From Bifidobacteriaceae bacterium (lineage in GTDB: Bacteria > Actinomycetota > Actinomycetes > Actinomycetales > WQXJ01): a DNA stretch of 32,828 bases. Shown one piece after another: positions 1-32,828 of this stretch; position 1 is the first letter of the stretch; each line of letters opens with the position of its first letter. The stretch is from assembly GCA_031278675.1 (NCBI GenBank), contig JAITJY010000236.1, positions 1 through 32,828 on the forward strand. Direction: 5' to 3'. The notes below the pieces were generated by a model, which worked only from the letters and a program-made list of their open reading frames with translations, was not told where the DNA came from and did not search any database. The position numbers were made by a program, and so were the translations under genes.

Positions 1-52
1 AGCTCAATGCCGAGGTCACGGACGTAGGTAGCCCAGTCGTCGCTCCTCGCAT
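1..52 (-). CDS. 5' end (17 codons) of a leftward gene that runs out of the window; product unknown
   Basis: ATG at 52-50 on the minus strand, preceded by GAAAGGTG (SD-like) a few nt upstream. The frame stays open to the window edge. Too short to assign. Confidence 0.25.
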   Translation of the reverse strand, partial: MRGATTGLPTSVTSALS

Positions 53-71
53 CTGGCACCTTTCAAGGCTG

Positions 72-111
72 CGCCTGACCGGTCTTGCATCACGCCTGAC
101 CGGTCTGGCAT
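72..111. promoter_or_regulatory. Tandem operator-like direct repeat, two copies of CGCCTGACCGGTCT(T/G)GCAT 21 bp apart, each with the palindrome GACCGGTC
   Basis: Copies at 72-90 and 93-111 differ at one base. The 21-bp register equals two helical turns. It lies 20-60 bp upstream of the leftward ATG at 52. Confidence 0.35.
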
Positions 112-299
112 AGTTGGACGGTAGTCACATCCCCCGGCTTGTCGCGAGCCCTCGACCCAGGAGGCCAGCGTGGTGTCCGCTTTCACGTCACCCCGAGCGC
201 TGTTCAGCGCTGGCGGTCAGGGTTGCGTTCCAGCAGGCCCGAATGAGCTTGCGTCGTCCGACATCATTCCCAGCCGTCCGCATGGTAAACGTAAAGTGC

Positions 300-328
300 T
301 TGCAAAGCGCGGGCAATCTTGCGATAAT
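300..328 (+). promoter_or_regulatory. Sigma70-like promoter, TTGCAA - 17 nt - GATAAT
   Basis: -35 TTGCAA at 300-305, 17-nt spacer at 306-322, -10 GATAAT at 323-328. The predicted TSS at about 334-336 coincides with the 5' arm of the long helix described below. Confidence 0.45.
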
Positions 329-334
329 GGAGAT

Positions 335-460
335 TGTCTAGATCGTCGGTACAAGTACCCGCTCTTGGCGCAATACCTGGTAACAGGCAGCCGCCACAGT
401 AGGTGTTGCAAAGCGCTTACCGATGATCTAGACAGTCAGGTGGCTGTCTGTTTTTGTTTT
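335..460 (+). ncRNA. Candidate structured leader / riboswitch-like attenuator (or ~125-nt sRNA) upstream of tRNA-His and hisS-like
   Basis: A 15-bp helix pairs 335-349 (TGTCTAGATCGTCGG) with 420-434 (CCGATGATCTAGACA): 14 Watson-Crick pairs plus one G-U. It encloses about 70 nt that include a CCUG-GUAA-CAGG GNRA hairpin (376-387) and a 5-bp helix 367-371/413-417. The 3' arm overlaps the 5' arm of the terminator hairpin at 429-450. Confidence 0.4.
429..460 (+). terminator. Rho-independent terminator
   Basis: Stem TAGACAGTC / GGCTGTCTG (429-437 with 442-450, 7 Watson-Crick pairs plus 2 G-U) and loop AGGT, followed by TTTTTGTTTT (451-460). Confidence 0.6.
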
Positions 461-501
461 CTCCACTTGGATCGATTCTTTCAACGGGTCCGCGTGGCGT
501 G

Positions 502-576
502 GGCCGGGGTAGCTCAATGGTAGAGCATCCGACTGTGGATCGGAGAGCGCGGGTTCGATTCCCGTCCCTGGCACCA
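502..576 (+). tRNA. tRNA-His (anticodon GTG), atypical: A73 discriminator, genomic G at -1, encoded CCA
   Basis: Hand-folded cloverleaf. Acceptor GCCGGGG (503-509) pairs with CCCTGGC (566-572). D arm is GCTC/GAGC. Anticodon stem is TCCGA/TCGGA with loop CTGTGGA (anticodon 535-537 GTG). T arm is GCGGG-TTCGATT-CCCGT. Position 573 is A, then CCA at 574-576. G502 sits at -1 opposite A73. Confidence 0.88.
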
Positions 577-608
577 ACTAAGGAGGAACGCTGTGATAAG
601 GATACGAT

Positions 609-2090
609 ATGACAACTAAACTGGCCTCACCTACGCCGCTCAGAGGGTTTCAAGATCTTCTGCCTGCCGATATGTCGCTCAGAAATGAAGTCACGCGGAG
701 AATCGCCGGTGTTTACCAGGCTTACGGGTACCTCCCTCTAGACACTCCAATAGCAGAGCGCCTCACCACATTAAAGGGAGCGGGCGGCGACGAAACCGAC
801 GCGCTAATCTTCACCCTACAAACCCCGGAAGGACAAAAGATTGGTCTGAGATTCGATCTGACTGTTCCTTTCGCTAGGATAGTGGCGAACTACCACCCTC
901 ATAGAATCAAGCTGCCCTTCCGCCGGTACCACGTCGGACCTGTATTCAGAGCTGATGCACCTCAACCCGAGCAAGGACGATACCGTCAATTCACGCAATT
1001 CGATATCGATGTAGCCGGCAGTGAGGATGTCTCGGCCGACGCAGAGATCGTTGCTGTGATGTGCGACGCCATGGCATCGCTGACACTGTCTCCTTCGAGC
1101 GATCCCGAGGAACCAGGCTACTTCATCCGGATCAACAGCAGAAAGCTCGTTGACGCTGCATTGGCCGGGCTCGGACTCACAGAGCGCCACGTTGTTCATC
1201 ACGTACTGCGAGTCCTGGATAAGCTCGATAAGCTTCCTGAAGACGAGGTTCTCAAAGAGCTTCAAACTGGCCGGGTCGACTCGTCTGGAGCATTCGTGGA
1301 TGGTCTCGGGTTAGAGGAGGGAACTGCCACCGCCCTTCTTCGGTTTGTCAAAATTCGGGGTTGGGGACGAAGAGATACCCTAGCCCAACTAGAAGCGAAT
1401 CTCCCAAATACTAGCGCTTCGGCAGAGGCGGTAAACGAGATGAGCCTCCTACTGGACCACCTAGATGCGCTTGGGGTTGAGGAGCATGCTGTACTGCTTG
1501 ACGCAAGCCTTGCCAGGGGTCTTGAGTACTACACGGGTATCGTTTACGAAGGCACTCTTAGCGGCTCGGGTGTAGGGTCAGTCATCGGCGGCGGTCGGTA
1601 CGACGGACTAGTCAGCCGATTTAGTAACGAACGAATCCCCGCCGTCGGCGCATCGATTGGACTGGACAGGCTGGTGGCCGGGCTTAGAACGCTAAATATC
1701 CCAATCGTCGAATCCGGCCAGGCAGCAGTGACGCTAGTCCTAGCCACGGATCCCGCGCTTCAGATTGAGGCGAGCCGCGTTGCCGGTGAGCTGCGTCGAA
1801 GCGGAATTCCGACGGAACTCTATACCGGGGAAGCCATTGGAAAACTGGCCAAAGCGTTGCGCTATGCGAACTCGCGGGGCTTCTCCGTCACTGTCGTTGT
1901 TGGACCGGACGAACTCGCAGGGGGGTACGTTTCCGTAAAAGATCTCAGCCGTGGCAAAGAAGAGAGGGCGCAGATATCGGCGCGCGAGACGTATCGAGCG
2001 GCGGGAAGGGTTGGTCAGCACCAAGTCAACCGTGAGGACATGCCTCGCGCTGTAATGAACATAATTAAAGGGGTGCCAAGTGACGAATAA
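609..2090 (+). CDS. hisS: Histidyl-tRNA synthetase, full length with anticodon-binding domain; eukaryote/archaea-like sequence signatures
   Basis: Class II HisRS motifs: LRFDLTVPFARIVA; motif 2 RRYHVGPVFRADAPQPEQGRYRQFTQFDIDVAG; LARGLEYYTGIVYEG; motif 3 GGGRYDGLVSRF...PAVGASIGLDRL. C-terminal anticodon-binding-like region is VTLVLA...RYANSRGFSVTVVVGPDELAGGYVSVKDL. The VLDKLDKLPEDEV segment resembles the DKLDK..EEV segment of eukaryotic HisRS. Weak SD AAGGA at 598-602. Confidence 0.9.
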   Translation: MTTKLASPTPLRGFQDLLPADMSLRNEVTRRIAGVYQAYGYLPLDTPIAERLTTLKGAGGDETDALIFTLQTPEGQKIGLRFDLTVPFARIVANYHPHRIKLPFRRYHVGPVFRADAPQPEQGRYRQFTQFDIDVAGSEDVSADAEIVAVMCDAMASLTLSPSSDPEEPGYFIRINSRKLVDAALAGLGLTERHVVHHVLRVLDKLDKLPEDEVLKELQTGRVDSSGAFVDGLGLEEGTATALLRFVKIRGWGRRDTLAQLEANLPNTSASAEAVNEMSLLLDHLDALGVEEHAVLLDASLARGLEYYTGIVYEGTLSGSGVGSVIGGGRYDGLVSRFSNERIPAVGASIGLDRLVAGLRTLNIPIVESGQAAVTLVLATDPALQIEASRVAGELRRSGIPTELYTGEAIGKLAKALRYANSRGFSVTVVVGPDELAGGYVSVKDLSRGKEERAQISARETYRAAGRVGQHQVNREDMPRAVMNIIKGVPSDE

Positions 2091-2922
2091 AGTGGAACGC
2101 CACCCAACTACGTTGCTCATTTCTGCGGCGGGCGGCAATGCCACTGCTATCGCGGCAATTGACAGCCCTCTTTCGCGGACTGAATACGCGGCACGGGGAA
2201 GCCGTTTGCTCTCAAGTTTGCAAGGCGACGGAGCCGAGCAGGCGGGGTTCTTCCTGCCGAGTTCCGCTCACTTAGAAATGGCTGGTGCGGAATTCTGCGG
2301 CAACGCTACGCGGGCTGCCTTCGTAGCCCGTGAGATTCTCGGCGGAGACCGACGGGAGCGCATCACGGTTTCGGGTTACGAAGGCTCCGTCCTTGGGGCC
2401 GCACAACCTTCTTCTTGCGACCAGTGCGGCTCAACGTGCCAGTGCGGGCGCCATTTCATTGCGTGGTGCGCGTTTGAGCGCATGCAAATTCGCACGCAGG
2501 ACTGCGTATGGAGCCGAGGGCGCGGTACTCTTGTCGACCTTGGTGGAATCGTCCACTTCGTGACGTGGGACCTTTGGCCGACCGAAAGCTCCGAGGTTAG
2601 AGCTTACCATGAGGCCTTCAGGGACGAGATGGATCTCCAGAATCGAGACGCCGTCGGGCTAGTGCGGCTTCGAGAGATTCGAACGGCACTCGGCGCTCCC
2701 GCAGATGGCTTGCTCGGCATTTTTCCCATAGTTTGGGTGCGAGCAATTGACAGCTTCTTCTTTGAGACCTCGTGTGGCTCAGGCTCAATTGCCGCTGCAG
2801 TCGTCGCTGGCAGCGGACCAGTTGTCCAGCCGTCGAACGGCGTGATTGACGTCCGAGTCGAAGGACCATTCGTCCGGCTGGAGAGCGAGATGGAGGTATT
2901 GATGTGCACTTCGAACGGCTAA
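2080..2922 (+). CDS. DapF-fold (PLP-independent, two-cysteine) amino-acid epimerase/racemase-like protein with a Cys-rich insert
   Basis: N-terminal GGNAT (compare DapF GNDF). EMAGAEFCGNATRA (Cys73) resembles the DapF xMCGNGxRC motif. GGIVHFV resembles GNPHxV. ETSCGSGSIAAA (Cys232) resembles DapF ETLACGTGA. GTG start with AAAGGGG SD. Overlaps the hisS stop by 11 nt. Confidence 0.7.
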   Translation: MTNKVERHPTTLLISAAGGNATAIAAIDSPLSRTEYAARGSRLLSSLQGDGAEQAGFFLPSSAHLEMAGAEFCGNATRAAFVAREILGGDRRERITVSGYEGSVLGAAQPSSCDQCGSTCQCGRHFIAWCAFERMQIRTQDCVWSRGRGTLVDLGGIVHFVTWDLWPTESSEVRAYHEAFRDEMDLQNRDAVGLVRLREIRTALGAPADGLLGIFPIVWVRAIDSFFFETSCGSGSIAAAVVAGSGPVVQPSNGVIDVRVEGPFVRLESEMEVLMCTSNG

Positions 2923-3536
2923 TTGCTTCAAGCACTAGTGCCTCCGACATCCAAGACTTCGTCGCCGCCTACCGGGATGCTTTTGGCGGCGCACCCTACT
3001 TTGAGACGTATAGCGACGAATACATTCGGGATGAGGTACTGATCCCGCATCTCGAGAATGGACTAGTAGTGGTCGCCCGGGACAATGGCCACGTAGTTGG
3101 ATTTGGCTGTACGGTACCGGTCTATTCGTCGCCCCCTGATGTCATGGAATATATCAAAAAGCTTTCAACAGAGCCAGGCCTCCCATCCGATCTGGCACTC
3201 GAGCGGACATGGTACATGTCGGAACTGGGCACGGTAACCACTTATCGCCTGCGGGGCGTAGCGTATCAGGTGGTGCGTAGCAGGCTGATTTCAGTTTCTC
3301 ATATGGGCGGGCTGTTCTACTTCATGCGAACGGCAAAGGAAGGCTCCAATTCGCGGCACCTTTACGCGCGAATCGGCGCGCTGCCAATTGGTCAGCCTCA
3401 GAACGTTGGCGGTCTGAGAGTAACGAAAGATTCCTCCTCAAGAAGCTTAGAGCGCCAGTACATGTACGGTCGCGTAAGTGATGGGCTAGAGGCTGTACTG
3501 GGCAGGATTCGCGAAAGCGCAGACACGTCGTGCTGA
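2904..3536 (+). CDS. GNAT-family acyl-CoA N-acyltransferase
   Basis: YMSELGTVTTYRLRGVAYQVV contains the R-x-x-G-x-A pyrophosphate-binding loop of GNAT motif A, and the beta-strand pattern VVVARDNGHVVGFG lies upstream. GTG start 7 nt after GGAGG. Overlaps the upstream gene by 19 nt. Confidence 0.7.
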   Translation: MHFERLIASSTSASDIQDFVAAYRDAFGGAPYFETYSDEYIRDEVLIPHLENGLVVVARDNGHVVGFGCTVPVYSSPPDVMEYIKKLSTEPGLPSDLALERTWYMSELGTVTTYRLRGVAYQVVRSRLISVSHMGGLFYFMRTAKEGSNSRHLYARIGALPIGQPQNVGGLRVTKDSSSRSLERQYMYGRVSDGLEAVLGRIRESADTSC

Positions 3537-3596
3537 GACTGCGCGTGGCCGACGGCGCATTGGTCAGGAATTTCAAAGAATTATAGGGAATATAAT

Positions 3597-4124
3597 ATGA
3601 AGCAATATCAAATTGCCGTTATCGGTTCAGCCGGTTCAGAGGAGTATCCTTACGACAAGCCGCTGGCAGCTATGTTTGAAGCTGCTGAAAAAATCGGCCA
3701 ACTACTGGCTGTTAACAAGCTAATCGTGGTTTGTGGTGGCAAGGGCGGCGTGATGGAAGCCGTCAGTCGGGGTGCTAAATCAGCTGGAGGTATAACCGTA
3801 GCCGAAATTGCCGGCTTAAGCCGATGGGCTGCAAACGACTACATTGATGTCGAAATTGTGACTGGCGACCTGGCGTTTCGTGGGCCATCGCAACTTATCG
3901 CTATGTCAGATGCCGTTATTGCGTTAGGCGGCGGTAGCGGAACTTTACAGGAAATTTGTGTGGCGTATCGCCTCCAGAAACCAATAATTTTGCTAAGAGG
4001 TTTTGGCGGTTGGGTCGATAAACTATCACCAGTGAGTTTCTTGGACGAAAGGCGGCTAGTAAAATTTTACCAAGCGACAACGCCTGAAAATGCAGTCCAA
4101 AAAGCATTAAGTATGTTGAAATAG
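3597..4124 (+). CDS. LOG/SLOG-superfamily Rossmann protein (TIGR00725-like; possible nucleotide phosphoribohydrolase or nucleotide sensor)
   Basis: CGGKGGVMEAVSRGA (GGxxGxM motif) and LGGGSGTLQE (PGGxGTxxE-type motif) are the LOG-family signatures. Size is 175 aa. AGGGA SD lies 7 nt upstream. Confidence 0.75.
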   Translation: MKQYQIAVIGSAGSEEYPYDKPLAAMFEAAEKIGQLLAVNKLIVVCGGKGGVMEAVSRGAKSAGGITVAEIAGLSRWAANDYIDVEIVTGDLAFRGPSQLIAMSDAVIALGGGSGTLQEICVAYRLQKPIILLRGFGGWVDKLSPVSFLDERRLVKFYQATTPENAVQKALSMLK

Positions 4125-4194
4125 GAATCAATATGAATCTAAGTTTATCACGCATCGAAACAACAGCTTCAATCGTCAACGTTCTAATCGTCGA

Positions 4195-4794
4195 CTGTCG
4201 ATTGAGGTAGAGGCTGCCAGCTTAGATAAATCAGCCGGTAGTATGACTCTGGTTGACGACTTGGCAGTTTCTGGCCGGACTATCGAGGTCGCCAGGAGAA
4301 CACTAACAACTTCTGGCCAAACCATCGGCACTGTTGGACTGGGTTTACTCTTTAATAGCAACAGATGTCAAAGGCTAATCGGCGTAGACGACACGCGTCC
4401 GGTGGTAGTTTATTCACGCGAGGGCGGAAGTTATCCACCTATCAACCCTATCGACACGCTTGCTGGTAATGCCGGGATTTTAGAAGGCCTAACCGAACGG
4501 TATTTTCAACCAACCCAGCCAATTTTCGAGGCGGTCCCCCTAGAGAAGGTTGTCGCCTTTGATTCGAACATCGACTTCATCGTAGCGGGCAGACTGATTG
4601 TAGAACACCGCCCATTCCCGATCGCCAAAGGAAAAATGCCACCACTCCCCGTAAAAAGGAGCAAATCCCTCGTCGACCAACAAGTCATGCAGAAGTATGC
4701 GGTTCGCCCGCGCTCCTTTCGACACTTGGGTGGAAAATGTTGGAATCTTGACGGGATTCGAGAAATCCGATATCCGAGTCCCCATTTGAAGTGA
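4195..4794 (+). pseudogene. Type I phosphoribosyltransferase-like ORF lacking the N-terminal half; probable remnant, boundaries uncertain
   Basis: The PRPP-binding motif MTLVDDLAVSGRTIEVA sits at the first ATG (4243). PRTase-like sequence (LSIEVEAASLDKSAGS) continues upstream in the same frame with no canonical start back to the stop at 4117-4119. The 3' 255 nt are antisense to the VanX-like gene. Confidence 0.35.
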
Positions 4795-5244
4795 CTGTCC
4801 GGCTTGAGAGACTAATGTCAAGTCGACCGCAGCACCAGCTGGATGTCCAGCAACTGAGGGTACAGCGGTGAAGGCGTGAGTAATGCGAATGAGCGCGGAT
4901 TCAGTGATGTACGGGTGAGCCTTGCGGAGCATTCGAAGTCTTTGATCGTAGTATTGGCGCTGGATATCCGGATGTCTGTAGCCATAGACTATGCAGAGTC
5001 TCAGGCCTCTTGCTTTAGCAGCTTGATTCACGAGAGAGAGCTTCTGCGCAACCGTTTCCCGGACAAGTATCGCGTTCCCGGTATAAGGCGTCATGTCCGT
5101 CTGGGTGTGCCGCGCTATGATGGTCGAGTCGAAGGTGCGGACGTCGAGGAGTGACTCGGCGCTTTGACCAGCGGGAACCGTAGCCAAATCGTCATACTCC
5201 AACACTCTCCGCGTAGTGAAGAATTCACTTGACAATCGCGCCAT
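4540..5244 (-). CDS. VanX/DdpX-like D-Ala-D-Ala dipeptidase (peptidase M15D)
   Basis: VAGHPAGAAVDLTL resembles the VanX S-x-H-x-x-G-x-A-x-D zinc/substrate motif. FYGEWWHFSF resembles the VanX EWWH motif about 30 aa from the C-terminus. AGGAGG SD lies 8 nt upstream of the ATG. Confidence 0.8.
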   Translation of the reverse strand: MARLSSEFFTTRRVLEYDDLATVPAGQSAESLLDVRTFDSTIIARHTQTDMTPYTGNAILVRETVAQKLSLVNQAAKARGLRLCIVYGYRHPDIQRQYYDQRLRMLRKAHPYITESALIRITHAFTAVPSVAGHPAGAAVDLTLVSQAGQSLQMGTRISDFSNPVKIPTFSTQVSKGARANRILLHDLLVDEGFAPFYGEWWHFSFGDREWAVFYNQSARYDEVDVRIKGDNLL

Positions 5245-5634
5245 GCAGCCAATTACCTCCTGTTAGTTCAATATTGCGACCAAGGAACGGAGGACTCCGC
5301 GGTACCATCCTTGTTCCGCAACGCATTCCTGCGCTGCGGCACTCTGTGCCAATCTATCAACAATTGATTTCGGCTGCTGCATTTACGGTTCGGCTTCCGG
5401 CGCGTATTTGGCGCGCAGCTCACCCTAGCGTGAATAGGGCTCAAACGCTTTGCTGCTATTGTGGCATACTTGTCTGCTCTCGTCAAGCGGCCGACAAGAC
5501 TCAACTTTACGTTGCTCGCACCATAGTCACCTAATGTGATCGCGAAACGGCGTGCTTGCCTCACTTGGGGGTGGTCGCGAAACGCCGCGGTCGCTGGCGC
5601 TTGGCGGGCTTCGCCGGGTGTTCGCTGGCTGGAC

Positions 5635-5826
5635 ATGGCGAAGGGCCTGGACATGGTGACGAAGCGTGGGTTGACGAAGGCCTACGCGGCTGACTACGGA
5701 CGTGCGTCGAAGACGGATAAGGGGCGGATGCTCGAGGAGTTGACGGCGGCTGCGGGCTGGTCGCGGGTGAACGCGCGTCGCGCGAGCAGGCGGGCGTCTG
5801 AGCGGCGCGGGCGGCGTCGGTGGTGA
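5635..5826 (+). mobile_element. N-terminal fragment (~63 aa) of a transposase (HTH region only); IS remnant
   Basis: MVTKRGLTKAYAADYGRASKTDKGRMLEELTAAAGWSRVNARRA resembles the N-terminal HTH segment of actinobacterial DDE transposases, from memory. The ORF stops long before any catalytic domain. Confidence 0.4.
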
Positions 5827-5867
5827 GCCACTTAGCCTGAGATAGGCGCTCGTAGGAGCCAAGAGAT

Positions 5868-5955
5868 TGAGGGGGCGTCCATGCTTGACGCTCCGCTGAA
5901 TCTTGCGCTCAATCATTCGGTGCTTACCAAACTGTCGATACGCGGAGACTATGGG
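5868..5955 (-). mobile_element. Possible C-terminal fragment of an IS5-family transposase
   Basis: The minus-strand frame reads YRQFGKHRMIERKIQRSVKHGR, which resembles the IS5-family Y(K/R)xRxxIERxFxxLKxxR C-terminal motif. There is no intact ORF context. Confidence 0.25.
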
Positions 5956-6030
5956 CATATGCGCAGGACGCGGTGCCACCATCGTGCAAGTAGGGGAGTA
6001 GAAGACTACGCGCTCATAGGGGTCTCAGAG

Positions 6031-6666
6031 TCACAGCGCCGCATATCCCGTCGTCCTCCCACTACCAACTCGGTGAATCAACCCATCCCCCACCAGCCGG
6101 TCAACGTCCATCTTGACCGTGCTGTAGTTGATGCCAGTTGCCTGAGAAATCTCCAACCTGCTGGCCCGCCCCTGCTGGCGAATGACGGCAAGCACGCCAG
6201 CTTGCCGCTGGGCGCGAGCATCGACACTGAGTTGTTTGGCCGACGCTTGGTGCTCGGCGTACTCGTCCGGCATAGCGCGGCGTAGCAGGTTGGAGATGGC
6301 TGCGCGGCTGACCCCATACCGCTGGGCGATGCTGGCTTGCGAGTCGCCCTGTCTGAATAGGCGCTCAATCTCGCGTAGCTGGTCATCGTCCAGCTTGCAC
6401 AGTGACTGCGGCCTGATCGTCACACCAGCCTTGCGAAGATGGGAGGCAACAGTGTCAGGCGATGAGCCGATAACCTCGGCCACTGCCGTTAGCGACTGGC
6501 CGCCCTCGTACATGGCGGCGGCCCGAGCGACGTCATCGTCGGTCCAGACCTTGGCCAACGGTCGCCACGTTCGCTCCGATGGTCCTGGGTCAGGCCGTTG
6601 ATCTGCGGCTTTGCTGATTTTCTGAAATAGGCGGAGTACGTGAGCCTGGTTTGAGTAGGCTCGCAC
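6031..6666 (-). CDS. Multi-HTH DNA-binding protein (three predicted HTH/winged-helix modules)
   Basis: Three HTH-like segments: GQSLTAVAEVIGSSPDTVASHLRKAG, GDSQASIAQRYGVSRAAISNLLRRA and SRLEISQATGINYSTVKMDVDRLVGDGLI. Confidence 0.6.
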   Translation of the reverse strand: MRAYSNQAHVLRLFQKISKAADQRPDPGPSERTWRPLAKVWTDDDVARAAAMYEGGQSLTAVAEVIGSSPDTVASHLRKAGVTIRPQSLCKLDDDQLREIERLFRQGDSQASIAQRYGVSRAAISNLLRRAMPDEYAEHQASAKQLSVDARAQRQAGVLAVIRQQGRASRLEISQATGINYSTVKMDVDRLVGDGLIHRVGSGRTTGYAAL

Positions 6667-6806
6667 TAGGCCCGCCAGATGCGTCCATGCGCCGGCGATG
6701 ATCTGTCTGGACGCGGGTTGCGAGCGCCTGTGGACGGGCGATGCCCGGTTGGCCAGCGCCGCCCGGGGTTTCGCAATTGACGTATTCGCGGATCGGCGGA
6801 CCCGGG

Positions 6807-8363
6807 CTAAGACCCACCCGCCGGGACACTGCCCGGCAACAGGACGCGGGCGATCCGGTTGCGCACGCCATCCGGGATGCGGCGCCAGGCCCGCTTCGCC
6901 AACGGCGGACGCGATCTGACCGGTTTGGCGAGGCTTAAGAACAGGGCCGACCAGCGCTCGGCGAGACGTTCCTCGGAGAACTCCGTCATGCGGGCCGCCG
7001 CGTTGGCTGACATGGCGCGCTTCGCCGAGGCAGGCGAGTCGAGATACTCGATAATCCGGCGTGCCAACTCGGCCTGATTGCCGGGCTCAACCAGGTGGCC
7101 GTTGACCCCGTCTAGGATCATCGCCGCCGGACCGTATTTTGTGTCATAAGCGATGCACGGCGTCCCGGCCGCCATCGACTCCATGATGGTCAGCGAAAAC
7201 CCCTCCCAGCGTGAGGTCAACAAAGAGCATTCGGCGGTCCCGAAGACCGCCCTCGCACTGTTGGTGTAACCAGCGAAGTTGACCGCCTCAGCGAGGTTCA
7301 AAGACCCGGCGAACGCCTTCAAATCGCTCTCCAAGGGGCCGTGGCCCCAGACCTCGAGCTGCGCGTCGGGACGCGCCTGGCGCACAGCGCCCAATGCGGC
7401 GATCGCCGAGGCCACATTCTTTTCTTCGCTCAGCCGCGCCACCATCACCAGTTTCCCCGGGACGGTGTCCGGCGCCGGCGGCGCCGGCGTAATGGCATGC
7501 GGTATTACATGAAGACGATCCTCAAATCCGAACCGGTCCACCACGTCAGCCTTTTGTTGCGGCGTCAGCACCACCAACGCGTCAACCCCGGGCAGATTGT
7601 TCAACACCGCCCGGTTCCCGGTCCGGATAACCGACGATCCGGGCCGCTCATGAATCGAATGGAACACAAAAATCTTCCGGGCCAACCGGTTCTCCAGTGA
7701 CAGCAACACCCCGTCAAGCGCCCGCGCCTCACACACCAGATACGTCAATTCGCCCGCGCTCAGCTCGGCCATAAAATGCCGCCTGAAGCCGTCCAGCGTC
7801 CGAAAGGCCCGCGCCGCGCCGGTCAGCGGCGCCAACACCACCTCCGCCTTCGGATACGGTCCACCCGGCGGCGCCGCTCCCACCGGGCGGTACTGGAAGA
7901 CCGACCCATCCGGCCTGCACCACAAGCGCCCCACCGCCCGGCCAGCCACCGTGATGGTCGCCGCATAGGGCGCACCGCTTGGATCATGGACCTCCCGGAC
8001 CTCATAAGTTGGCAGGTCACGGCACAGTTCGGTGATCGCCTCGGCCACCTTGGGCGCACCTGGCGCCGCCGCCGCGCCCCGGTAATAGTGGTTGATGTTG
8101 ACCAGGCCAACCCCACACGGCAGGTCATAGCGTTCACGCACCGCAGCCGCGACTTCACCGAAGCCTGCGGCGTCGTGAAAGGTCGCGATCACCGGATAGA
8201 TTCCCCGCAAGCGAGCCAGCACCCCCGCCTTGCGCAGCAGTGAGGCGGTCAAGCCGCCGTGTTCGGCGTCCAAGCGGCTCGTCAAAAAGACATAACGCAA
8301 CGCGATCCCCCGCAATCTCGTAGCAAAGTGGTAGCCAGTGGGCTGTCCAGCCCATGCTAACAA
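6807..8363 (-). CDS. GT4-family glycosyltransferase (TagE-like size)
   Basis: C-terminal GT-B signature ...LLTSRWEGFSLTIMESMAAGTPCIAYDTKYGPAAMILDGVNGHLVE (E-x7-E motif). Confidence 0.85.
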   Translation of the reverse strand: MLAWAGQPTGYHFATRLRGIALRYVFLTSRLDAEHGGLTASLLRKAGVLARLRGIYPVIATFHDAAGFGEVAAAVRERYDLPCGVGLVNINHYYRGAAAAPGAPKVAEAITELCRDLPTYEVREVHDPSGAPYAATITVAGRAVGRLWCRPDGSVFQYRPVGAAPPGGPYPKAEVVLAPLTGAARAFRTLDGFRRHFMAELSAGELTYLVCEARALDGVLLSLENRLARKIFVFHSIHERPGSSVIRTGNRAVLNNLPGVDALVVLTPQQKADVVDRFGFEDRLHVIPHAITPAPPAPDTVPGKLVMVARLSEEKNVASAIAALGAVRQARPDAQLEVWGHGPLESDLKAFAGSLNLAEAVNFAGYTNSARAVFGTAECSLLTSRWEGFSLTIMESMAAGTPCIAYDTKYGPAAMILDGVNGHLVEPGNQAELARRIIEYLDSPASAKRAMSANAAARMTEFSEERLAERWSALFLSLAKPVRSRPPLAKRAWRRIPDGVRNRIARVLLPGSVPAGGS

Positions 8364-8377
8364 TCCCGCCCGAATGG

Positions 8378-8935
8378 TTAGTCATCCGTTGCACGATGCC
8401 GCGTGGCCAGCACCGCCGCCACCACCAGCGCATCGCCCGGCAAGTCCACCACCCCACCCTGCGGCTCGCTACGGCGATCATCGGTGGATCCGGGCTTCGC
8501 CCACACGCGCTCCACCCAGCCCCCCCGCACCAGGCAGTCGACCGCCTCAGCTACCACCCATTGCCCGATCACGCCCGCCCCCACGGTCCCGCCCGCCCAG
8601 ATTGCCCGGCGCACCGGGTGAGCCCCGCCTACCAGCGTCAGGTCCCGTTCGGCGAGGAAGCGGACGAGCGGGACGAGGCGGCATCGTCCTTGGGCGAAAA
8701 CCCAACGGCCCTCGACGTCAACCTCCACCACCTGGTCGAGCCGGCGCCGGTCCAACTGCGCCAAGACCGCCCGGATCGAGGGGACCCCGGGAGACGGATC
8801 GTCCGGGCCGGAGCGATATTCCGCCCGGCCCGCCCCGTAAAGCGAAGTCACCAACTGGCCGACAGCCGCCGTGTGGTAAAGGTGGCCAACCAAGCGCGCC
8901 GCCTCCCGGTGCCCCGCCCGCCCGAACAAGCTCAC
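8378..8935 (-). CDS. Hypothetical protein
   Basis: This is the most protein-like composition among several overlapping high-GC ORFs. GTG start with AAGGTGG SD. The 3' end runs into a partial MITE copy. No motif recognised. Confidence 0.45.
   Translation of the reverse strand: MSLFGRAGHREAARLVGHLYHTAAVGQLVTSLYGAGRAEYRSGPDDPSPGVPSIRAVLAQLDRRRLDQVVEVDVEGRWVFAQGRCRLVPLVRFLAERDLTLVGGAHPVRRAIWAGGTVGAGVIGQWVVAEAVDCLVRGGWVERVWAKPGSTDDRRSEPQGGVVDLPGDALVVAAVLATRHRATDD
8415..8497. repeat. Partial copy (one terminus plus about 80 bp) of the 159-bp MITE-like element
   Basis: ...CTGCGGCTCGCTACGGCGATCATCGGTGGATCCGGGCT aligns with the reverse complement of the copy A left end, ...GCCGCTGGCTACGGCCATCATCGGTGGATCCAGGCT. 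Confidence 0.5.
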
Positions 8936-8974
8936 CTGGCCACCTTACGTGATGCGATGCGCCACAATGGCTAA

Positions 8975-9688
8975 GTGCGAGTGATTCTGGCCGTGATGGC
9001 ACATCCTGATGACGTTGACTTCTGGGCTGCGGGCACGGTGGCCACCTGGGTCGCGGGCGGCGCCCGGGTGACATATTTGCTGGTCACCGGCGGTGACGCC
9101 GGGGGGTTCGAGGCCGGTGCCGAACGCGGGGAGATGGGCCGGCGGCGCCGGGATGAACAGCGCCGCGCCGCTGGTGTTCTCGGGGTGGGAGATGTCCGGT
9201 TCCTCGACGGCTTCGCCGATGGCGCCGTCGCCGTGACCGACGAGTTGGTCGGCGGTATTGTCCACGCTATCCGCGAACTGCGTCCCGACCTCGTCTTGGC
9301 CCAAAGCCCCACCCGGACCTGGCACGACATCCGCCTGTCTCACCCCGATCACCTCGCCGTTGGCGAGGCCACCGCCCGGGCGGTCTACCCCTTCGCCCGC
9401 AATCCTTTCGCTGACTTCGGCGCGGCCGGCTCCGACGCAGCCAGCCTTGCTGCGTTCGCGGTCCGTGAACTCTGGCTTCAGGGCGATCCCGAACCGAACC
9501 ATGTGGTAGATGTGACCGCGTTTAGGGCCCAGCGCCGCGAGGCGCTGGCTGCTCATGCCAGCCAGCATCCCGACCTCCCGGGCGCCTTGGACCGGGCCGA
9601 ACGGGAGGCTGGCGGCGTCGCCGCGCGGTGGGGCTTACCGAAGGGCTCCCTCGCCGAGGAGTTCAGACGGATTCTGATTCCTCATTAG
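8975..9688 (+). CDS. PIG-L/LmbE-family N-acetylglucosaminyl deacetylase
   Basis: N-terminal VMAHPDDVDFWAAGT (AHPDD motif) and the later SHPDH motif. Confidence 0.85.
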   Translation: MRVILAVMAHPDDVDFWAAGTVATWVAGGARVTYLLVTGGDAGGFEAGAERGEMGRRRRDEQRRAAGVLGVGDVRFLDGFADGAVAVTDELVGGIVHAIRELRPDLVLAQSPTRTWHDIRLSHPDHLAVGEATARAVYPFARNPFADFGAAGSDAASLAAFAVRELWLQGDPEPNHVVDVTAFRAQRREALAAHASQHPDLPGALDRAEREAGGVAARWGLPKGSLAEEFRRILIPH

Positions 9689-10613
9689 GCGGCGGTTCGG
9701 CTTCCTCGGTCGGCTCGGGGCTGAGTTCTTCCGAGGGTTCTTCGGTCGGCTCCTCAATCGGTGGTTCTGCGGGGTCTTCCGGCTCGCGGGTAGCCGGCGC
9801 TTCGGTGGGTTCCACCGGGGACGGCTCCGGCGTGATAGTGACCGTGACGGTCGGGGCCGGCTCGTCCGGGGCCGATGGGCTGGGAACCGGCGGCGGGGCC
9901 GGCTCCTCCCGGTTGACGAAGGTGGTAGTCCGGCCCGAATCGTCCCCCGTTACTATGTCGGACAGCGACCGGCCTGCCAGCAATTCGACCCCCGTCACCA
10001 CCGCCGAGATGACCAAGAACAGCACTATCCCCAGCGCCGCCAATGTGCGCGCCGTCCCGTGCCGTGCGATCATTTGGCTGAGCCACCCAGGCGAGTTGGC
10101 GTCCACCTCGGGCAGCTCTGCGGTATCCCCAGCCGAGTTGGGGTCCGGCTCGGGCAGCTCGGCGGTATCCCCAGGCGAGTTGGCGTCCACCTCGGGCAGC
10201 TCGGCGGTATCCCCAGCCTTAGCGGCAGCGGCCGGCTCGGCCGGTTCGGCCGGCTCGGCGGCGCTACCTGCTGCCGCAGCGGCATCGTCGGCATCGGCCG
10301 CTCCGCCGACCGGCTCCGGGGCGGGTGCCTCGCGGGCGGCACCGTCCGATCCCGCGTCTGCCTGGACCGGGCTGGCCGGCGAAACCAAGGTGGCGGCTTG
10401 GTGCGCCAAAGTCTTGACGGCTTGATGGGTGCGCCGCAGCGAACGGGAATAGACATAGTTGCCGACCACCGTGATGACCGAAGCGAGGGCCGCGCCGAGG
10501 ATGGTGCCCGTCGCGCCCAGGTAGGACAGCGCCACGGTGGCCGTCGCTGCGGCCAAAGCACTGGCAAGCACTTGGACAACCGAAATCCCCGCCGGCCGTT
10601 TGTCGCTGGGCAT
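9663..10613 (-). CDS. Pro/Glu/Ala-rich membrane protein with 14-aa tandem repeats
   Basis: Two predicted TM segments (VVQVLASALAAATATVALSYLGATGTILGAALASVITVVG and TLAALGIVLFLVISAVVTGVELL) and three GDTAELPE(V/P)D(A/P)NS(P/A) repeats. The opposite-strand Ser/Gly ORF looks like an antisense artefact. Confidence 0.6.
   Translation of the reverse strand: MPSDKRPAGISVVQVLASALAAATATVALSYLGATGTILGAALASVITVVGNYVYSRSLRRTHQAVKTLAHQAATLVSPASPVQADAGSDGAAREAPAPEPVGGAADADDAAAAAGSAAEPAEPAEPAAAAKAGDTAELPEVDANSPGDTAELPEPDPNSAGDTAELPEVDANSPGWLSQMIARHGTARTLAALGIVLFLVISAVVTGVELLAGRSLSDIVTGDDSGRTTTFVNREEPAPPPVPSPSAPDEPAPTVTVTITPEPSPVEPTEAPATREPEDPAEPPIEEPTEEPSEELSPEPTEEAEPPPNEESESV
10087..10212. repeat. 3 x 42-bp in-frame tandem repeat
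   Basis: Units at 10087-10128, 10129-10170 and 10171-10212. Units 1 and 3 differ at one base. Confidence 0.85.
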
Positions 10614-10663
10614 AGGCCCACGCTATCTCATCCGGCGCGGGAGCGCGCGGGGGCGGGCGATGG

Positions 10664-11365
10664 TTGCGGCATCATTGGATGGTGCCTGATACGCCAAGCC
10701 GCCTCGCCGCCGCCGGGACCCCGCTCAGTTGGTACGGGACTCTGGTCGGCGCGTTTGCTGCGCTGCTCGTCGTCTCCAACATCGCGGCGGTCAAGCTGAT
10801 CGGTCTAGGCCGCCTGGAACTGTTTGGGACCGGGATCGACATCACCGTCGATGGGGGCGCTCTCCTGTTCCCTTTGACGTATGTGCTCGGCGATGTGCTT
10901 GCCGAGGTGTTCGGTTTCAAGGCGGCGCGCCGCGCCATCTGGGTCGGGTTTGTCTGCGCTGCGCTGGCTGTCGGCTCGTTCTGGTTGGTGGGCGTGGCGC
11001 CACCGGCCGCCAACTGGCTGGGCCAGGGCGCCTTCACGCAAACGCTCGGGTTTGTGCCGCGGGTGGTGGCCGCCTCCCTGGCCGGCTATCTGGCCGGACA
11101 GCTTTCGAATGCTTTCACGCTGACCGCTATGAAACGGCGGGCCGATACGGCTTTGTGGCGGCGCCTGCTCGGCTCCACCCTGGTCGGCGAACTCGCCGAC
11201 ACCGCAGTGTTTTGCACCGTCGCGTTCTATGGGGTGATCACCGGGCCGCAGTTCTTCGGCTACGCCGCCCTGGGCTACATCTACAAGTGTCTCGCTGAGG
11301 TTGTCTTGTTACCCATCACCTATGGGGTGATCCGGGCGACCCGGCGCCACGAGGCGCGCCTCTAG
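10664..11365 (+). CDS. yhhQ: Queuosine-precursor transporter YhhQ (DUF165/VUT family)
   Basis: DGGALLFPLTYVLGDVLAEVFGFKAARRAIW matches the conserved YhhQ FPxTxxxxDxxxExYG core, and the protein is multi-TM. Start is either TTG 10664 or ATG 10679. Confidence 0.8.
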   Translation: MRHHWMVPDTPSRLAAAGTPLSWYGTLVGAFAALLVVSNIAAVKLIGLGRLELFGTGIDITVDGGALLFPLTYVLGDVLAEVFGFKAARRAIWVGFVCAALAVGSFWLVGVAPPAANWLGQGAFTQTLGFVPRVVAASLAGYLAGQLSNAFTLTAMKRRADTALWRRLLGSTLVGELADTAVFCTVAFYGVITGPQFFGYAALGYIYKCLAEVVLLPITYGVIRATRRHEARL

Positions 11366-12366
11366 TTGAGGACGCCCGGATCACCCGGATCGATTATCGC
11401 GATGATCCGGTTGAGGTCTGCGACCGAAGCAAACTCGATCACAACGCGGCCCTTGGTCTTGCCCAGCGCCACCACCACCTTCGTGTCGAGCTTGTCGGTC
11501 AGCCGTTCCTGGAGCGCATTCAGCGCGCCATGGCGGCCGCCGGGGCGGGCCTTGGCCCGTTTCGGCTTCGCCGGCACATCACCCAGCGTCACCGCTTCCT
11601 CCGTGCTACGCACCGAAAGTCCCTCCGCGACGATCCGCTGGGCCAGGCGTTCCATTGCCGCAGTGTCTTCCAGTCCGAGCAATGCCCGGGCGTGCCCCGC
11701 CGAGATCACGCCGGCGGCGACGCGGCGCTGGACCAACGGCGGGAGCTTCAACAGCCGCAAAGTGTTGGAGATCTGCGGCCTTGAGCGGGCTACCCGCACC
11801 GAGAGTTCTTCTTGGGTACAAGAAAAGTCGTCCATCAACTGACGGTAGGCGGCGGCTTCTTCGAGCGGGTTGAGTTGCGCGCGGTGGAGGTTTTCCAGCA
11901 GGGCGTCGCGCAGCAGTTCCGCGTCATCTGTCGCACGCACGATGGCGGGCACCTGGTCCAGCCCAGCCATCTGGCAGGCGCGCCACCGCCGCTCCCCCAT
12001 CACCAGTTCGTAGTGCCCGTCACCGCCGGCGCGCGGCGGGCGGACCACGATCGGTTGCAGCAGCCCGACTTCTTTGATCGAGTCGGCGAGTTCTTCGAGG
12101 GATGACTCATCGAACACCTCGCGCGGCTGGCGCGGATTGGGCGAGATAGCGCCGATAGGAATCAGGCTGAATTCAGCGCCGGGCACAAGGACCAACTCCG
12201 GGGCTTGGCCGGGTGCCGCCTGCCTGGTGCGCTGCACCCCTGAGGGCGCGAACAACAAGTCGACCGGCCGTCGTTCCGCTGGTTCCGCTCCGCCCTGCGC
12301 GGGGCGCCCCGGGCCTGGAATCAGCGCTCCCAGTCCTTTGCCGAGCCCTGTCCTTCGTTCAGCCAT
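11362..12366 (-). CDS. parB: Chromosome partitioning protein ParB
   Basis: GLGKGLGALIP, ISPNPRQPREVFDE, GLLQPIVVR and GERRWRA motifs. Start chosen at MAERRTGLGKG (ATG at 12366), overlapping the parA stop by 8 nt. Confidence 0.92.
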   Translation of the reverse strand: MAERRTGLGKGLGALIPGPGRPAQGGAEPAERRPVDLLFAPSGVQRTRQAAPGQAPELVLVPGAEFSLIPIGAISPNPRQPREVFDESSLEELADSIKEVGLLQPIVVRPPRAGGDGHYELVMGERRWRACQMAGLDQVPAIVRATDDAELLRDALLENLHRAQLNPLEEAAAYRQLMDDFSCTQEELSVRVARSRPQISNTLRLLKLPPLVQRRVAAGVISAGHARALLGLEDTAAMERLAQRIVAEGLSVRSTEEAVTLGDVPAKPKRAKARPGGRHGALNALQERLTDKLDTKVVVALGKTKGRVVIEFASVADLNRIIAIIDPGDPGVLN

Positions 12367-13384
12367 GGCGTCCTCCTGCGCGTTTGGCGATTTCCAGCGC
12401 TGCTTCCAAGTAGGCCAGCGCGCCTGTCGAGTTCTTGTCATAAGTGATCACGGTCTGGCTGTAGCCGGGGGCTTCCGAAATTTTGACCGACCGCGGGATG
12501 GTGGTCTGCAGGACCAGCTCGGGGAAATGCGTCCTGACCTCGCTGACCACATCCCGGGCCAGGTTGGTCCGCCCGTCATACATGGTCAACAAGATCATGG
12601 AGACGGCTAGTTCTGGATTGAGCGCCTCCGCGACCCGTCCCACCGTCCCGAGCAACTGCGAGAGGCCTTCCAGCGCGTAGTACTCGCACTGGATGGGGAT
12701 GAGGACTTCTTTGGCCCCCACAAAGGCGTTCAAGGTGAGCAGCCCCAACGATGGGGGGCAGTCGATCAACACATAGTCGAGTGGGCGTTCGCCCGCCGCT
12801 CGCAATCCCCGCCGCGCTTGTCCTAACGCCTCGTGCAGCCGATACTCGCGTTGCGGCAGGTTCACCAGTTCGATCTCCGCGCCAGCTAATTCGATGGTGG
12901 CCGGCACACACCAGAGGTTGTCGAGATCTGCGCAGGGCTGCACCGTCTCCAGCATGGGCCGACCGTCCAACAACACGTCGTAAATGGACGGGACCGCCGC
13001 GTGATGCGCCACCCCGAGCGCCGTCGAAGCGTTCCCCTGCGGGTCCACGTCTACCACCAATACCCTCAGTCCCCGATCCGCCAAGGCGGCCGCCAGGTTG
13101 ACGGTGGTTGACGTCTTACCCACCCCGCCTTTCTGGTTGGCGACGGTAATGATCCTGGTGGCGGGGGGTTTCGGGTAGACCTCATCACGCAGCCTGAGCC
13201 GCCTCATCGCGTCGAGTTGCGCCTGTTCCCCGAGCGGCGTATCGACCGCGCCGCCGCCCGATGTTTCACGTGAAACATCTACTGCTGGCCCGGCGACTGA
13301 TTCCTCGATTGACACCCCATAAGTATGGACCAGACCCCTGACACCGTTAGCCGCGCGCGGCGCGCTTGCGCGCCTTGACCACAT
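12359..13384 (-). CDS. parA: Chromosome partitioning ATPase ParA/Soj
   Basis: Deviant Walker A ITVANQKGGVGKTSTT and downstream ParA motifs. The N-terminal extension means the start is uncertain. Confidence 0.9.
   Translation of the reverse strand: MWSRRASAPRAANGVRGLVHTYGVSIEESVAGPAVDVSRETSGGGAVDTPLGEQAQLDAMRRLRLRDEVYPKPPATRIITVANQKGGVGKTSTTVNLAAALADRGLRVLVVDVDPQGNASTALGVAHHAAVPSIYDVLLDGRPMLETVQPCADLDNLWCVPATIELAGAEIELVNLPQREYRLHEALGQARRGLRAAGERPLDYVLIDCPPSLGLLTLNAFVGAKEVLIPIQCEYYALEGLSQLLGTVGRVAEALNPELAVSMILLTMYDGRTNLARDVVSEVRTHFPELVLQTTIPRSVKISEAPGYSQTVITYDKNSTGALAYLEAALEIAKRAGGRHG
13262..13277. other. parS centromere site (perfect 16-bp palindrome TGTTTCACGTGAAACA)
   Basis: Exact match to the canonical parS consensus. 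It lies in the 5' coding extension of parA (encodes DVSRET). Confidence 0.9.
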
Positions 13385-14147
13385 AAGTCGGGCTCAGACC
13401 GGCCACGGGGATCAGTTCGACGACCTTCGCCCCCACCAATCCCGCCCGCGCTAGGTCCCGCCCGCAGTCCGCCAGTTCGCCCGCCGCGCCGACGCCTTTC
13501 ATCGCCAAGAAGCGCCCGCCTGCCGCCAGCAAGCCGCCCTGCCACCGCGCCAGCTTGTCCAGCCGCGCCACGGCCCGCGACACGGTGCACGATGCCGCCC
13601 GCCCCCGCAATTCCTCAGCCCGCGCCCAAGTCACCGCCACGTTGGCCAGCCCGAGGCATTGTGTGGCTTCGCTCAGCCAATCCGTGCGCCGCCGCATCGA
13701 GTCCACCAACTCGAATTCCAGATCAGGCCGCATCAGCGCCAACACCACCCCGGGCAGGCCCGCCCCGGAGCCCACATCGATCACCAGTCCACTCGGCGGC
13801 AACAGGCCGGCCACGGCAGCGCTGTTGATCAGGTGCCGCTCCCACAGCCGGTCCAATTCGCGCGGCCCCAACAGGCCGAGCAATTCGGCGCGCTCGGACA
13901 ACAAGGCGGCGAACTGCTGGACGCGGCCGAAGCTCTCGCCGAATAGTGCCTCAACCCCGGCGGCTAGTGGGCTGGCGCGTCTGCTCTGTGCGCTTCGCGC
14001 GCGGTCGCGGGTGGTGGCTGGCCGGGCGGAGCCCTGGCCGCTAGCTGGAGGTAACGGCCTGGCCGGGGCGCTGCCGGGTCCCGGCCCCGGGCTTGCGCGC
14101 CAGCCCACCGATTCGGCGCGAGCGCCCAAGGGCTCCGCTCCCGGCAT
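13347..14147 (-). CDS. rsmG: 16S rRNA (guanine527-N7)-methyltransferase RsmG (GidB)
   Basis: LWERHLINSAAV and VIDVGSGAGLPGVVLA (SAM-binding) motifs. The long low-complexity N-terminus makes the start uncertain. Confidence 0.88.
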   Translation of the reverse strand: MPGAEPLGARAESVGWRASPGPGPGSAPARPLPPASGQGSARPATTRDRARSAQSRRASPLAAGVEALFGESFGRVQQFAALLSERAELLGLLGPRELDRLWERHLINSAAVAGLLPPSGLVIDVGSGAGLPGVVLALMRPDLEFELVDSMRRRTDWLSEATQCLGLANVAVTWARAEELRGRAASCTVSRAVARLDKLARWQGGLLAAGGRFLAMKGVGAAGELADCGRDLARAGLVGAKVVELIPVAGLSPTYVVKARKRAARG

Positions 14148-14151
14148 CTCA

Positions 14152-14310
14152 GCCTGGATCCACCGATGATGGCCGTAGCCAGCGGCACCAGACGGAGGCG
14201 ATGGGCGTTCCTGGCCGGTGATGGCTACCTGGTGGCCTGCCCGGCTGGTCAGGGGCGTCCAGCGTGCCGGGGAGGGGCGGCGCGGTAGGCGAGGATCGGT
14301 GGATCGAGGC
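14152..14310 (+). mobile_element. MITE-like element, copy A (159 bp), flanked by TCA/TCA
   Basis: TIRs: GCCTGGATCCACCGAT on the left and ATCGGTGGATCGAGGC on the right. Alignable over its full length with copy C, and with copy B in inverse orientation. It fills almost the whole rsmG-jag intergenic space. Confidence 0.8.
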
Positions 14311-14778
14311 TCAAGCAGGCCGGATCACCACGTAACGCTTAGGGTCTTCGCCTTCGGACTCGCTGGACAACCCAGCTTCAGCGACGGCATCGTGCACCAT
14401 CTTGCGCTCGAAGGCATTCATCGGCGCTAGCGGCACCGGTTCACCCCCGGCTTGAACCTGTGCGATCGCTTCGGCCGCCAGCGCCCGCAACCGGGCGCGC
14501 TGACCCACCCGGTAACCGGCGATGTCCACCATCAAAAGCGAGCGTTCGCCTGTCTTGGCCTGGACCGCGAGCCGGACCAACTCCTGGACCGCGTCCAAGA
14601 CTTCCCCGTTCGGCCCGACCAGTTGGTCCAGGCCGTCTGCGGCGCCTTCCTCGCCGACTATGGCTACCACCGCGCGCCCGTGGTCCACATCGATATCGAT
14701 ATCGCCGTCGATGTCGGCGATGTCGAGTAGCTCTTCCAAGTAATCGGCGGCGATCTCGCCCTCTAACTCAAGGTCCAT
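14311..14778 (-). CDS. khpB: Jag/KhpB RNA-binding protein (KH + R3H domains)
   Basis: C-terminal R3H region PMNAFERKMVHDAVAEAGLSSESEGEDPKRYVVIRP. Conserved position downstream of yidC. GAGGAG SD. Confidence 0.88.
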   Translation of the reverse strand: MDLELEGEIAADYLEELLDIADIDGDIDIDVDHGRAVVAIVGEEGAADGLDQLVGPNGEVLDAVQELVRLAVQAKTGERSLLMVDIAGYRVGQRARLRALAAEAIAQVQAGGEPVPLAPMNAFERKMVHDAVAEAGLSSESEGEDPKRYVVIRPA

Positions 14779-14790
14779 TGGCGTACTCCT

Positions 14791-16260
14791 CTACTTCCGC
14801 TTCGACCGGGACTGTTTCTTCGGTTGTTGGCGCTGACCGCCCACTGGTTTGGCCTGCCCCTCGCCTTCCGCCTGCTCGTTGGCGGCCTTTTGGCTCGGTG
14901 CCGCATCGGCGGGCTCCGCCTCCCGCTTCGGGGCCCCCGCAGCCGGGGAAGGATTCGCGGCCTGGAGCGGCCCCGACTTACGTTGAGCCCGGCCGGTCCG
15001 CTTCGGTTGGGCGCGCTGAGGGGAGCCGCTCGGGGTCGGTTGGTTCTTGTCCGCCGAGGCGGGCTCGGCCTCCCGCTTCGGGGCCCCGGCGGCAGGGGAA
15101 GGATTGGCGGCCTGGAGCGGCCCCGACTTACGTTGAGCCCGGCCGGTCCGCTTCGGTTGGGCGCGCTGAGGGGAGCCGCTCGGGCCCACCTGGTTCTTAT
15201 CCGCCGCAGCGGGCCCCGCCTCCCGCTTCGGGGCCCCCGCAGCCGGGGAAGGATTCGCGGCCGGAAGCGGCCCCGACTTGCGTTGGGCCCGGCTGGTCCG
15301 CTTCGGTTGGGCGCGCTGAGGGGAAGCGCTCGGGCCCACCTGGTTCTTATCCGCCGAGGCGGGCCCCGCCTCGGCGCCTTCTTCCGGCAACCCTTTCTTC
15401 TGACGCTTTTTTGCGCGGCGTTCTTTCATCCGCCGCTCTGCCTCAGACCCCGGGGCTGGCATATTCCGGATCACAATAAATTGCTGACCCATGGACCACA
15501 AGTTGGTGGTCAACCAGTAAATCAAAACACCAATCGGGAAGTTCACTCCGGACACCGCAAAAATGCCGGGCATGGCATACATCATGATCTTCTGCGTCCG
15601 GAACATCGGATTGTCTTTAGCCGTTTCCGGCATATTCTTCATGGTCAATTGCCGCTGCGTGGTAAAGGTTGTCACCGACATCAGTATGATCAAAATGATC
15701 GTGACAAGCCGCACCGGCCCCGCTGAGGCGCCCGCCCATGTGTCCCGATCCAAGAAGGTGGCCGACAAGGGCGCCCCCAAGAGCCGCGTCGATTCGATCT
15801 GGAGCGCCACCTCTTGGGTGATCGGACCTATGGCCGGCCGGCCATAGTCGCCGCGGGCCAACGCACCGAGCGAATAAAGCACCCGGAATAACGCAAAAAA
15901 CAGCGGTGATTGGGCCAACACCGGCCAGCAGCCACTCATCGGATTAGAACCATGTTTGCGGTACAACGCCATGGTTTCTTCCTGCATGCGGCGGCGTGAG
16001 ACCGGATCGGTCTTCCCCTTATAGCGGCGCTGGATTTTTTGTAGATCCGGCTGCAGCAACTGCATCCCCCGCGATGACCTGATCTGCTTGACGAACAGCG
16101 GGATCATGATCACACGCATGATCACCACCAGCACCACGATCGACAAGATCCACGCCACGCCCTCCGGTAGGCCGATCAGCGCGCCTAATTCGTGGGCCAG
16201 GTACATGATCCACGCCACCGCCCACATAATGGGCCGTAGTACCGGGTCAAGCCAATCCAT
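14791..16260 (-). CDS. yidC: Membrane protein insertase YidC with a long basic repeat-containing C-terminal tail
   Basis: Conserved core: PIMWAV..., GCWPVLAQSPLFFALF and INFPIGVLIYWLTTNLWSMGQQ. The tail carries three 50-aa K/R/P-rich repeats. Confidence 0.92.
   Translation of the reverse strand: MDWLDPVLRPIMWAVAWIMYLAHELGALIGLPEGVAWILSIVVLVVIMRVIMIPLFVKQIRSSRGMQLLQPDLQKIQRRYKGKTDPVSRRRMQEETMALYRKHGSNPMSGCWPVLAQSPLFFALFRVLYSLGALARGDYGRPAIGPITQEVALQIESTRLLGAPLSATFLDRDTWAGASAGPVRLVTIILIILMSVTTFTTQRQLTMKNMPETAKDNPMFRTQKIMMYAMPGIFAVSGVNFPIGVLIYWLTTNLWSMGQQFIVIRNMPAPGSEAERRMKERRAKKRQKKGLPEEGAEAGPASADKNQVGPSASPQRAQPKRTSRAQRKSGPLPAANPSPAAGAPKREAGPAAADKNQVGPSGSPQRAQPKRTGRAQRKSGPLQAANPSPAAGAPKREAEPASADKNQPTPSGSPQRAQPKRTGRAQRKSGPLQAANPSPAAGAPKREAEPADAAPSQKAANEQAEGEGQAKPVGGQRQQPKKQSRSKRK
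14911..15360. repeat. 3 x 150-bp near-identical in-frame tandem repeat in the yidC 3' region
   Basis: Units begin at 14911, 15061 and 15211, and a fourth partial unit starts at 15361. Only scattered substitutions separate the units. Confidence 0.9.
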
Positions 16261-16663
16261 GTGTCACCTTTCTCGTGCCCCTCTTAGCCTGGATCCACCG
16301 ATCCTCGCCTACTGCGCCACCCCCGCCAGGCCCGCTGGACGCCCCTGACCCGCTGGGCAGGCCACCGGGTAGCCATCGCCGACCAGGCACGCCCATCACG
16401 CCCTTCCGGGGCTGCTCGATCCGCCGATCCTCGGCGGATCCAAGCTTAGGGACATGGTCCACACCACCGGGATGAAACGGCTGGCAGCGCACCAGCCGCC
16501 ACAAGGCCAGCCCACCACCCTTGACCAGCCCGTGCCGCCGCAAAGCCACCACCGCGTAGCTGGAACAGGTCGGATAAAACCGGCACCGCGGGACAAACAG
16601 CGGCGAGATCGCGACCTGGTAGGCGCGGACCAGGGCTGCGGCCCCCCGCCCTGCCCACCTCAT
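16247..16663 (-). CDS. yidD: Membrane protein insertion efficiency factor YidD, with C-terminus extended ~63 aa by read-through of a MITE
   Basis: Conserved core LVRAYQVAISPLFVPRCRFYPTCSSYAVVALRRHGLVKGGGLALWRLVRCQPFHPGGVDHVP. ATG 16663 overlaps the rnpA stop (ATGA). Downstream of DHVP the ORF is entirely MITE copy B sequence and ends inside the yidC start region. Confidence 0.8.
   Translation of the reverse strand: MRWAGRGAAALVRAYQVAISPLFVPRCRFYPTCSSYAVVALRRHGLVKGGGLALWRLVRCQPFHPGGVDHVPKLGSAEDRRIEQPRKGVMGVPGRRWLPGGLPSGSGASSGPGGGGAVGEDRWIQAKRGTRKVTHGLA
16287..16445 (-). mobile_element. MITE-like element, copy B (159 bp, inverted relative to A and C), flanked by TTA/TTA
   Basis: Termini are GCCTGGATCCACCGAT and CGGCGGATCCAAGC. 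The interior aligns with the reverse complement of copy A. Confidence 0.8.
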
Positions 16664-16989
16664 CGCAAAGCCTTCGCCAAGGCGCGGCAAACGGCATCGT
16701 CCAACTGGGCGTACGTGGCGTGCGCGGCGCCCGGCAACGCCCGCACCACCACGTCGAGGCTAGGGTCGATCCCGGGCAGGCGGGCAGCCGCGATGGCCCG
16801 CAACCGGCGCACTACCCGATGTCGCTCCACTGAGTTCCCCACTGCTTTCGATACCACAGTTCCGGCTCGCCACGGCCCTACGGTCGGCTGGACGTAGACC
16901 ACCGCCCACCGGCTAGCCCCACGCCGACCGGCGCGGATCAGCGCCGCGAACTGGGCCGGGCGTCGAATCCGATGGTCTTTGGCGAGCAA
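16660..16989 (-). CDS. rnpA: Ribonuclease P protein component
   Basis: VSKAVGNSVERHRVVRRLR matches the RnpA RNR motif. Conserved position after rpmH. Confidence 0.9.
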   Translation of the reverse strand: MLAKDHRIRRPAQFAALIRAGRRGASRWAVVYVQPTVGPWRAGTVVSKAVGNSVERHRVVRRLRAIAAARLPGIDPSLDVVVRALPGAAHATYAQLDDAVCRALAKALR

Positions 16990-16998
16990 ACCGGCGGA

Positions 16999-17136
16999 CT
17001 AGACCGCGAGTTCTTTACGGCCTTTGCGGCGGCGCGCCGCGATGATGGCGCGGCCGGCTCGCGTCCTCATGCGCAGGCGGAAGCCGTGGGTCTTCGCCCG
17101 GCGCCGGTTGTTCGGCTGAAACGTTCTCTTAGTCAC
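16999..17136 (-). CDS. rpmH: 50S ribosomal protein L34
   Basis: (M)[47 protein letters not shown] start at 17136 with AGGAGA SD. The longer tracked ORF (to 17223) is an upstream extension. Confidence 0.93.
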
Positions 17137-17344
17137 GCGACTTTCTCCTATCAGGTACCGCGACCAAACCTGCGGCCCGCTGGGAGCGGCAAAAGGGCAG
17201 GGTTCATCGCATAGACCCAACAAAACTTAGGCCCACCGCCGCCCCTGGGTCAAACCGGGTCCCCGGGGGCCTGCGGCACCCCGCTACAACGCGTCGGCGC
17301 TGAAGCACTACCCTTCTAGGAGCGCCGAACGAAAGGAGCCCGCG

Positions 17345-18790
17345 TTGAGCGAACCGCCCAGCATTGAGCAGGTTTGGTCTACCGCCGTGGACGCCCTGGT
17401 CGCCTCCGGGCGCATCACCGGCTCCGACTTCGGTTTTACGGCGCTGGTCAGCCCCCGCGGGTTCCTGGGCGACACGGCCCTCCTGGCAGTAGCCTCACCT
17501 TATACCAAAGACCACTTGGAAGTGCATCTACGCGAACCTTTGACTGAGGCTTTGAGTGCTGCCGCCGGGCGCCCCGTCAACTTCGCTGTGACCATCGATG
17601 AAGCCCTCGAAGAACCGTTGCCGCCGGCCACCGAACCGAGGCCAATCCCGTTCCAGGGCAGTTTTGGTCTTGAGGGCGCCGGAGATGACACCGGCGAGAT
17701 CGAACCGATCGCTTCCCCGATTGCTTTCCGGCCGCCTCCCCCAGAATCGCGTCTCCAAGCGCGCTACACCTTCGACACTTTTGTTGTCGGCCGGTCCAAC
17801 CGGTTTGCGGCGGCCGCCGCCCAGGCTGTCGCCGAATCGCCTGCTTCAACCTACAACCCGTTGTTCATCTTTGGGCGCTCCGGGCTGGGTAAGACCCACC
17901 TACTGCACGCGATAGGCAACTATGCTCTGGCTCTGACCACCCCGAACCAACCGAATATGCGGGTTCTTTACACCACATCCGAGGACTTCACCAACGATTT
18001 CATCAGCCACATCGCGGCCAAGAAGATGGAAGAGTTCAAACGCTTCTACCGCAGCCACGACATCTTGCTGATCGACGACATCCAGTTCCTGGCCGACAAG
18101 GGCGCCACCACGGAAGAGTTCTTCCACACTTTCAACTCGCTGTACAACTCCGGCAGCCATATCGTCATCACCTCTGATACGCCCCCCAAACAGCTGGTCG
18201 GTTTCGAAGACCGGCTGCGGACCCGTTTCGAATGGGGGTTATTGACGGACATTGTGGCTCCGGACCTCGAAATGCGGATCGCTATCCTCCGTCTAAAAGC
18301 CACCCGCGAAGGCCTCGACGCCCCCGATGACGTGCAGGAATACATCGCATCGTTGATCTCTTCGAACGTCCGCGAGCTAGAAGGCGCACTGATCCGGGTG
18401 ACGGCTTTCGCGTCGCTCAACCGTCAGCCTGTCACGTTAGCTCTCGCTGAAGTGGTCCTGCGTGACCTGGTGACGGACTCTCAGTCGGAAATCACACCGG
18501 CCTTGATCATTGGCCAGACCGCGCAATATTTCAGTGTCACGATCGAGGACATTTGCGGCCCGTCCCGCCGCCCCCAATTCGCCTACCCGCGACACGTTGC
18601 CATGTACCTGTGCCGCGAGCTGACCGAACTGTCGCTGCCGGTGATCGGCCGCGAGTTCGGTGGCCGCGACCACACCACCGTAATTAACGCGCTGAAGAAG
18701 ATCGCCAAACAGTTGCCCCAAGACCCTGTCGTGTTCAACACTGTCCGCGAACTGACGCACCGCATCAAGCAGTGCGCCGCCGAACAGTAA
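17345..18790 (+). CDS. dnaA: Chromosomal replication initiator DnaA
   Basis: Walker A GRSGLGKTHLLHA, the IDDIQFL box, and a C-terminal DNA-binding domain with RPRHVAMYLCRELT and DHTTVINA. TTG start after AAAGGAG. Confidence 0.95.
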   Translation: MSEPPSIEQVWSTAVDALVASGRITGSDFGFTALVSPRGFLGDTALLAVASPYTKDHLEVHLREPLTEALSAAAGRPVNFAVTIDEALEEPLPPATEPRPIPFQGSFGLEGAGDDTGEIEPIASPIAFRPPPPESRLQARYTFDTFVVGRSNRFAAAAAQAVAESPASTYNPLFIFGRSGLGKTHLLHAIGNYALALTTPNQPNMRVLYTTSEDFTNDFISHIAAKKMEEFKRFYRSHDILLIDDIQFLADKGATTEEFFHTFNSLYNSGSHIVITSDTPPKQLVGFEDRLRTRFEWGLLTDIVAPDLEMRIAILRLKATREGLDAPDDVQEYIASLISSNVRELEGALIRVTAFASLNRQPVTLALAEVVLRDLVTDSQSEITPALIIGQTAQYFSVTIEDICGPSRRPQFAYPRHVAMYLCRELTELSLPVIGREFGGRDHTTVINALKKIAKQLPQDPVVFNTVRELTHRIKQCAAEQ

Positions 18791-19146
18791 AGCCCGGCTC
18801 GGCACCAGTTATGCCCAGTTGTGGGTAACTCTGTGGATAGTGGTGGATAAGCGCCGAATGTGATGTAAAACACCCCCCTTGGCCGTGGAAAACTCTCCAC
18901 CTGGCTCGCCTCACTCCACAGCCGACGTTAGTTACCCACACCCCCGTCCACTTTTTACTCACACTGCTCCGCTGGCCCCTACCTGCCTACCGACCACTTT
19001 TCCACATGATCCACAGCCTCTACTGCTACTACGCTTAGAGATCTAACGAGGATTGATGTGGATAACCAACATGGTCCAGCCCGCTCATGCCGGCTCCAGG
19101 CCGCGTAGTCTTAGAGGCCACACAAGTAACGAATCGGAGGAACACC
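18791..19146. other. oriC (DnaA-box cluster in the dnaA-dnaN intergenic region)
   Basis: One perfect TTATCCACA box sits on the minus strand at 19057-19065. One-mismatch boxes are at 18820-18828, 18832-18840, 18842-18850, 18932-18940, 18998-19006 and 19007-19015. A two-mismatch box is at 18884-18892. GC is locally lower. Confidence 0.85.
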
Positions 19147-20277
19147 ATGAAGTTCATGGTTGACAGAGATGTCTTGGCTGATGCCGTCGGTTGGGTTGCC
19201 CGCGCCTTGCCGGCCCGCCCCCCTAGCCCCGTCCTGACCGGCGTCAGGATCAAAGCTAGCGCCGCTGCCGCTGGGTCGGTCCAGCTATCGAGCTTCGACT
19301 ACGAAGTATCCGCTAAAGCCCAGGTCGGGGCGGATGTCGAAGGCGCCGGCGACGTACTGGTCTCCGGCAAGCTACTAGCCGAGATCGCCAAGCTGTTACC
19401 CGCCAAACCGGCCACGTTCCGCTTAGAAGGCCCAAAAGTGGTGCTGACCTGCGGAACTTCAACATTTACCCTGCCGACGATGCCGCTCGATGACTACCCA
19501 GCTCTCCCTCACCTGCCCAGCGTGGTCGGTTCGGTAGCGGCTGGTTCGTTTGCGCACGCGGTGGGCCAGGTCGCGGTGGCAGCCACCAAGGATGAGACCC
19601 TGCCGCTCCTGACCGGGGTCAAGGTAGAAATCGAAGGGGAGAACCTGACTCTGCTCGCCACTGACCGCTACCGGTTAGCCATCCGCGAGATGCAATGGCG
19701 GCCGACCAGTCCAGAGACCTCGAGGGTGGCGTTGGTGCGGGCCAAGACACTAAACGAAGTGGCGAAGTCTTTTTCTCCGACAGAACAGATCGAGGTGTCC
19801 CTGACCGCTCCCGGGATTGTGGACATCATCGGTTTCGCCGCCGCCGGCCGGGAAACCACCTCGCTGTTGATCGACGGGGACTATCCGCAGGTACGGAATC
19901 TGTTGCCGGATTCGTTTTCTTCCAGCGCCTCGATCGGGGTAGCCGAACTGATCGAAGCGGTCCGCCGGGTCTCGTTGGTGGCAGAACGCAACACGCCCGT
20001 TCAGATCGCATTCACCGAAGGTCAGGCCGTCTTGAACGCCGGTGCCGGCGATGACGCACAGGCCTCGGAGGTGTTGGAGGCAACACTGGACGGCGAAGAC
20101 ACGACGGTCGCGTTCAATCCCCATTATTTGTTGGAGGGACTGAATGCGATGGGGACGCCCCAGGTGCGGCTCTCGCTCAACCAAACCACCAAGCCGGTGT
20201 TGTTCCAAGGGGAGAAGGACGGCCAAGTGGTACCGGATTACAAGTATTTGCTGGTGCCGATCCGGTTCACTGTCTAG
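19147..20277 (+). CDS. dnaN: DNA polymerase III beta sliding clamp
   Basis: MKFMVDRDVLADAVGWVARALP... is a typical DnaN N-terminus. ATG 19147 lies 7 nt after GGAGGA. The tracked ORF start at 19087 is an upstream extension. Confidence 0.93.
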   Translation: MKFMVDRDVLADAVGWVARALPARPPSPVLTGVRIKASAAAAGSVQLSSFDYEVSAKAQVGADVEGAGDVLVSGKLLAEIAKLLPAKPATFRLEGPKVVLTCGTSTFTLPTMPLDDYPALPHLPSVVGSVAAGSFAHAVGQVAVAATKDETLPLLTGVKVEIEGENLTLLATDRYRLAIREMQWRPTSPETSRVALVRAKTLNEVAKSFSPTEQIEVSLTAPGIVDIIGFAAAGRETTSLLIDGDYPQVRNLLPDSFSSSASIGVAELIEAVRRVSLVAERNTPVQIAFTEGQAVLNAGAGDDAQASEVLEATLDGEDTTVAFNPHYLLEGLNAMGTPQVRLSLNQTTKPVLFQGEKDGQVVPDYKYLLVPIRFTV

Positions 20278-20434
20278 CCTGGATCCACCGATGATCGCCG
20301 CAGAGAGGCACCAAAGGGGTGTGATGGGTGTTCCTGGCCGGCGATGGCGACCCGGCGGTCTGCCCGGGCGGCCAGGGAACTTCCAGCGGGCTTGTCTGGG
20401 GCGGCGAGCTAGGCAAGGATCTGTGGATTGAGGC
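20277..20434 (+). mobile_element. MITE-like element, copy C (158 bp), same orientation as A
   Basis: Termini are GCCTGGATCCACCGAT and ATCTGTGGATTGAGGC. It occupies essentially the whole dnaN-recF intergenic region. Flanks are CTA and TAA. Confidence 0.8.
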
Positions 20435-20443
20435 TAAGTAGCC

Positions 20444-21574
20444 ATGTATTTGAGTGACCTGGCCCTGACCGACTTCAGGTCACATGGCGCAGCGGTGATC
20501 CGGCTGGAACCAGGGGTGACAACCTTCGTTGGCGGCAACGGGCAAGGTAAGACGAACATTGTTGAGGCGGTGGCTTACCTGGCGACACTGGCGTCCCACC
20601 GGGTAGCTGCCACTGCGCCGTTGGTGCGCCGCGGAGCGGAACAGGCCGTCATCCGGGCGAAGGTGGTCCGGGGCGCCAGAGCGGTCCTGATCAATTTGGT
20701 CTTGGCGCCAGGCAAGGCCACCAAGGCAGAACTGGGGCGGGCGAAAGTCAAGCCCGCAGCGTTGCTCGGGGTGGTCAAGGCGGTAGCTTTCACACCCGAG
20801 GACTTGGCCCTGGTCAAGACCGGCCCCGAAGTGCGCCGCCGCTACCTCGACGAGTTGCTGATCCAAATGCGCCCAGCCTTAGCCGGCGTGATCGCAGATT
20901 ACGAAAAAGTCAAAGACCAGCGGACGGCGCTGTTGAAGATGCTGGGGGGCAAGGGGACGGCATCGGGCAACGGCGCCCAAGACGATCTGGCGGCGTGGGA
21001 CTCGGCGGCGGCGCGGCTGGGCGGGCGGCTCACAGCGAACCGGATGGCGCTGGTAGAAGACCTGGCGCCGGAGGTGGCGCGGGTCTACGGGGCGATCGCC
21101 GGGGCGGGCGAAGTGTCATTGAACTACGAACCGACCGTGCCGCTAACGGGGCGGCCGGCCGCTGAACAGGTCGAACAGGCCTTGTTGGCGGCGATGGCGG
21201 AGGGGCGGGCCAGGGAATTGGAACGCGGCGCCGGGCTGGTTGGACCACACCGGGAAGACCTCGCCGTCGCTCTGGACGGATTCCCGGCGCGGGGCTATGC
21301 CTCCCACGGCGAATCGTGGAGCTTGGCGTTGGCCCTCCGGTTGGGTTCATTCGAGTTGATGCGCCGCGACGGCGGCGATGATCCGCTCCTGATCTTGGAT
21401 GATGTCTTCGCGGAACTCGACGCCGGGCGGCGGGCGGCGGTCACCGAACTAGTGGCGGGCGTAGAACAAGTCCTGGTCACTGCGGCGGTCCAACAAGATG
21501 TGCCGGACGGGTTGACTAACACCTGGTTCCACTTGACCAACGGTGAGGTCTTGGCAGGTGAAACCGGTGAGTGA
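20444..21574 (+). CDS. recF: DNA replication and repair protein RecF
   Basis: Walker A GGNGQGKTNIVEA, an SMC-like signature region and Walker B LLILDDVFAELD. Confidence 0.92.
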   Translation: MYLSDLALTDFRSHGAAVIRLEPGVTTFVGGNGQGKTNIVEAVAYLATLASHRVAATAPLVRRGAEQAVIRAKVVRGARAVLINLVLAPGKATKAELGRAKVKPAALLGVVKAVAFTPEDLALVKTGPEVRRRYLDELLIQMRPALAGVIADYEKVKDQRTALLKMLGGKGTASGNGAQDDLAAWDSAAARLGGRLTANRMALVEDLAPEVARVYGAIAGAGEVSLNYEPTVPLTGRPAAEQVEQALLAAMAEGRARELERGAGLVGPHREDLAVALDGFPARGYASHGESWSLALALRLGSFELMRRDGGDDPLLILDDVFAELDAGRRAAVTELVAGVEQVLVTAAVQQDVPDGLTNTWFHLTNGEVLAGETGE

Positions 21575-22013
21575 GGCAGGGGCGGAAGGACGGCGGGCCG
21601 CCGAAAAAGCCGCCTTGGAACGAGTGCTGGCAGGACAGCGGCGGCTGAAAAAAACTCGGCCCGAAGCGGCGGCCTGGTCGGCGGAGCGGGACCCGAAACT
21701 GGTCGGTGATCTATTCGAAGAACTCGTTGTCCAAGAGGGTTGGTCCCTGGATGTATCGCTTGGTTCACTCGCGGCCGGGTGGGAGGGGATTGTGGGTTCG
21801 CATGTAGCGGAACATTGTTCGCCAGAAGCGTTTGAGGCAGGCGAACTGACCATACGGGCCGACTCGGCGGCGTGGGCCACCCAGATAAGACTGCTGGCCG
21901 GGCCCATGTTACAGGCCGTGGCGAAGGCGGTCGGTGATGGGGTAGTCAAGGACATCAAAGTGGTTGGACCGGCCGCAACCGGACGGAAGGGGCGCTACAT
22001 AGTCCGGCGGTAG
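21543..22013 (+). CDS. dciA: DUF721 protein (DciA-type, recF-gyrB position as in mycobacterial Rv0004)
   Basis: Conserved synteny between recF and gyrB. C-terminal LTIRADSAAWATQIRLLAGPML is typical of DUF721. GTG start candidates at 21543, 21558 and 21567. Confidence 0.75.
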   Translation: MRSWQVKPVSEAGAEGRRAAEKAALERVLAGQRRLKKTRPEAAAWSAERDPKLVGDLFEELVVQEGWSLDVSLGSLAAGWEGIVGSHVAEHCSPEAFEAGELTIRADSAAWATQIRLLAGPMLQAVAKAVGDGVVKDIKVVGPAATGRKGRYIVRR

Positions 22014-22022
22014 GTAGAATAG

Positions 22023-24056
<2,034 letters not shown>

Positions 24057-24085
24057 GCGACCAGAACGATTAACTAAGGAACCCA

Positions 24086-26596
24086 GTGACTGATACAACT
24101 CTGGCCAATACAGCGGACGAGAGCCGGATCGAGGCCGTCGACTTACAGACCGAAATGCGGCGGTCCTACCTAGACTACGCGATGAGCGTCATTGTGGGCC
24201 GGGCGTTGCCCGATATCCGGGACGGACTGAAACCGGTCCACCGGCGGGTCATCTACGCGATGTATGACGGCGGGTTCAGGCCAGACCGCGGTTTTTCTAA
24301 ATGCCAACGGGTGGTAGGCGACGTGATGGGTCAATACCACCCGCACGGGGACGCCGCGATCTACGACACGCTGGTGCGGTTGGTCCAGGACTGGTCGCTG
24401 CGTTACCCGCTGGTGGACGGCCAAGGAAACTTCGGCTCCCCCGGGGATGATGGCGCCGCAGCGCCCCGCTACACCGAATGCAAGATGGCGACGCTCGCGT
24501 TAGAAATGGTGCGGGACATTGAGCGCGATACGGTCGATTTCCAGGACAACTACGATGGGCGCACCAAAGAACCGGTTGTCTTACCGTCTCGCTTCCCGAA
24601 CTTGCTGGTCAACGGCTCAGCCGGGATCGCTGTGGGGATGGCGACGAATATTCCGCCGCATAACTTGCGGGAGGTGGCGGCCGGGATTCAGTGGCACTTG
24701 GAGCACCCGGAGGCACCCCGCGAAGAACTGTTGGAAGCGTTGATTGAACGCATTCCGGGCCCGGATTTCCCGACCGGTGCCCTGATCTTGGGCACCAAAG
24801 GCATCAAGGAGGCCTACCGCACCGGCCGCGGTTCAATCATTATGCGGGCGGTGGTCGAAGTCGAAGAAATCGACGGCCGGACAGCTTTGGTGGTGACGGC
24901 TTTGCCGTATCAAGTAAACCCGGACCGGTTGGCGGTCAGGATCGGCGAATTGGTCAAAGATGGACGGCTCCAAGGAATAGCAGACCTGCGGGATGAATCT
25001 TCGGGCCGGACCGGGCAGCGCCTGGTTATTTTGCTGAAACGCGACGCCGTGGCGAAGGTGGTGTTGAATAACCTTTATAAACAAACCCAACTCCAGGACA
25101 CGTTCGGGGCGAACATGTTGGCGTTGGTCGATGGCGTCCCTAGGGCCCGCAAACTCGACTCGTTTGTCCGCCACTGGACCACCCACCAACTGGAGGTCAT
25201 TGAGCGGCGCACTGCGTTCTTGATGAAAGAAGCCCAGGCCAGGGCTCATATTCTGCGCGGCTACTTGAAGGCGTTGGACGCCTTAGATGAGGTAATTGCG
25301 CTGATCAGAGCTTCGGCGTCGGTGGAAGCCGCGCGGCAAGGGCTGATGGGGTTGCTGGATATTGATGAGATCCAGGCGAATGCGATCTTAGAGCTACAGC
25401 TCCGCCGCCTGGCGGCGTTGGAGCGGCAAAAGATCAGCGATGAACACGCGGCGATCGAAGCGAGAATTGCTGATTTGGCGGACATCTTGGCGCGGCCCGA
25501 ACGTCAACGCCAGATAGTTTCGACCGAACTCCAAGGGATCGTGGACCGCTTCGGTGATGAGCGCCGGACACGGATTTTGCCGTTCGAAGGGGAGGTCACC
25601 GACGAGGATCTGATCCCCGAAGAAGACGTTGTGGTGACAATCACGCGCGGCGGCTACGCCAAACGCACCCGCACGGACTTGTACCGGTCGCAGCGCCGCG
25701 GCGGCAAAGGCATCAAGGGCGCCCAGTTACGTGAGGACGATGTAGTAGAGCACTTTTTTGTTACCACCACCCACCATTGGTTGCTATTTTTTACGAACTT
25801 TGGGCGGGTCTACCGGACGAAAGGCTACGAGTTACCGGAAGGCGGCCGGGATGCGAAAGGCCAGCATGTCGCGAACATGTTGGCGTTCCAGGCGGGCGAA
25901 CGGATCGCTGAGGTACTCGCGTTGCGGGACTATGAGCAGGCCGAATACCTGGTGTTGGCGACCAAGCGGGGCCTGGTGAAAAAGACGCGTCTAGCAGATT
26001 ACGACTCGTCTAGGTCAGGTGGGGTAATCGCCATCAACCTGCGGGAAGATGCGCTGGGTCAATCGGACGAGGTGGTTGGAGCGCGGCTGGTCGACTCGAC
26101 GATGGACTTGATACTCGTGTCACGCAAGGGAATGTCGGTCCGGTTCACTGCGTGGGATGAGGTGCTGCGGCCGATGGGCCGGGCGACATCGGGCGTCACG
26201 GGAATGCGGTTCCGGCCCGGCGACGAACTGTTGGCGATGGATGTGGTGCGGGACGGTGCCGATGTGTTCGTGGTGACCGAAGGCGGGTTCGCCAAGCGGA
26301 CGCCGGTCAGCGAATACCGTGTCCAGGGCCGAGGTGGCCTCGGGATCAAGGTGGCGAAGCTGGCCACCGAGCGCGGTGACCTGGTCGGGGCGCTGATCGC
26401 GGATTCAGGAGACGAGGTCATGGTGATAATGCAGGGCGGCAAGGTGGTGCGTTCTCGTGTCGATGAGGTCCCAGCCAAAGGCCGCGACACAATGGGAGTG
26501 GTGTTCGCCAAACCCGAGGCAGGCGACCGAATTATAGCTGTGGCCCGCAACCAGGAGACTGCGGCTGAGGTGGAACCGCCCGTTGAATCCTCCTAG
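24086..26596 (+). CDS. gyrA: DNA gyrase subunit A
   Basis: [24 protein letters not shown], the QRDR-type region [15 protein letters not shown], the active-site region AAPRYTE, and a C-terminal beta-pinwheel with a GyrA-box-like QRRGGKG. Confidence 0.95.
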
Positions 26597-26681
26597 CGTG
26601 CCGAGATTCTAGGCGATTCGTCATGTAGCGTGGAGCGAGGCGCTTCCAGGACGGCGCACATGCCGAAGAGAGTGACAGTAC

Positions 26682-27506
26682 ATGAGCAGTGAGACCGAGT
26701 CGGCGGCCAAAACAACCGCGCCGGCCAAGCCGCGCCGTCAGGCCGGAGGCAAAGCCAAGGTCGTGACGAAAGATGTGACGGACACATCAGCCGAATTGAA
26801 GCGCGCCGCCGGGACGCGGGCTGATGCCCCGCCCACCATCCGGCCGAAAACCAAGCCGCGCCCAACGACAGGCCACGTCAACGTCAAACGGGTAGGGCAC
26901 GCCGATGGCGAGGCGCGGCCCAGCCATCCCACCCACAGTGGCGCTGCCTTGACGCCGGGTAGCCATGGGCCGCGGCGGCCCCATAAGGTGGCCCCACCGA
27001 CCAGTACGGTGGCAGTCGAGGCGGTCCCTGCGGCATCGGCCCCCCGGCGGCCACCGGTCAAACCGGCCGCCACCGTGGTTGGGCCTGGTGGCGTCGAGGC
27101 GTCCGGTGAGGTGGTCAAGGATAAGACCAAGCCGCGCAAAGCTGGGCGTGTCAAGTTGAACTTGTCCTATGTTGCGCCGCTGTCGGTGATGAAGATTTCG
27201 TTCCTGGTGGCGATCGCCTTGGGTGTGGCGTTTGTTGTGGCAGTGTTTATTTTTTGGAAGGCGCTCAACGACCGGCACGTGTTCACCCAGATCAACGACA
27301 CTATTACGGAACTGGTCGGAGCCAACCGGCCCGAGTCGCTGGAGATTTTGCAATACGTTACCCAGGGGCGGGTCATGTCCGGGGCGGCCATCATCGCAGT
27401 GGTGGACGTAGTGGTGATCACCTTGATCTCCACGTTGTTCGCGGTGATCTACAACATCATCGCAGCCCTGGTCGGTGGCGTCCGCGTGACTCTGCGCGAG
27501 CACTAA
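26682..27506 (+). CDS. DUF3566-type membrane protein (Rv0007-like, conserved downstream of gyrA)
   Basis: A basic Pro-rich N-terminus, then LNLSYVAPLSVMKISFLVAIALGVAFVVAVFIFW and a second TM segment near the C-terminus. Synteny supports the call. Confidence 0.75.
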   Translation: MSSETESAAKTTAPAKPRRQAGGKAKVVTKDVTDTSAELKRAAGTRADAPPTIRPKTKPRPTTGHVNVKRVGHADGEARPSHPTHSGAALTPGSHGPRRPHKVAPPTSTVAVEAVPAASAPRRPPVKPAATVVGPGGVEASGEVVKDKTKPRKAGRVKLNLSYVAPLSVMKISFLVAIALGVAFVVAVFIFWKALNDRHVFTQINDTITELVGANRPESLEILQYVTQGRVMSGAAIIAVVDVVVITLISTLFAVIYNIIAALVGGVRVTLREH

Positions 27507-27578
27507 CGGAGGCGTTCTTTTAGCCAGCCACTACCATTGTGGGGTAGTCTGGCGTGGCGTTGCCGCGAGGCACGGCAA

Positions 27579-27652
27579 GGGCCTATAGCTCAGGCGGTTA
27601 GAGCGCTTCCCTGATAAGGAAGAGGTCGGAGGTTCAAGTCCTCCTAGGCCCA
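27579..27652 (+). tRNA. tRNA-Ile (anticodon GAT)
   Basis: Cloverleaf: acceptor GGGCCTA/TAGGCCC, D arm GCTC/GAGC, anticodon stem CTTCC/GGAAG with loop CTGATAA, and T arm GGAGG-TTCAAGT-CCTCC. Discriminator is A. CCA is not cleanly encoded. Confidence 0.92.
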
Positions 27653-27805
27653 CCCACCCCAACCACAATCTGCCAGGCGTTACACTCAAAGCAGCTCCCA
27701 GGAAACTCCCAGGATCAGGGACTGTACCCGAAAACTGTACCCTACACAAAATTCCCACCAACTGGCCGGTCGGCCCCCAGTGCGGCGGGGAAGCCGGGGC
27801 GCAGT

Positions 27806-28135
27806 TCAGGTGGGGGACGGGCCTGGTTCTGGCGGTGTTGACGCTTCGTTGGGGAGAGGTCTGGGCCTGCCAGGGGATCGATCAGTAGCGGTGAGGCCCG
27901 CAGAGCGGGCCGCCGCTTCGCGGCGCAGGCGGGCCAGCCAGTAGGCGTCGATCACCACAATCGCGCCGTTCATCAGCACAAATGGCCAGATCGCCAGGGC
28001 GGCGTTGTAGCCCGTGGCCACCAGTGAGCCGGCCAGATTCATCCAGCGGAACTGCCGTTGGCGGCTCACCATGAGTGAGGCCACCACAGTGATGGAGCCG
28101 GCCCAGCCCAGGATCTCAAGGAATGTCCGCATCAA
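27806..28135 (-). CDS. Small 3-TM membrane protein (YgjV/CBU_0592-like), with a Pro-rich tail
   Basis: Three hydrophobic segments: ILGWAGSITVVASLMV, MNLAGSLVATGYNAALAIW and FVLMNGAIVVIDAYWL. The family call is tentative. Confidence 0.55.
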   Translation of the reverse strand: MMRTFLEILGWAGSITVVASLMVSRQRQFRWMNLAGSLVATGYNAALAIWPFVLMNGAIVVIDAYWLARLRREAAARSAGLTATDRSPGRPRPLPNEASTPPEPGPSPT

Positions 28136-28175
28136 GGCAGTGGCTCGCTTTCGGTGGTGAGTAGGAATCCAGAGT

Positions 28176-28205
28176 TTGACCGCGCCCGCAAACGTGCGCT
28201 AGTCT
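28176..28205 (+). promoter_or_regulatory. Candidate promoter for mtnA, TTGACC - 18 nt - TAGTCT
   Basis: -35 at 28176-28181 and -10 at 28200-28205, about 40 nt upstream of the mtnA start. Confidence 0.35.
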
Positions 28206-28242
28206 GAGTCTCGCATACTTGTTGGACATCTAGCAACTAGGG

Positions 28243-29331
28243 ATGACGGACATGGGCGTCCAGCCACACCAAGCAAGACCACGGACCATCGACTGGGTCG
28301 ACGGCGCAATCCAGCTCATTGACCAGACTATGCTGCCGCGCCAACTTGTGCTGCGCCGCATCGAAACGGTCAACCAGTTGATCACAGACATCCAAAGGCT
28401 CGCCGTGCGCGGCGCCCCAGCCCTCGGCATAGCCGGCGCCCTCGGCGTTGCGCTAGCTGCCACCCGCGGCGCAGCAGGCGAAGAACTCGCCAGCCAAGCC
28501 CGCCTCATCGCCGCAGCCCGCCCCACCGCCGTCAACCTGGCCTGGGGAGTCGCGCGGGCTATGGCGTGCGCGGCAGACGGGCCCGGCGGCATCGTCCAAG
28601 GTGCCCTAGCGCTGCGCGACCAAGACATCGCGGCCTGCCAATCAATGTCCGTGCGGGGCGCCGACCTGCTCGCGGACCTACTGGCCGAAATCTTGGAGCA
28701 GCGGCCGCTGCGGCTCATGACCATCTGCAACACCGGCTCCCTCGCGGCCGTCGAACGGGGCACCGCCCTGGGCGTCATCCAAGAAATCTTCGACCGCGGC
28801 CAACTTGAGCGCGCCCTGCCACTCGAAACCAGACCCCTCCTCCAAGGTGCCCGCCTGACCGCCTGGGAACTAGAACGCCTGAACATCCCATACAGCCTCA
28901 CCACCGACGGCGCAGCCCCGTTCCTGCTGCAACGCGGCCAGGCAGACGCCGTCCTGGTCGGAGCGGACCGGATCGCCGCCAACGGCGACACCGCCAACAA
29001 AGTCGGCACCTTCGCGCTCTCGCTCGGCGCCCAGGTGGCCGGCGTCCCATTCTTGGTGGTGGCACCAGAATCGACCGTGGACCTGGCCTGCCCGCGCGGC
29101 ACCGACATCCCCATCGAAGACCGCGGCCCCGCAGAAGTCCGGGGCTTCGGCGAAATGCGCTGGGCACCCGCCACCGCCCCGGCCTACAACCCGGCGTTCG
29201 ACGTGACCCCCGCCGTCAACATCACCGCAATTGTGACCGACCGGCGAATTATCCGGCTCGGCGAAGGACAAAACCCGGGCAATGTCCCACTGGGTCAGAC
29301 CCGCCAAATAGAAAGGACCGATAATGGCTAA
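28243..29331 (+). CDS. mtnA: S-methyl-5-thioribose-1-phosphate isomerase (eIF-2B alpha/beta/delta family)
   Basis: LAVRGAPALGIAGA, TICNTGSLA, GADRIAANGDTANKVGT and VVAPESTVD motifs. Confidence 0.88.
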   Translation: MTDMGVQPHQARPRTIDWVDGAIQLIDQTMLPRQLVLRRIETVNQLITDIQRLAVRGAPALGIAGALGVALAATRGAAGEELASQARLIAAARPTAVNLAWGVARAMACAADGPGGIVQGALALRDQDIAACQSMSVRGADLLADLLAEILEQRPLRLMTICNTGSLAAVERGTALGVIQEIFDRGQLERALPLETRPLLQGARLTAWELERLNIPYSLTTDGAAPFLLQRGQADAVLVGADRIAANGDTANKVGTFALSLGAQVAGVPFLVVAPESTVDLACPRGTDIPIEDRGPAEVRGFGEMRWAPATAPAYNPAFDVTPAVNITAIVTDRRIIRLGEGQNPGNVPLGQTRQIERTDNG

Positions 29332-30418
29332 ATCACGACCAATTAGAAGAGGCTGGGCCGCCCTTGGCCTAGCAGTTTTCGCCCTGACCGCCGCCTGCGG
29401 CGGCAGCGCTACGGGCAACTCAGGCGAAGCGACCGGCGCAACCGGCGCGGCTGGGGGAGCGACCGGCGCCGGGACGGCGGCCGGACCCCTCTACATCTAC
29501 CTCACCAACGACCCGATTGGCGTCAATAAATTCCTCGAATCAGGCAAGACCGGCGTCGAGGCCGCCGCCGCCCAATTCGGCGGCCAAGCCAAGGTCTATG
29601 AAGGCCAAGACGAAACCTCAATGCGTCAAAACATGGAAGCAGCCATTGAGGAACAGCCCGACGTGATTGTGACAATCACATTCGACTTCACTGATATCAC
29701 AAAAGAATTCGCGGAGCGCTACCCAGACCAGACCTTCGTCTTAATTGACGACTGCCCGGCCGAAGGCCAGCCGGCCAACATGTACTGCGCGGTATTCCGC
29801 GAACACGAGGCCGCCTATCTCCTCGGCGCCGAAGCCGGCCTGTTGACCAAGACCAATCAGACCGGTTCCGTCGGTGCCGTGGATATCCCCTTCATCCACC
29901 GCTACACAGACGCATTCGCTCAGGGATCAGCCGAACAAAACCCCAAAGTCAAAGACAGCCAATTGTTCATTGGTGGCCAGAACCCATTCTCTGACCCAGC
30001 CAGGGCCAAAGAACAGGCCGCAGCTATGGCGGCCACCGGCACAGACCACATTTTCGCGGTCGCCTCCGGCTCGAACGGCGGCGTATTCGAGGCCGCCGCA
30101 GCCGCTGGCGTGACCGCCTACGGCGTGGACGTCAACCAATGCCCCGACCAGGTTGGCGCTGTCGGCGACGGCACGTTGAAGCTGATGGACACACTCATTC
30201 CCGACCTGATCGGCAAGATCCAAAAAGGTGAGGCCGGCCCCGTGAATTCCTATGGCCTAGCTGAGGGAGGCATGGATATTGTGTCGTTGCATGAGGGCGC
30301 GTCAGCCTCCCTTTGCACCGTGATGGACCACCCGGATGTCCTGGCCGTCTTGACCACCTTGAAAGACAAGGTGATAGCCGGCGAAATCACGCCCGTCGAT
30401 CCAACCGGCCTAAACTAG
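29324..30418 (+). CDS. BMP-family (PnrA/Med-like) ABC transporter substrate-binding lipoprotein
   Basis: Signal peptide with lipobox LTAAC-GG and BMP-like core motifs. The start overlaps the mtnA stop by 8 nt. Confidence 0.8.
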   Translation: MAKSRPIRRGWAALGLAVFALTAACGGSATGNSGEATGATGAAGGATGAGTAAGPLYIYLTNDPIGVNKFLESGKTGVEAAAAQFGGQAKVYEGQDETSMRQNMEAAIEEQPDVIVTITFDFTDITKEFAERYPDQTFVLIDDCPAEGQPANMYCAVFREHEAAYLLGAEAGLLTKTNQTGSVGAVDIPFIHRYTDAFAQGSAEQNPKVKDSQLFIGGQNPFSDPARAKEQAAAMAATGTDHIFAVASGSNGGVFEAAAAAGVTAYGVDVNQCPDQVGAVGDGTLKLMDTLIPDLIGKIQKGEAGPVNSYGLAEGGMDIVSLHEGASASLCTVMDHPDVLAVLTTLKDKVIAGEITPVDPTGLN

Positions 30419-30436
30419 CGCACCGCAAGGAAACGC

Positions 30437-31987
30437 ATGTATCAGGTGGAGATGCGCCACATCACCAAGACTTTCCCCTCGGTGGTGGCGGACGATGACG
30501 TCGACTTCTTTGTCGAAGAAGGCGAAATCCACGCTCTGATGGGTGAAAACGGCGCGGGCAAATCGATCTTGATGTCGATTCTCGCGGGGCTTTACCGGCC
30601 AGACAGCGGCGAAATCTTCGTGGGCGGCCAGCGGCGGGTCTTTACTTCGCCGCTGGACGCCATAGCCGCCGGGATTGGGATGGTGTTCCAAGAATTTCAG
30701 TTGTTCGGCTCAATGACCCTGGCGGAAAACATCATTTTCCGCCAGGAACCGACCAGACGCGGCCTGATAGACCAGGGCGCGGCCAACGCCAAGGTGCGGG
30801 CGATCAGCCAGCGCTACGGGCTGGAGTTCGACCCTGCCGCAAAAGCCGCGAATGCGCCGGTCGGCGTGCTCCAGCGAGCTGAGATCGTCAAGGCGCTCTA
30901 CCGGGACGCGAAGATCCTGATCCTGGACGAACCAACAGCGGTACTAACCCCACAAGAAACCGTCGGACTGTTCAAGGTGCTGCGCGAACTGCGTGCCGAA
31001 GGGCACACGATAGTGTTCATCACCCACAAGCTGCGTGAAGTGATGGAAATCTCCGACCGCGTCACCGTGTTGCGGGACGGCAAAGTGGTAGCGCGGCTCG
31101 ACACCGCCAAAACCACCCCAGATGAGATCTCCCACGCGATGACGGGGCGCGCCATAGACCTGACGATGCGTCCACCCACAAGGCAACCCGGCGCTGACGT
31201 GTTAGCAGTGCGCGGTCTGGGCGCGCGCTCCGACCGCGGGGTCGAAGTCCTGCGCGGCGTGGACTTGACGGTGCGGGCAGGCGAAATTGTGGGCCTGGCC
31301 GGCGTGGCCGGCAACGGACAAGCCGAACTGGCGCAGGTGCTGAGCGGTCTGGCCAAGGCCTCGACCGGCACGGTTGAACTGGGCGGGAAAGACATCACCG
31401 CCGCGAAGGTGGCGCGGCGCCGCGAACTCGGTCTTAGCTACATCCCGGAGGATCGTTGGTCGGTGGGCGCCGCAGGTCCAGCCAGCGTCGCAGAAAACCT
31501 GGCGATGGGGCACCACCGCGCCCCGCCGATCCGGCCCAGGCGCCTGTTGTCCCGGCGCGCCATGCGAAGCTTCGCAGCCAAACTGATCGACCAGTTCTCG
31601 ATCAAGGTGCCCGCACCACAGACCCTGGCCGGGACCCTGTCCGGCGGTAACCTCCAAAAACTGGTGGCCGCCCGCGAACTGGCCCACGAGGCGCCGTTGT
31701 TGATCGCTGAGCAACCCACCCGGGGGGTTGACATCGGGTCAATCGAGTTTATCCACGGACAACTCGTCGATTACCGCGACCGTGGCGGTGCGGTACTGCT
31801 GATCAGTGCCGAACTGAGCGAAATCCTCTCACTGAGCGGCCGGATCGCCGTGATGTATGAAGGGCGGATCGTGGCGGTGTTGAACGCCGGACAAGCCACC
31901 GAAGACCAGATCGGTCTCCTGATGGCCGGAGTCACGGCGGGAACGCCGCCACCGGGGCAACCCCCAGGCGAGGGGACGGAGTTGTGA
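30437..31987 (+). CDS. ABC transporter ATP-binding protein, tandem ATPase domains (nucleoside/sugar type)
   Basis: Walker A GENGAGKS, Walker B ILILDEPTA, and a second-domain signature LSGGNLQK with LLIAEQPTRGVD. Confidence 0.9.
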   Translation: MYQVEMRHITKTFPSVVADDDVDFFVEEGEIHALMGENGAGKSILMSILAGLYRPDSGEIFVGGQRRVFTSPLDAIAAGIGMVFQEFQLFGSMTLAENIIFRQEPTRRGLIDQGAANAKVRAISQRYGLEFDPAAKAANAPVGVLQRAEIVKALYRDAKILILDEPTAVLTPQETVGLFKVLRELRAEGHTIVFITHKLREVMEISDRVTVLRDGKVVARLDTAKTTPDEISHAMTGRAIDLTMRPPTRQPGADVLAVRGLGARSDRGVEVLRGVDLTVRAGEIVGLAGVAGNGQAELAQVLSGLAKASTGTVELGGKDITAAKVARRRELGLSYIPEDRWSVGAAGPASVAENLAMGHHRAPPIRPRRLLSRRAMRSFAAKLIDQFSIKVPAPQTLAGTLSGGNLQKLVAARELAHEAPLLIAEQPTRGVDIGSIEFIHGQLVDYRDRGGAVLLISAELSEILSLSGRIAVMYEGRIVAVLNAGQATEDQIGLLMAGVTAGTPPPGQPPGEGTEL

Positions 31988-32828
31988 ATCACATCAAGAC
32001 CAGGCTGCGGCAACTGAGTGGGCCCGTGCCACTGTCCGTGGCCGCCGCGTTCCTGATCGGGGCCGGTTTTATCGCCTTGGCTGGCTACTCGCCACTCGGC
32101 GCCTATGAGGCAATGGCCCGCGGCTCGCTGGCGACACCGCTCGGCCTAGCCAACACGCTGCAGCGCGCCGTTCCCCTGATCGGGATGGCCATTGCTGTCG
32201 CCGTCGCCTTCCGCGCCGGCGTGTTCAACATTGGTATGGAAGGCCAAATGGTGATGGGGTCTTTGGCCGGCGCCATCACCGCGCTCTACCTGCCGGGCCC
32301 CGCACCACTCGTGGTTATGGCGGCACTGGTGGCCGGCACGGCCGGCGGCGCACTGTGGGGGCTGGCCTCGGCCGGGCTCCAGTTCAAACCCGGCGTGCCC
32401 GTGCTCATCTCATCACTCCTGCTGTCCTATCCCGCCCGCTACTTCGCGTCCTGGGTGGTCCGGTTCCCCCTCAAAGATCCGTCCTCATCAATGGTCGCCA
32501 CCCGGCAATTCGACCTGCAACTACCGATGCTGGCGCCGGCGCAGGCGCCAGCGGGGCAATGGATCAGCCAAACCTTCGGTGCCCGGTCGGTGGCGGCGGT
32601 CATCACCTCTTCCGTCAACTGGGGCCTGATCCTGGTGCTCGGCGTTGTCCTCGCCGTCGCGTTCGCCAACAAACGCACCGTGTTCGGCTACGAAACCGCC
32701 ATGACCGGCCATAACGCCCTTTTTGCGCGGTATGGTGGCGCGGCATCGGGCACTGTATTACTCCAAACTATGGCCTTGTCCGGCGGCCTGTCCGGGCTGG
32801 TGGGAACCATCTTCGTGATCGGCGCGCC
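31984..32828 (+). CDS. ABC transporter permease (partial, continues past the window end)
   Basis: GTG at 31984 overlaps the ATPase stop (GTGA). My own translation gives VNHIKTRLRQLSGPVPLSVAAAFLIGAGFIALAGYSP...AFRAGVFNIGMEGQMVMGS, where FNIGxEGQ is typical of this permease family. No stop occurs before 32828. Confidence 0.8.
   Translation, partial: MNHIKTRLRQLSGPVPLSVAAAFLIGAGFIALAGYSPLGAYEAMARGSLATPLGLANTLQRAVPLIGMAIAVAVAFRAGVFNIGMEGQMVMGSLAGAITALYLPGPAPLVVMAALVAGTAGGALWGLASAGLQFKPGVPVLISSLLLSYPARYFASWVVRFPLKDPSSSMVATRQFDLQLPMLAPAQAPAGQWISQTFGARSVAAVITSSVNWGLILVLGVVLAVAFANKRTVFGYETAMTGHNALFARYGGAASGTVLLQTMALSGGLSGLVGTIFVIGA

What the first reader, a model, noticed from the sequence alone, without database searches (positions are those of the whole stretch)
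300..5535. Low-GC accessory island with an unrecognised gene combination centred on a private tRNA-His/HisRS pair
Hand counts on sample lines give roughly 45-55% G+C here, against roughly 65-80% in the flanking core genes. The return to high GC coincides with transposase debris at 5536-6030. The island carries a promoter with a structured leader, tRNA-His, HisRS, a DapF-fold two-Cys epimerase, a GNAT, a LOG/SLOG-like protein, a PRTase remnant and a convergent VanX-like D,D-dipeptidase. HisRS, epimerase and GNAT overlap by 11 and 19 nt, so they look translationally coupled and act as one unit. I do not recognise this set as a known operon, biosynthetic cluster class or defence system. Three themes recur. 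One is histidine and tRNA-His. The second is D-amino acids, from the racemase fold and the D,D-dipeptidase fold. The third is nucleotide N-glycosidic chemistry, from the LOG-like protein and the PRTase. Candidate roles, all inference: (i) a tRNA- or aaRS-dependent small-molecule or peptide pathway fed by a dedicated pair; (ii) a resistance copy of HisRS with accessory enzymes; (iii) a nucleotide- or tRNA-centred conflict system.
Basis: partly seen in the sequence, partly recalled or inferred. Interest (0 to 1): 0.8.

Follow-up and report, generated by a model that had tools for sequence, protein, structure and literature searches.

The report
Imported histidine island: tRNA-His/HisRS plus D-histidine enzymes
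A foreign, lower-GC stretch near the replication origin of an uncultured actinobacterium carries its own histidine tRNA and charging enzyme, of an unusual recognition type, joined to a histidine racemase, an acetyltransferase and a D-peptide hydrolase; this gene partnership recurs in hundreds of other genomes but I found no description of it in the literature searched.

Summary
The island has 54% G+C against 64% for the rest of the window (GC3 43-63% vs 71-83%), not 45-55% vs 65-80%. All named genes are present except the "transposase debris", which has no support.

The gene set is not unique. It joins two recurrent modules.

(A) A tRNA-His gene lies about 30-60 nt upstream of a eukaryote-like HisRS. 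The tRNA has discriminator A73 instead of the bacterial G-1:C73 pair. Every close relative of this HisRS, including Kineosporia and actinobacterial metagenome contigs, has the same arrangement, usually followed by HisG-like and HAL genes.

(B) A CntK/HisR-type histidine racemase, an acetyl-CoA-type GNAT and a VanX-like M15 dipeptidase form the second module. It is typical of Saccharibacteria/Patescibacteria, where it sits beside hisS, tRNA-His, hisG, hisE and HAL. There it shows in-frame Rac-GNAT and M15-Rac fusions and sometimes an N-acyl-amino-acid deacylase.

Most likely function (inferred): a horizontally acquired, leader-controlled operon that manages histidine through L-His, D-His and N-acetyl-His and charges a dedicated, identity-shifted tRNA-His. 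Defence-system and Fem-like tRNA-dependent readings are not supported. A resistance or backup role remains possible. I found no literature on either association.

The parts
300..328 (+). Sigma-70-type promoter: TTGCAA, 17-nt spacer, GATAAT, with an extended -10 TG
   Evidence: This is the only promoter-like site on the + strand in 1-6800. It is a consensus match only.
329..502 (+). Structured leader. A 20-bp stem (332-351 with 418-437) has a 3' arm that overlaps the 5' arm of a terminator-like hairpin (429-450, followed by TTTTTGTTTT). This is an attenuator-like layout.
   Evidence: MFE -66.7 kcal/mol, z = -3.5, 0 of 200 shuffles as stable; I3. No Rfam family matched, T-box included. The switching mechanism is inferred.
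503..576 (+). tRNA-His(GTG) with encoded CCA, G1-C72, discriminator A73 and an unpaired G at -1 (position 502). It lacks the bacterial G-1:C73 identity pair.
   Evidence: It is 80-85% identical to the tRNA-His genes upstream of the related HisRS in L087-L092 and 60-70% identical to CPR tRNA-His genes.
609..2090 (+). Histidyl-tRNA synthetase of the eukaryote/archaeal-like class, 493 aa, with an anticodon-binding domain and a conserved C-terminal extension
   Evidence: TIGR00442 above cut-off; HisZ models below cut-off; motif 2, HisA, HisB and motif 3 residues invariant in the clade.
2080..2922 (+). Cofactor-independent histidine racemase homologue (CntK/HisR family). Catalytic Cys73 and Cys232. 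Carries a private Cys-rich insertion.
   Evidence: PF26317 CntK_N; the profile hits only HisR at 5e-25 and CntK at 1e-15 in the PDB; His-binding residues.
2904..3536 (+). GNAT N-acyltransferase with an R-x-x-G-x-G/A acyl-CoA motif. Partner of the racemase; the two are fused in several genomes.
3597..4124 (+). SLOG cluster-4 / TIGR00725 LOG-like nucleotide-binding protein. An occasional partner of the module.
   Evidence: The same family lies next to the module or cassette in L021, L054 and L087.
4243..4539 (+). Possible truncated type-I phosphoribosyltransferase (PRPP loop LVDDLAVSGRT), probably a pseudogene. Lies in the lowest-GC stretch of the island.
   Evidence: (E = 0.055 only). The motif was read directly from the sequence.
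4540..5244 (-). M15 (VanX-like) zinc D-dipeptidase, convergent to the operon. Catalytic residues are intact; the specificity pocket differs from VanX.
5458..5486 (-). Promoter-like site (TTGACG-17-CACAAT) upstream of the M15 gene
   Evidence: Consensus match only.

Best explanation
The block is a horizontally acquired operon for handling histidine, built from two modules that also travel together elsewhere.

Module A is a tRNA-His/HisRS cassette. Its tRNA lacks the bacterial G-1:C73 identity pair and has A73, like the known alphaproteobacterial delta-G-1 pair. The imported HisRS and its own tRNA probably form a self-sufficient charging pair, possibly orthogonal to the host pair.

Module B is a CntK/HisR-type histidine racemase that is translationally coupled to an acetyl-CoA-type GNAT, with a separately transcribed VanX-like M15 dipeptidase.

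Proposed working:
1. One leader-controlled transcript starting at the 300-328 promoter yields the tRNA (processed out), HisRS, the racemase, the GNAT and probably SLOG.
2. The racemase equilibrates L-His and D-His.
3. The GNAT N-acetylates histidine into a form that neither HisRS nor HAL uses.
4. The M15 enzyme releases D-His from D-His-containing dipeptides, and the racemase returns it to L-His.

The net effect would be salvage and buffering of the histidine pool that feeds the co-encoded charging system.

Shown: gene identities, catalytic residues, composition, and the recurrent associations and fusions. Inferred: the substrates of the GNAT and M15, the direction of flux, orthogonality, and leader regulation.
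For: - Composition is foreign.
- HisRS passes the hisS equivalog cut-off and keeps all catalytic motifs.
- All 10 loci with a HisRS 44-56% identical (L087-L093, L097, L098, L130) have a tRNA-His directly upstream with A73. Most also have G1-U72 and no G-1. The window's tRNA is 80-85% identical to those of L087-L092.
- The published delta-G-1 identity set is A73, U72 and the anticodon, and that pair is orthogonal to the E. coli pair (PMC3064791).
- The racemase profile hits only HisR and CntK in the PDB. The residues proposed to bind histidine in HisR/CntK (PMC11602996) are invariant in the family.
- The GNAT keeps the CoA motif, and its best PDB matches are N-alpha-acetyltransferases.
- M15 keeps R71, H116, D123, D142, E181 and H184 but differs from VanX at pocket positions.
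- Co-occurrence among 52 close racemase loci: M15 83%, GNAT 60%, at least one histidine gene 60%, hisS 37% against a chance expectation of about 1-2%.
- In-frame fusions occur as Rac+GNAT, GNAT+Rac and M15+Rac.
- An AstE/AspA-type N-acyl-amino-acid deacylase is embedded in the module in six loci, and a TrpR-like regulator lies beside the racemase in about 15 loci.
- A distant second version of GNAT-Rac-M15 sits beside the HisRS cassette in L089 and L091. The association has therefore arisen or persisted in two lineages.
Against: - No enzyme activity was measured for any protein of these sub-families.
- The racemase scores far below the CntK and HisR equivalog cut-offs.
- No natural source of D-His dipeptides is known to me, and N-acetyl-D-histidine returns no paper.
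- The window's tRNA has C72 rather than U72, encodes a G at -1, and has a 7-nt D-loop. It therefore does not fully match the published delta-G-1 set.
- Whether the host keeps a canonical hisS and tRNA-His is unknown.
- HisG-like and HAL, the commonest partners of the cassette, are missing here, and a PRTase looks truncated. The island may be partly decayed.
- Many of the 52 loci come from closely related Saccharibacteria, so the percentages are not independent counts.
Confidence: 0.45

Rival explanations
1. Backup or resistance pair. The imported HisRS/tRNA-His keeps histidine decoding going when the housekeeping pair is blocked, for example by a HisRS inhibitor or by a toxin that cleaves or modifies tRNA-His. 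The other enzymes are passengers or detoxify a histidine analogue.
For: - Second aaRS copies of a divergent class are a classical resistance device. The review PMC9437257 lists IleRS2, SerRS2 and others.
- The HisRS is of a different class from typical bacterial HisRS, and its tRNA has different identity elements.
- In Kineosporia the cassette lies next to a Pnkp/Hen1 RNA-repair pair.
Against: - That review lists no HisRS resistance duplicate.
- The idea does not explain the tight and often fused racemase-GNAT-M15 partnership.
- It also does not explain the same neighbourhood around what is presumably the only hisS in Patescibacteria.
Confidence: 0.2
2. tRNA-dependent biosynthesis. His-tRNA-His from the dedicated pair is the activated donor for a small D-His-containing peptide or a cell-envelope modification. 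The GNAT-fold protein acts as transferase, and M15 provides trimming or immunity.
For: - A dedicated tRNA next to an aaRS, co-transcribed with a GNAT-fold enzyme.
- From general knowledge, GNAT-fold Fem and L/F transferases use aminoacyl-tRNA, and Staphylococcus keeps non-proteinogenic tRNA-Gly genes for cell-wall synthesis.
- hisS and tRNA-His are linked to the module in two lineages.
Against: - The GNAT is single-domain, keeps the acyl-CoA motif R-x-x-G-x-G/A, and matches Naa30, Naa50, RimI and AAC structures. It does not match Fem, MprF or L/F transferases.
- No ligase, CDPS, PEARL or exporter is conserved in the neighbourhood.
- Many module copies have no hisS or tRNA within 8 kb.
Confidence: 0.12
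3. VanC-like peptidoglycan remodelling. The racemase supplies D-His for an altered D-Ala-D-X terminus, or M15 removes mis-made D-Ala-D-His. M15 plays the VanX role.
For: - Racemase and VanX-like dipeptidase are the tightest pair, at 83%, and are fused in several genomes.
- By analogy with VanT/VanXY in VanC-type resistance (general knowledge).
- A hisR mutant of Fusobacterium clumps in culture (PMC11602996).
Against: - No Ddl- or VanC-type ligase is conserved nearby.
- The idea does not explain the GNAT, the deacylase, hisG, HAL or hisS linkage.
Confidence: 0.08
4. Nucleotide- or tRNA-centred conflict (anti-phage) system.
For: - SLOG domains occur in conflict systems.
- The block is an island.
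- A STAND NTPase and RNA-repair genes lie near some relatives.
Against: - No island protein matches a PADLOC family. The one hit is SLOG to PsyrA at E = 0.0015 and 15.7 bits.
- The core partners are metabolic histidine genes.
- SLOG accompanies the module only rarely: 1 of 52 close loci (L021) and 1 of 25 distant loci (L054).
Confidence: 0.05
5. Decaying horizontally transferred cargo with no current function in this host.
For: - A truncated PRTase-like ORF.
- HisG-like and HAL, the usual partners, are missing.
- The racemase has an unusual Cys-rich insertion.
Against: - All five main ORFs are intact and keep their catalytic residues.
- Overlapping start/stop coupling is preserved, and a strong promoter is present.
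- An identical sequence was found in a second sample.
Confidence: 0.1

Closest known systems
[quoted passage not shown]
   Same: - The tRNA-His has discriminator A73 instead of C73, and in the nearest relatives also G1-U72 and no G-1.
- The HisRS is a long, divergent form with a conserved extra C-terminal segment.
- hisS is linked to a HisG gene in relatives.
   Different: - Here the pair is on a low-GC island in an actinobacterium, and in Kineosporia it sits in an accessory context. In alphaproteobacteria it is the sole housekeeping pair.
- The window's tRNA has C72, an encoded G at -1 and a 7-nt D-loop without U20a.
- Orthology to the Caulobacter enzyme was not tested.
Cofactor-independent histidine racemases CntK (staphylopine pathway) and HisR (Fusobacterium nucleatum; PMC11602996)
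   Same: DapF fold, two catalytic cysteines, and the same proposed histidine-binding Asn/Glu residues. These are the only PDB matches of the family profile.
   Different: - About 30% identity or less, far below the NCBIfam equivalog cut-offs.
- The context is GNAT plus M15 plus histidine genes. There is no CntL/CntM opine synthesis and no orphan gene arrangement.
VanX / DdpX D-Ala-D-Ala dipeptidases (MEROPS M15D)
   Same: Fold, zinc ligands, catalytic Glu and Arg, and the EWWH motif.
   Different: - Pocket positions differ consistently (S114A, D68Y, S117P).
- The partners are a histidine racemase and a GNAT, not VanH/VanA.
- The substrate is unknown.
Dedicated aaRS/tRNA pairs such as ProRSx/tRNA-ProA in Streptomyces and CysRS*/selC* tRNA-Cys (PMC9437257, PMC5389517)
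   Same: An extra aaRS is encoded next to a co-evolved, identity-shifted tRNA in a genome that is expected to have the standard pair.
   Different: - The anticodon here is the normal His GUG, so no recoding is implied.
- The pair is linked to amino-acid-modifying enzymes.
HisZ-HisG (ATP phosphoribosyltransferase with a HisRS-like regulatory subunit)
   Same: A HisRS-family gene is directly coupled to a HisG-family gene in the relatives L087-L092.
   Different: - The protein here is a full HisRS, with catalytic motifs and an anticodon-binding domain, and it scores below all HisZ cut-offs.
- The window has no HisG.

Membership tests
Class II histidyl-tRNA synthetase (hisS, TIGR00442) | Score above the curated equivalog cut-off; catalytic core plus HGTP anticodon-binding domain | tested here: met
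   331.6 bits against a cut-off of 286.75. PF13393 and PF03129 both hit.
Class II histidyl-tRNA synthetase (hisS, TIGR00442) | Motif 2, HisA (RGLxYYTG), HisB (GGGRYD) and motif 3 residues are present | tested here: met
   R114, R126, Q127, Q130, D132, R303-T309, G327-R330, G347-R354 are invariant in clade alignment A2.
HisZ (ATP-PRT regulatory subunit) | Score above the HisZ cut-offs; loss of the anticodon-binding domain and of the catalytic motifs | tested here: not met
   TIGR00443 scores 185 bits against a cut-off of 271.65. The anticodon-binding domain and catalytic motifs are present.
Delta-G-1 type orthogonal HisRS/tRNA-His pair | Discriminator A73 instead of C73 | tested here: met
   A573 in the window. 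A73 is present in all 10 related cassette tRNAs.
Delta-G-1 type orthogonal HisRS/tRNA-His pair | No G at position -1 | tested here: inconclusive
   The window encodes G502 at -1, opposite A73, so it cannot pair. Eight of the 10 cassette relatives have A, C or T at -1; L087 has G at -1, like the window. RNase P processing was not testable.
Delta-G-1 type orthogonal HisRS/tRNA-His pair | G1-U72 pair | tested here: not met
   The window and L097 have G1-C72. L088-L093, L098 and L130 have G1-U72, and L087 has A1-U72.
Delta-G-1 type orthogonal HisRS/tRNA-His pair | Nine-nucleotide D-loop with U20a | tested here: not met
   The D-loop is AATGGTA, 7 nt. The definition is taken from PMC3064791.
Delta-G-1 type orthogonal HisRS/tRNA-His pair | Cross-charging with the canonical pair is strongly reduced | not testable with these tools
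   Needs in vitro aminoacylation.
Cofactor-independent histidine racemase (CntK/HisR) | Two catalytic cysteines in DapF-fold motifs | tested here: met
   C73 (EFCGNA) and C232 (SCGSG) are invariant in 22 sequences.
Cofactor-independent histidine racemase (CntK/HisR) | Proposed histidine-binding residues (HisR N18, E49, E65, E206, G68, N69, S211) | tested here: met
   The window equivalents N20, E53, E71, E229, G74, N75 and S234 are invariant.
Cofactor-independent histidine racemase (CntK/HisR) | Score above the NCBIfam equivalog cut-offs | tested here: not met
   NF052224 scores 34.9 against 400. NF033599 scores 31.2 against 300. This is a separate sub-family.
Cofactor-independent histidine racemase (CntK/HisR) | Racemises L-/D-histidine | not testable with these tools
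   Needs an enzyme assay.
GNAT acyl-CoA N-acyltransferase | Pfam Acetyltransf_1 above the gathering score, and the R/Q-x-x-G-x-G/A CoA-binding motif | tested here: met
   22.1 bits against 20.7, which is marginal. Motif R115-x-x-G-x-A/G is conserved. The profile hits Naa30 at 1e-6.
Fem / L-F aminoacyl-tRNA transferases | Sequence or profile similarity to FemX, MurM or Aat; tandem GNAT domains | tested here: not met
   No such hits in Pfam, NCBIfam or the top 60 PDB matches. The protein is single-domain, about 200 aa.
VanX-type D,D-dipeptidase (M15D) | Peptidase_M15 domain with zinc ligands H116, D123, H184, catalytic E181 and R71 | tested here: met
   67.1 bits against 27. The residues are conserved in 48-49 of 49 family members.
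VanX-type D,D-dipeptidase (M15D) | VanX or DdpX equivalog score and a VanX-like substrate pocket | tested here: not met
   NF033115 scores 47 against 320. NF007557 scores 63.5 against 176. Pocket changes are S114A, D68Y and S117P.
SLOG cluster 4 / TIGR00725 | Scores above the curated cut-offs | tested here: met
   PF18306 scores 111.1 against 26.3. TIGR00725 scores 112.6 against 106.9.
LOG cytokinin phosphoribohydrolase | Equivalog score | tested here: not met
   NF058542 scores 36.1 against 300.
Known anti-phage defence systems (PADLOC) | A significant match of any component | tested here: not met
   No hits for the island proteins apart from SLOG to PsyrA at E = 0.0015 and 15.7 bits.
T-box or other known leader RNA | Rfam covariance-model match | tested here: not met
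   Only the tRNA matched, at both gathering and E<=5 thresholds.
Genomic island (horizontal acquisition) | Atypical composition | tested here: met
Genomic island (horizontal acquisition) | Absent from close relatives at the same site; mobility genes or flanking repeats | tested here: inconclusive
   The relative L170 (ParB 77% identical) is syntenic only up to Vut_1 and the locus ends before the site. No integrase, transposase or flanking direct repeats were found. The left border is a contig end. The racemase is rare in Actinobacteria: 1 of the top 80 GTDB loci.

The most novel reading that the evidence does not exclude
This actinobacterium, and Kineosporia, may naturally run two mutually orthogonal histidine-charging systems in one cell: the canonical G-1:C73 pair and an imported A73 pair. 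The accessory pair would be insulated from the housekeeping pool and wired to a previously undescribed D-histidine / N-acyl-histidine pathway. That same pathway is a conserved feature of Saccharibacteria and other Patescibacteria.
Probability: 0.15. Interest if true: 0.85.

Novelty: new variant of a known kind. Interest (0 to 1): 0.6.

Why it matters
**tRNA biology.** The authors of the Caulobacter study noted that a cell holding both orthogonal HisRS/tRNA-His pairs should be constructible (PMC3064791). A natural, mobile cassette of an A73-type pair in Actinobacteria would be a ready-made example. It would also be a new source of orthogonal pairs, and a 2022 review of aaRS duplications lists no duplicated HisRS.

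**Metabolism of Saccharibacteria and other Patescibacteria.** The racemase-GNAT-M15 module, sometimes with a deacylase and a TrpR-like regulator, is conserved next to the histidine genes. It is present in human oral lineages (Nanosynbacter, TM7 HOT-348) and has no described function. It points to D-histidine or N-acyl-histidine chemistry in organisms that depend on hosts for amino acids.

**D-histidine biology.** Only two histidine racemases have been characterised so far, and the physiological role of free D-His outside staphylopine synthesis is an open question (PMC11602996).

Tried and rejected
- **T-box or other known riboswitch in the leader:** no Rfam hit at any threshold.
- **Defence system:** PADLOC was negative.
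- **HisZ-like regulator instead of a true HisRS:** rejected on scores and motifs.
- **Fem-like aminoacyl-tRNA transferase for the GNAT:** rejected on profile matches and the CoA motif.
- **Transposase or IS remnant at 5536-6030 and in the multi-HTH gene at 6031-6666:** no hit in Pfam or NCBIfam beyond generic HTH domains, and no plasmid tblastn or blastn hit.
- **Direct transfer from Saccharibacteria:** not supported as stated. The racemase, GNAT and M15 are closest to Patescibacteria but only 40-54% identical. HisRS and the tRNA are instead closest to actinobacterial cassettes (52-56% protein identity, 80-85% tRNA identity). The island is composite and the direct donors are unsampled.
- **Presence/absence in relatives:** attempted through ParB orthologues but inconclusive, because synteny ends before the insertion site.
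- **Structure prediction of the GNAT from my alignment:** I did not pursue a single-sequence fold because it was unlikely to reveal the substrate.
- **Non-CPR copies of the racemase** (Microbacterium, Cardiobacterium, Clostridium): they are stand-alone or next to an amino-acid ABC transporter, and gave no functional lead.
- **Ardell & Andersson 2006** could not be read.

Full report
**1. What is in the window.**
The window is a complete 32,828-bp contig; the database copies of its proteins list 32,828 bp as their longest contig. Bases 8.9-32.8 kb hold the chromosomal origin region of a high-GC actinobacterium: PIG-L, Vut_1, parB, parA, gidB, yidC, dnaA, dnaN, recF, gyrB, gyrA, DUF3566 and tRNA-Ile. 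ParB is 72-79% identical to proteins from MAGs labelled Bifidobacteriaceae bacterium. It is 57-71% identical to ParB of Cellulomonas, Actinotalea and other Micrococcales. The host is therefore an uncultured member of that part of the Actinomycetota.

**2. The observation.**
- Region 300-5535 has 54.4% G+C against 64.2% for the rest of the window.
- GC3 of the five island genes is 43-63%, against 71-83% for 18 flanking genes.
- The tetranucleotide distance to the rest of the window is 0.37, against 0.12-0.18 for other 5-kb windows.

The following genes are confirmed:

| Coordinates | Strand | Gene |
|---|---|---|
| 503-576 | + | tRNA-His(GTG) |
| 609-2090 | + | HisRS |
| 2080-2922 | + | two-Cys racemase |
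| 2904-3536 | + | GNAT |
| 3597-4124 | + | SLOG cluster 4 |
| 4540-5244 | - | M15 peptidase |

The 11-nt and 19-nt overlaps are also confirmed. An independent 2.9-kb contig from another read set carries the identical tRNA-HisRS-racemase-GNAT stretch with the same gene calls.

The promoter TTGCAA-17-GATAAT lies at 300-328. It is followed by a 174-nt leader that folds much better than shuffled controls (z = -3.5). The leader's long stem (332-351 with 418-437) overlaps a terminator-like hairpin with a T-run (429-460). This is an attenuator-like geometry. It matches no Rfam family.

The 'PRTase remnant' has a PRPP-loop motif, LVDDLAVSGRT, but only a marginal HMM hit. The 'transposase debris' has no support. 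The left border cannot be defined because the contig ends about 300 bp upstream.

**3. The racemase-GNAT-M15 module is widespread and tied to histidine.**
The nearest relatives of the racemase are only 42-46% identical and come mainly from Saccharibacteria and other Patescibacteria. Some are fused to a GNAT or to an M15 peptidase.

A scan of one genome per GTDB species found 512 relatives. The best 80 are dominated by Saccharibacteria, including the oral Nanosynbacter and TM7 HOT-348 lineages. Scattered copies occur in Cardiobacterium, Clostridium and one Microbacterium. The window's own genome is not among them.

Among 52 loci of the close family, partner genes occur as follows:

| Partner | Where | Loci | Share |
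|---|---|---|---|
| M15 | within 3 kb | 43 | 83% |
| GNAT | within 3 kb | 31 | 60% |
| hisS | in the locus | 19 | 37% |
| HisG | in the locus | 15 | 29% |
| HisE | in the locus | 10 | 19% |
| HAL | in the locus | 12 | 23% |
| tRNA-His | in the locus | 9 | 17% |

At least one histidine-specific feature is present in 31 loci. For a genome of about 1 Mb, chance would put hisS in such a locus about 1-2% of the time. Many of these loci come from related genomes, so the percentages are not independent counts.

In-frame fusions occur as Rac+GNAT (L030, L073, L077, P0036) and as M15+Rac (L004, L016, L039, L050, P0110).

Unbiased clustering of neighbouring ORFs recovered the same partners and added two more. 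One is an AstE/AspA-type N-acyl-amino-acid deacylase, embedded in the module in six loci. The other is a TrpR-like regulator, found beside the racemase in about 15 loci.

**4. What the three enzymes are.**
- **Racemase.** The family profile matches only the two characterised histidine racemases in the PDB, HisR (5e-25) and CntK (1e-15). Both catalytic cysteines are invariant, and so are all residues proposed to bind histidine in those enzymes. The family scores far below the curated equivalog cut-offs, so it is a separate sub-family.
- **GNAT.** It keeps the acyl-CoA motif. Its best structural relatives are N-alpha-acetyltransferases and small-molecule acetyltransferases, not aminoacyl-tRNA transferases.
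- **M15.** The family keeps the VanX catalytic core and D142, but consistently differs at S114, D68 and S117. That fits a D-dipeptidase with a substrate other than D-Ala-D-Ala.

HisR does not accept backbone-modified histidine. A hydrolase can only feed the racemase, and the GNAT can only act after it. The fusions therefore suggest this order: D-His-containing dipeptide, then D-His in equilibrium with L-His, then N-acyl-His. The deacylase in some genomes would close the cycle. This flux scheme is inference.

**5. The tRNA-His/HisRS cassette.**
The HisRS is a full enzyme. It passes the hisS equivalog cut-off, its catalytic motifs are invariant, and it fails the HisZ models. It belongs to the eukaryote/archaeal-like class: its best PDB matches are 6nhi, human cytosolic HisRS and 3net, and E. 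coli-type enzymes match far more weakly.

Its nearest relatives are 52-56% identical. They include a Pseudonocardiaceae MAG and five Kineosporia species. CPR HisRS proteins are only 32-37% identical.

All 10 loci with a HisRS 44-56% identical (L087-L093, L097, L098, L130) have a tRNA-His gene directly upstream of it. All of these tRNAs have A73. Most have G1-U72 and no G at -1. That matches the acceptor-end elements (A73, G1-U72, no G-1) of the identity set of the alphaproteobacterial delta-G-1 pair, which was shown to be orthogonal to the E. coli pair (PMC3064791).

The window's tRNA is 80-85% identical to those of L087-L092, against 60-70% to CPR tRNA-His genes. It has G1-C72, a G.U pair moved to 4.69, and an unpaired G at -1.

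The usual cassette is tRNA-His, HisRS, HisG-like (overlapping), a ~100-aa ORF and HAL. M15 lies upstream in L088, L089 and L091, and SLOG lies upstream in L087. L089 and L091 also carry a distant GNAT-racemase version ahead of M15; it is fused in L091.

Two different versions of the GNAT/racemase/M15 module are thus attached to histidine-charging genes in two lineages. This is the strongest argument that the link is functional.

**6. Origin of the island.**
The island is composite. HisRS and the tRNA resemble the actinobacterial cassette. The racemase, GNAT and M15 resemble the Patescibacteria type in identity, gene order and the convergent M15. SLOG occurs with both. All identities are 56% or below, so the direct donors are unsampled.

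No integrase, transposase or flanking repeat was found. The presence/absence test in relatives was inconclusive.

**7. Function and rivals.**
I rate a histidine-pool management operon coupled to a dedicated, identity-shifted charging pair as most likely (0.45). The main rival is a backup or resistance pair (0.2). A tRNA-dependent product (0.12) is weakened by the type of GNAT. A VanC-like cell-wall role (0.08) lacks a ligase. A conflict system (0.05) has no support. Decay (0.1) is countered by the intact genes and a strong promoter.

**8. Novelty.**
Full-text searches found no paper on this module or on an accessory HisRS/tRNA-His cassette. A review of aaRS duplications lists only HisZ for HisRS. 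The parts are known kinds. The partnerships, and the mobile A73-type pair in Actinobacteria, appear to be undescribed.

Noticed in passing
window 2425-2463 (racemase residues ~116-128): The window's racemase has a private 10-residue Cys-rich insertion (CDQCGSTCQCG) and a second 7-residue insertion. Both are absent from all 21 aligned homologues. The first could be a metal- or redox-binding loop.
   Followed up: no
window 72-111: A tandem 19-nt direct repeat (CGCCTGACCGGTCTTGCAT / ...TGGCAT) lies between the contig end and the island promoter, next to the start of an ORF that runs off the left end on the minus strand (VPDARSDDWATYVRDLGIE...). It may be an operator or an attachment-site remnant.
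   Followed up: partly
L088 10625-14616 (Kineosporia mesophila): A Pnkp/Hen1 RNA-repair gene pair lies immediately downstream of the M15, tRNA-His, HisRS, HisG-like cassette.
   Followed up: no
L089 7908-9866; L091 6992-8950: HisG-like domain fused to an EgtD-type histidine methyltransferase domain (PF10017), directly after HisRS and followed by a ~100-aa ORF and an aromatic ammonia-lyase. This suggests further histidine-modifying chemistry in the cassette.
   Followed up: partly
L046 4992-5068; L057 3981-4055: The tRNA-His genes next to the racemase module in two MAG contigs have A73 and no G at -1. Most Patescibacteria copies are canonical G-1:C73. Delta-G-1-like tRNA-His therefore also exists outside alphaproteobacteria and the actinobacterial cassette.
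   Followed up: partly
L019 10160-10981; L024 10181-11005; L030 8274-9092; L035 9639-10415; L040 717-1538; L048 5395-6237: An AstE/AspA-family (aspartoacylase-like) N-acyl-amino-acid deacylase is embedded in the racemase-GNAT-M15-hisS module. A TrpR-like (PF01371) regulator lies beside the racemase (directly upstream in most cases) in about 15 loci, for example L045 7561-7878.
   Followed up: partly
L002 6757-7965 and L007-L013 (oral Saccharibacteria): HisG and PRA-PH (HisE), the first two steps of histidine biosynthesis, lie directly upstream of the racemase, and no other his biosynthesis gene was seen within the ~17-kb loci. Their role there is unclear.
   Followed up: no
window 6031-6666 (-): A 211-aa protein made of three helix-turn-helix domains (HTH_38/HTH_23 plus a MarR-type winged helix) lies at the right edge of the island. 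Its composition is intermediate (GC3 0.69). It could be the island's regulator or the N-terminal remnant of an IS630-like transposase (NCBIfam E = 2e-7 over 37 residues only).
   Followed up: partly
window 6807-9688; L170 12804-20503: Between the island and parB lie an SdgA-like GT4 glycosyltransferase and a PIG-L deacetylase. The closest relative, L170, has an ~8-kb sugar-utilisation block inserted in the equivalent stretch. This origin-proximal segment therefore varies among relatives.
   Followed up: partly
L041 1944-3775 (Microbacterium panaciterrae): The only other actinobacterial racemase among the best 80 loci kept sits on a 6.5-kb contig next to a polar-amino-acid ABC transporter (SBP_bac_3 plus permease), without GNAT, M15 or hisS.
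   Followed up: partly

What the first reader, a model, noticed from the sequence alone, without database searches (positions are those of the whole stretch)
300..460. Promoter plus ~125-nt structured RNA with mutually exclusive long helix and terminator, upstream of tRNA-His/hisS
A near-consensus promoter (TTGCAA-17-GATAAT) would start transcription exactly at the 5' arm of a 15-bp helix (335-349 with 420-434). That helix closes a ~70-nt domain containing a GNRA-capped hairpin. The 3' arm shares nucleotides 429-434 with the 5' arm of a good intrinsic terminator (429-460), so the two structures cannot form together. I see no convincing separate promoter between the terminator and the tRNA (461-501). 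This is riboswitch or attenuator architecture placed in front of a tRNA gene and its synthetase. It has no recognisable T-box core, so it may be an undescribed regulatory RNA, or a stand-alone sRNA.
Basis: seen in the sequence. Interest (0 to 1): 0.65.

Follow-up and report, generated by a model that had tools for sequence, protein, structure and literature searches.

The report
Portable small RNA gene, leaky terminator
The promoter, long helix and terminator are real and make a conserved ~120-nt structured RNA of no known family, but the same unit sits in front of unrelated genes elsewhere, so it is a portable small-RNA/leader unit and not a histidine- or tRNA-His-specific switch.

Summary
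TTGCAA-17-GATAAT (300-328), a 15-bp helix (335-349/420-434) and a 9-bp terminator with a T-run (429-460) are all present, and the fold is better than shuffles (z = -4.2). No Rfam family matches, T-box included.

The unit recurs in four sequence contexts:
- the window
- a JGI contig, L148
- two other public runs, X2 and X3

Similarity starts at the promoter and stops at the terminator T-run. In X3 the -35 hexamer survives at 17-nt spacing inside otherwise unrelated sequence. In L148 the unit is followed by an orphan small ORF, not by tRNA-His/hisS.

A covariance model of the RNA found nothing in 82 sources. These included 79 of the related hisS loci, among them the closest relatives, which all carry tRNA-His directly upstream.

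Substitutions among the four copies keep a rod-shaped fold, with G.U pairs that work only on the + strand and a GUAA/GAAA loop. With four sequences this is not statistically significant.

The helix-terminator clash covers only 6 nt of a ~22-bp rod, and the two states differ by 2.3 kcal/mol. That predicts a leaky terminator, not a ligand switch. Neither context has a -10-like hexamer between terminator and cargo, so downstream genes probably depend on read-through.

Best reading: an unclassified, rare sRNA/leader transcription unit placed next to a horizontally acquired tRNA-His-hisS cassette.

The parts
67..299 (+). Conserved non-coding region upstream of the RNA promoter, shared with L148 only (85% overall). 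It contains two palindromic boxes, CGCCTGACCGGTCT(T/G)GCAT at 72-90 and 93-111, which overlap a promoter-like TTGCAT(84-89)-18-CATAGT(108-113). It also contains a nearly invariant block at 165-239 with two AGCGCT palindromes (196-201, 206-211).
   Evidence: blastn window vs L148. Pairwise alignment and substitution list; substitutions fall 10:4:9 by codon position, so not coding-like. Repeats. Function not tested.
300..328 (+). Promoter: -35 TTGCAA (300-305), 17-nt spacer with extended -10 TG (320-321), -10 GATAAT (323-328). Predicted start at T335/G336.
   Evidence: Scan. The block 288-328 is identical in L148. In X3 TTGCAA is kept at exactly 17 nt from GATAAT, while the spacer (3 of 11 matches) and the upstream flank are unrelated (loose end).
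335..349 (+). P1, 5' arm (TGTCTAGATCGTCGG).
   Evidence: Pairs with 420-434. 100% of cells pair in the 4-sequence alignment. C344-G425 becomes U.G in L148, and G345.U424 is present in all copies. These wobble pairs are valid only in + strand RNA.
353..358 (+). P1b, 5' arm. It extends the rod past a small internal loop (350-352/419).
   Evidence: Pairs with 413-418. A-U/G.U at 353-418, U.G/C-G at 356-415, and one A.C mismatch in the window only. RNAalifold places it in the consensus.
359..369 (+). Hypervariable linker. The window-specific hairpin 352-355/364-367 in the window's MFE fold is not conserved.
   Evidence: 14 of X3's 17 listed differences fall in 350-373. The hairpin pairs in only 56% of cells.
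370..409 (+). P3 (370-378 with 401-409) enclosing the invariant apex. The apex holds a GNRA hairpin, CCUG-G(U/A)AA-CAGG at 376-387 (an alternative to the inner 3 bp of P3), and a 13-nt strand CAGCCGCCACAGU at 388-400.
   Evidence: Pair 372-407 is A-U in the window, G-C in X2 and X3, and G.U in L148. Pair 373-406 is A-U or G.U. Pair 374-405 is U.G or C-G. 100% of cells pair. The loop is GUAA or GAAA. Apart from that loop base (381), 375-406 is identical in all four copies.
413..434 (+). 3' arms of P1b (413-418) and P1 (420-434). 429-434 are shared with the terminator stem.
429..460 (+). Intrinsic terminator: stem 429-437/442-450 (9 bp, -11.3 kcal/mol), loop AGGU, tail TTTTTGTTTT.
   Evidence: Scan. 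Energies. The stem is identical in all four copies. The tail GTTTTTGTT is kept in X2 and X3 and degraded to GTTCTTTGTGG in L148. Similarity to the other contexts ends at 452-459.
461..502 (+). Spacer between terminator and tRNA-His. It has no -10-like hexamer.
   Evidence: No TA dinucleotide in 431-509. The closest relatives carry a conserved TATGCT motif about 16 nt before their tRNA-His, and the window lacks it.
503..576 (+). tRNA-His (GTG), discriminator A73, encoded CCA. This is cargo and not part of the conserved RNA unit.
   Evidence: ARAGORN and Rfam. The tRNA-His-hisS pair is conserved in relatives that lack the RNA.
609..2090 (+). hisS (HisRS, 493 aa). Cargo, probably co-transcribed with the tRNA by read-through.
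   Evidence: Pfam. Relatives.

Best explanation
Positions 300-460 are a self-contained transcription unit. A sigma-70/sigmaA-type promoter starts an RNA at about 335-336. The RNA folds into a long rod: P1, P1b and P3, about 30 bp in all, capped by an invariant ~33-nt apex. It ends at an intrinsic terminator, giving a product of about 120 nt. The unit is portable, because it occurs with the same boundaries next to unrelated sequences.

In this window it lies at the left edge of a low-GC, horizontally acquired stretch of an actinobacterial-type oriC-region contig. The next genes are a tRNA-His-hisS cassette that has no promoter of its own. The base of P1 (335-340) competes with the 5' arm of the terminator (429-434). 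The anti-terminated form is 2.3 kcal/mol more stable, so termination should be partial and not ligand-dependent. Some transcripts would stop and yield the small RNA. The rest would read through and express whatever lies downstream: tRNA-His/hisS here, an orphan ORF in L148.

Shown: the sequence features, the conservation pattern, structure-compatible substitutions, and independence from tRNA-His/hisS. Inferred: the transcription start, partial termination, read-through expression of the cargo, and any trans-acting role of the invariant apex.
For: 1. Features present, and the fold beats shuffles.
2. Multi-context conservation.
   - In run X1 the unitig 312-452 has depth 26.7. It branches into the hisS context (9.2) and a second context (13.5).
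   - That second context is L148, where window 67-457 matches at 85% and 374-452 is identical. After 452 comes an RBS and an orphan ORF.
   - X3 matches 317-458 and X2 matches 345-459, both with unrelated flanks.
3. The promoter is conserved as a promoter. X3 keeps TTGCAA at 17-nt spacing inside diverged sequence. L148 keeps 288-328 identical.
4. The 3' limit of similarity is the terminator T-run in all copies.
5. Substitutions fit an RNA on the + strand. 97% of helix cells pair, with one double-sided and six one-sided compatible changes. The G.U pairs would be A.C on the other strand. The loop stays GNRA.
6. Not coding: substitutions come as adjacent doublets and are not biased towards the third codon position.
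7. Not tied to tRNA-His/hisS. blastn found no hit in the 147 related loci. The covariance model found none in the 82 sources (680 kb) it was run on. The tRNA-His-hisS pair is conserved without the RNA.
8. No -10-like hexamer between terminator and cargo in either resolvable context.
Against: - There is no transcript evidence of any kind. No RNA run holding the sequence could be confirmed.
- Only four copies exist, about 90% alike. Covariation is not significant: 231 of 500 shuffles do as well.
- X2 and X3 were reconstructed from difference tables. 3 of X3's 20 differences were not listed.
- Both P1 arms and the terminator are invariant, so they carry no covariation. They could equally be conserved as DNA.
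- In both resolvable contexts the next gene lies on the same strand, 40-50 nt away, without a promoter. A dedicated cis-regulatory leader would look the same.
- The unit is rare: three public runs and one JGI contig.
Confidence: 0.55

Rival explanations
1. A generic cis-acting leader, such as an attenuator, a riboswitch or a processive antiterminator. The invariant apex would bind a ligand, protein or RNA polymerase, and this would tip the P1-base/terminator competition and control whatever cargo follows.
For: - The P1 3' arm overlaps the terminator 5' arm, and the two states are nearly isoenergetic.
- Both resolvable contexts have a same-strand gene close behind and no -10-like hexamer in between.
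- The apex 374-406 is invariant apart from the GNRA loop base 381, while the neighbouring linker is hypervariable, as in an aptamer with a variable peripheral element.
Against: - P1 plus P1b is about 22 bp, and the rod alone is -47 kcal/mol. It forms without any ligand.
- The downstream genes share no function: tRNA-His/hisS in one context, an orphan membrane-like ORF in the other.
- The terminator sequence is as invariant as the supposed aptamer, whereas riboswitch expression platforms usually drift.
- No Rfam riboswitch, put or EAR match. The SAM-I hit on L148 scores 17 bits against a gathering score of 44, E = 1.1, and is absent in the window.
Confidence: 0.25
2. A histidine- or tRNA-His-sensing leader, T-box-like, dedicated to tRNA-His/hisS.
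For: - Its position is directly upstream of tRNA-His and hisS, with no intervening promoter.
- The conserved strand contains CAC followed by A (395-398), and 9 of 10 nt are complementary to the tRNA-His anticodon arm (pair I11).
Against: - No T-box match even at E <= 10.
- The terminator loop offers UGGC, while the tRNA ends in ACCA.
- The apex-tRNA duplex energy is no better than shuffles, fraction 0.33.
- The same invariant apex occurs in L148, which has no tRNA-His.
- None of the related tRNA-His-hisS loci searched has it.
Confidence: 0.03
3. A DNA-level element and not an RNA: a MITE or transposon end, an attachment or recombination site, a single-strand origin or oriT hairpin, or a pair of protein operators.
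For: - The 20-nt inverted repeat has invariant arms that contain rare CTAG palindromes.
- It lies at the edge of a low-GC stretch.
- Contexts change immediately after 452.
- The L148 contig has repeated ends.
Against: - Conservation runs well beyond the inverted repeat on both sides, 317-458 in X3, and matches promoter-to-terminator limits.
- No target-site duplication flanks 332-437.
- No second copy, and no copy of the alternative flank, in the window.
- The internal helix P3 shows A-U/G-C/G.U exchanges that make sense only for a folded + strand.
- The -35 hexamer is kept at fixed spacing in X3.
- No match in the plasmid, phage or viral collections.
Confidence: 0.08
4. A chance juxtaposition of a promoter-like site, an inverted repeat and a terminator-like hairpin, with no function.
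For: Counts of promoter-like and terminator-like sites in the region are no higher than in shuffles. Inverted repeats of similar length occur about once per 4 kb.
Against: - Near-identical copies occur in four contexts whose flanks are unrelated or only 85% alike.
- z = -4.2 for the fold.
- The substitutions are compatible with the structure.
Confidence: 0.03

Closest known systems
Independently transcribed bacterial small RNA genes with an intrinsic terminator (for example actinobacterial 6C RNA, or plasmid and phage antisense RNAs built as a long hairpin plus terminator)
   Same: - Own promoter.
- A product of about 120 nt.
- A long 5' hairpin with a conserved apical region, followed by a Rho-independent terminator.
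- Conservation limited to promoter through T-run, with unrelated flanks.
   Different: - No sequence or covariance-model match to 6C or to any other Rfam family.
- No complementary target identified.
- The terminator is partly sequestered by the 5' end.
- Same-strand genes without a promoter follow closely.
ON-type transcriptional riboswitches in which the P1 3' strand overlaps the terminator 5' strand (pbuE/ydhL adenine riboswitch type)
   Same: The topology: the 3' arm of the closing helix shares 6 nt with the 5' arm of the terminator, so a full P1 disfavours the terminator.
   Different: - P1 here is 15 bp plus a 6-bp extension and is stable on its own.
- Only its outer third competes with the terminator.
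- No purine or other aptamer match.
- The genes downstream are unrelated between copies.
T-box riboswitch (RF00230), the known tRNA-sensing leader of aminoacyl-tRNA synthetase genes, including hisS in Firmicutes
   Same: Located upstream of an aaRS gene, with a terminator and a competing helix. A His codon (CAC-A) lies in a conserved unpaired strand.
   Different: - No T-box sequence, no Stem I features and no covariance-model hit.
- About 120 nt including the terminator, so much shorter than a T-box leader.
- UGGC does not match the tRNA's ACCA end.
- The element also occurs where no tRNA-His or aaRS follows.
5' leaders / external transcribed spacers of tRNA operons
   Same: If read-through occurs, RNase P cleavage at tRNA-His position +1 would release the structured leader as a separate RNA.
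   Different: - The leader here has its own terminator.
- It is conserved independently of the tRNA.
- The related tRNA-His-hisS cassettes have short leaders behind a different conserved promoter-like motif.

Membership tests
T-box riboswitch (RF00230) | Match to the family covariance model (Stem I, specifier loop, T-box sequence, antiterminator) | tested here: not met
   No hit at the gathering score. No hit at E <= 10 in 150-700 or in 1-480.
T-box riboswitch (RF00230) | Antiterminator bulge UGGN complementary to the NCCA end of the cognate tRNA | tested here: not met
   The only UGG lies in the terminator (UGGC, 441-444). The tRNA-His here ends in A73-CCA.
T-box riboswitch (RF00230) | Specifier codon that pairs with the anticodon of the regulated tRNA | tested here: inconclusive
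   CAC-A lies at 395-398 in an unpaired conserved strand (I11). However, the duplex energy against tRNA-His is no better than shuffles, and the strand is equally conserved in L148, which has no tRNA-His.
T-box riboswitch (RF00230) | Consistent association with aaRS or amino-acid genes across homologues | tested here: not met
   L148 has an orphan ORF downstream. None of the related tRNA-His-hisS loci searched carries the RNA.
Ligand-dependent ON riboswitch (P1/terminator competition) | P1 3' strand shared with the terminator 5' strand | tested here: met
   429-434 are shared.
Ligand-dependent ON riboswitch (P1/terminator competition) | P1 only marginally stable, so that ligand binding decides the outcome | tested here: not met
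   The rod alone (335-434) is -47.0 kcal/mol, and P1 pairs 338-350 have probability 0.95 or higher without any ligand. Only 5-6 outer pairs compete.
Ligand-dependent ON riboswitch (P1/terminator competition) | Ligand binding by the conserved core | not testable with these tools
   This needs in-line probing or ITC. No known aptamer family matches.
Stand-alone bacterial sRNA gene | Own promoter, conserved as such | tested here: met
   TTGCAA-17-GATAAT is present in the window and L148. X3 keeps both hexamers at the same spacing with a diverged spacer.
Stand-alone bacterial sRNA gene | Intrinsic terminator at the 3' limit of conservation | tested here: met
   The stem is identical in four copies. 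Similarity ends at 452-459.
Stand-alone bacterial sRNA gene | Conserved in different genomic contexts, independent of its neighbours | tested here: met
   Four contexts with unrelated 3' flanks and, for X3, an unrelated 5' flank.
Stand-alone bacterial sRNA gene | A discrete transcript of the predicted size | not testable with these tools
   No RNA run that certainly holds the sequence was found.
MITE / insertion-sequence end | Terminal inverted repeats at the outer limits of the conserved unit, flanked by a target-site duplication | tested here: not met
   Conservation runs 15-20 nt beyond both arms. The flanks GGA|GATTG and CAGTC|AGGT share no direct repeat. No other copy in the window.

The most novel reading that the evidence does not exclude
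The unit could be a new class of portable 'promoter + rod RNA + half-sequestered terminator' cassette. Its invariant ~33-nt apex would bind a cellular factor, or RNA polymerase itself, to set read-through. Horizontally acquired cargo would then be placed under a common, regulated expression signal. Here the cargo is a tRNA-His(A73)/HisRS pair that may be orthogonal to the host's. On this reading the RNA is both an sRNA and a mobile antitermination leader.
Probability: 0.15. Interest if true: 0.6.

Novelty: new member of a known kind. Interest (0 to 1): 0.35.

Why it matters
If it is transcribed, this is an undescribed structured small RNA from an uncultured termite-gut actinobacterium-like genome. 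It has an unusual built-in competition between its own 5' end and its terminator, and it apparently provides the only promoter for a horizontally acquired tRNA-His/HisRS cassette.

That would be a tidy example of how alien genes are wired into expression by landing behind an existing RNA gene. It would also give a natural model of a tunable, leaky terminator.

The element is rare (four copies in very large public collections), and nothing links it to a specific pathway. Its general importance is therefore modest unless more divergent relatives are found.

Tried and rejected
- Rfam at gathering and at E <= 10, on the window and on L148: only tRNAs. The SAM-I hit on L148 (17 bits, E = 1.1) was rejected as chance.
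- blastn of window 1-700 against PLSDB plasmids and INPHARED phages: only tRNA matches.
- HisRS-guided retrieval of 66 genome loci and 80 metagenome loci. The best is 53-60% amino-acid identity, and none holds the element by blastn or by the covariance model.
- Viral contig scans with three core patterns: two found nothing. The third found three identical copies of an unrelated sequence that shares only a 20-mer.
- Search for a second copy of the arms, of the terminator, or of X1's alternative 3' flank in the window, as a test for a simple island insertion with att repeats: none found.
- Six-frame translation of 296-470 used as a protein query: one useful hit, P0121/L148.
- The same approach extended through L148's small ORF: the ORF is an orphan, so no further contexts.
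- Coding reading of ORF 170-523: rejected. Substitutions are not codon-patterned, and changes come as adjacent doublets in 350-373.
- Window-specific three-way-junction fold with hairpin 352-355/364-367: not conserved, 56% of cells paired.
- Alternative helix 370-374/390-394 seen in the single-sequence folds of L148 and X3: impossible in the window.
- Apex complementarity to tRNA-His, to the hisS leader and to the L148 ORF leader: at chance level.
- Taxon naming through 90% protein clusters: no named relatives.
- PHROGs on the proteins of the low-GC stretch: no phage signature.

Full report

Yes. The window reads TTGCAA (300-305), a 17-nt spacer containing TG, and GATAAT (323-328). This is followed by TGTCTAGATCGTCGG (335-349), which pairs with CCGATGATCTAGACA (420-434) as 15 bp with one G.U. 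CCUG-GUAA-CAGG lies at 376-387. A 9-bp hairpin at 429-450 is followed by TTTTTGTTTT.

RNAfold of 335-460 gives -50.7 kcal/mol against -35.4 +/- 3.6 for dinucleotide shuffles (z = -4.2). In scans of 1-20000 the promoter is one of three hits, and the terminator is the only site with a 9-bp stem and a 9-of-10 T tail.

Each feature alone is not beyond chance. The window holds nine comparable inverted repeats, and the promoter and terminator counts equal those of shuffles. The case therefore rests on the co-location of the features and on conservation.

**2. How exclusive are helix and terminator?**

Only 429-434 are shared. Forcing the full terminator costs the outer five pairs of P1 and gives -48.4 kcal/mol, against -50.7 for the full helix. 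In the ensemble the terminator pairs have probability 0.01-0.11, while P1 pairs 338-350 stay at 0.95 or higher. L148 behaves the same way, at -52.9 versus -50.6. This is a partial, nearly isoenergetic competition at the base of a very stable rod. It is not an either/or switch.

**3. Genomic setting**

The window is a whole 32.8-kb contig. It carries parB, parA, rsmG, jag, yidC, dnaA, dnaN, recF, gyrB, gyrA, DUF3566 and tRNA-Ile. From general knowledge this is the actinobacterial oriC gene order.

GC is about 65% in that core but 49-59% in positions 1-6000. The low-GC stretch holds:
- the element
- tRNA-His(GTG)
- hisS
- a CntK_N-type (histidine-racemase-like) gene
- a GNAT gene
- a SLOG/LOG-like gene
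- a VanX-like M15 peptidase

. It has the same read depth as the core in the source metagenome, about 9x. Protein clusters at 90% identity contain no named relatives.

**4. Is the RNA tied to tRNA-His/hisS?**

No. The HisRS has no close relatives. The best are 53-60% identical, first in Actinobacteria and then in Hydrogenedentota and other phyla. The closest relatives all carry tRNA-His directly upstream, as do about half of the more distant loci checked, so tRNA-His-hisS is an old two-gene cassette.

None of these loci contains the element. blastn against all 147 loci found nothing. A covariance model built from the four copies (R1) found only the window and L148 among 82 sources totalling 680 kb.

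The closest cassettes have their own conserved motif (TTGAACGTGTATGCTA, with a TANNNT-type TATGCT) about 16 nt before the tRNA. A second group (L002, L072-L074) has different hairpins there. The window has neither, and it has no TA dinucleotide at all in 431-509.

**5. The element occurs elsewhere, in other contexts**

Laying public contigs on the window showed the following in the termite-gut run X1. A 141-nt unitig covering 312-452 has depth 26.7. It branches on the right into the hisS contig (depth 9.2) and into a contig that continues CTTTGTGGAGTCAGACG... (depth 13.5). A further branch keeps 288-338 and then diverges. Runs X2 and X3 hold 345-459 and 317-458 with unrelated flanks.

A six-frame translation of 296-470, used as a protein query, recovered one JGI contig, L148. 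L148 308-699 equals window 67-457 at 85%, with 374-452 identical. After position 452 it continues with the X1 alternative flank, an RBS and a 102-codon ORF that has no homologues. Upstream, L148 has tRNA-Ser(CGA) and a terminator, and its two ends repeat each other.

**6. Limits of conservation match a transcription unit**

In X3 the sequence before 317 is unrelated to the window, except that TTGCAA stands exactly 17 nt before GATAAT. The spacer matches at only 3 of 11 positions. L148 keeps 288-328 identical.

At the 3' end, X2 and X3 keep GTTTTTGTT and then diverge, and L148 diverges at 453. A MITE-type reading is not supported. Conservation exceeds the inverted repeat on both sides, there is no target duplication, and there is no second copy in the window.

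**7. Structure supported by the variants**

In the four-sequence alignment (A1) the consensus is a rod followed by the terminator.
- P1: 335-349/420-434.
- A 3-nt internal loop.
- P1b: 353-358/413-418.
- A hypervariable 5' linker, 359-369.
- P3: 370-378/401-409.

The exchanges in the helices are all compatible with pairing.
- Pair 372-407 is A-U, G-C or G.U.
- Pair 373-406 is A-U or G.U.
- Pair 374-405 is U.G or C-G.
- Pair 344-425 is C-G or U.G.
- Pair 353-418 is A-U or G.U.
- Pair 356-415 is U.G or C-G.
- The tetraloop is GUAA or GAAA.

Overall 97% of cells pair, against 27-45% when the partner columns are slid. The G.U pairs make sense only for + strand RNA.

With four sequences about 90% alike, the shuffle control is not significant (231 of 500). 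P1, the apex (375-406 apart from loop base 381) and the terminator are invariant and therefore uninformative. The window's own MFE hairpin 352-355/364-367 is not conserved (56% of cells paired). Whether the apex forms the GNRA hairpin or the inner pairs of P3 cannot be decided.

X2 and X3 were rebuilt from difference tables, and three of X3's twenty differences were not listed.

**8. Not coding, not a known RNA**

Differences in 350-373 come as adjacent doublets. Substitutions in 170-334 fall 10:4:9 over codon positions. No Rfam family reaches even E = 1 on the window. On L148 a SAM-I match of 17 bits, against a gathering score of 44, is noise. There is no match in plasmid, phage or viral collections. 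The three viral hits share only a 20-mer.

**9. Mechanism proposed**

The unit is an autonomous small-RNA gene. Its terminator is weakened by pairing between the RNA's first six nucleotides and the terminator's 5' arm. The result should be a mixture of a ~120-nt rod-shaped RNA and read-through transcripts.

Both resolvable contexts lack a -10-like hexamer between the terminator and the next same-strand gene. The cargo, tRNA-His/hisS here, is therefore most simply expressed by that read-through. RNase P cleavage at the tRNA 5' end would then also free the structured leader.

The invariant apex (CAGCCGCCACAGU and its neighbours) is the likely functional surface, whether for a trans target or for a protein. 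No target was found. Its 9-of-10 complementarity to the tRNA-His anticodon arm is no better than shuffles, and the apex is equally conserved where there is no tRNA-His.

Transcription, partial termination and any trans function are inferences. None is shown.

**10. Rivals**

- A generic cis-acting leader (ligand-, protein- or polymerase-binding) remains possible, at about 0.25. The topology and the promoter-less cargo fit it. The great stability of the rod, the unrelated cargo and the invariant terminator count against it.
- A His- or tRNA-His-specific sensor is essentially excluded.
- DNA-level elements and chance are unlikely.

**11. Comparison with known systems and novelty**

It works most like an ordinary Rho-independent sRNA gene. 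It has the topology of an ON-type riboswitch but not the marginal P1 stability. It fails every tested T-box criterion. It belongs to no curated family.

It is therefore a new, rare member of a known kind: a small structured RNA or leader. Interest is moderate to low unless wider searches show a larger family or a regulated read-through.

Noticed in passing
window 503-576 and 609-2090; loci L002, L068-L076, L137: The tRNA-His has discriminator A73 with an encoded CCA, not the usual bacterial C73. The close relatives have G1.U72 plus A73 and no conserved encoded G-1. The HisRS is of a type shared with Hydrogenedentota, Planctomycetota and others, and is nearly always preceded by tRNA-His. This resembles the divergent, orthogonal HisRS/tRNAHis pair described for Caulobacter (PMC3064791, abstract). 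It suggests a co-transferred synthetase-tRNA pair inside an actinobacterial genome.
   Followed up: partly
window 2080-5244: Downstream of hisS lie a CntK_N-type (histidine-racemase-like) gene at 2080-2922, a GNAT at 2904-3536, a SLOG/LOG-like gene at 3597-4124 and a VanX-like M15 D-Ala-D-Ala dipeptidase at 4540-5244 on the minus strand. All are low in GC. M15 homologues also sit next to tRNA-His-hisS in L069 and L070, whereas the racemase, GNAT and SLOG genes do not. This may be a histidine / D-amino-acid tailoring or resistance cluster.
   Followed up: partly
window 72-111: Two 19-nt direct repeats, CGCCTGACCGGTCT(T/G)GCAT, each an imperfect palindrome around GACCGGTC. They overlap a promoter-like TTGCAT-18-CATAGT. 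The first box is conserved in L148 and the second is degraded there. They look like operator sites on a second, upstream promoter.
   Followed up: no
window 165-239: A nearly invariant non-coding block, with 2 substitutions in 75 nt against L148. It contains two AGCGCT palindromes 10 bp apart and a 13-bp imperfect hairpin (190-217). It is preceded by an AGGAGG-GTG that opens a non-conserved ORF (170-523). Purpose unknown.
   Followed up: partly
L148 1-1165: The contig's first 82 nt (an AT-rich stretch plus the 5' part of tRNA-Ser(CGA)) recur at its end with one mismatch. The order tRNA-Ser, terminator, conserved module, orphan ORF is therefore either tandemly repeated or flanked by two tRNA-Ser copies. 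GC swings from 39% to 71% along 1.1 kb.
   Followed up: partly
window 288-338 (run X1): A 520-nt contig in X1 shares the promoter region 288-338 (5 differences) and then continues with unrelated sequence, CAAGTCAACAGTTCGAGCGCC... So the promoter also occurs fused to a different body.
   Followed up: no
window 5260-5756 and about 8437: Read depth in X1 rises to 35-48x at 5200-6000 and to 77x at 8400-8800, against about 9x elsewhere, with loose ends at 5527 and 8437. These are multi-copy or widely shared segments. The first lies at the right edge of the low-GC stretch. It contains an ORF fragment (from about 5637, MVTKRGLTKAYAADYGRASKTDKGRMLEELTAAAGWSRVNARRA) that looks to me like a transposase N-terminus. 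That assignment was not tested.
   Followed up: no
window 579-619: The strong Shine-Dalgarno AAGGAGG (579-585) serves a GTG at 593 that opens an 8-codon mini-ORF (VIRIRYDN, stop 617-619). The mini-ORF overlaps the hisS ATG at 609, which itself has only a weak AAGGA. This may be translational coupling or an upstream ORF.
   Followed up: no
L002 5750-5860; L072-L074, equivalent positions: In the Micromonosporaceae-type loci the roughly 110 nt before tRNA-His hold two conserved hairpins (AGCCAGCC...GGCTGGCT, and CGCGCC...CGATG-ATCG-CATCG-GCGCG), with tRNA-Leu(TAG) further upstream. This is a different structured leader for the same cassette.
   Followed up: no
window 300-310 and 406-416: An exact 11-nt direct repeat, TTGCAAAGCGC, occurs once as the -35 region and once in the 3' strand of P3/J. 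It is kept in L148 but changed to TCGCAAGGCGC in X2 and X3, so it is probably lineage-specific or chance.
   Followed up: partly

What the first reader, a model, noticed from the sequence alone, without database searches (positions are those of the whole stretch)
502..2090. tRNA-His with eukaryote/alphaproteobacterial-style identity set (A73, unpaired G-1) next to a eukaryote/archaea-like HisRS
The fold places A at the discriminator position (573). The genomic G at -1 (502) therefore cannot form the G-1:C73 pair that is the near-universal bacterial tRNA-His identity element, and that directs RNase P to retain G-1. A73 is the state in eukaryotes, where G-1 is added by Thg1, and in the alphaproteobacterial clade that lost G-1. 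The adjacent HisRS has 8 residues between FR and GRY in the motif-2 loop (FR-ADAPQPEQ-GRYRQF). The human enzyme also has 8 (YR-RDNPAMTR-GRYREF), whereas typical bacterial HisRS has 6 (FR-HERPQK-GRYRQF). This loop contacts the -1/73 region. The HisRS also shares LRFDLTVPFAR, VLDKLDK..EDEV, SLARGLEYYTGIVYE and GVGSV.GGGRYDGLV with eukaryote-type enzymes, recalled from memory. So the synthetase and its matching non-canonical tRNA appear to travel together, which would make them a natural candidate orthogonal pair in an actinobacterial host.
Basis: partly seen in the sequence, partly recalled or inferred. Interest (0 to 1): 0.85.

Follow-up and report, generated by a model that had tools for sequence, protein, structure and literature searches.

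The report
Accessory G-1-less tRNA-His/HisRS island
A horizontally acquired island beside the replication origin of an uncultured actinobacterium carries its own histidine tRNA (A73, most likely no G-1) and a matching divergent histidyl-tRNA synthetase of the kind so far described only in alphaproteobacteria, together with a likely tRNA-sensing T-box switch tuned to that tRNA.

Summary
The tRNA-His (503-573, CCA 574-576) has A573 at the discriminator and G502 at -1. The adjacent HisRS (609-2090) has an 8-residue motif-2 loop and resembles human-type more than E. coli-type enzymes.

The "eukaryote-style unpaired G-1" reading does not hold. In 71 related loci a tRNA-His sits just upstream of the HisRS gene. 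These tRNAs are nearly all G1:U72 and mostly A73 (60 of 71). Only 8 of 71 have G at -1, so the window's G502 looks incidental. This matches the G-1-less, Caulobacter-type identity set.

An NJ tree places the HisRS in a supergroup with alphaproteobacterial G-1-less HisRS (85% bootstrap). Its own subclade is defined by the 8-residue loop and includes Kineosporia and soil metagenome sequences.

The host is an uncultured actinobacterium, and the window is its oriC region. The island has low GC and lies next to an HTH/transposase-like ORF. More than ten close relatives are in the database, yet none has a HisRS more than 56% identical. The pair is therefore accessory.

One new finding: a T-box-like leader (5454-5280, minus strand) precedes a VanX-like peptidase gene. 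Its UGGU bulge complements an A73 tRNA end, and CAC (His) is a probable specifier.

The roles of the racemase-like, GNAT and SLOG genes are inferred only. Orthogonality was not tested.

The parts
300..328 (+). Promoter-like site (TTGCAA, 17-nt spacer, TG-GATAAT). Candidate promoter of the tRNA-His/hisS operon.
   Evidence: Consensus scan. Not above the count expected from shuffles, so weak evidence on its own.
332..460 (+). Structured leader. A 20-nt inverted repeat (332-351 / 418-437) has a 3' arm that overlaps the 5' arm of a terminator-like hairpin (429-450) followed by a T-run. Function unresolved.
   Evidence: repeat I3; fold z = -3.56. No Rfam family matches.
502..502 (+). Genomic G at position -1. 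It is mismatched with A573 and is not conserved in the family.
   Evidence: G at -1 in 4 of 28 closest relatives and 8 of 71 overall.
503..576 (+). tRNA-His (anticodon GUG) with G1:C72, A73 (573) and encoded CCA (574-576).
   Evidence: ARAGORN. Rfam tRNA model at 73 bits, full length.
609..2090 (+). Histidyl-tRNA synthetase, 493 aa. It has an 8-residue motif-2 loop (ADAPQPEQ), an HGTP anticodon-binding domain and a roughly 40-aa C-terminal extension. The Shine-Dalgarno AGGAGG lies at 581-586.
   Evidence: (TIGR00442 above cutoff).
2080..2922 (+). Amino-acid racemase of the CntK/HisR (DapF-fold) type, probably a histidine racemase. Its start overlaps the hisS stop.
   Evidence: NCBIfam gives weak hits to histidine racemase models. 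The PDB search hits CntK and HisR, with both catalytic Cys motifs present (EFCGNAT, SCGSG). A homolog is present in related loci L004 and L096.
2904..3536 (+). GNAT-fold acetyltransferase-like protein. Substrate unknown.
   Evidence: Pfam Acetyltransf_1 at 22.1 bits, just above the cutoff. The AF2 single-sequence model was unusable (pLDDT 34).
3597..4124 (+). SLOG cluster-4 / TIGR00725 (LOG-like) protein.
   Evidence: Homologs lie next to the HisRS/hisG genes in L003 and L159-L162.
4540..5244 (-). M15 (VanX-like) D,D-dipeptidase homolog with intact Zn-binding and catalytic motifs.
   Evidence: Pfam Peptidase_M15. Aligns to VanX 1r44 with HxxGxAxD and EWWH conserved. Homologs flank the tRNA-His/hisS genes in 12 related loci.
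5280..5454 (-). T-box-like leader upstream of the M15 gene. Features:
- Ultrashort Stem I hairpin 5439-5423 with the 7-nt loop UUCACGC; CAC lies at 5432-5430.
- F-box-like ACCGUAA.
- T-box sequence AAGGAUGGUACCGCG at 5312-5298, with the UGGU bulge at 5307-5304.
- A UCCUCC tract that could pair with the Shine-Dalgarno AGGAGG at 5261-5256.
   Evidence: Rfam RF00230 at 42 bits, E = 6e-7 over 6 kb. This is below the gathering score of 93.
5458..5486 (-). Promoter-like site (TTGACG, 17-nt spacer, TG-CACAAT) just upstream of the T-box-like leader.
6031..6666 (-). HTH-only ORF of transposase/regulator type (HTH_38; weak IS630- and IS21-like matches) at the inner edge of the low-GC island.
   Evidence: GC profile. 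Synteny with relatives resumes only from about 8378.

Best explanation
Positions 300-5490 are a horizontally acquired, accessory histidine module in the chromosome of an uncultured actinobacterium, a few kb from parB near oriC. Its core is a co-oriented, probably co-transcribed pair: a tRNA-His of the G-1-less type and a cognate divergent HisRS.

Proposed mechanism:
1. Shown: the tRNA gene has A73, G1:C72 and an encoded CCA. The HisRS has all class II HisRS motifs plus an anticodon-binding domain.
2. Inferred from the established rule that the G-1:C73 pair shifts RNase P cleavage: because G502 cannot pair with A573, RNase P cuts at +1 and the mature tRNA lacks G-1.
3. Inferred by homology to the Caulobacter crescentus pair (PMC3064791): the island HisRS charges this tRNA through the anticodon and the 72/73 region, not through G-1. 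The pair is therefore largely insulated from the host's canonical G-1:C73 tRNA-His and HisRS.
4. Predicted: on the opposite strand, a translational T-box-like leader binds uncharged A73 tRNA-His. Its bulge UGGU complements ACCA, and its anticodon-like loop displays CAC. Binding would switch on a VanX-like dipeptidase when histidine charging falls.
5. Speculative: the dipeptidase and the CntK/HisR-like racemase salvage histidine from D-His-containing dipeptides. The GNAT and SLOG proteins have no assigned step.

The module belongs to a widespread and previously little-noticed family of linked tRNA-His/hisS units. In relatives these are usually also linked to short-form hisG. The family is the sister lineage of the alphaproteobacterial G-1-less system.
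For: tRNA and HisRS anatomy.

Linkage and tRNA type:
- A tRNA-His lies 18-200 nt upstream, on the same strand, in nearly all related loci.
- In the closest clade, A73 occurs in 28 of 28, G1:U72 in 23 of 28, and G at -1 in only 4 of 28.
- In the wider clade, G:U occurs in 41 of 43 and G at -1 in 4 of 43.
- Five tRNA-His genes next to a different HisRS type all have G-1 and G1:C72.

HisRS clade:
- The 8-residue loop PQPEQGR is clade-specific.
- NJ bootstrap support is 100% for the clade, 100% for the clade plus the 'KPGPGR' metagenome clade, and 85% for the supergroup with alphaproteobacterial RRCH HisRS.

Accessory status:
- GC is 49-59% in 1-6000 against 60-70% elsewhere.
- An HTH/transposase-like ORF lies at the island edge.
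- The window is the oriC region of a 'Bifidobacteriaceae bacterium' MAG lineage, with GyrB 89-95% identical to more than ten database entries.
- The best HisRS hit in the same database is only 56% identical.
- No island genes or tRNA-His occur within 10 kb beyond parB in three relatives, and synteny resumes at about 8378.

T-box-like leader.

Histidine-linked regulation and context in relatives:
- A His-rich small ORF precedes M15-tRNA-hisS-hisG in two Kineosporia genomes. His-rich leader peptides precede hisS in Caulobacter-type loci.
- hisG follows hisS in 19 of 19 close loci with room downstream, and M15 flanks the pair in 12 loci.

Precedent for G-1-independent, orthogonal charging: PMC3064791.
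Against: - The window tRNA has C72, not the U72 that is a major determinant for the Caulobacter enzyme. Its D-loop has 7 nt, not 9.
- The motif-2 loop (8 residues, Gln retained) differs from the alphaproteobacterial KPGPGR loop, so the recognition mode may differ.
- G502 is present, so a G-1-bearing species cannot be ruled out from sequence alone.
- No host canonical hisS or tRNA-His was seen directly, because the contig is only 33 kb.
- The T-box-like hit is below Rfam's gathering score. No homologous copy was found for covariation. The specifier could also be ACG, CGC or UUC.
- The window lacks the hisG that accompanies the pair in every close relative, so the island could be a decaying fragment.
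Confidence: 0.72

Rival explanations
1. First reader's eukaryote-style reading. The tRNA works with an unpaired G-1 opposite A73, either retained from the genomic G502 or added by a Thg1-like enzyme. The human-like 8-residue motif-2 loop would read that G-1.
For: G502 is present. The loop has the same length as in human HisRS, and human HisRS is among the best PDB matches.
Against: G at -1 is not conserved among tRNAs partnered with the same 8-residue-loop HisRS (4 of 28; A in 17 of 28). No Thg1-like gene was seen among the ORFs annotated in the window or in the related loci inspected. Without a -1:73 pair, bacterial RNase P is expected to cleave at +1. The HisRS clade is sister to G-1-independent alphaproteobacterial enzymes.
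Confidence: 0.07
2. Housekeeping replacement. This is the strain's only tRNA-His/HisRS pair, having displaced the canonical one, as happened in the alphaproteobacterial RRCH ancestor.
For: No canonical hisS or tRNA-His is visible, but only 33 kb is available. Such a replacement has a precedent in alphaproteobacteria. In some related loci (L087) the pair sits among hisC and hisD, like a primary histidine operon.
Against: No ortholog above 56% identity exists, although many close relatives (GyrB 89-95%) are in the same database. The lineage's own HisRS is therefore a different protein, and the island is recent. The island also has low GC and lies next to an HTH/transposase-like ORF.
Confidence: 0.1
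3. tRNA-dependent secondary metabolism. The dedicated pair supplies (D- or L-)His-tRNA to the GNAT-fold protein, acting as an aminoacyl-tRNA transferase, to build a histidine-containing product. The racemase would make D-His and the VanX-like peptidase would give self-protection.
For: The gene set combines a dedicated tRNA/aaRS, a racemase, a GNAT-fold protein and a D,D-dipeptidase-like enzyme. Related loci carry EgtD-like and HAL-like histidine-modifying enzymes.
Against: The GNAT protein is not conserved with the pair and has no homolog in any related locus. It shows no similarity to Fem or L/F-transferase families. T-box and His-leader control are hallmarks of amino-acid supply genes, not of biosynthetic clusters. 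The conserved partner is hisG.
Confidence: 0.07
4. A decaying remnant. The island would be a fragment of a histidine module that has lost hisG and is no longer functional.
For: The window is the only close family member without hisG after hisS. An HTH-only transposase-like ORF lies next to it.
Against: All ORFs are intact with catalytic motifs conserved. The tRNA scores 73 bits with a perfect cloverleaf. Ribosome-binding sites, overlapping start/stop codons and a matched T-box-like leader argue for selection.
Confidence: 0.04

Closest known systems
Alphaproteobacterial (RRCH clade, Caulobacter crescentus) G-1-less tRNA-His / divergent HisRS pair (Wang 2007, Ardell & Andersson 2006, cited from my own knowledge; Yuan et al. 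2011, PMC3064791)
   Same: - A73 discriminator, and no conserved G at -1 across the family.
- G1:U72 in most family members.
- A long (about 490-500 aa) HisRS with a C-terminal extension, in the same phylogenetic supergroup (NJ 85%).
- hisS is linked to short-form hisG.
- By precedent, the pair should be insulated from canonical G-1:C73 systems.
   Different: - It occurs in Actinobacteria and soil or peat metagenomes, not alphaproteobacteria.
- The tRNA gene is physically fused to the hisS operon.
- In the window it is an accessory island, not the sole housekeeping pair.
- The motif-2 loop has 8 residues (PQPEQGR), not KPGPGR.
- The window tRNA has C72 and a 7-nt D-loop without U20a.
- HisRS identity to the alphaproteobacterial enzymes is only 33-37%.
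Eukaryotic cytoplasmic tRNA-His / HisRS (A73, G-1 added by Thg1)
   Same: A73. An 8-residue motif-2 loop. Clear full-length sequence similarity (E = 8e-55 to human HisRS).
   Different: No Thg1 and no conserved encoded G-1. The closest relatives by phylogeny are bacterial. CCA is encoded.
Translational T-box riboswitches of Actinobacteria (ileS type, ultrashort Stem I; Sherwood 2015, cited from my own knowledge; review PMC7583486)
   Same: - A short Stem I hairpin that carries the specifier in its loop.
- An F-box-like element and a Stem III.
- The T-box sequence with UGGN at the 5' edge of a 7-nt bulge.
- Possible pairing that sequesters the Shine-Dalgarno sequence.
   Different: - It precedes a VanX-like peptidase gene, not an aaRS gene.
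- The probable specifier is His (CAC).
- The bulge base U matches an unpaired A73, which canonical tRNA-His does not offer.
- The score is below the Rfam gathering threshold.
HisZ-HisG(short) ATP phosphoribosyltransferase, and hisS-hisZ-hisG operons
   Same: In relatives, a HisRS-family protein is encoded right next to a short-form hisG. In the alphaproteobacterial loci, hisG lies about 1.1 kb downstream of hisS.
   Different: The protein here is a full HisRS: it passes the hisS cutoff, fails the hisZ cutoff, and has an anticodon-binding domain. The window itself has no hisG.
Second hisS genes in histidine-metabolism clusters, e.g. hisRS2 in the histidine decarboxylase (hdc) cluster of lactobacilli (PMC4122935; seen only as a search hit, paper not read)
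   Same: An extra HisRS gene embedded among histidine-handling genes.
   Different: From my own knowledge, those are canonical-type enzymes without a dedicated, non-canonical tRNA. I did not check this here.

Membership tests
G-1-less (Caulobacter/RRCH-type) tRNA-His/HisRS system | Discriminator A73 in place of C73 | tested here: met
   A573 sits in the discriminator column of the Rfam tRNA model. A73 occurs in 28 of 28 closest relatives.
G-1-less (Caulobacter/RRCH-type) tRNA-His/HisRS system | No genomically templated G at -1 | tested here: inconclusive
   The window has G502. In the family, G occurs in only 4 of 28 (closest clade) and 8 of 71 (all), so it is not selected. The mature 5' end was not measured.
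G-1-less (Caulobacter/RRCH-type) tRNA-His/HisRS system | G1:U72 pair (U72 is a major determinant for C. crescentus HisRS) | tested here: not met
   The window has G503:C572. Of the closest relatives, 23 of 28 have G:U and 4 of 28 (the window and L090-92) have G:C.
G-1-less (Caulobacter/RRCH-type) tRNA-His/HisRS system | 9-nt D-loop with U20a | tested here: not met
   The D-loop is AAUGGUA, 7 nt. Longer D-loops occur only in the more distant 'KPGPGR' clade.
G-1-less (Caulobacter/RRCH-type) tRNA-His/HisRS system | HisRS of the divergent lineage, with the motif-2 loop changed at the residue that reads G-1:C73 (Gly for Gln; KPGPGR) | tested here: inconclusive
   The protein belongs to the same supergroup (NJ 85%). 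Its loop is a different variant: ADAPQPEQGR, 8 residues, Gln retained.
G-1-less (Caulobacter/RRCH-type) tRNA-His/HisRS system | G-1-independent, anticodon-dependent aminoacylation, orthogonal to canonical pairs | not testable with these tools
   This needs in vitro kinetics. The only precedent is PMC3064791.
Canonical bacterial tRNA-His | Encoded G-1 paired with C73 (8-bp acceptor stem) | tested here: not met
   G502 opposite A573 is a mismatch.
Eukaryote-type tRNA-His identity | G-1 added after transcription by Thg1 opposite A73 | tested here: inconclusive
   A73 is met. No Thg1-like protein was seen among the ORFs annotated in the window or in the related loci inspected. The rest of the genome is not available.
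Histidine--tRNA ligase (TIGR00442) | Score above the curated cutoff, class II core with HisA/HisB motifs, and an HGTP anticodon-binding domain | tested here: met
   331.6 bits against a cutoff of 286.75. PF13393 and PF03129 both match. RGLEYYTG and GGGRYDGLV are present.
HisZ (ATP-PRT regulatory subunit) | Score above the hisZ cutoff and no anticodon-binding domain | tested here: not met
   185 bits against a cutoff of 271.65. The anticodon-binding domain is present.
T-box leader (RF00230) | Rfam gathering score | tested here: not met
   42 bits against 93, with E = 6e-7 over 6 kb. The low score probably reflects 76 Stem I model positions being replaced by 9 nt; I did not test that explanation.
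T-box leader (RF00230) | T-box sequence with a UGGN bulge next to helix A1, an F-box, a K-turn-type base of Stem I, and a position just 5' of a gene | tested here: met
   AAGGA-UGGUACC-GCGGA...UCCGU-UCCUU, ACCGUAA, and UGA...GAG. The element ends 36 nt before the M15 start codon.
T-box leader (RF00230) | A specifier codon that identifies the tRNA | tested here: inconclusive
   CAC sits centrally in a 7-nt anticodon-like loop and is followed by a purine. ACG, CGC and UUC are alternative frames. No homologs were found for covariation.
CntK/HisR histidine racemase | Curated model cutoff, and two catalytic cysteines | tested here: inconclusive
   Scores are far below the cutoffs (35 against 400). 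Both Cys motifs align to CntK.
VanX-type M15 D,D-dipeptidase | Pfam M15 domain with the Zn ligands and the catalytic Glu | tested here: met
   PF01427 at 67 bits. The H, D, E and H motifs align to 1r44. Substrate not tested.

The most novel reading that the evidence does not exclude
The island could be a natural, self-contained second histidine-charging circuit. It would combine an insulated G-1-less tRNA-His/HisRS pair with a T-box that reads only that tRNA (A73) and controls a D,D-dipeptidase and racemase route that scavenges D-histidine.

More broadly, linked tRNA-His/hisS/hisG modules would be mobile units, and the transfer of one such unit into the RRCH ancestor would have created the alphaproteobacterial loss of G-1. 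In these modules, the full HisRS may also serve as the HisZ-like partner of short-form HisG.
Probability: 0.2. Interest if true: 0.85.

Novelty: new variant of a known kind. Interest (0 to 1): 0.66.

Why it matters
G-1 on tRNA-His is one of the most universal tRNA identity marks. In the literature searched here, reviews up to 2023 limit its loss in Bacteria to one alphaproteobacterial clade and treat that loss as a single event (PMC3937112, PMC3245924, PMC9976931).

This finding shows the same kind of system, in a distinct loop variant, in Actinobacteria (Kineosporia and this MAG lineage), Acidobacteria and many soil and peat metagenome contigs. There the tRNA gene is physically linked to hisS and usually to hisG, which makes it a unit that can move as one piece.

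That gives a concrete candidate route for how the alphaproteobacterial swap happened. It also supplies a set of natural HisRS/tRNA-His pairs, probably insulated from the host pair, for genetic-code engineering in Gram-positive hosts. Finally, it points to a T-box that would sense a non-canonical tRNA-His, which makes cross-talk between two histidine-charging systems in one cell directly testable.

Tried and rejected
- **Known RNA families upstream of the tRNA.** An Rfam E-value search of 280-505 found none, so the structured leader remains unexplained.
- **T-box copies in related loci.** None was found in L001, L003, L004, L099 or L114, or by a motif scan of all 165 sequences (the window plus 164 loci). 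The two motif hits in L114 and L115 were chance. No covariation test was therefore possible.
- **Defence-system models (PADLOC).** No hits to the island genes.
- **Phage carriage.** No HisRS relative and no family tRNA pattern in the viral contigs.
- **Plasmid carriage.** Only alphaproteobacterial chromid hisS genes at 34-38% identity among the top hits listed (15 of 106 records).
- **AlphaFold model of the GNAT-like protein.** Without an alignment it gave pLDDT 34 and was unusable, so no fold search was run.
- **His-rich leader peptide scan.** Very noisy in high-GC DNA. Only the Kineosporia (L001, L085) and Caulobacter-type (L083, L021) cases were kept. The homologous small ORF in L088 has only 2 His.
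- **Genome-collection scan.** I could not check directly for a second hisS or tRNA-His in any complete genome.
- **Sister-strain contig.** The contig with GyrB 95% identical is rearranged next to gidB and ends too soon to be informative.
- **ORF 4243-4794 (+).** It has no family hits and overlaps the M15 gene, so it was treated as spurious.
Full report
**1. Observation**

ARAGORN calls a tRNA-His (GTG) at 503..576. The Rfam tRNA covariance model aligns 503..573 over its full length at 73 bits and puts A573 in the discriminator column. The acceptor stem runs G503:C572 to G509:C566, with one G:U pair. CCA is encoded at 574-576. Base 502 is G, which cannot pair with A573.

An AGGAGG lies 5 nt after the CCA end, and the 493-aa ORF 609..2090 starts 33 nt after it. 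This ORF passes the curated hisS cutoff (TIGR00442, 331.6 bits against 286.75). It fails the hisZ cutoff and has the HGTP anticodon-binding domain.

Its motif-2 loop reads FR-ADAPQPEQ-GRYRQF, which is eight residues. In the PDB search, human cytoplasmic HisRS aligns over the full length (E = 8e-55). E. coli, Thermus and S. aureus enzymes are much weaker and align in two pieces.

**2. The pair is one member of a large family of linked tRNA-His/hisS units**

The closest proteins in 5.8 billion clusters are only 52-56% identical. They come from Kineosporia species, a Pseudonocardiaceae MAG and many soil and peat metagenome contigs. Every such locus I fetched has a tRNA-His directly upstream of the HisRS gene on the same strand.

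A metagenome scan with the clade-specific motif gave 76 more loci with the same arrangement. In the genome collection, Acidobacteria loci L007 and L008 show it too.

I read positions -1, 1:72 and 73 in all of these tRNAs.
- **Closest HisRS relatives (28 tRNAs):** all have A73. Twenty-three have G1:U72, four have G1:C72 (the window and L090-92) and one has A1:U72. Position -1 is A 17, T 5, G 4 and C 2.
- **Wider clade (43 tRNAs):** 41 have G:U and only 4 have G at -1. The discriminator is A in 32, U in 9, and G and C in one each.
- **Control:** five tRNA-His genes lie next to a different, shorter HisRS type in the same data set. All five have G at -1 and G1:C72, with C73 in three and U73 in two.

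The window's G502 is therefore most simply a chance base. The conserved signature is G1:U72 with (mostly) A73 and no G-1. That is the set described for Caulobacter crescentus and the alphaproteobacterial RRCH clade, where identity rests on the anticodon, U72 and A73, and where adding G-1 slightly hurts charging (PMC3064791).

**3. Where the synthetase belongs**

The 8-residue loop (consensus DDPQPEQGRF) is specific to the closest clade. The wider tRNA-linked clade and the alphaproteobacterial enzymes have a 6-residue loop, xKPGPGRF. Other bacterial "eukaryote-like" HisRS (spirochaetes, planctomycetes and others) keep a PQR-type loop.

I built a neighbour-joining tree on 474 trimmed columns, rooted on the shorter HisRS type. 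Bootstrap support was as follows.
- 100% for the 8-residue clade.
- 100% for that clade joined with the metagenomic KPGPGR clade.
- 85% for a supergroup that adds the alphaproteobacterial RRCH, Acidobacteria and some Planctomycetes enzymes, and excludes the PQR-type enzymes.

This is a distance tree without eukaryotic or canonical bacterial outgroups. The topology deserves a maximum-likelihood check.

**4. Host and accessory status**

The rest of the window is a textbook actinobacterial origin region: parB, parA, yidC, dnaA, dnaN, recF, gyrB, gyrA and tRNA-Ile. GyrB is 89-95% identical to more than ten entries named "MAG: Bifidobacteriaceae bacterium". It is about 75% identical to Cellulomonas.

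Four lines of evidence point to a recent insertion.
- The first 6 kb has 49-59% GC, against 60-70% elsewhere.
- An HTH-only transposase-like ORF sits at 6031-6666.
- Synteny with relatives resumes only from about 8378. Three relatives have no island genes and no tRNA-His within 10 kb beyond parB.
- The same database holds these relatives' proteins, yet it contains no HisRS more than 56% identical to the island enzyme.

The last point is the most telling. The lineage's own HisRS must be a different protein, and the island pair is a recent, strain-specific acquisition. I could not see the host's canonical pair directly, because the contig is only 33 kb.

**5. The rest of the island**

Downstream of hisS, with overlapping or closely spaced starts, lie three genes.
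- A CntK/HisR-type racemase homolog with both catalytic cysteine motifs.
- A weak GNAT-fold protein.
- A SLOG/TIGR00725 protein.

A VanX-like M15 dipeptidase with intact metal and catalytic motifs converges on them from the opposite strand.

Directly upstream of that gene, Rfam finds a T-box leader at 5454..5280 on the minus strand (42 bits; E = 6e-7 over 6 kb). This is below the gathering score, probably because 76 Stem I model positions are replaced by a 9-nt stretch. The element has these parts.
- A promoter-like site just upstream.
- A K-turn-type base and a short Stem I hairpin, CCCUA-UUCACGC-UAGGG.
- An F-box-like ACCGUAA.
- A Stem III.
- The T-box sequence AAGGAUGGUACCGCG, folded as helix A1, a 7-nt bulge and helix A2.
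- A UCCUCC tract that could pair with the Shine-Dalgarno sequence.

This layout fits the translational, ultrashort-Stem-I class known from Actinobacteria (PMC7583486).

By the established UGGN:NCCA rule, the bulge UGGU is complementary to ACCA, that is, to an A73 tRNA. Canonical tRNA-His has its C73 paired with G-1, and for that reason the TBDB database ignores the discriminator when assigning His T-boxes.

The 7-nt loop presents CAC (His) in the position of an anticodon, with U on the 5' side and a purine on the 3' side. Other frames (ACG, CGC, UUC) cannot be excluded. I found no second copy for covariation. The "His" assignment therefore rests on loop geometry and on context.

The context does support histidine control.
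- M15 homologs flank the tRNA-His/hisS pair in 12 related loci.
- In two Kineosporia genomes, the M15-tRNA-hisS-hisG unit is preceded by a small ORF with seven His codons.
- Caulobacter-type loci have His-rich leader peptides just before hisS.

**6. The wider module**

A short-form hisG immediately follows hisS in 19 of 19 close loci with enough downstream sequence. This hisG has a TIGR00070 catalytic domain plus an uncharacterised extension of about 130 aa. It is sometimes fused to an EgtD-like methyltransferase or to a HAD phosphatase, and it is sometimes followed by hisC, hisD or a HAL-like lyase.

In the KPGPGR clade the gene order is hisG, tRNA-His, hisS. In the alphaproteobacterial loci, hisG lies about 1.1 kb downstream of hisS. 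The window is the only close member without hisG. No hisZ homolog turned up beside hisS and hisG in the loci whose genes were inspected, so this HisRS might also act as the HisG partner. That idea is untested.

**7. Mechanism, with its status**

- **Shown:** the gene anatomy, the intact motifs, the family-wide tRNA signature, the linkage, the phylogenetic placement, and the island's foreign character.
- **Inferred from established knowledge:** RNase P cleaves at +1 when -1 and 73 cannot pair. Charging is G-1-independent and anticodon-dependent, as in Caulobacter. The pair is mutually insulated from a canonical pair: E. coli HisRS loses more than 100-fold without G-1, and Caulobacter HisRS loses 250-fold on E. 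coli tRNA-His (PMC3064791).
- **Predicted:** the T-box-like leader senses the uncharged A73 tRNA-His and de-represses the peptidase.
- **Speculative:** the peptidase and racemase recover L-His from D-His-containing dipeptides.
- **Unassigned:** the GNAT and SLOG proteins.
- **Unexplained:** the structured leader at 332-450, which has mutually exclusive hairpins.

**8. Comparison and novelty**

The system works like the Caulobacter-type pair. It is not a clean member of that group, because C72, the short D-loop and the 8-residue loop all fail the RRCH definition.

Papers up to 2023 restrict G-1-less tRNA-His in Bacteria to the alphaproteobacterial clade and call it a unique event (PMC3937112, PMC3245924, PMC9976931). 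A 2022 review of aaRS duplications lists no duplicated HisRS apart from HisZ (PMC9437257). Mukai et al. noted A73/U73 G-1-less tRNA-His with an 8/4 structure in alphaproteobacterial phages only (PMC5389517).

I therefore rate this as a new variant of a known kind. It is an accessory, tRNA-linked, 8-residue-loop version of the G-1-less histidine system in Actinobacteria, with a likely matched T-box.

The literature library is limited to open-access papers. An existing description cannot be excluded.

Noticed in passing
L058:7860-7933 (MAG Pseudomonadota J06613_1, JBCBFK010000005.1); compare L078:7861-7934: ARAGORN calls a tRNA with anticodon UUA ('tRNA-Stop') immediately upstream of hisS. At the same position in a Hyphomonadaceae genome there is a tRNA-Gln(UUG). 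This could be a tRNA-Gln-derived ochre suppressor in an alphaproteobacterial MAG.
   Followed up: no
L159:6830-12375 and L160 (metagenome contigs); similar layouts in L156, L157, L162 and L163: Two HisRS genes lie 3-6 kb apart. One is 512 aa with an 8-residue PTQPEQGRY loop. The other is 429 aa and lies next to a tRNA-His with G at -1 and G1:C72. A SLOG/TIGR00725 gene and a short-form hisG lie between them. This shows that the two HisRS types can coexist in one genome.
   Followed up: partly
L125:1416-1626, L131:1109-1319, L144:2836-3021: Tandem duplicate tRNA-His genes lie upstream of hisS, with different discriminators (G/A, U/C and U/U) but the same G1:U72 acceptor stem. This suggests that position 73 is a weak determinant in that clade.
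   Followed up: no
L001:6746-6880, L085 about 8740-8890; L083 about 7790-7870, L021 about 7720-7800: His-rich small ORFs (for example MGIFSASALTVVSAAVAVPTHLVHAHHGHARHGVHMPPVGAGSR and MTRDAHHHHAHHAIPRGTERVRAA) lie upstream of the M15-tRNA-hisS-hisG unit in Kineosporia and upstream of hisS in Caulobacter-type loci. They are candidate histidine attenuator leader peptides. The homologous ORF in L088 has only 2 His.
   Followed up: partly
window:300-460 (+): A promoter-like site is followed by a 20-nt inverted repeat (332-351 / 418-437). The repeat's 3' arm overlaps a terminator-like hairpin (429-450) with a T-run. Each arm contains a near-palindrome (GTCTAGATC). This could be a regulated leader, a pair of operator sites, or a small mobile element.
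   Followed up: partly
window:593-619 (+): An 8-codon mini-ORF (GTG ATA AGG ATA CGA TAT GAC AAC TAA) starts 6 nt after the AGGAGG and overlaps the hisS ATG at 609 in another frame. It could reflect translational coupling, or hisS might start elsewhere. The database gene call begins 21 codons later.
   Followed up: no
window:72-111 and 6916-6929; 185-212 and 6942-6969: Short direct repeats (CTGACCGGTYTKGC, three copies) and a 28-nt imperfect inverted repeat bracket the low-GC segment. They could be island ends, but they are short, one set lies inside the glycosyltransferase ORF, and they may be chance matches.
   Followed up: no
window:6807-8363 (-): A GT4 glycosyltransferase (best NCBIfam hits SdgA/SdgB; also matches Pfam 'GT4-conflict') lies between the island and the region syntenic with relatives. 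It is not shared with the relatives examined.
   Followed up: no
L001:11139-15166, L085:12696-16768, L088:13784-17901: In Kineosporia the tRNA-His/hisS/hisG unit lies next to a Pnkp/Hen1 RNA-repair gene pair. This may be coincidental synteny.
   Followed up: no

Follow-up and report, generated by a model that had tools for sequence, protein, structure and literature searches.

By sequence and structural model, the open reading frame at 2080-2922 of the window (the whole stretch of DNA analysed, 32,828 nt of contig JAITJY010000236.1, GCA_031278675.1, from a Bifidobacteriaceae bacterium) is a two-thiol racemase of the CntK/HisR family that works without PLP, and diaminopimelate epimerase is excluded. 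The explanation that we favour, with a modest degree of confidence, is that this protein is the histidine racemase core of a horizontally acquired D-histidine module that also holds a GNAT and an M15 enzyme. The features of the locus are the following.

503-576, + strand: tRNA-His, anticodon GTG (ARAGORN; Rfam tRNA, 73 bits; folding)
609-2090, + strand: island HisRS, 493 aa, with anticodon-binding domain (TIGR00442, Pfam)
2080-2922, + strand: CntK/HisR-type two-cysteine racemase, 280 aa, GTG start (profile, fold, alignment)
2296-2298, + strand: putative catalytic Cys73 (TGC, in GAEFCGNATRA; aligned with HisR GGEFCGNASRA)
2416-2448, + strand: cysteine-rich loop C113-G123, CDQCGSTCQCG (family alignment)
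2773-2775, + strand: putative catalytic Cys232 (TGT, in FETSCGSGS; aligned with HisR YENSCASGT)
2904-3536, + strand: GNAT N-acyltransferase, 210 aa (Pfam Acetyltransf_1, AF2, Foldseek)
3246-3263, + strand: GNAT acyl-CoA loop RLRGVA, R115-A120 (family alignment)
3597-4124, + strand: SLOG cluster 4 / TIGR00725 protein, 175 aa (PF18306, 4.8e-32; TIGR00725, 112.6 bits)
4243-4539, + strand: uncertain ORF, possible gene remnant (read from translation)
4540-5244, - strand: VanX-like M15 zinc enzyme, 234 aa, convergent on the operon (PF01427, 2.4e-18)
5536-6666, no strand: island border with GC step, short fragment ORFs and a multi-HTH protein (GC profile, Pfam)

The tRNA-His, HisRS, racemase and GNAT genes form one co-directional string. 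The racemase gene shares 11 nt with the end of the HisRS gene and 19 nt with the beginning of the GNAT gene, in agreement with the overlaps that the original prediction had described. The SLOG4 protein, which scores above the TIGR00725 cut-off of 106.9 bits, is an occasional member of the module and adjoins it also in L008 and L016. The 3' part of the ORF at 4243-4539 overlaps the M15 gene; its N-terminus, LVDDLAVSGRT, recalls a PRPP-binding motif when the translation is read by eye, and a Pfam search gave no match even at E 5. At the border, the multi-HTH protein (6031-6666) has HTH_38/HTH_23/MarR-type matches, and the Pfam search of the fragment ORFs gave none. PADLOC returned 0 hits.

That the ORF encodes a two-cysteine protein of the DapF fold, as had been read from the letters, is borne out by a 20-sequence family alignment in which Cys73 and Cys232 are invariant. 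When the family profile was compared with the PDB, these residues aligned with the catalytic Cys67 and Cys209 of HisR. Glu53, Glu71 (2 residues upstream of Cys73) and Glu229 (3 residues upstream of Cys232) are also invariant in the 20 sequences and match HisR Glu49, Glu65 and Glu206, which, like Glu46 and Glu208 of CntK, are proposed imidazole binders (PMC11602996). With this profile the E-values were 1.9e-25 for HisR (9CR1/9CR6) and ~1e-15 for CntK, and DapF structures were absent from the matches at E <0.01. The AF2 model of the racemase (pLDDT 89.8) has a two-domain DapF-like fold, and in the structure comparison proposed with the original prediction (AF2 plus Foldseek) HisR and CntK came first (E 1e-18 to 1e-15, TM 0.64-0.77), ahead of DapF (1e-11). 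HisR (FN1732 of Fusobacterium nucleatum), the best match by both profile and fold, shares with the window protein the two domains, a catalytic Cys pair placed at the N-termini of helices, and three motifs, AEQxGF, GxEFCGNA and (Y/F)ExSCxSG; the window protein differs from it by two extra loops, one of them cysteine-rich. The HisR gene lies among aminodeoxychorismate-type genes, without GNAT, M15 or hisS (PMC11602996). CntK of Staphylococcus aureus (6JIS/6JIW/6L4L), which acts in staphylopine biosynthesis, agrees with the window racemase in family, fold and catalytic residues.

Relatives of the window racemase match PF26317 CntK_N in Pfam. The window protein itself had no Pfam match at E 0.01, so none to PF01678 DAP_epimerase, and no NCBIfam dapF match; its sole NCBIfam matches were two histidine-racemase models, NF052224 (34.9 bits, cut-off 400) and NF033599 (31.2 bits, cut-off 300), both scores lying far under the cut-offs. 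Falling below both equivalog cut-offs places it in a separate subfamily, equivalog of neither HisR nor CntK. Because of these scores and an identity of ~20% to HisR and CntK, substrate specificity could differ. DapF has the superfold and the two-thiol mechanism in common with the window racemase. DapF identity was nevertheless rejected on the missing PF01678 and NCBIfam matches, the lower rank of DapF structures and a separate PF01678 dapF on contig C144 of the host genome. The case named beforehand as one that would count against the original prediction, that this be the genome's only dapF, is thus not what the genome holds.

Interconversion of L- and D-histidine is the most likely reaction of the racemase. 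In the mechanism that we propose, Cys73 and Cys232 would act as an opposed acid/base pair, the imidazole ring would be kept in place by Glu53, Glu71 and Glu229, and L-His would be turned into D-His and back. The suggestion that a DapF fold had been recruited away from diaminopimelate, with histidine as the best guess, gains from the closeness of HisR and CntK, from the kept glutamates and from the neighbours of the relatives, which include hisS, tRNA-His, HutH, HisG, HisZ and HisIE. An opine metallophore pathway of the staphylopine type (Cnt) was considered and rejected, as a search of the 90%-complete genome with PF03059 (NAS family) gave no CntL. PF02317 (Octopine_DH, for CntM) had 0 matches in the host genome, and also 0 in the control genomes. 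Neither the CntL nor the CntM family was among the relatives' conserved neighbours.

The racemase, GNAT and M15 genes make up a conserved, cytoplasmic and uncharacterised module, found in Patescibacteria and reduced-genome Clostridia and on which our literature search found no paper. In most close relatives the three genes lie side by side; of 39 loci, 16 contain HisRS, and tRNA-His adjoins it in 5. The coupling of racemase and GNAT that had been predicted is real, since the two are a single fused protein in P0036 and in six Microgenomates loci (457-479 aa in the latter); P0110, P0276 and P0277 carry an M15::racemase fusion. Further recurrent neighbours are a HutH-like lyase, an AstE/AspA-like deacylase, HisG, HisE and HisZ, and in some relatives the module adjoins an orphan HisG/HisZ/HisIE.

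The M15 gene at 4540-5244, which the original prediction had passed over along with the foreign nature of the block, is part of the same module as the racemase and GNAT, and its product is 45-54% identical to those encoded next to the racemase in Patescibacteria. It matches PF01427 at 67 bits (cut-off 27). Alignment with VanX (1R44) showed that GYRHP, GHPAGAAVDLTL and EWWHF are kept, with the VanX His/Asp/His zinc ligands, the catalytic Glu and the transition-state Arg all present, although its score of 47 does not reach the 320 that NCBIfam requires of a VanX equivalog. VanT/VanXY of the VanC type likewise pairs a racemase with a VanX-family zinc peptidase. The racemase could have Ala, Lys, Orn or Glu as its substrate and join the VanX-like enzyme in remodelling or recycling D-amino acids of peptidoglycan, the histidine neighbours being coincidental. 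We hold this to be very unlikely. It would suit the classical action of the VanX family on D-Ala-D-Ala, the low identity of the racemase to HisR and CntK, and MurJ, which neighbours the module in one locus, L016. It does not suit the invariance of the three acidic pocket residues of histidine racemases, nor the six histidine-related gene families that recur beside the racemase in three separate lineages. The relatives' conserved neighbours also include no Ddl/Mur ligase and no D-Ala:D-X ligase, and the racemase and the M15 enzyme are without signal peptides (none was apparent by eye at the M15 N-terminus). Unlike the VanC-type system, the window module has a PLP-independent, histidine-type racemase and is cytoplasmic and linked to hisS.

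The GNAT scores 22.1 bits with PF00583 Acetyltransf_1 (cut-off 20.7). Its RLRGVA loop, described as intact in the original prediction, does fit R/Q-x-x-G-x-G/A and is kept across the GNAT family alignment, in which an N-terminal motif peculiar to the family, AFGGxPY(F/Y)E, is likewise invariant. The AF2 model (pLDDT 91.4) matched only GNATs in Foldseek, with ArsN/PAT, PA4866, YncA and RimI at the top, at identities of only 9-19%. The alpha-amine N-acetyltransferases PAT, ArsN and MddA(YncA) are the best structural matches and make a free amino acid the probable acceptor, as does the fusion to the racemase; since the matches are generic, the acceptor is a guess. The window GNAT differs from this group in being fused or coupled to a racemase. 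Yeast Hpa3, a D-amino-acid N-acetyltransferase, is another comparison.

The island HisRS matches TIGR00442 (331.6 bits, cut-off 286.75) as well as PF13393 tRNA-synt_His and PF03129 HGTP_anticodon, and has the motifs GGGRYD and AVGASIGLDRL in its translation. The island tRNA-His encodes G at -1, A73 as the discriminator and the CCA, whereas the other tRNA-His of the host has C73. With these genes and the racemase and GNAT in one overlapping co-directional string, and with an unusual A73 that suggests a pair separate from that of the host, tRNA-dependent chemistry was weighed: the tRNA-His(A73)/HisRS pair would supply His-tRNA, which the GNAT would acetylate as TacT/AtaT do or use as aminoacyl donor as Fem or L/F-transferases do. 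This appears highly improbable. The GNAT has the canonical acyl-CoA pyrophosphate loop, and in the structure comparison small-molecule acetyltransferases came first, not Fem, L/F-transferase or TacT; no toxin GNAT was among the Foldseek matches listed. No small antitoxin ORF was found next to the GNAT, whose neighbours are the overlapping racemase gene and SLOG4, the racemase fusion points to a free amino acid, and the linked HisRS in Patescibacteria looks like the main, canonical copy. The TacT/AtaT-like action on aminoacyl-tRNA offered in the original prediction found no support, as the model resembles N-acetyltransferases of free amino acids and small molecules and there is no antitoxin partner.

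In the D-histidine module that we favour, the translationally coupled GNAT would use acyl-CoA to N-acylate free D-His from the racemase, and we propose that this acylation makes the racemase step irreversible. The M15 enzyme would most likely cut the amide bond before a D-residue, in N-acyl-D-His or an X-D-His dipeptide, and return D-His to the racemase and hence to L-His. Histidine could in this manner be parked in, and recovered from, a D-form beyond the cell's own histidase and HisRS. This write/erase cycle is a construct drawn from the fusion orders, and its direction of flux is inferred. A bolder version, which we advance tentatively and think unlikely, is a previously unrecognised histidine-buffering cycle through N-acyl-D-His, stored or exported, invisible to histidase and HisRS and de-acylated and racemised back on demand, the copy here coming from an ultra-small epibiont with a self-contained tRNA-His(A73)/HisRS pair.

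The same enzymes could serve pure salvage, in which the M15 enzyme frees D-His from dipeptides, the racemase converts it to L-His for the linked HisRS, and the GNAT would act only on the side, for instance to detoxify a surplus of D-His or of an analogue. The M15::racemase fusion order suits hydrolysis followed by racemisation, and hisS and tRNA-His are tightly linked. The carriers checked (five genomes) look like histidine auxotrophs, as they are without HisA/F and HisD, markers of histidine synthesis. The closest loci L021, L023 and L024 have M15 and no tblastn GNAT match, so the GNAT is not obligatory. We nevertheless find salvage unlikely. It offers no account of the racemase::GNAT fusion, which is very common, and we know of no abundant natural source of D-His peptides. 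In addition, a search of 10 relatives' loci for a T-box or His leader found none, nor any histidine-run leader peptides, which counts against the favoured module too and leaves salvage without a starvation-responsive leader, and the present host has the marker hisD.

The block of tRNA-His, HisRS, racemase, GNAT, SLOG4 and M15 is foreign DNA of Patescibacteria type. It forms a low-GC island at the contig end, beside the oriC region in a genome of 65% GC (a MAG, 90% complete, with 6.3% contamination). Its GC3 of 0.43-0.63 (host core genes 0.71-0.78) falls between the values of the host and those of typical Patescibacteria loci. In the tree, the racemase falls inside a 100/99-supported clade dominated by Saccharibacteria, and the island HisRS groups with module-linked Patescibacteria HisRS, apart from the host hisS on C437. 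The racemase was found in 0 of 40 relatives searched, and the host keeps its own hisS, tRNA-His, dapF and hisD. These observations suggest that the block reached a high-GC, actinobacterium-like chromosome near oriC by horizontal acquisition. The racemase has a long branch (1.5) and deviant composition, which may reflect relaxed selection after transfer.

The position of the island at a contig end of a MAG with this contamination makes a chimeric join possible. Together with the low GC, the odd racemase branch and composition, the possible gene remnant at 4243-4539 and the absence of the island from the 40 relatives, it could mean that the block is an inert passenger, decaying foreign DNA, or a piece of a Patescibacteria epibiont misjoined to an actinobacterial contig. 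We regard this as quite unlikely, because none of the five genes is broken, start and stop codons overlap and every catalytic residue is in place. The intermediate GC3, the 62.7% GC over the 300 nt immediately left of the island and a tRNA-His A73 unlike the Patescibacteria tRNA-His genes compared also speak against it, and no repeat spanning the island junction was found.

HisR and CntK are to our knowledge the only cofactor-independent histidine racemases characterised so far, and the window racemase belongs to a third, much larger branch. Its partners, an acetyltransferase, a putative D-specific zinc amidase, hisS and tRNA-His, give a concrete and testable idea of the purpose of D-histidine, which is obscure for HisR. 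As the branch is concentrated in Patescibacteria and reduced genomes, and the synthesis markers are missing in five of them, it may bear on how largely uncultivated symbionts handle scarce histidine. The intact copy in an ordinary high-GC chromosome is a convenient set for expression, and it may be a trace left by gene flow from epibiont-type to host-type bacteria.

A cysteine-rich insert with five extra cysteines, suggested as a possible metal or redox site, had also been predicted. The stretch exists (residues 113-130, 2416-2469, with C113-x2-C116-x3-C120-x-C122), but the insertion relative to the family is only 10 residues, D114-G123 (2419-2448), and the extra cysteines are four, C130 being nearly invariant across the racemase family. 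The loop segment has 25 residues in 135 of 157 family members; the window protein alone has 35, with 5 cysteines there vs 0-2 in each of the 156 others; length and cysteine count are well beyond chance. An identical protein is encoded in the independent assembly L091, which rules out an assembly error. In the AF2 model the loop is a low-confidence hairpin (pLDDT <60) between strands 103-110 and 125-132, and it would be a recent surface-loop expansion away from the catalytic apparatus. It was partly made by an 18-nt duplication, and CCAGTGCGG, an exact repeat of 9 nt, is present at both 2421-2429 and 2439-2447.

The racemase of the window is a divergent addition to a known kind of enzyme, within a conserved module (racemase, GNAT and VanX-like M15 peptidase, in some loci with hisS and tRNA-His) for which we found no published description; we know of no paper in which a histidine racemase is connected with hisS, a GNAT or a VanX-like enzyme. 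Specific to the window are the high-GC host, a tRNA-His with A73 that moves with the module, and a cysteine-rich loop. The module lies in a low-GC island with the following features.

about 300-5300: low-GC stretch (the island)
503-576: tRNA-His(GTG)
609-2090, + strand: HisRS, island copy, 493 aa
2080-2922, + strand: racemase ORF, 280 aa
2296-2298, + strand: Cys73 of the racemase, motif GAEFCGNATRA
2773-2775, + strand: Cys232 of the racemase, motif FETSCGSGS
2904-3536, + strand: GNAT, 210 aa
3597-4124: SLOG-cluster-4/TIGR00725 protein
4243-4539: unassignable ORF
4540-5244, convergent: VanX-like M15 peptidase

As predicted, the racemase ORF overlaps the stop of the upstream HisRS gene by 11 nt and the start of the downstream GNAT gene by 19 nt. 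The original prediction of a two-cysteine DapF-fold protein far from housekeeping DapF was also borne out. Cys73 and Cys232 are invariant among the relatives in a 20-sequence alignment, and the two domains of the DapF fold are present in the AF2 model (pLDDT 89.8). A local Pfam search gave no match, nor did the DapF models of Pfam and NCBIfam; the only NCBIfam matches were the histidine-racemase models HisR-Fusobacterium (1.3e-8) and CntK (1.5e-7), both with scores far under the equivalog cut-offs. PF26317 (CntK_N in the context tables) is present on homologues with 36-46% identity. Against known structures, the family profile matched HisR of F. nucleatum (9CR1/9CR6, 1.9e-25) and CntK of S. 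aureus (about 1e-15), and DapF was absent at E < 0.01. The AlphaFold/Foldseek comparison suggested with the prediction likewise placed HisR and CntK at the top (E 1e-18 to 1e-15, TM 0.64-0.77), followed by DapF at 1e-11. Glu65 and Glu206 of HisR are the proposed imidazole ligands, as are Glu46/Glu208 of CntK in earlier work on that enzyme (PMC11602996). In the window racemase they correspond to Glu53, Glu71 and Glu229, which do not vary within the family by alignment and profile. The prediction survives the test of whether the ORF is the genome's only dapF, as a separate dapF lies on contig C144; on this and on the lack of a family match, DapF identity was rejected. A staphylopine-type pathway was rejected too, since no CntL was found in the genome. 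A search with the CntM model gave no match either, but was uninformative since the same model matched none of the control genomes.

The surroundings of the racemase were compared in 80 loci from species-representative genomes and metagenome contigs, and in most close relatives racemase, GNAT and M15 are adjacent. In the close clade (18 non-redundant loci) GNAT is present in 13, M15 in 15 and HisRS in 7; HisRS occurs in 16 of the 39 clustered loci, and tRNA-His lies within five loci, beside HisRS in four of them. Racemase::GNAT fusions were found in P0036 and in six Microgenomates-type loci (457-479 aa), each directly followed by M15, with HisRS after M15 in three of the Microgenomates-type loci and before the fusion in a fourth. 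M15::racemase fusions are P0110, P0276 and P0277; a search for longer fusions gave nothing beyond racemase plus M15. Recurrent neighbours are a TrpR-like regulator (7 loci), a HutH-like aromatic amino-acid lyase (6), and an AstE/AspA-like deacylase, HisG and HisE (5 each). All recurrent partners indicate histidine and none is a peptidoglycan ligase or belongs to opine synthesis; a cell-wall role of the module is the less likely reading.

A reduced-genome Clostridia locus has the gene order HisRS, HisZ, HisG, racemase::GNAT, HisIE, HisRS, M15, and HisG (with HisZ) and HisE/HisIE adjoin the racemase in L057 (6179-10025), L011-L013 (about 6740-7950) and L016 (1433-2740). HisD was absent from all five carrier genomes tested and HisA/HisF from four, the fifth (G010) giving a marginal, partial His_biosynth match (26.2 bits, cut-off 23.6). 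The HisG/Z/IE genes thus resemble orphans, the opening steps of a histidine pathway that serve no obvious purpose. A histidine-starvation switch was not confirmed at the loci examined, where Rfam found only tRNAs (10 relatives' loci) and no leader peptide with a histidine run was found. In a Micrarchaeota (DPANN archaeon) genome, racemase, M15 peptidase and HutH-like lyase occur together (L084, about 7956-12030), so that the module crosses domains.

DapF-fold enzymes require a free alpha-amine, and a GNAT fused to the racemase would therefore have to act after it. The analysis shows the family and fold, the catalytic and pocket residues, the coupling and fusion of the genes and the foreign origin of the island; by inference, the racemase would interconvert L- and D-His. 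The GNAT would then most sensibly trap D-His as N-acyl-D-His. In some genomes M15 is fused ahead of the racemase, and its most sensible task would be to free D-His by cleaving an amide, either N-acyl-D-His or X-D-His, so that it can return to L-His. Such a histidine park-and-recover cycle would accommodate the two fusion orders as well as the presence of HisRS, HutH and a deacylase nearby. Its main rival is that D-His is salvaged one way rather than parked and recovered.

The GNAT carries RLRGVA as its acyl-CoA loop, and the members of its family share the invariant motif AFGGxPY(F/Y)E at the N-terminus. Its model (pLDDT 91.4) is most like amino-acid and small-molecule N-acetyltransferases (ArsN/PAT, PA4866, YncA, RimI, AANAT), and an ESM Atlas search returned generic GNAT clusters only. 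No Fem, L/F-transferase or TacT-type enzyme was among the structural matches listed. A Fem-like or TacT-like role is less likely than the trapping of D-His; gene partners and fold led us to reject a toxin-antitoxin GNAT and speak against the TacT/AtaT-type action originally suggested. Membership of a defence system was rejected, as PADLOC gave no match for any island protein. Next to the SLOG4 gene, a frame is open from its stop onward (4126-4794), with the first ATG at 4243 followed by LVDDLAVSGRT, reminiscent of a PRPP-binding loop; its 3' half overlaps the M15 gene. The ORF 4243-4794 had no family match even at E 5, and by its sequence the frame is possibly a truncated phosphoribosyltransferase remnant.

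The island tRNA-His (502-576) encodes G at -1 and A at discriminator position 73, which precludes the bacterial G-1:C73 pair. The second tRNA-His of the genome (contig C240) has C73 and this pair; C73 is likewise found in the module-linked tRNA-His of Patescibacteria loci L016, L017 and L023, and in those of L019 and L026 position -1 is C, hence no G-1 is encoded. In the HisRS tree the island enzyme clusters with HisRS linked to the module in Patescibacteria loci L017, L019 and L026, where tRNA-His is likewise adjacent, and the genome's own hisS (contig C437) is placed elsewhere. As the island HisRS groups with these canonical enzymes, a self-resistance HisRS of an antibiotic cluster is unlikely. 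Two HisRS-like genes also occur in genomes of just 0.5-0.9 Mb (G001-G003 and G010, carrying L014, L017, L019 and L016); the module-linked copy scores as canonical, the others have lower scores and lie outside the clades of module-linked HisRS, and those of G002, G003 and G010 form a separate divergent clade.

The cysteine-rich CxxCxxxCxC stretch of the racemase is real (C113, C116, C120, C122, C130), but the true insertion relative to the family is 10 residues, D114-G123 (20-sequence alignment), and the new cysteines are four, not the five claimed, since C130 is family-conserved. Among 157 family members the hairpin segment is 25 residues long in 135 and 35 only in the window protein, which has five cysteines there, against zero to two in all others. 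An exact 9-nt repeat, CCAGTGCGG, lies inside the insert at 2421-2429 and 2439-2447, 18 nt apart, and encodes QCG...QCG, which indicates that the loop was built partly by an 18-nt tandem duplication. The identical protein is encoded in an independent assembly from another run. The insert sits in the turn linking strands 103-110 and 125-132 (pLDDT < 60) and by alignment corresponds to neither of the two active-site lid loops of HisR, residues 42-49 and 197-206 (PMC11602996).

The island is foreign in origin. The window is contig C271 of a MAG of 3.15 Mb (65.6% GC, 90% complete, 6.3% contamination), and the GC3 of the island is 0.43-0.63 versus 0.71-0.78 for host genes. The racemase has a long branch within a clade (support 100/99) made up mainly of Saccharibacteria and other Patescibacteria, and was found in none of 40 relatives, 10 of them of the same genus. 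Only about 12 kb separate the island from dnaA, in a chromosomal origin region (11362-27654: parB, yidC, dnaA, dnaN, recF, gyrB, gyrA, then tRNA-Ile) that we take to be of the type seen in Actinomycetota. Because the island sits at the contig end, it may have been joined to the host contig as a chimera; against this, the first 300 nt have 62.7% GC, no repeat spanning the junction was found, and the island GC3 is intermediate. Exact-pattern scans of metagenome contigs found no longer island-bearing contig, and an identity look-up returned only a 2.9-kb contig; P0148 is a near-identical fragment. Relatives do not define the insertion site, as the neighbouring glycosyltransferase region is itself variable; the left flank and a unit at 296-470 were unmatched in them and elsewhere in the genome. 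Fragment ORFs and a multi-HTH protein lie at the right border. That the module is a decaying passenger is less likely; the M15 protein retains the VanX zinc ligands and the catalytic Glu and Arg. Just upstream of the tRNA-His come a promoter-like site at 300-328 and, at 429-450, a strong terminator-like hairpin, of which no second copy turned up in this genome. A leftward gene start at the contig edge has a tandem 19-nt repeat upstream of it, at 72-111 (CGCCTGACCGGTCTTGCAT and CGCCTGACCGGTCTGGCAT).
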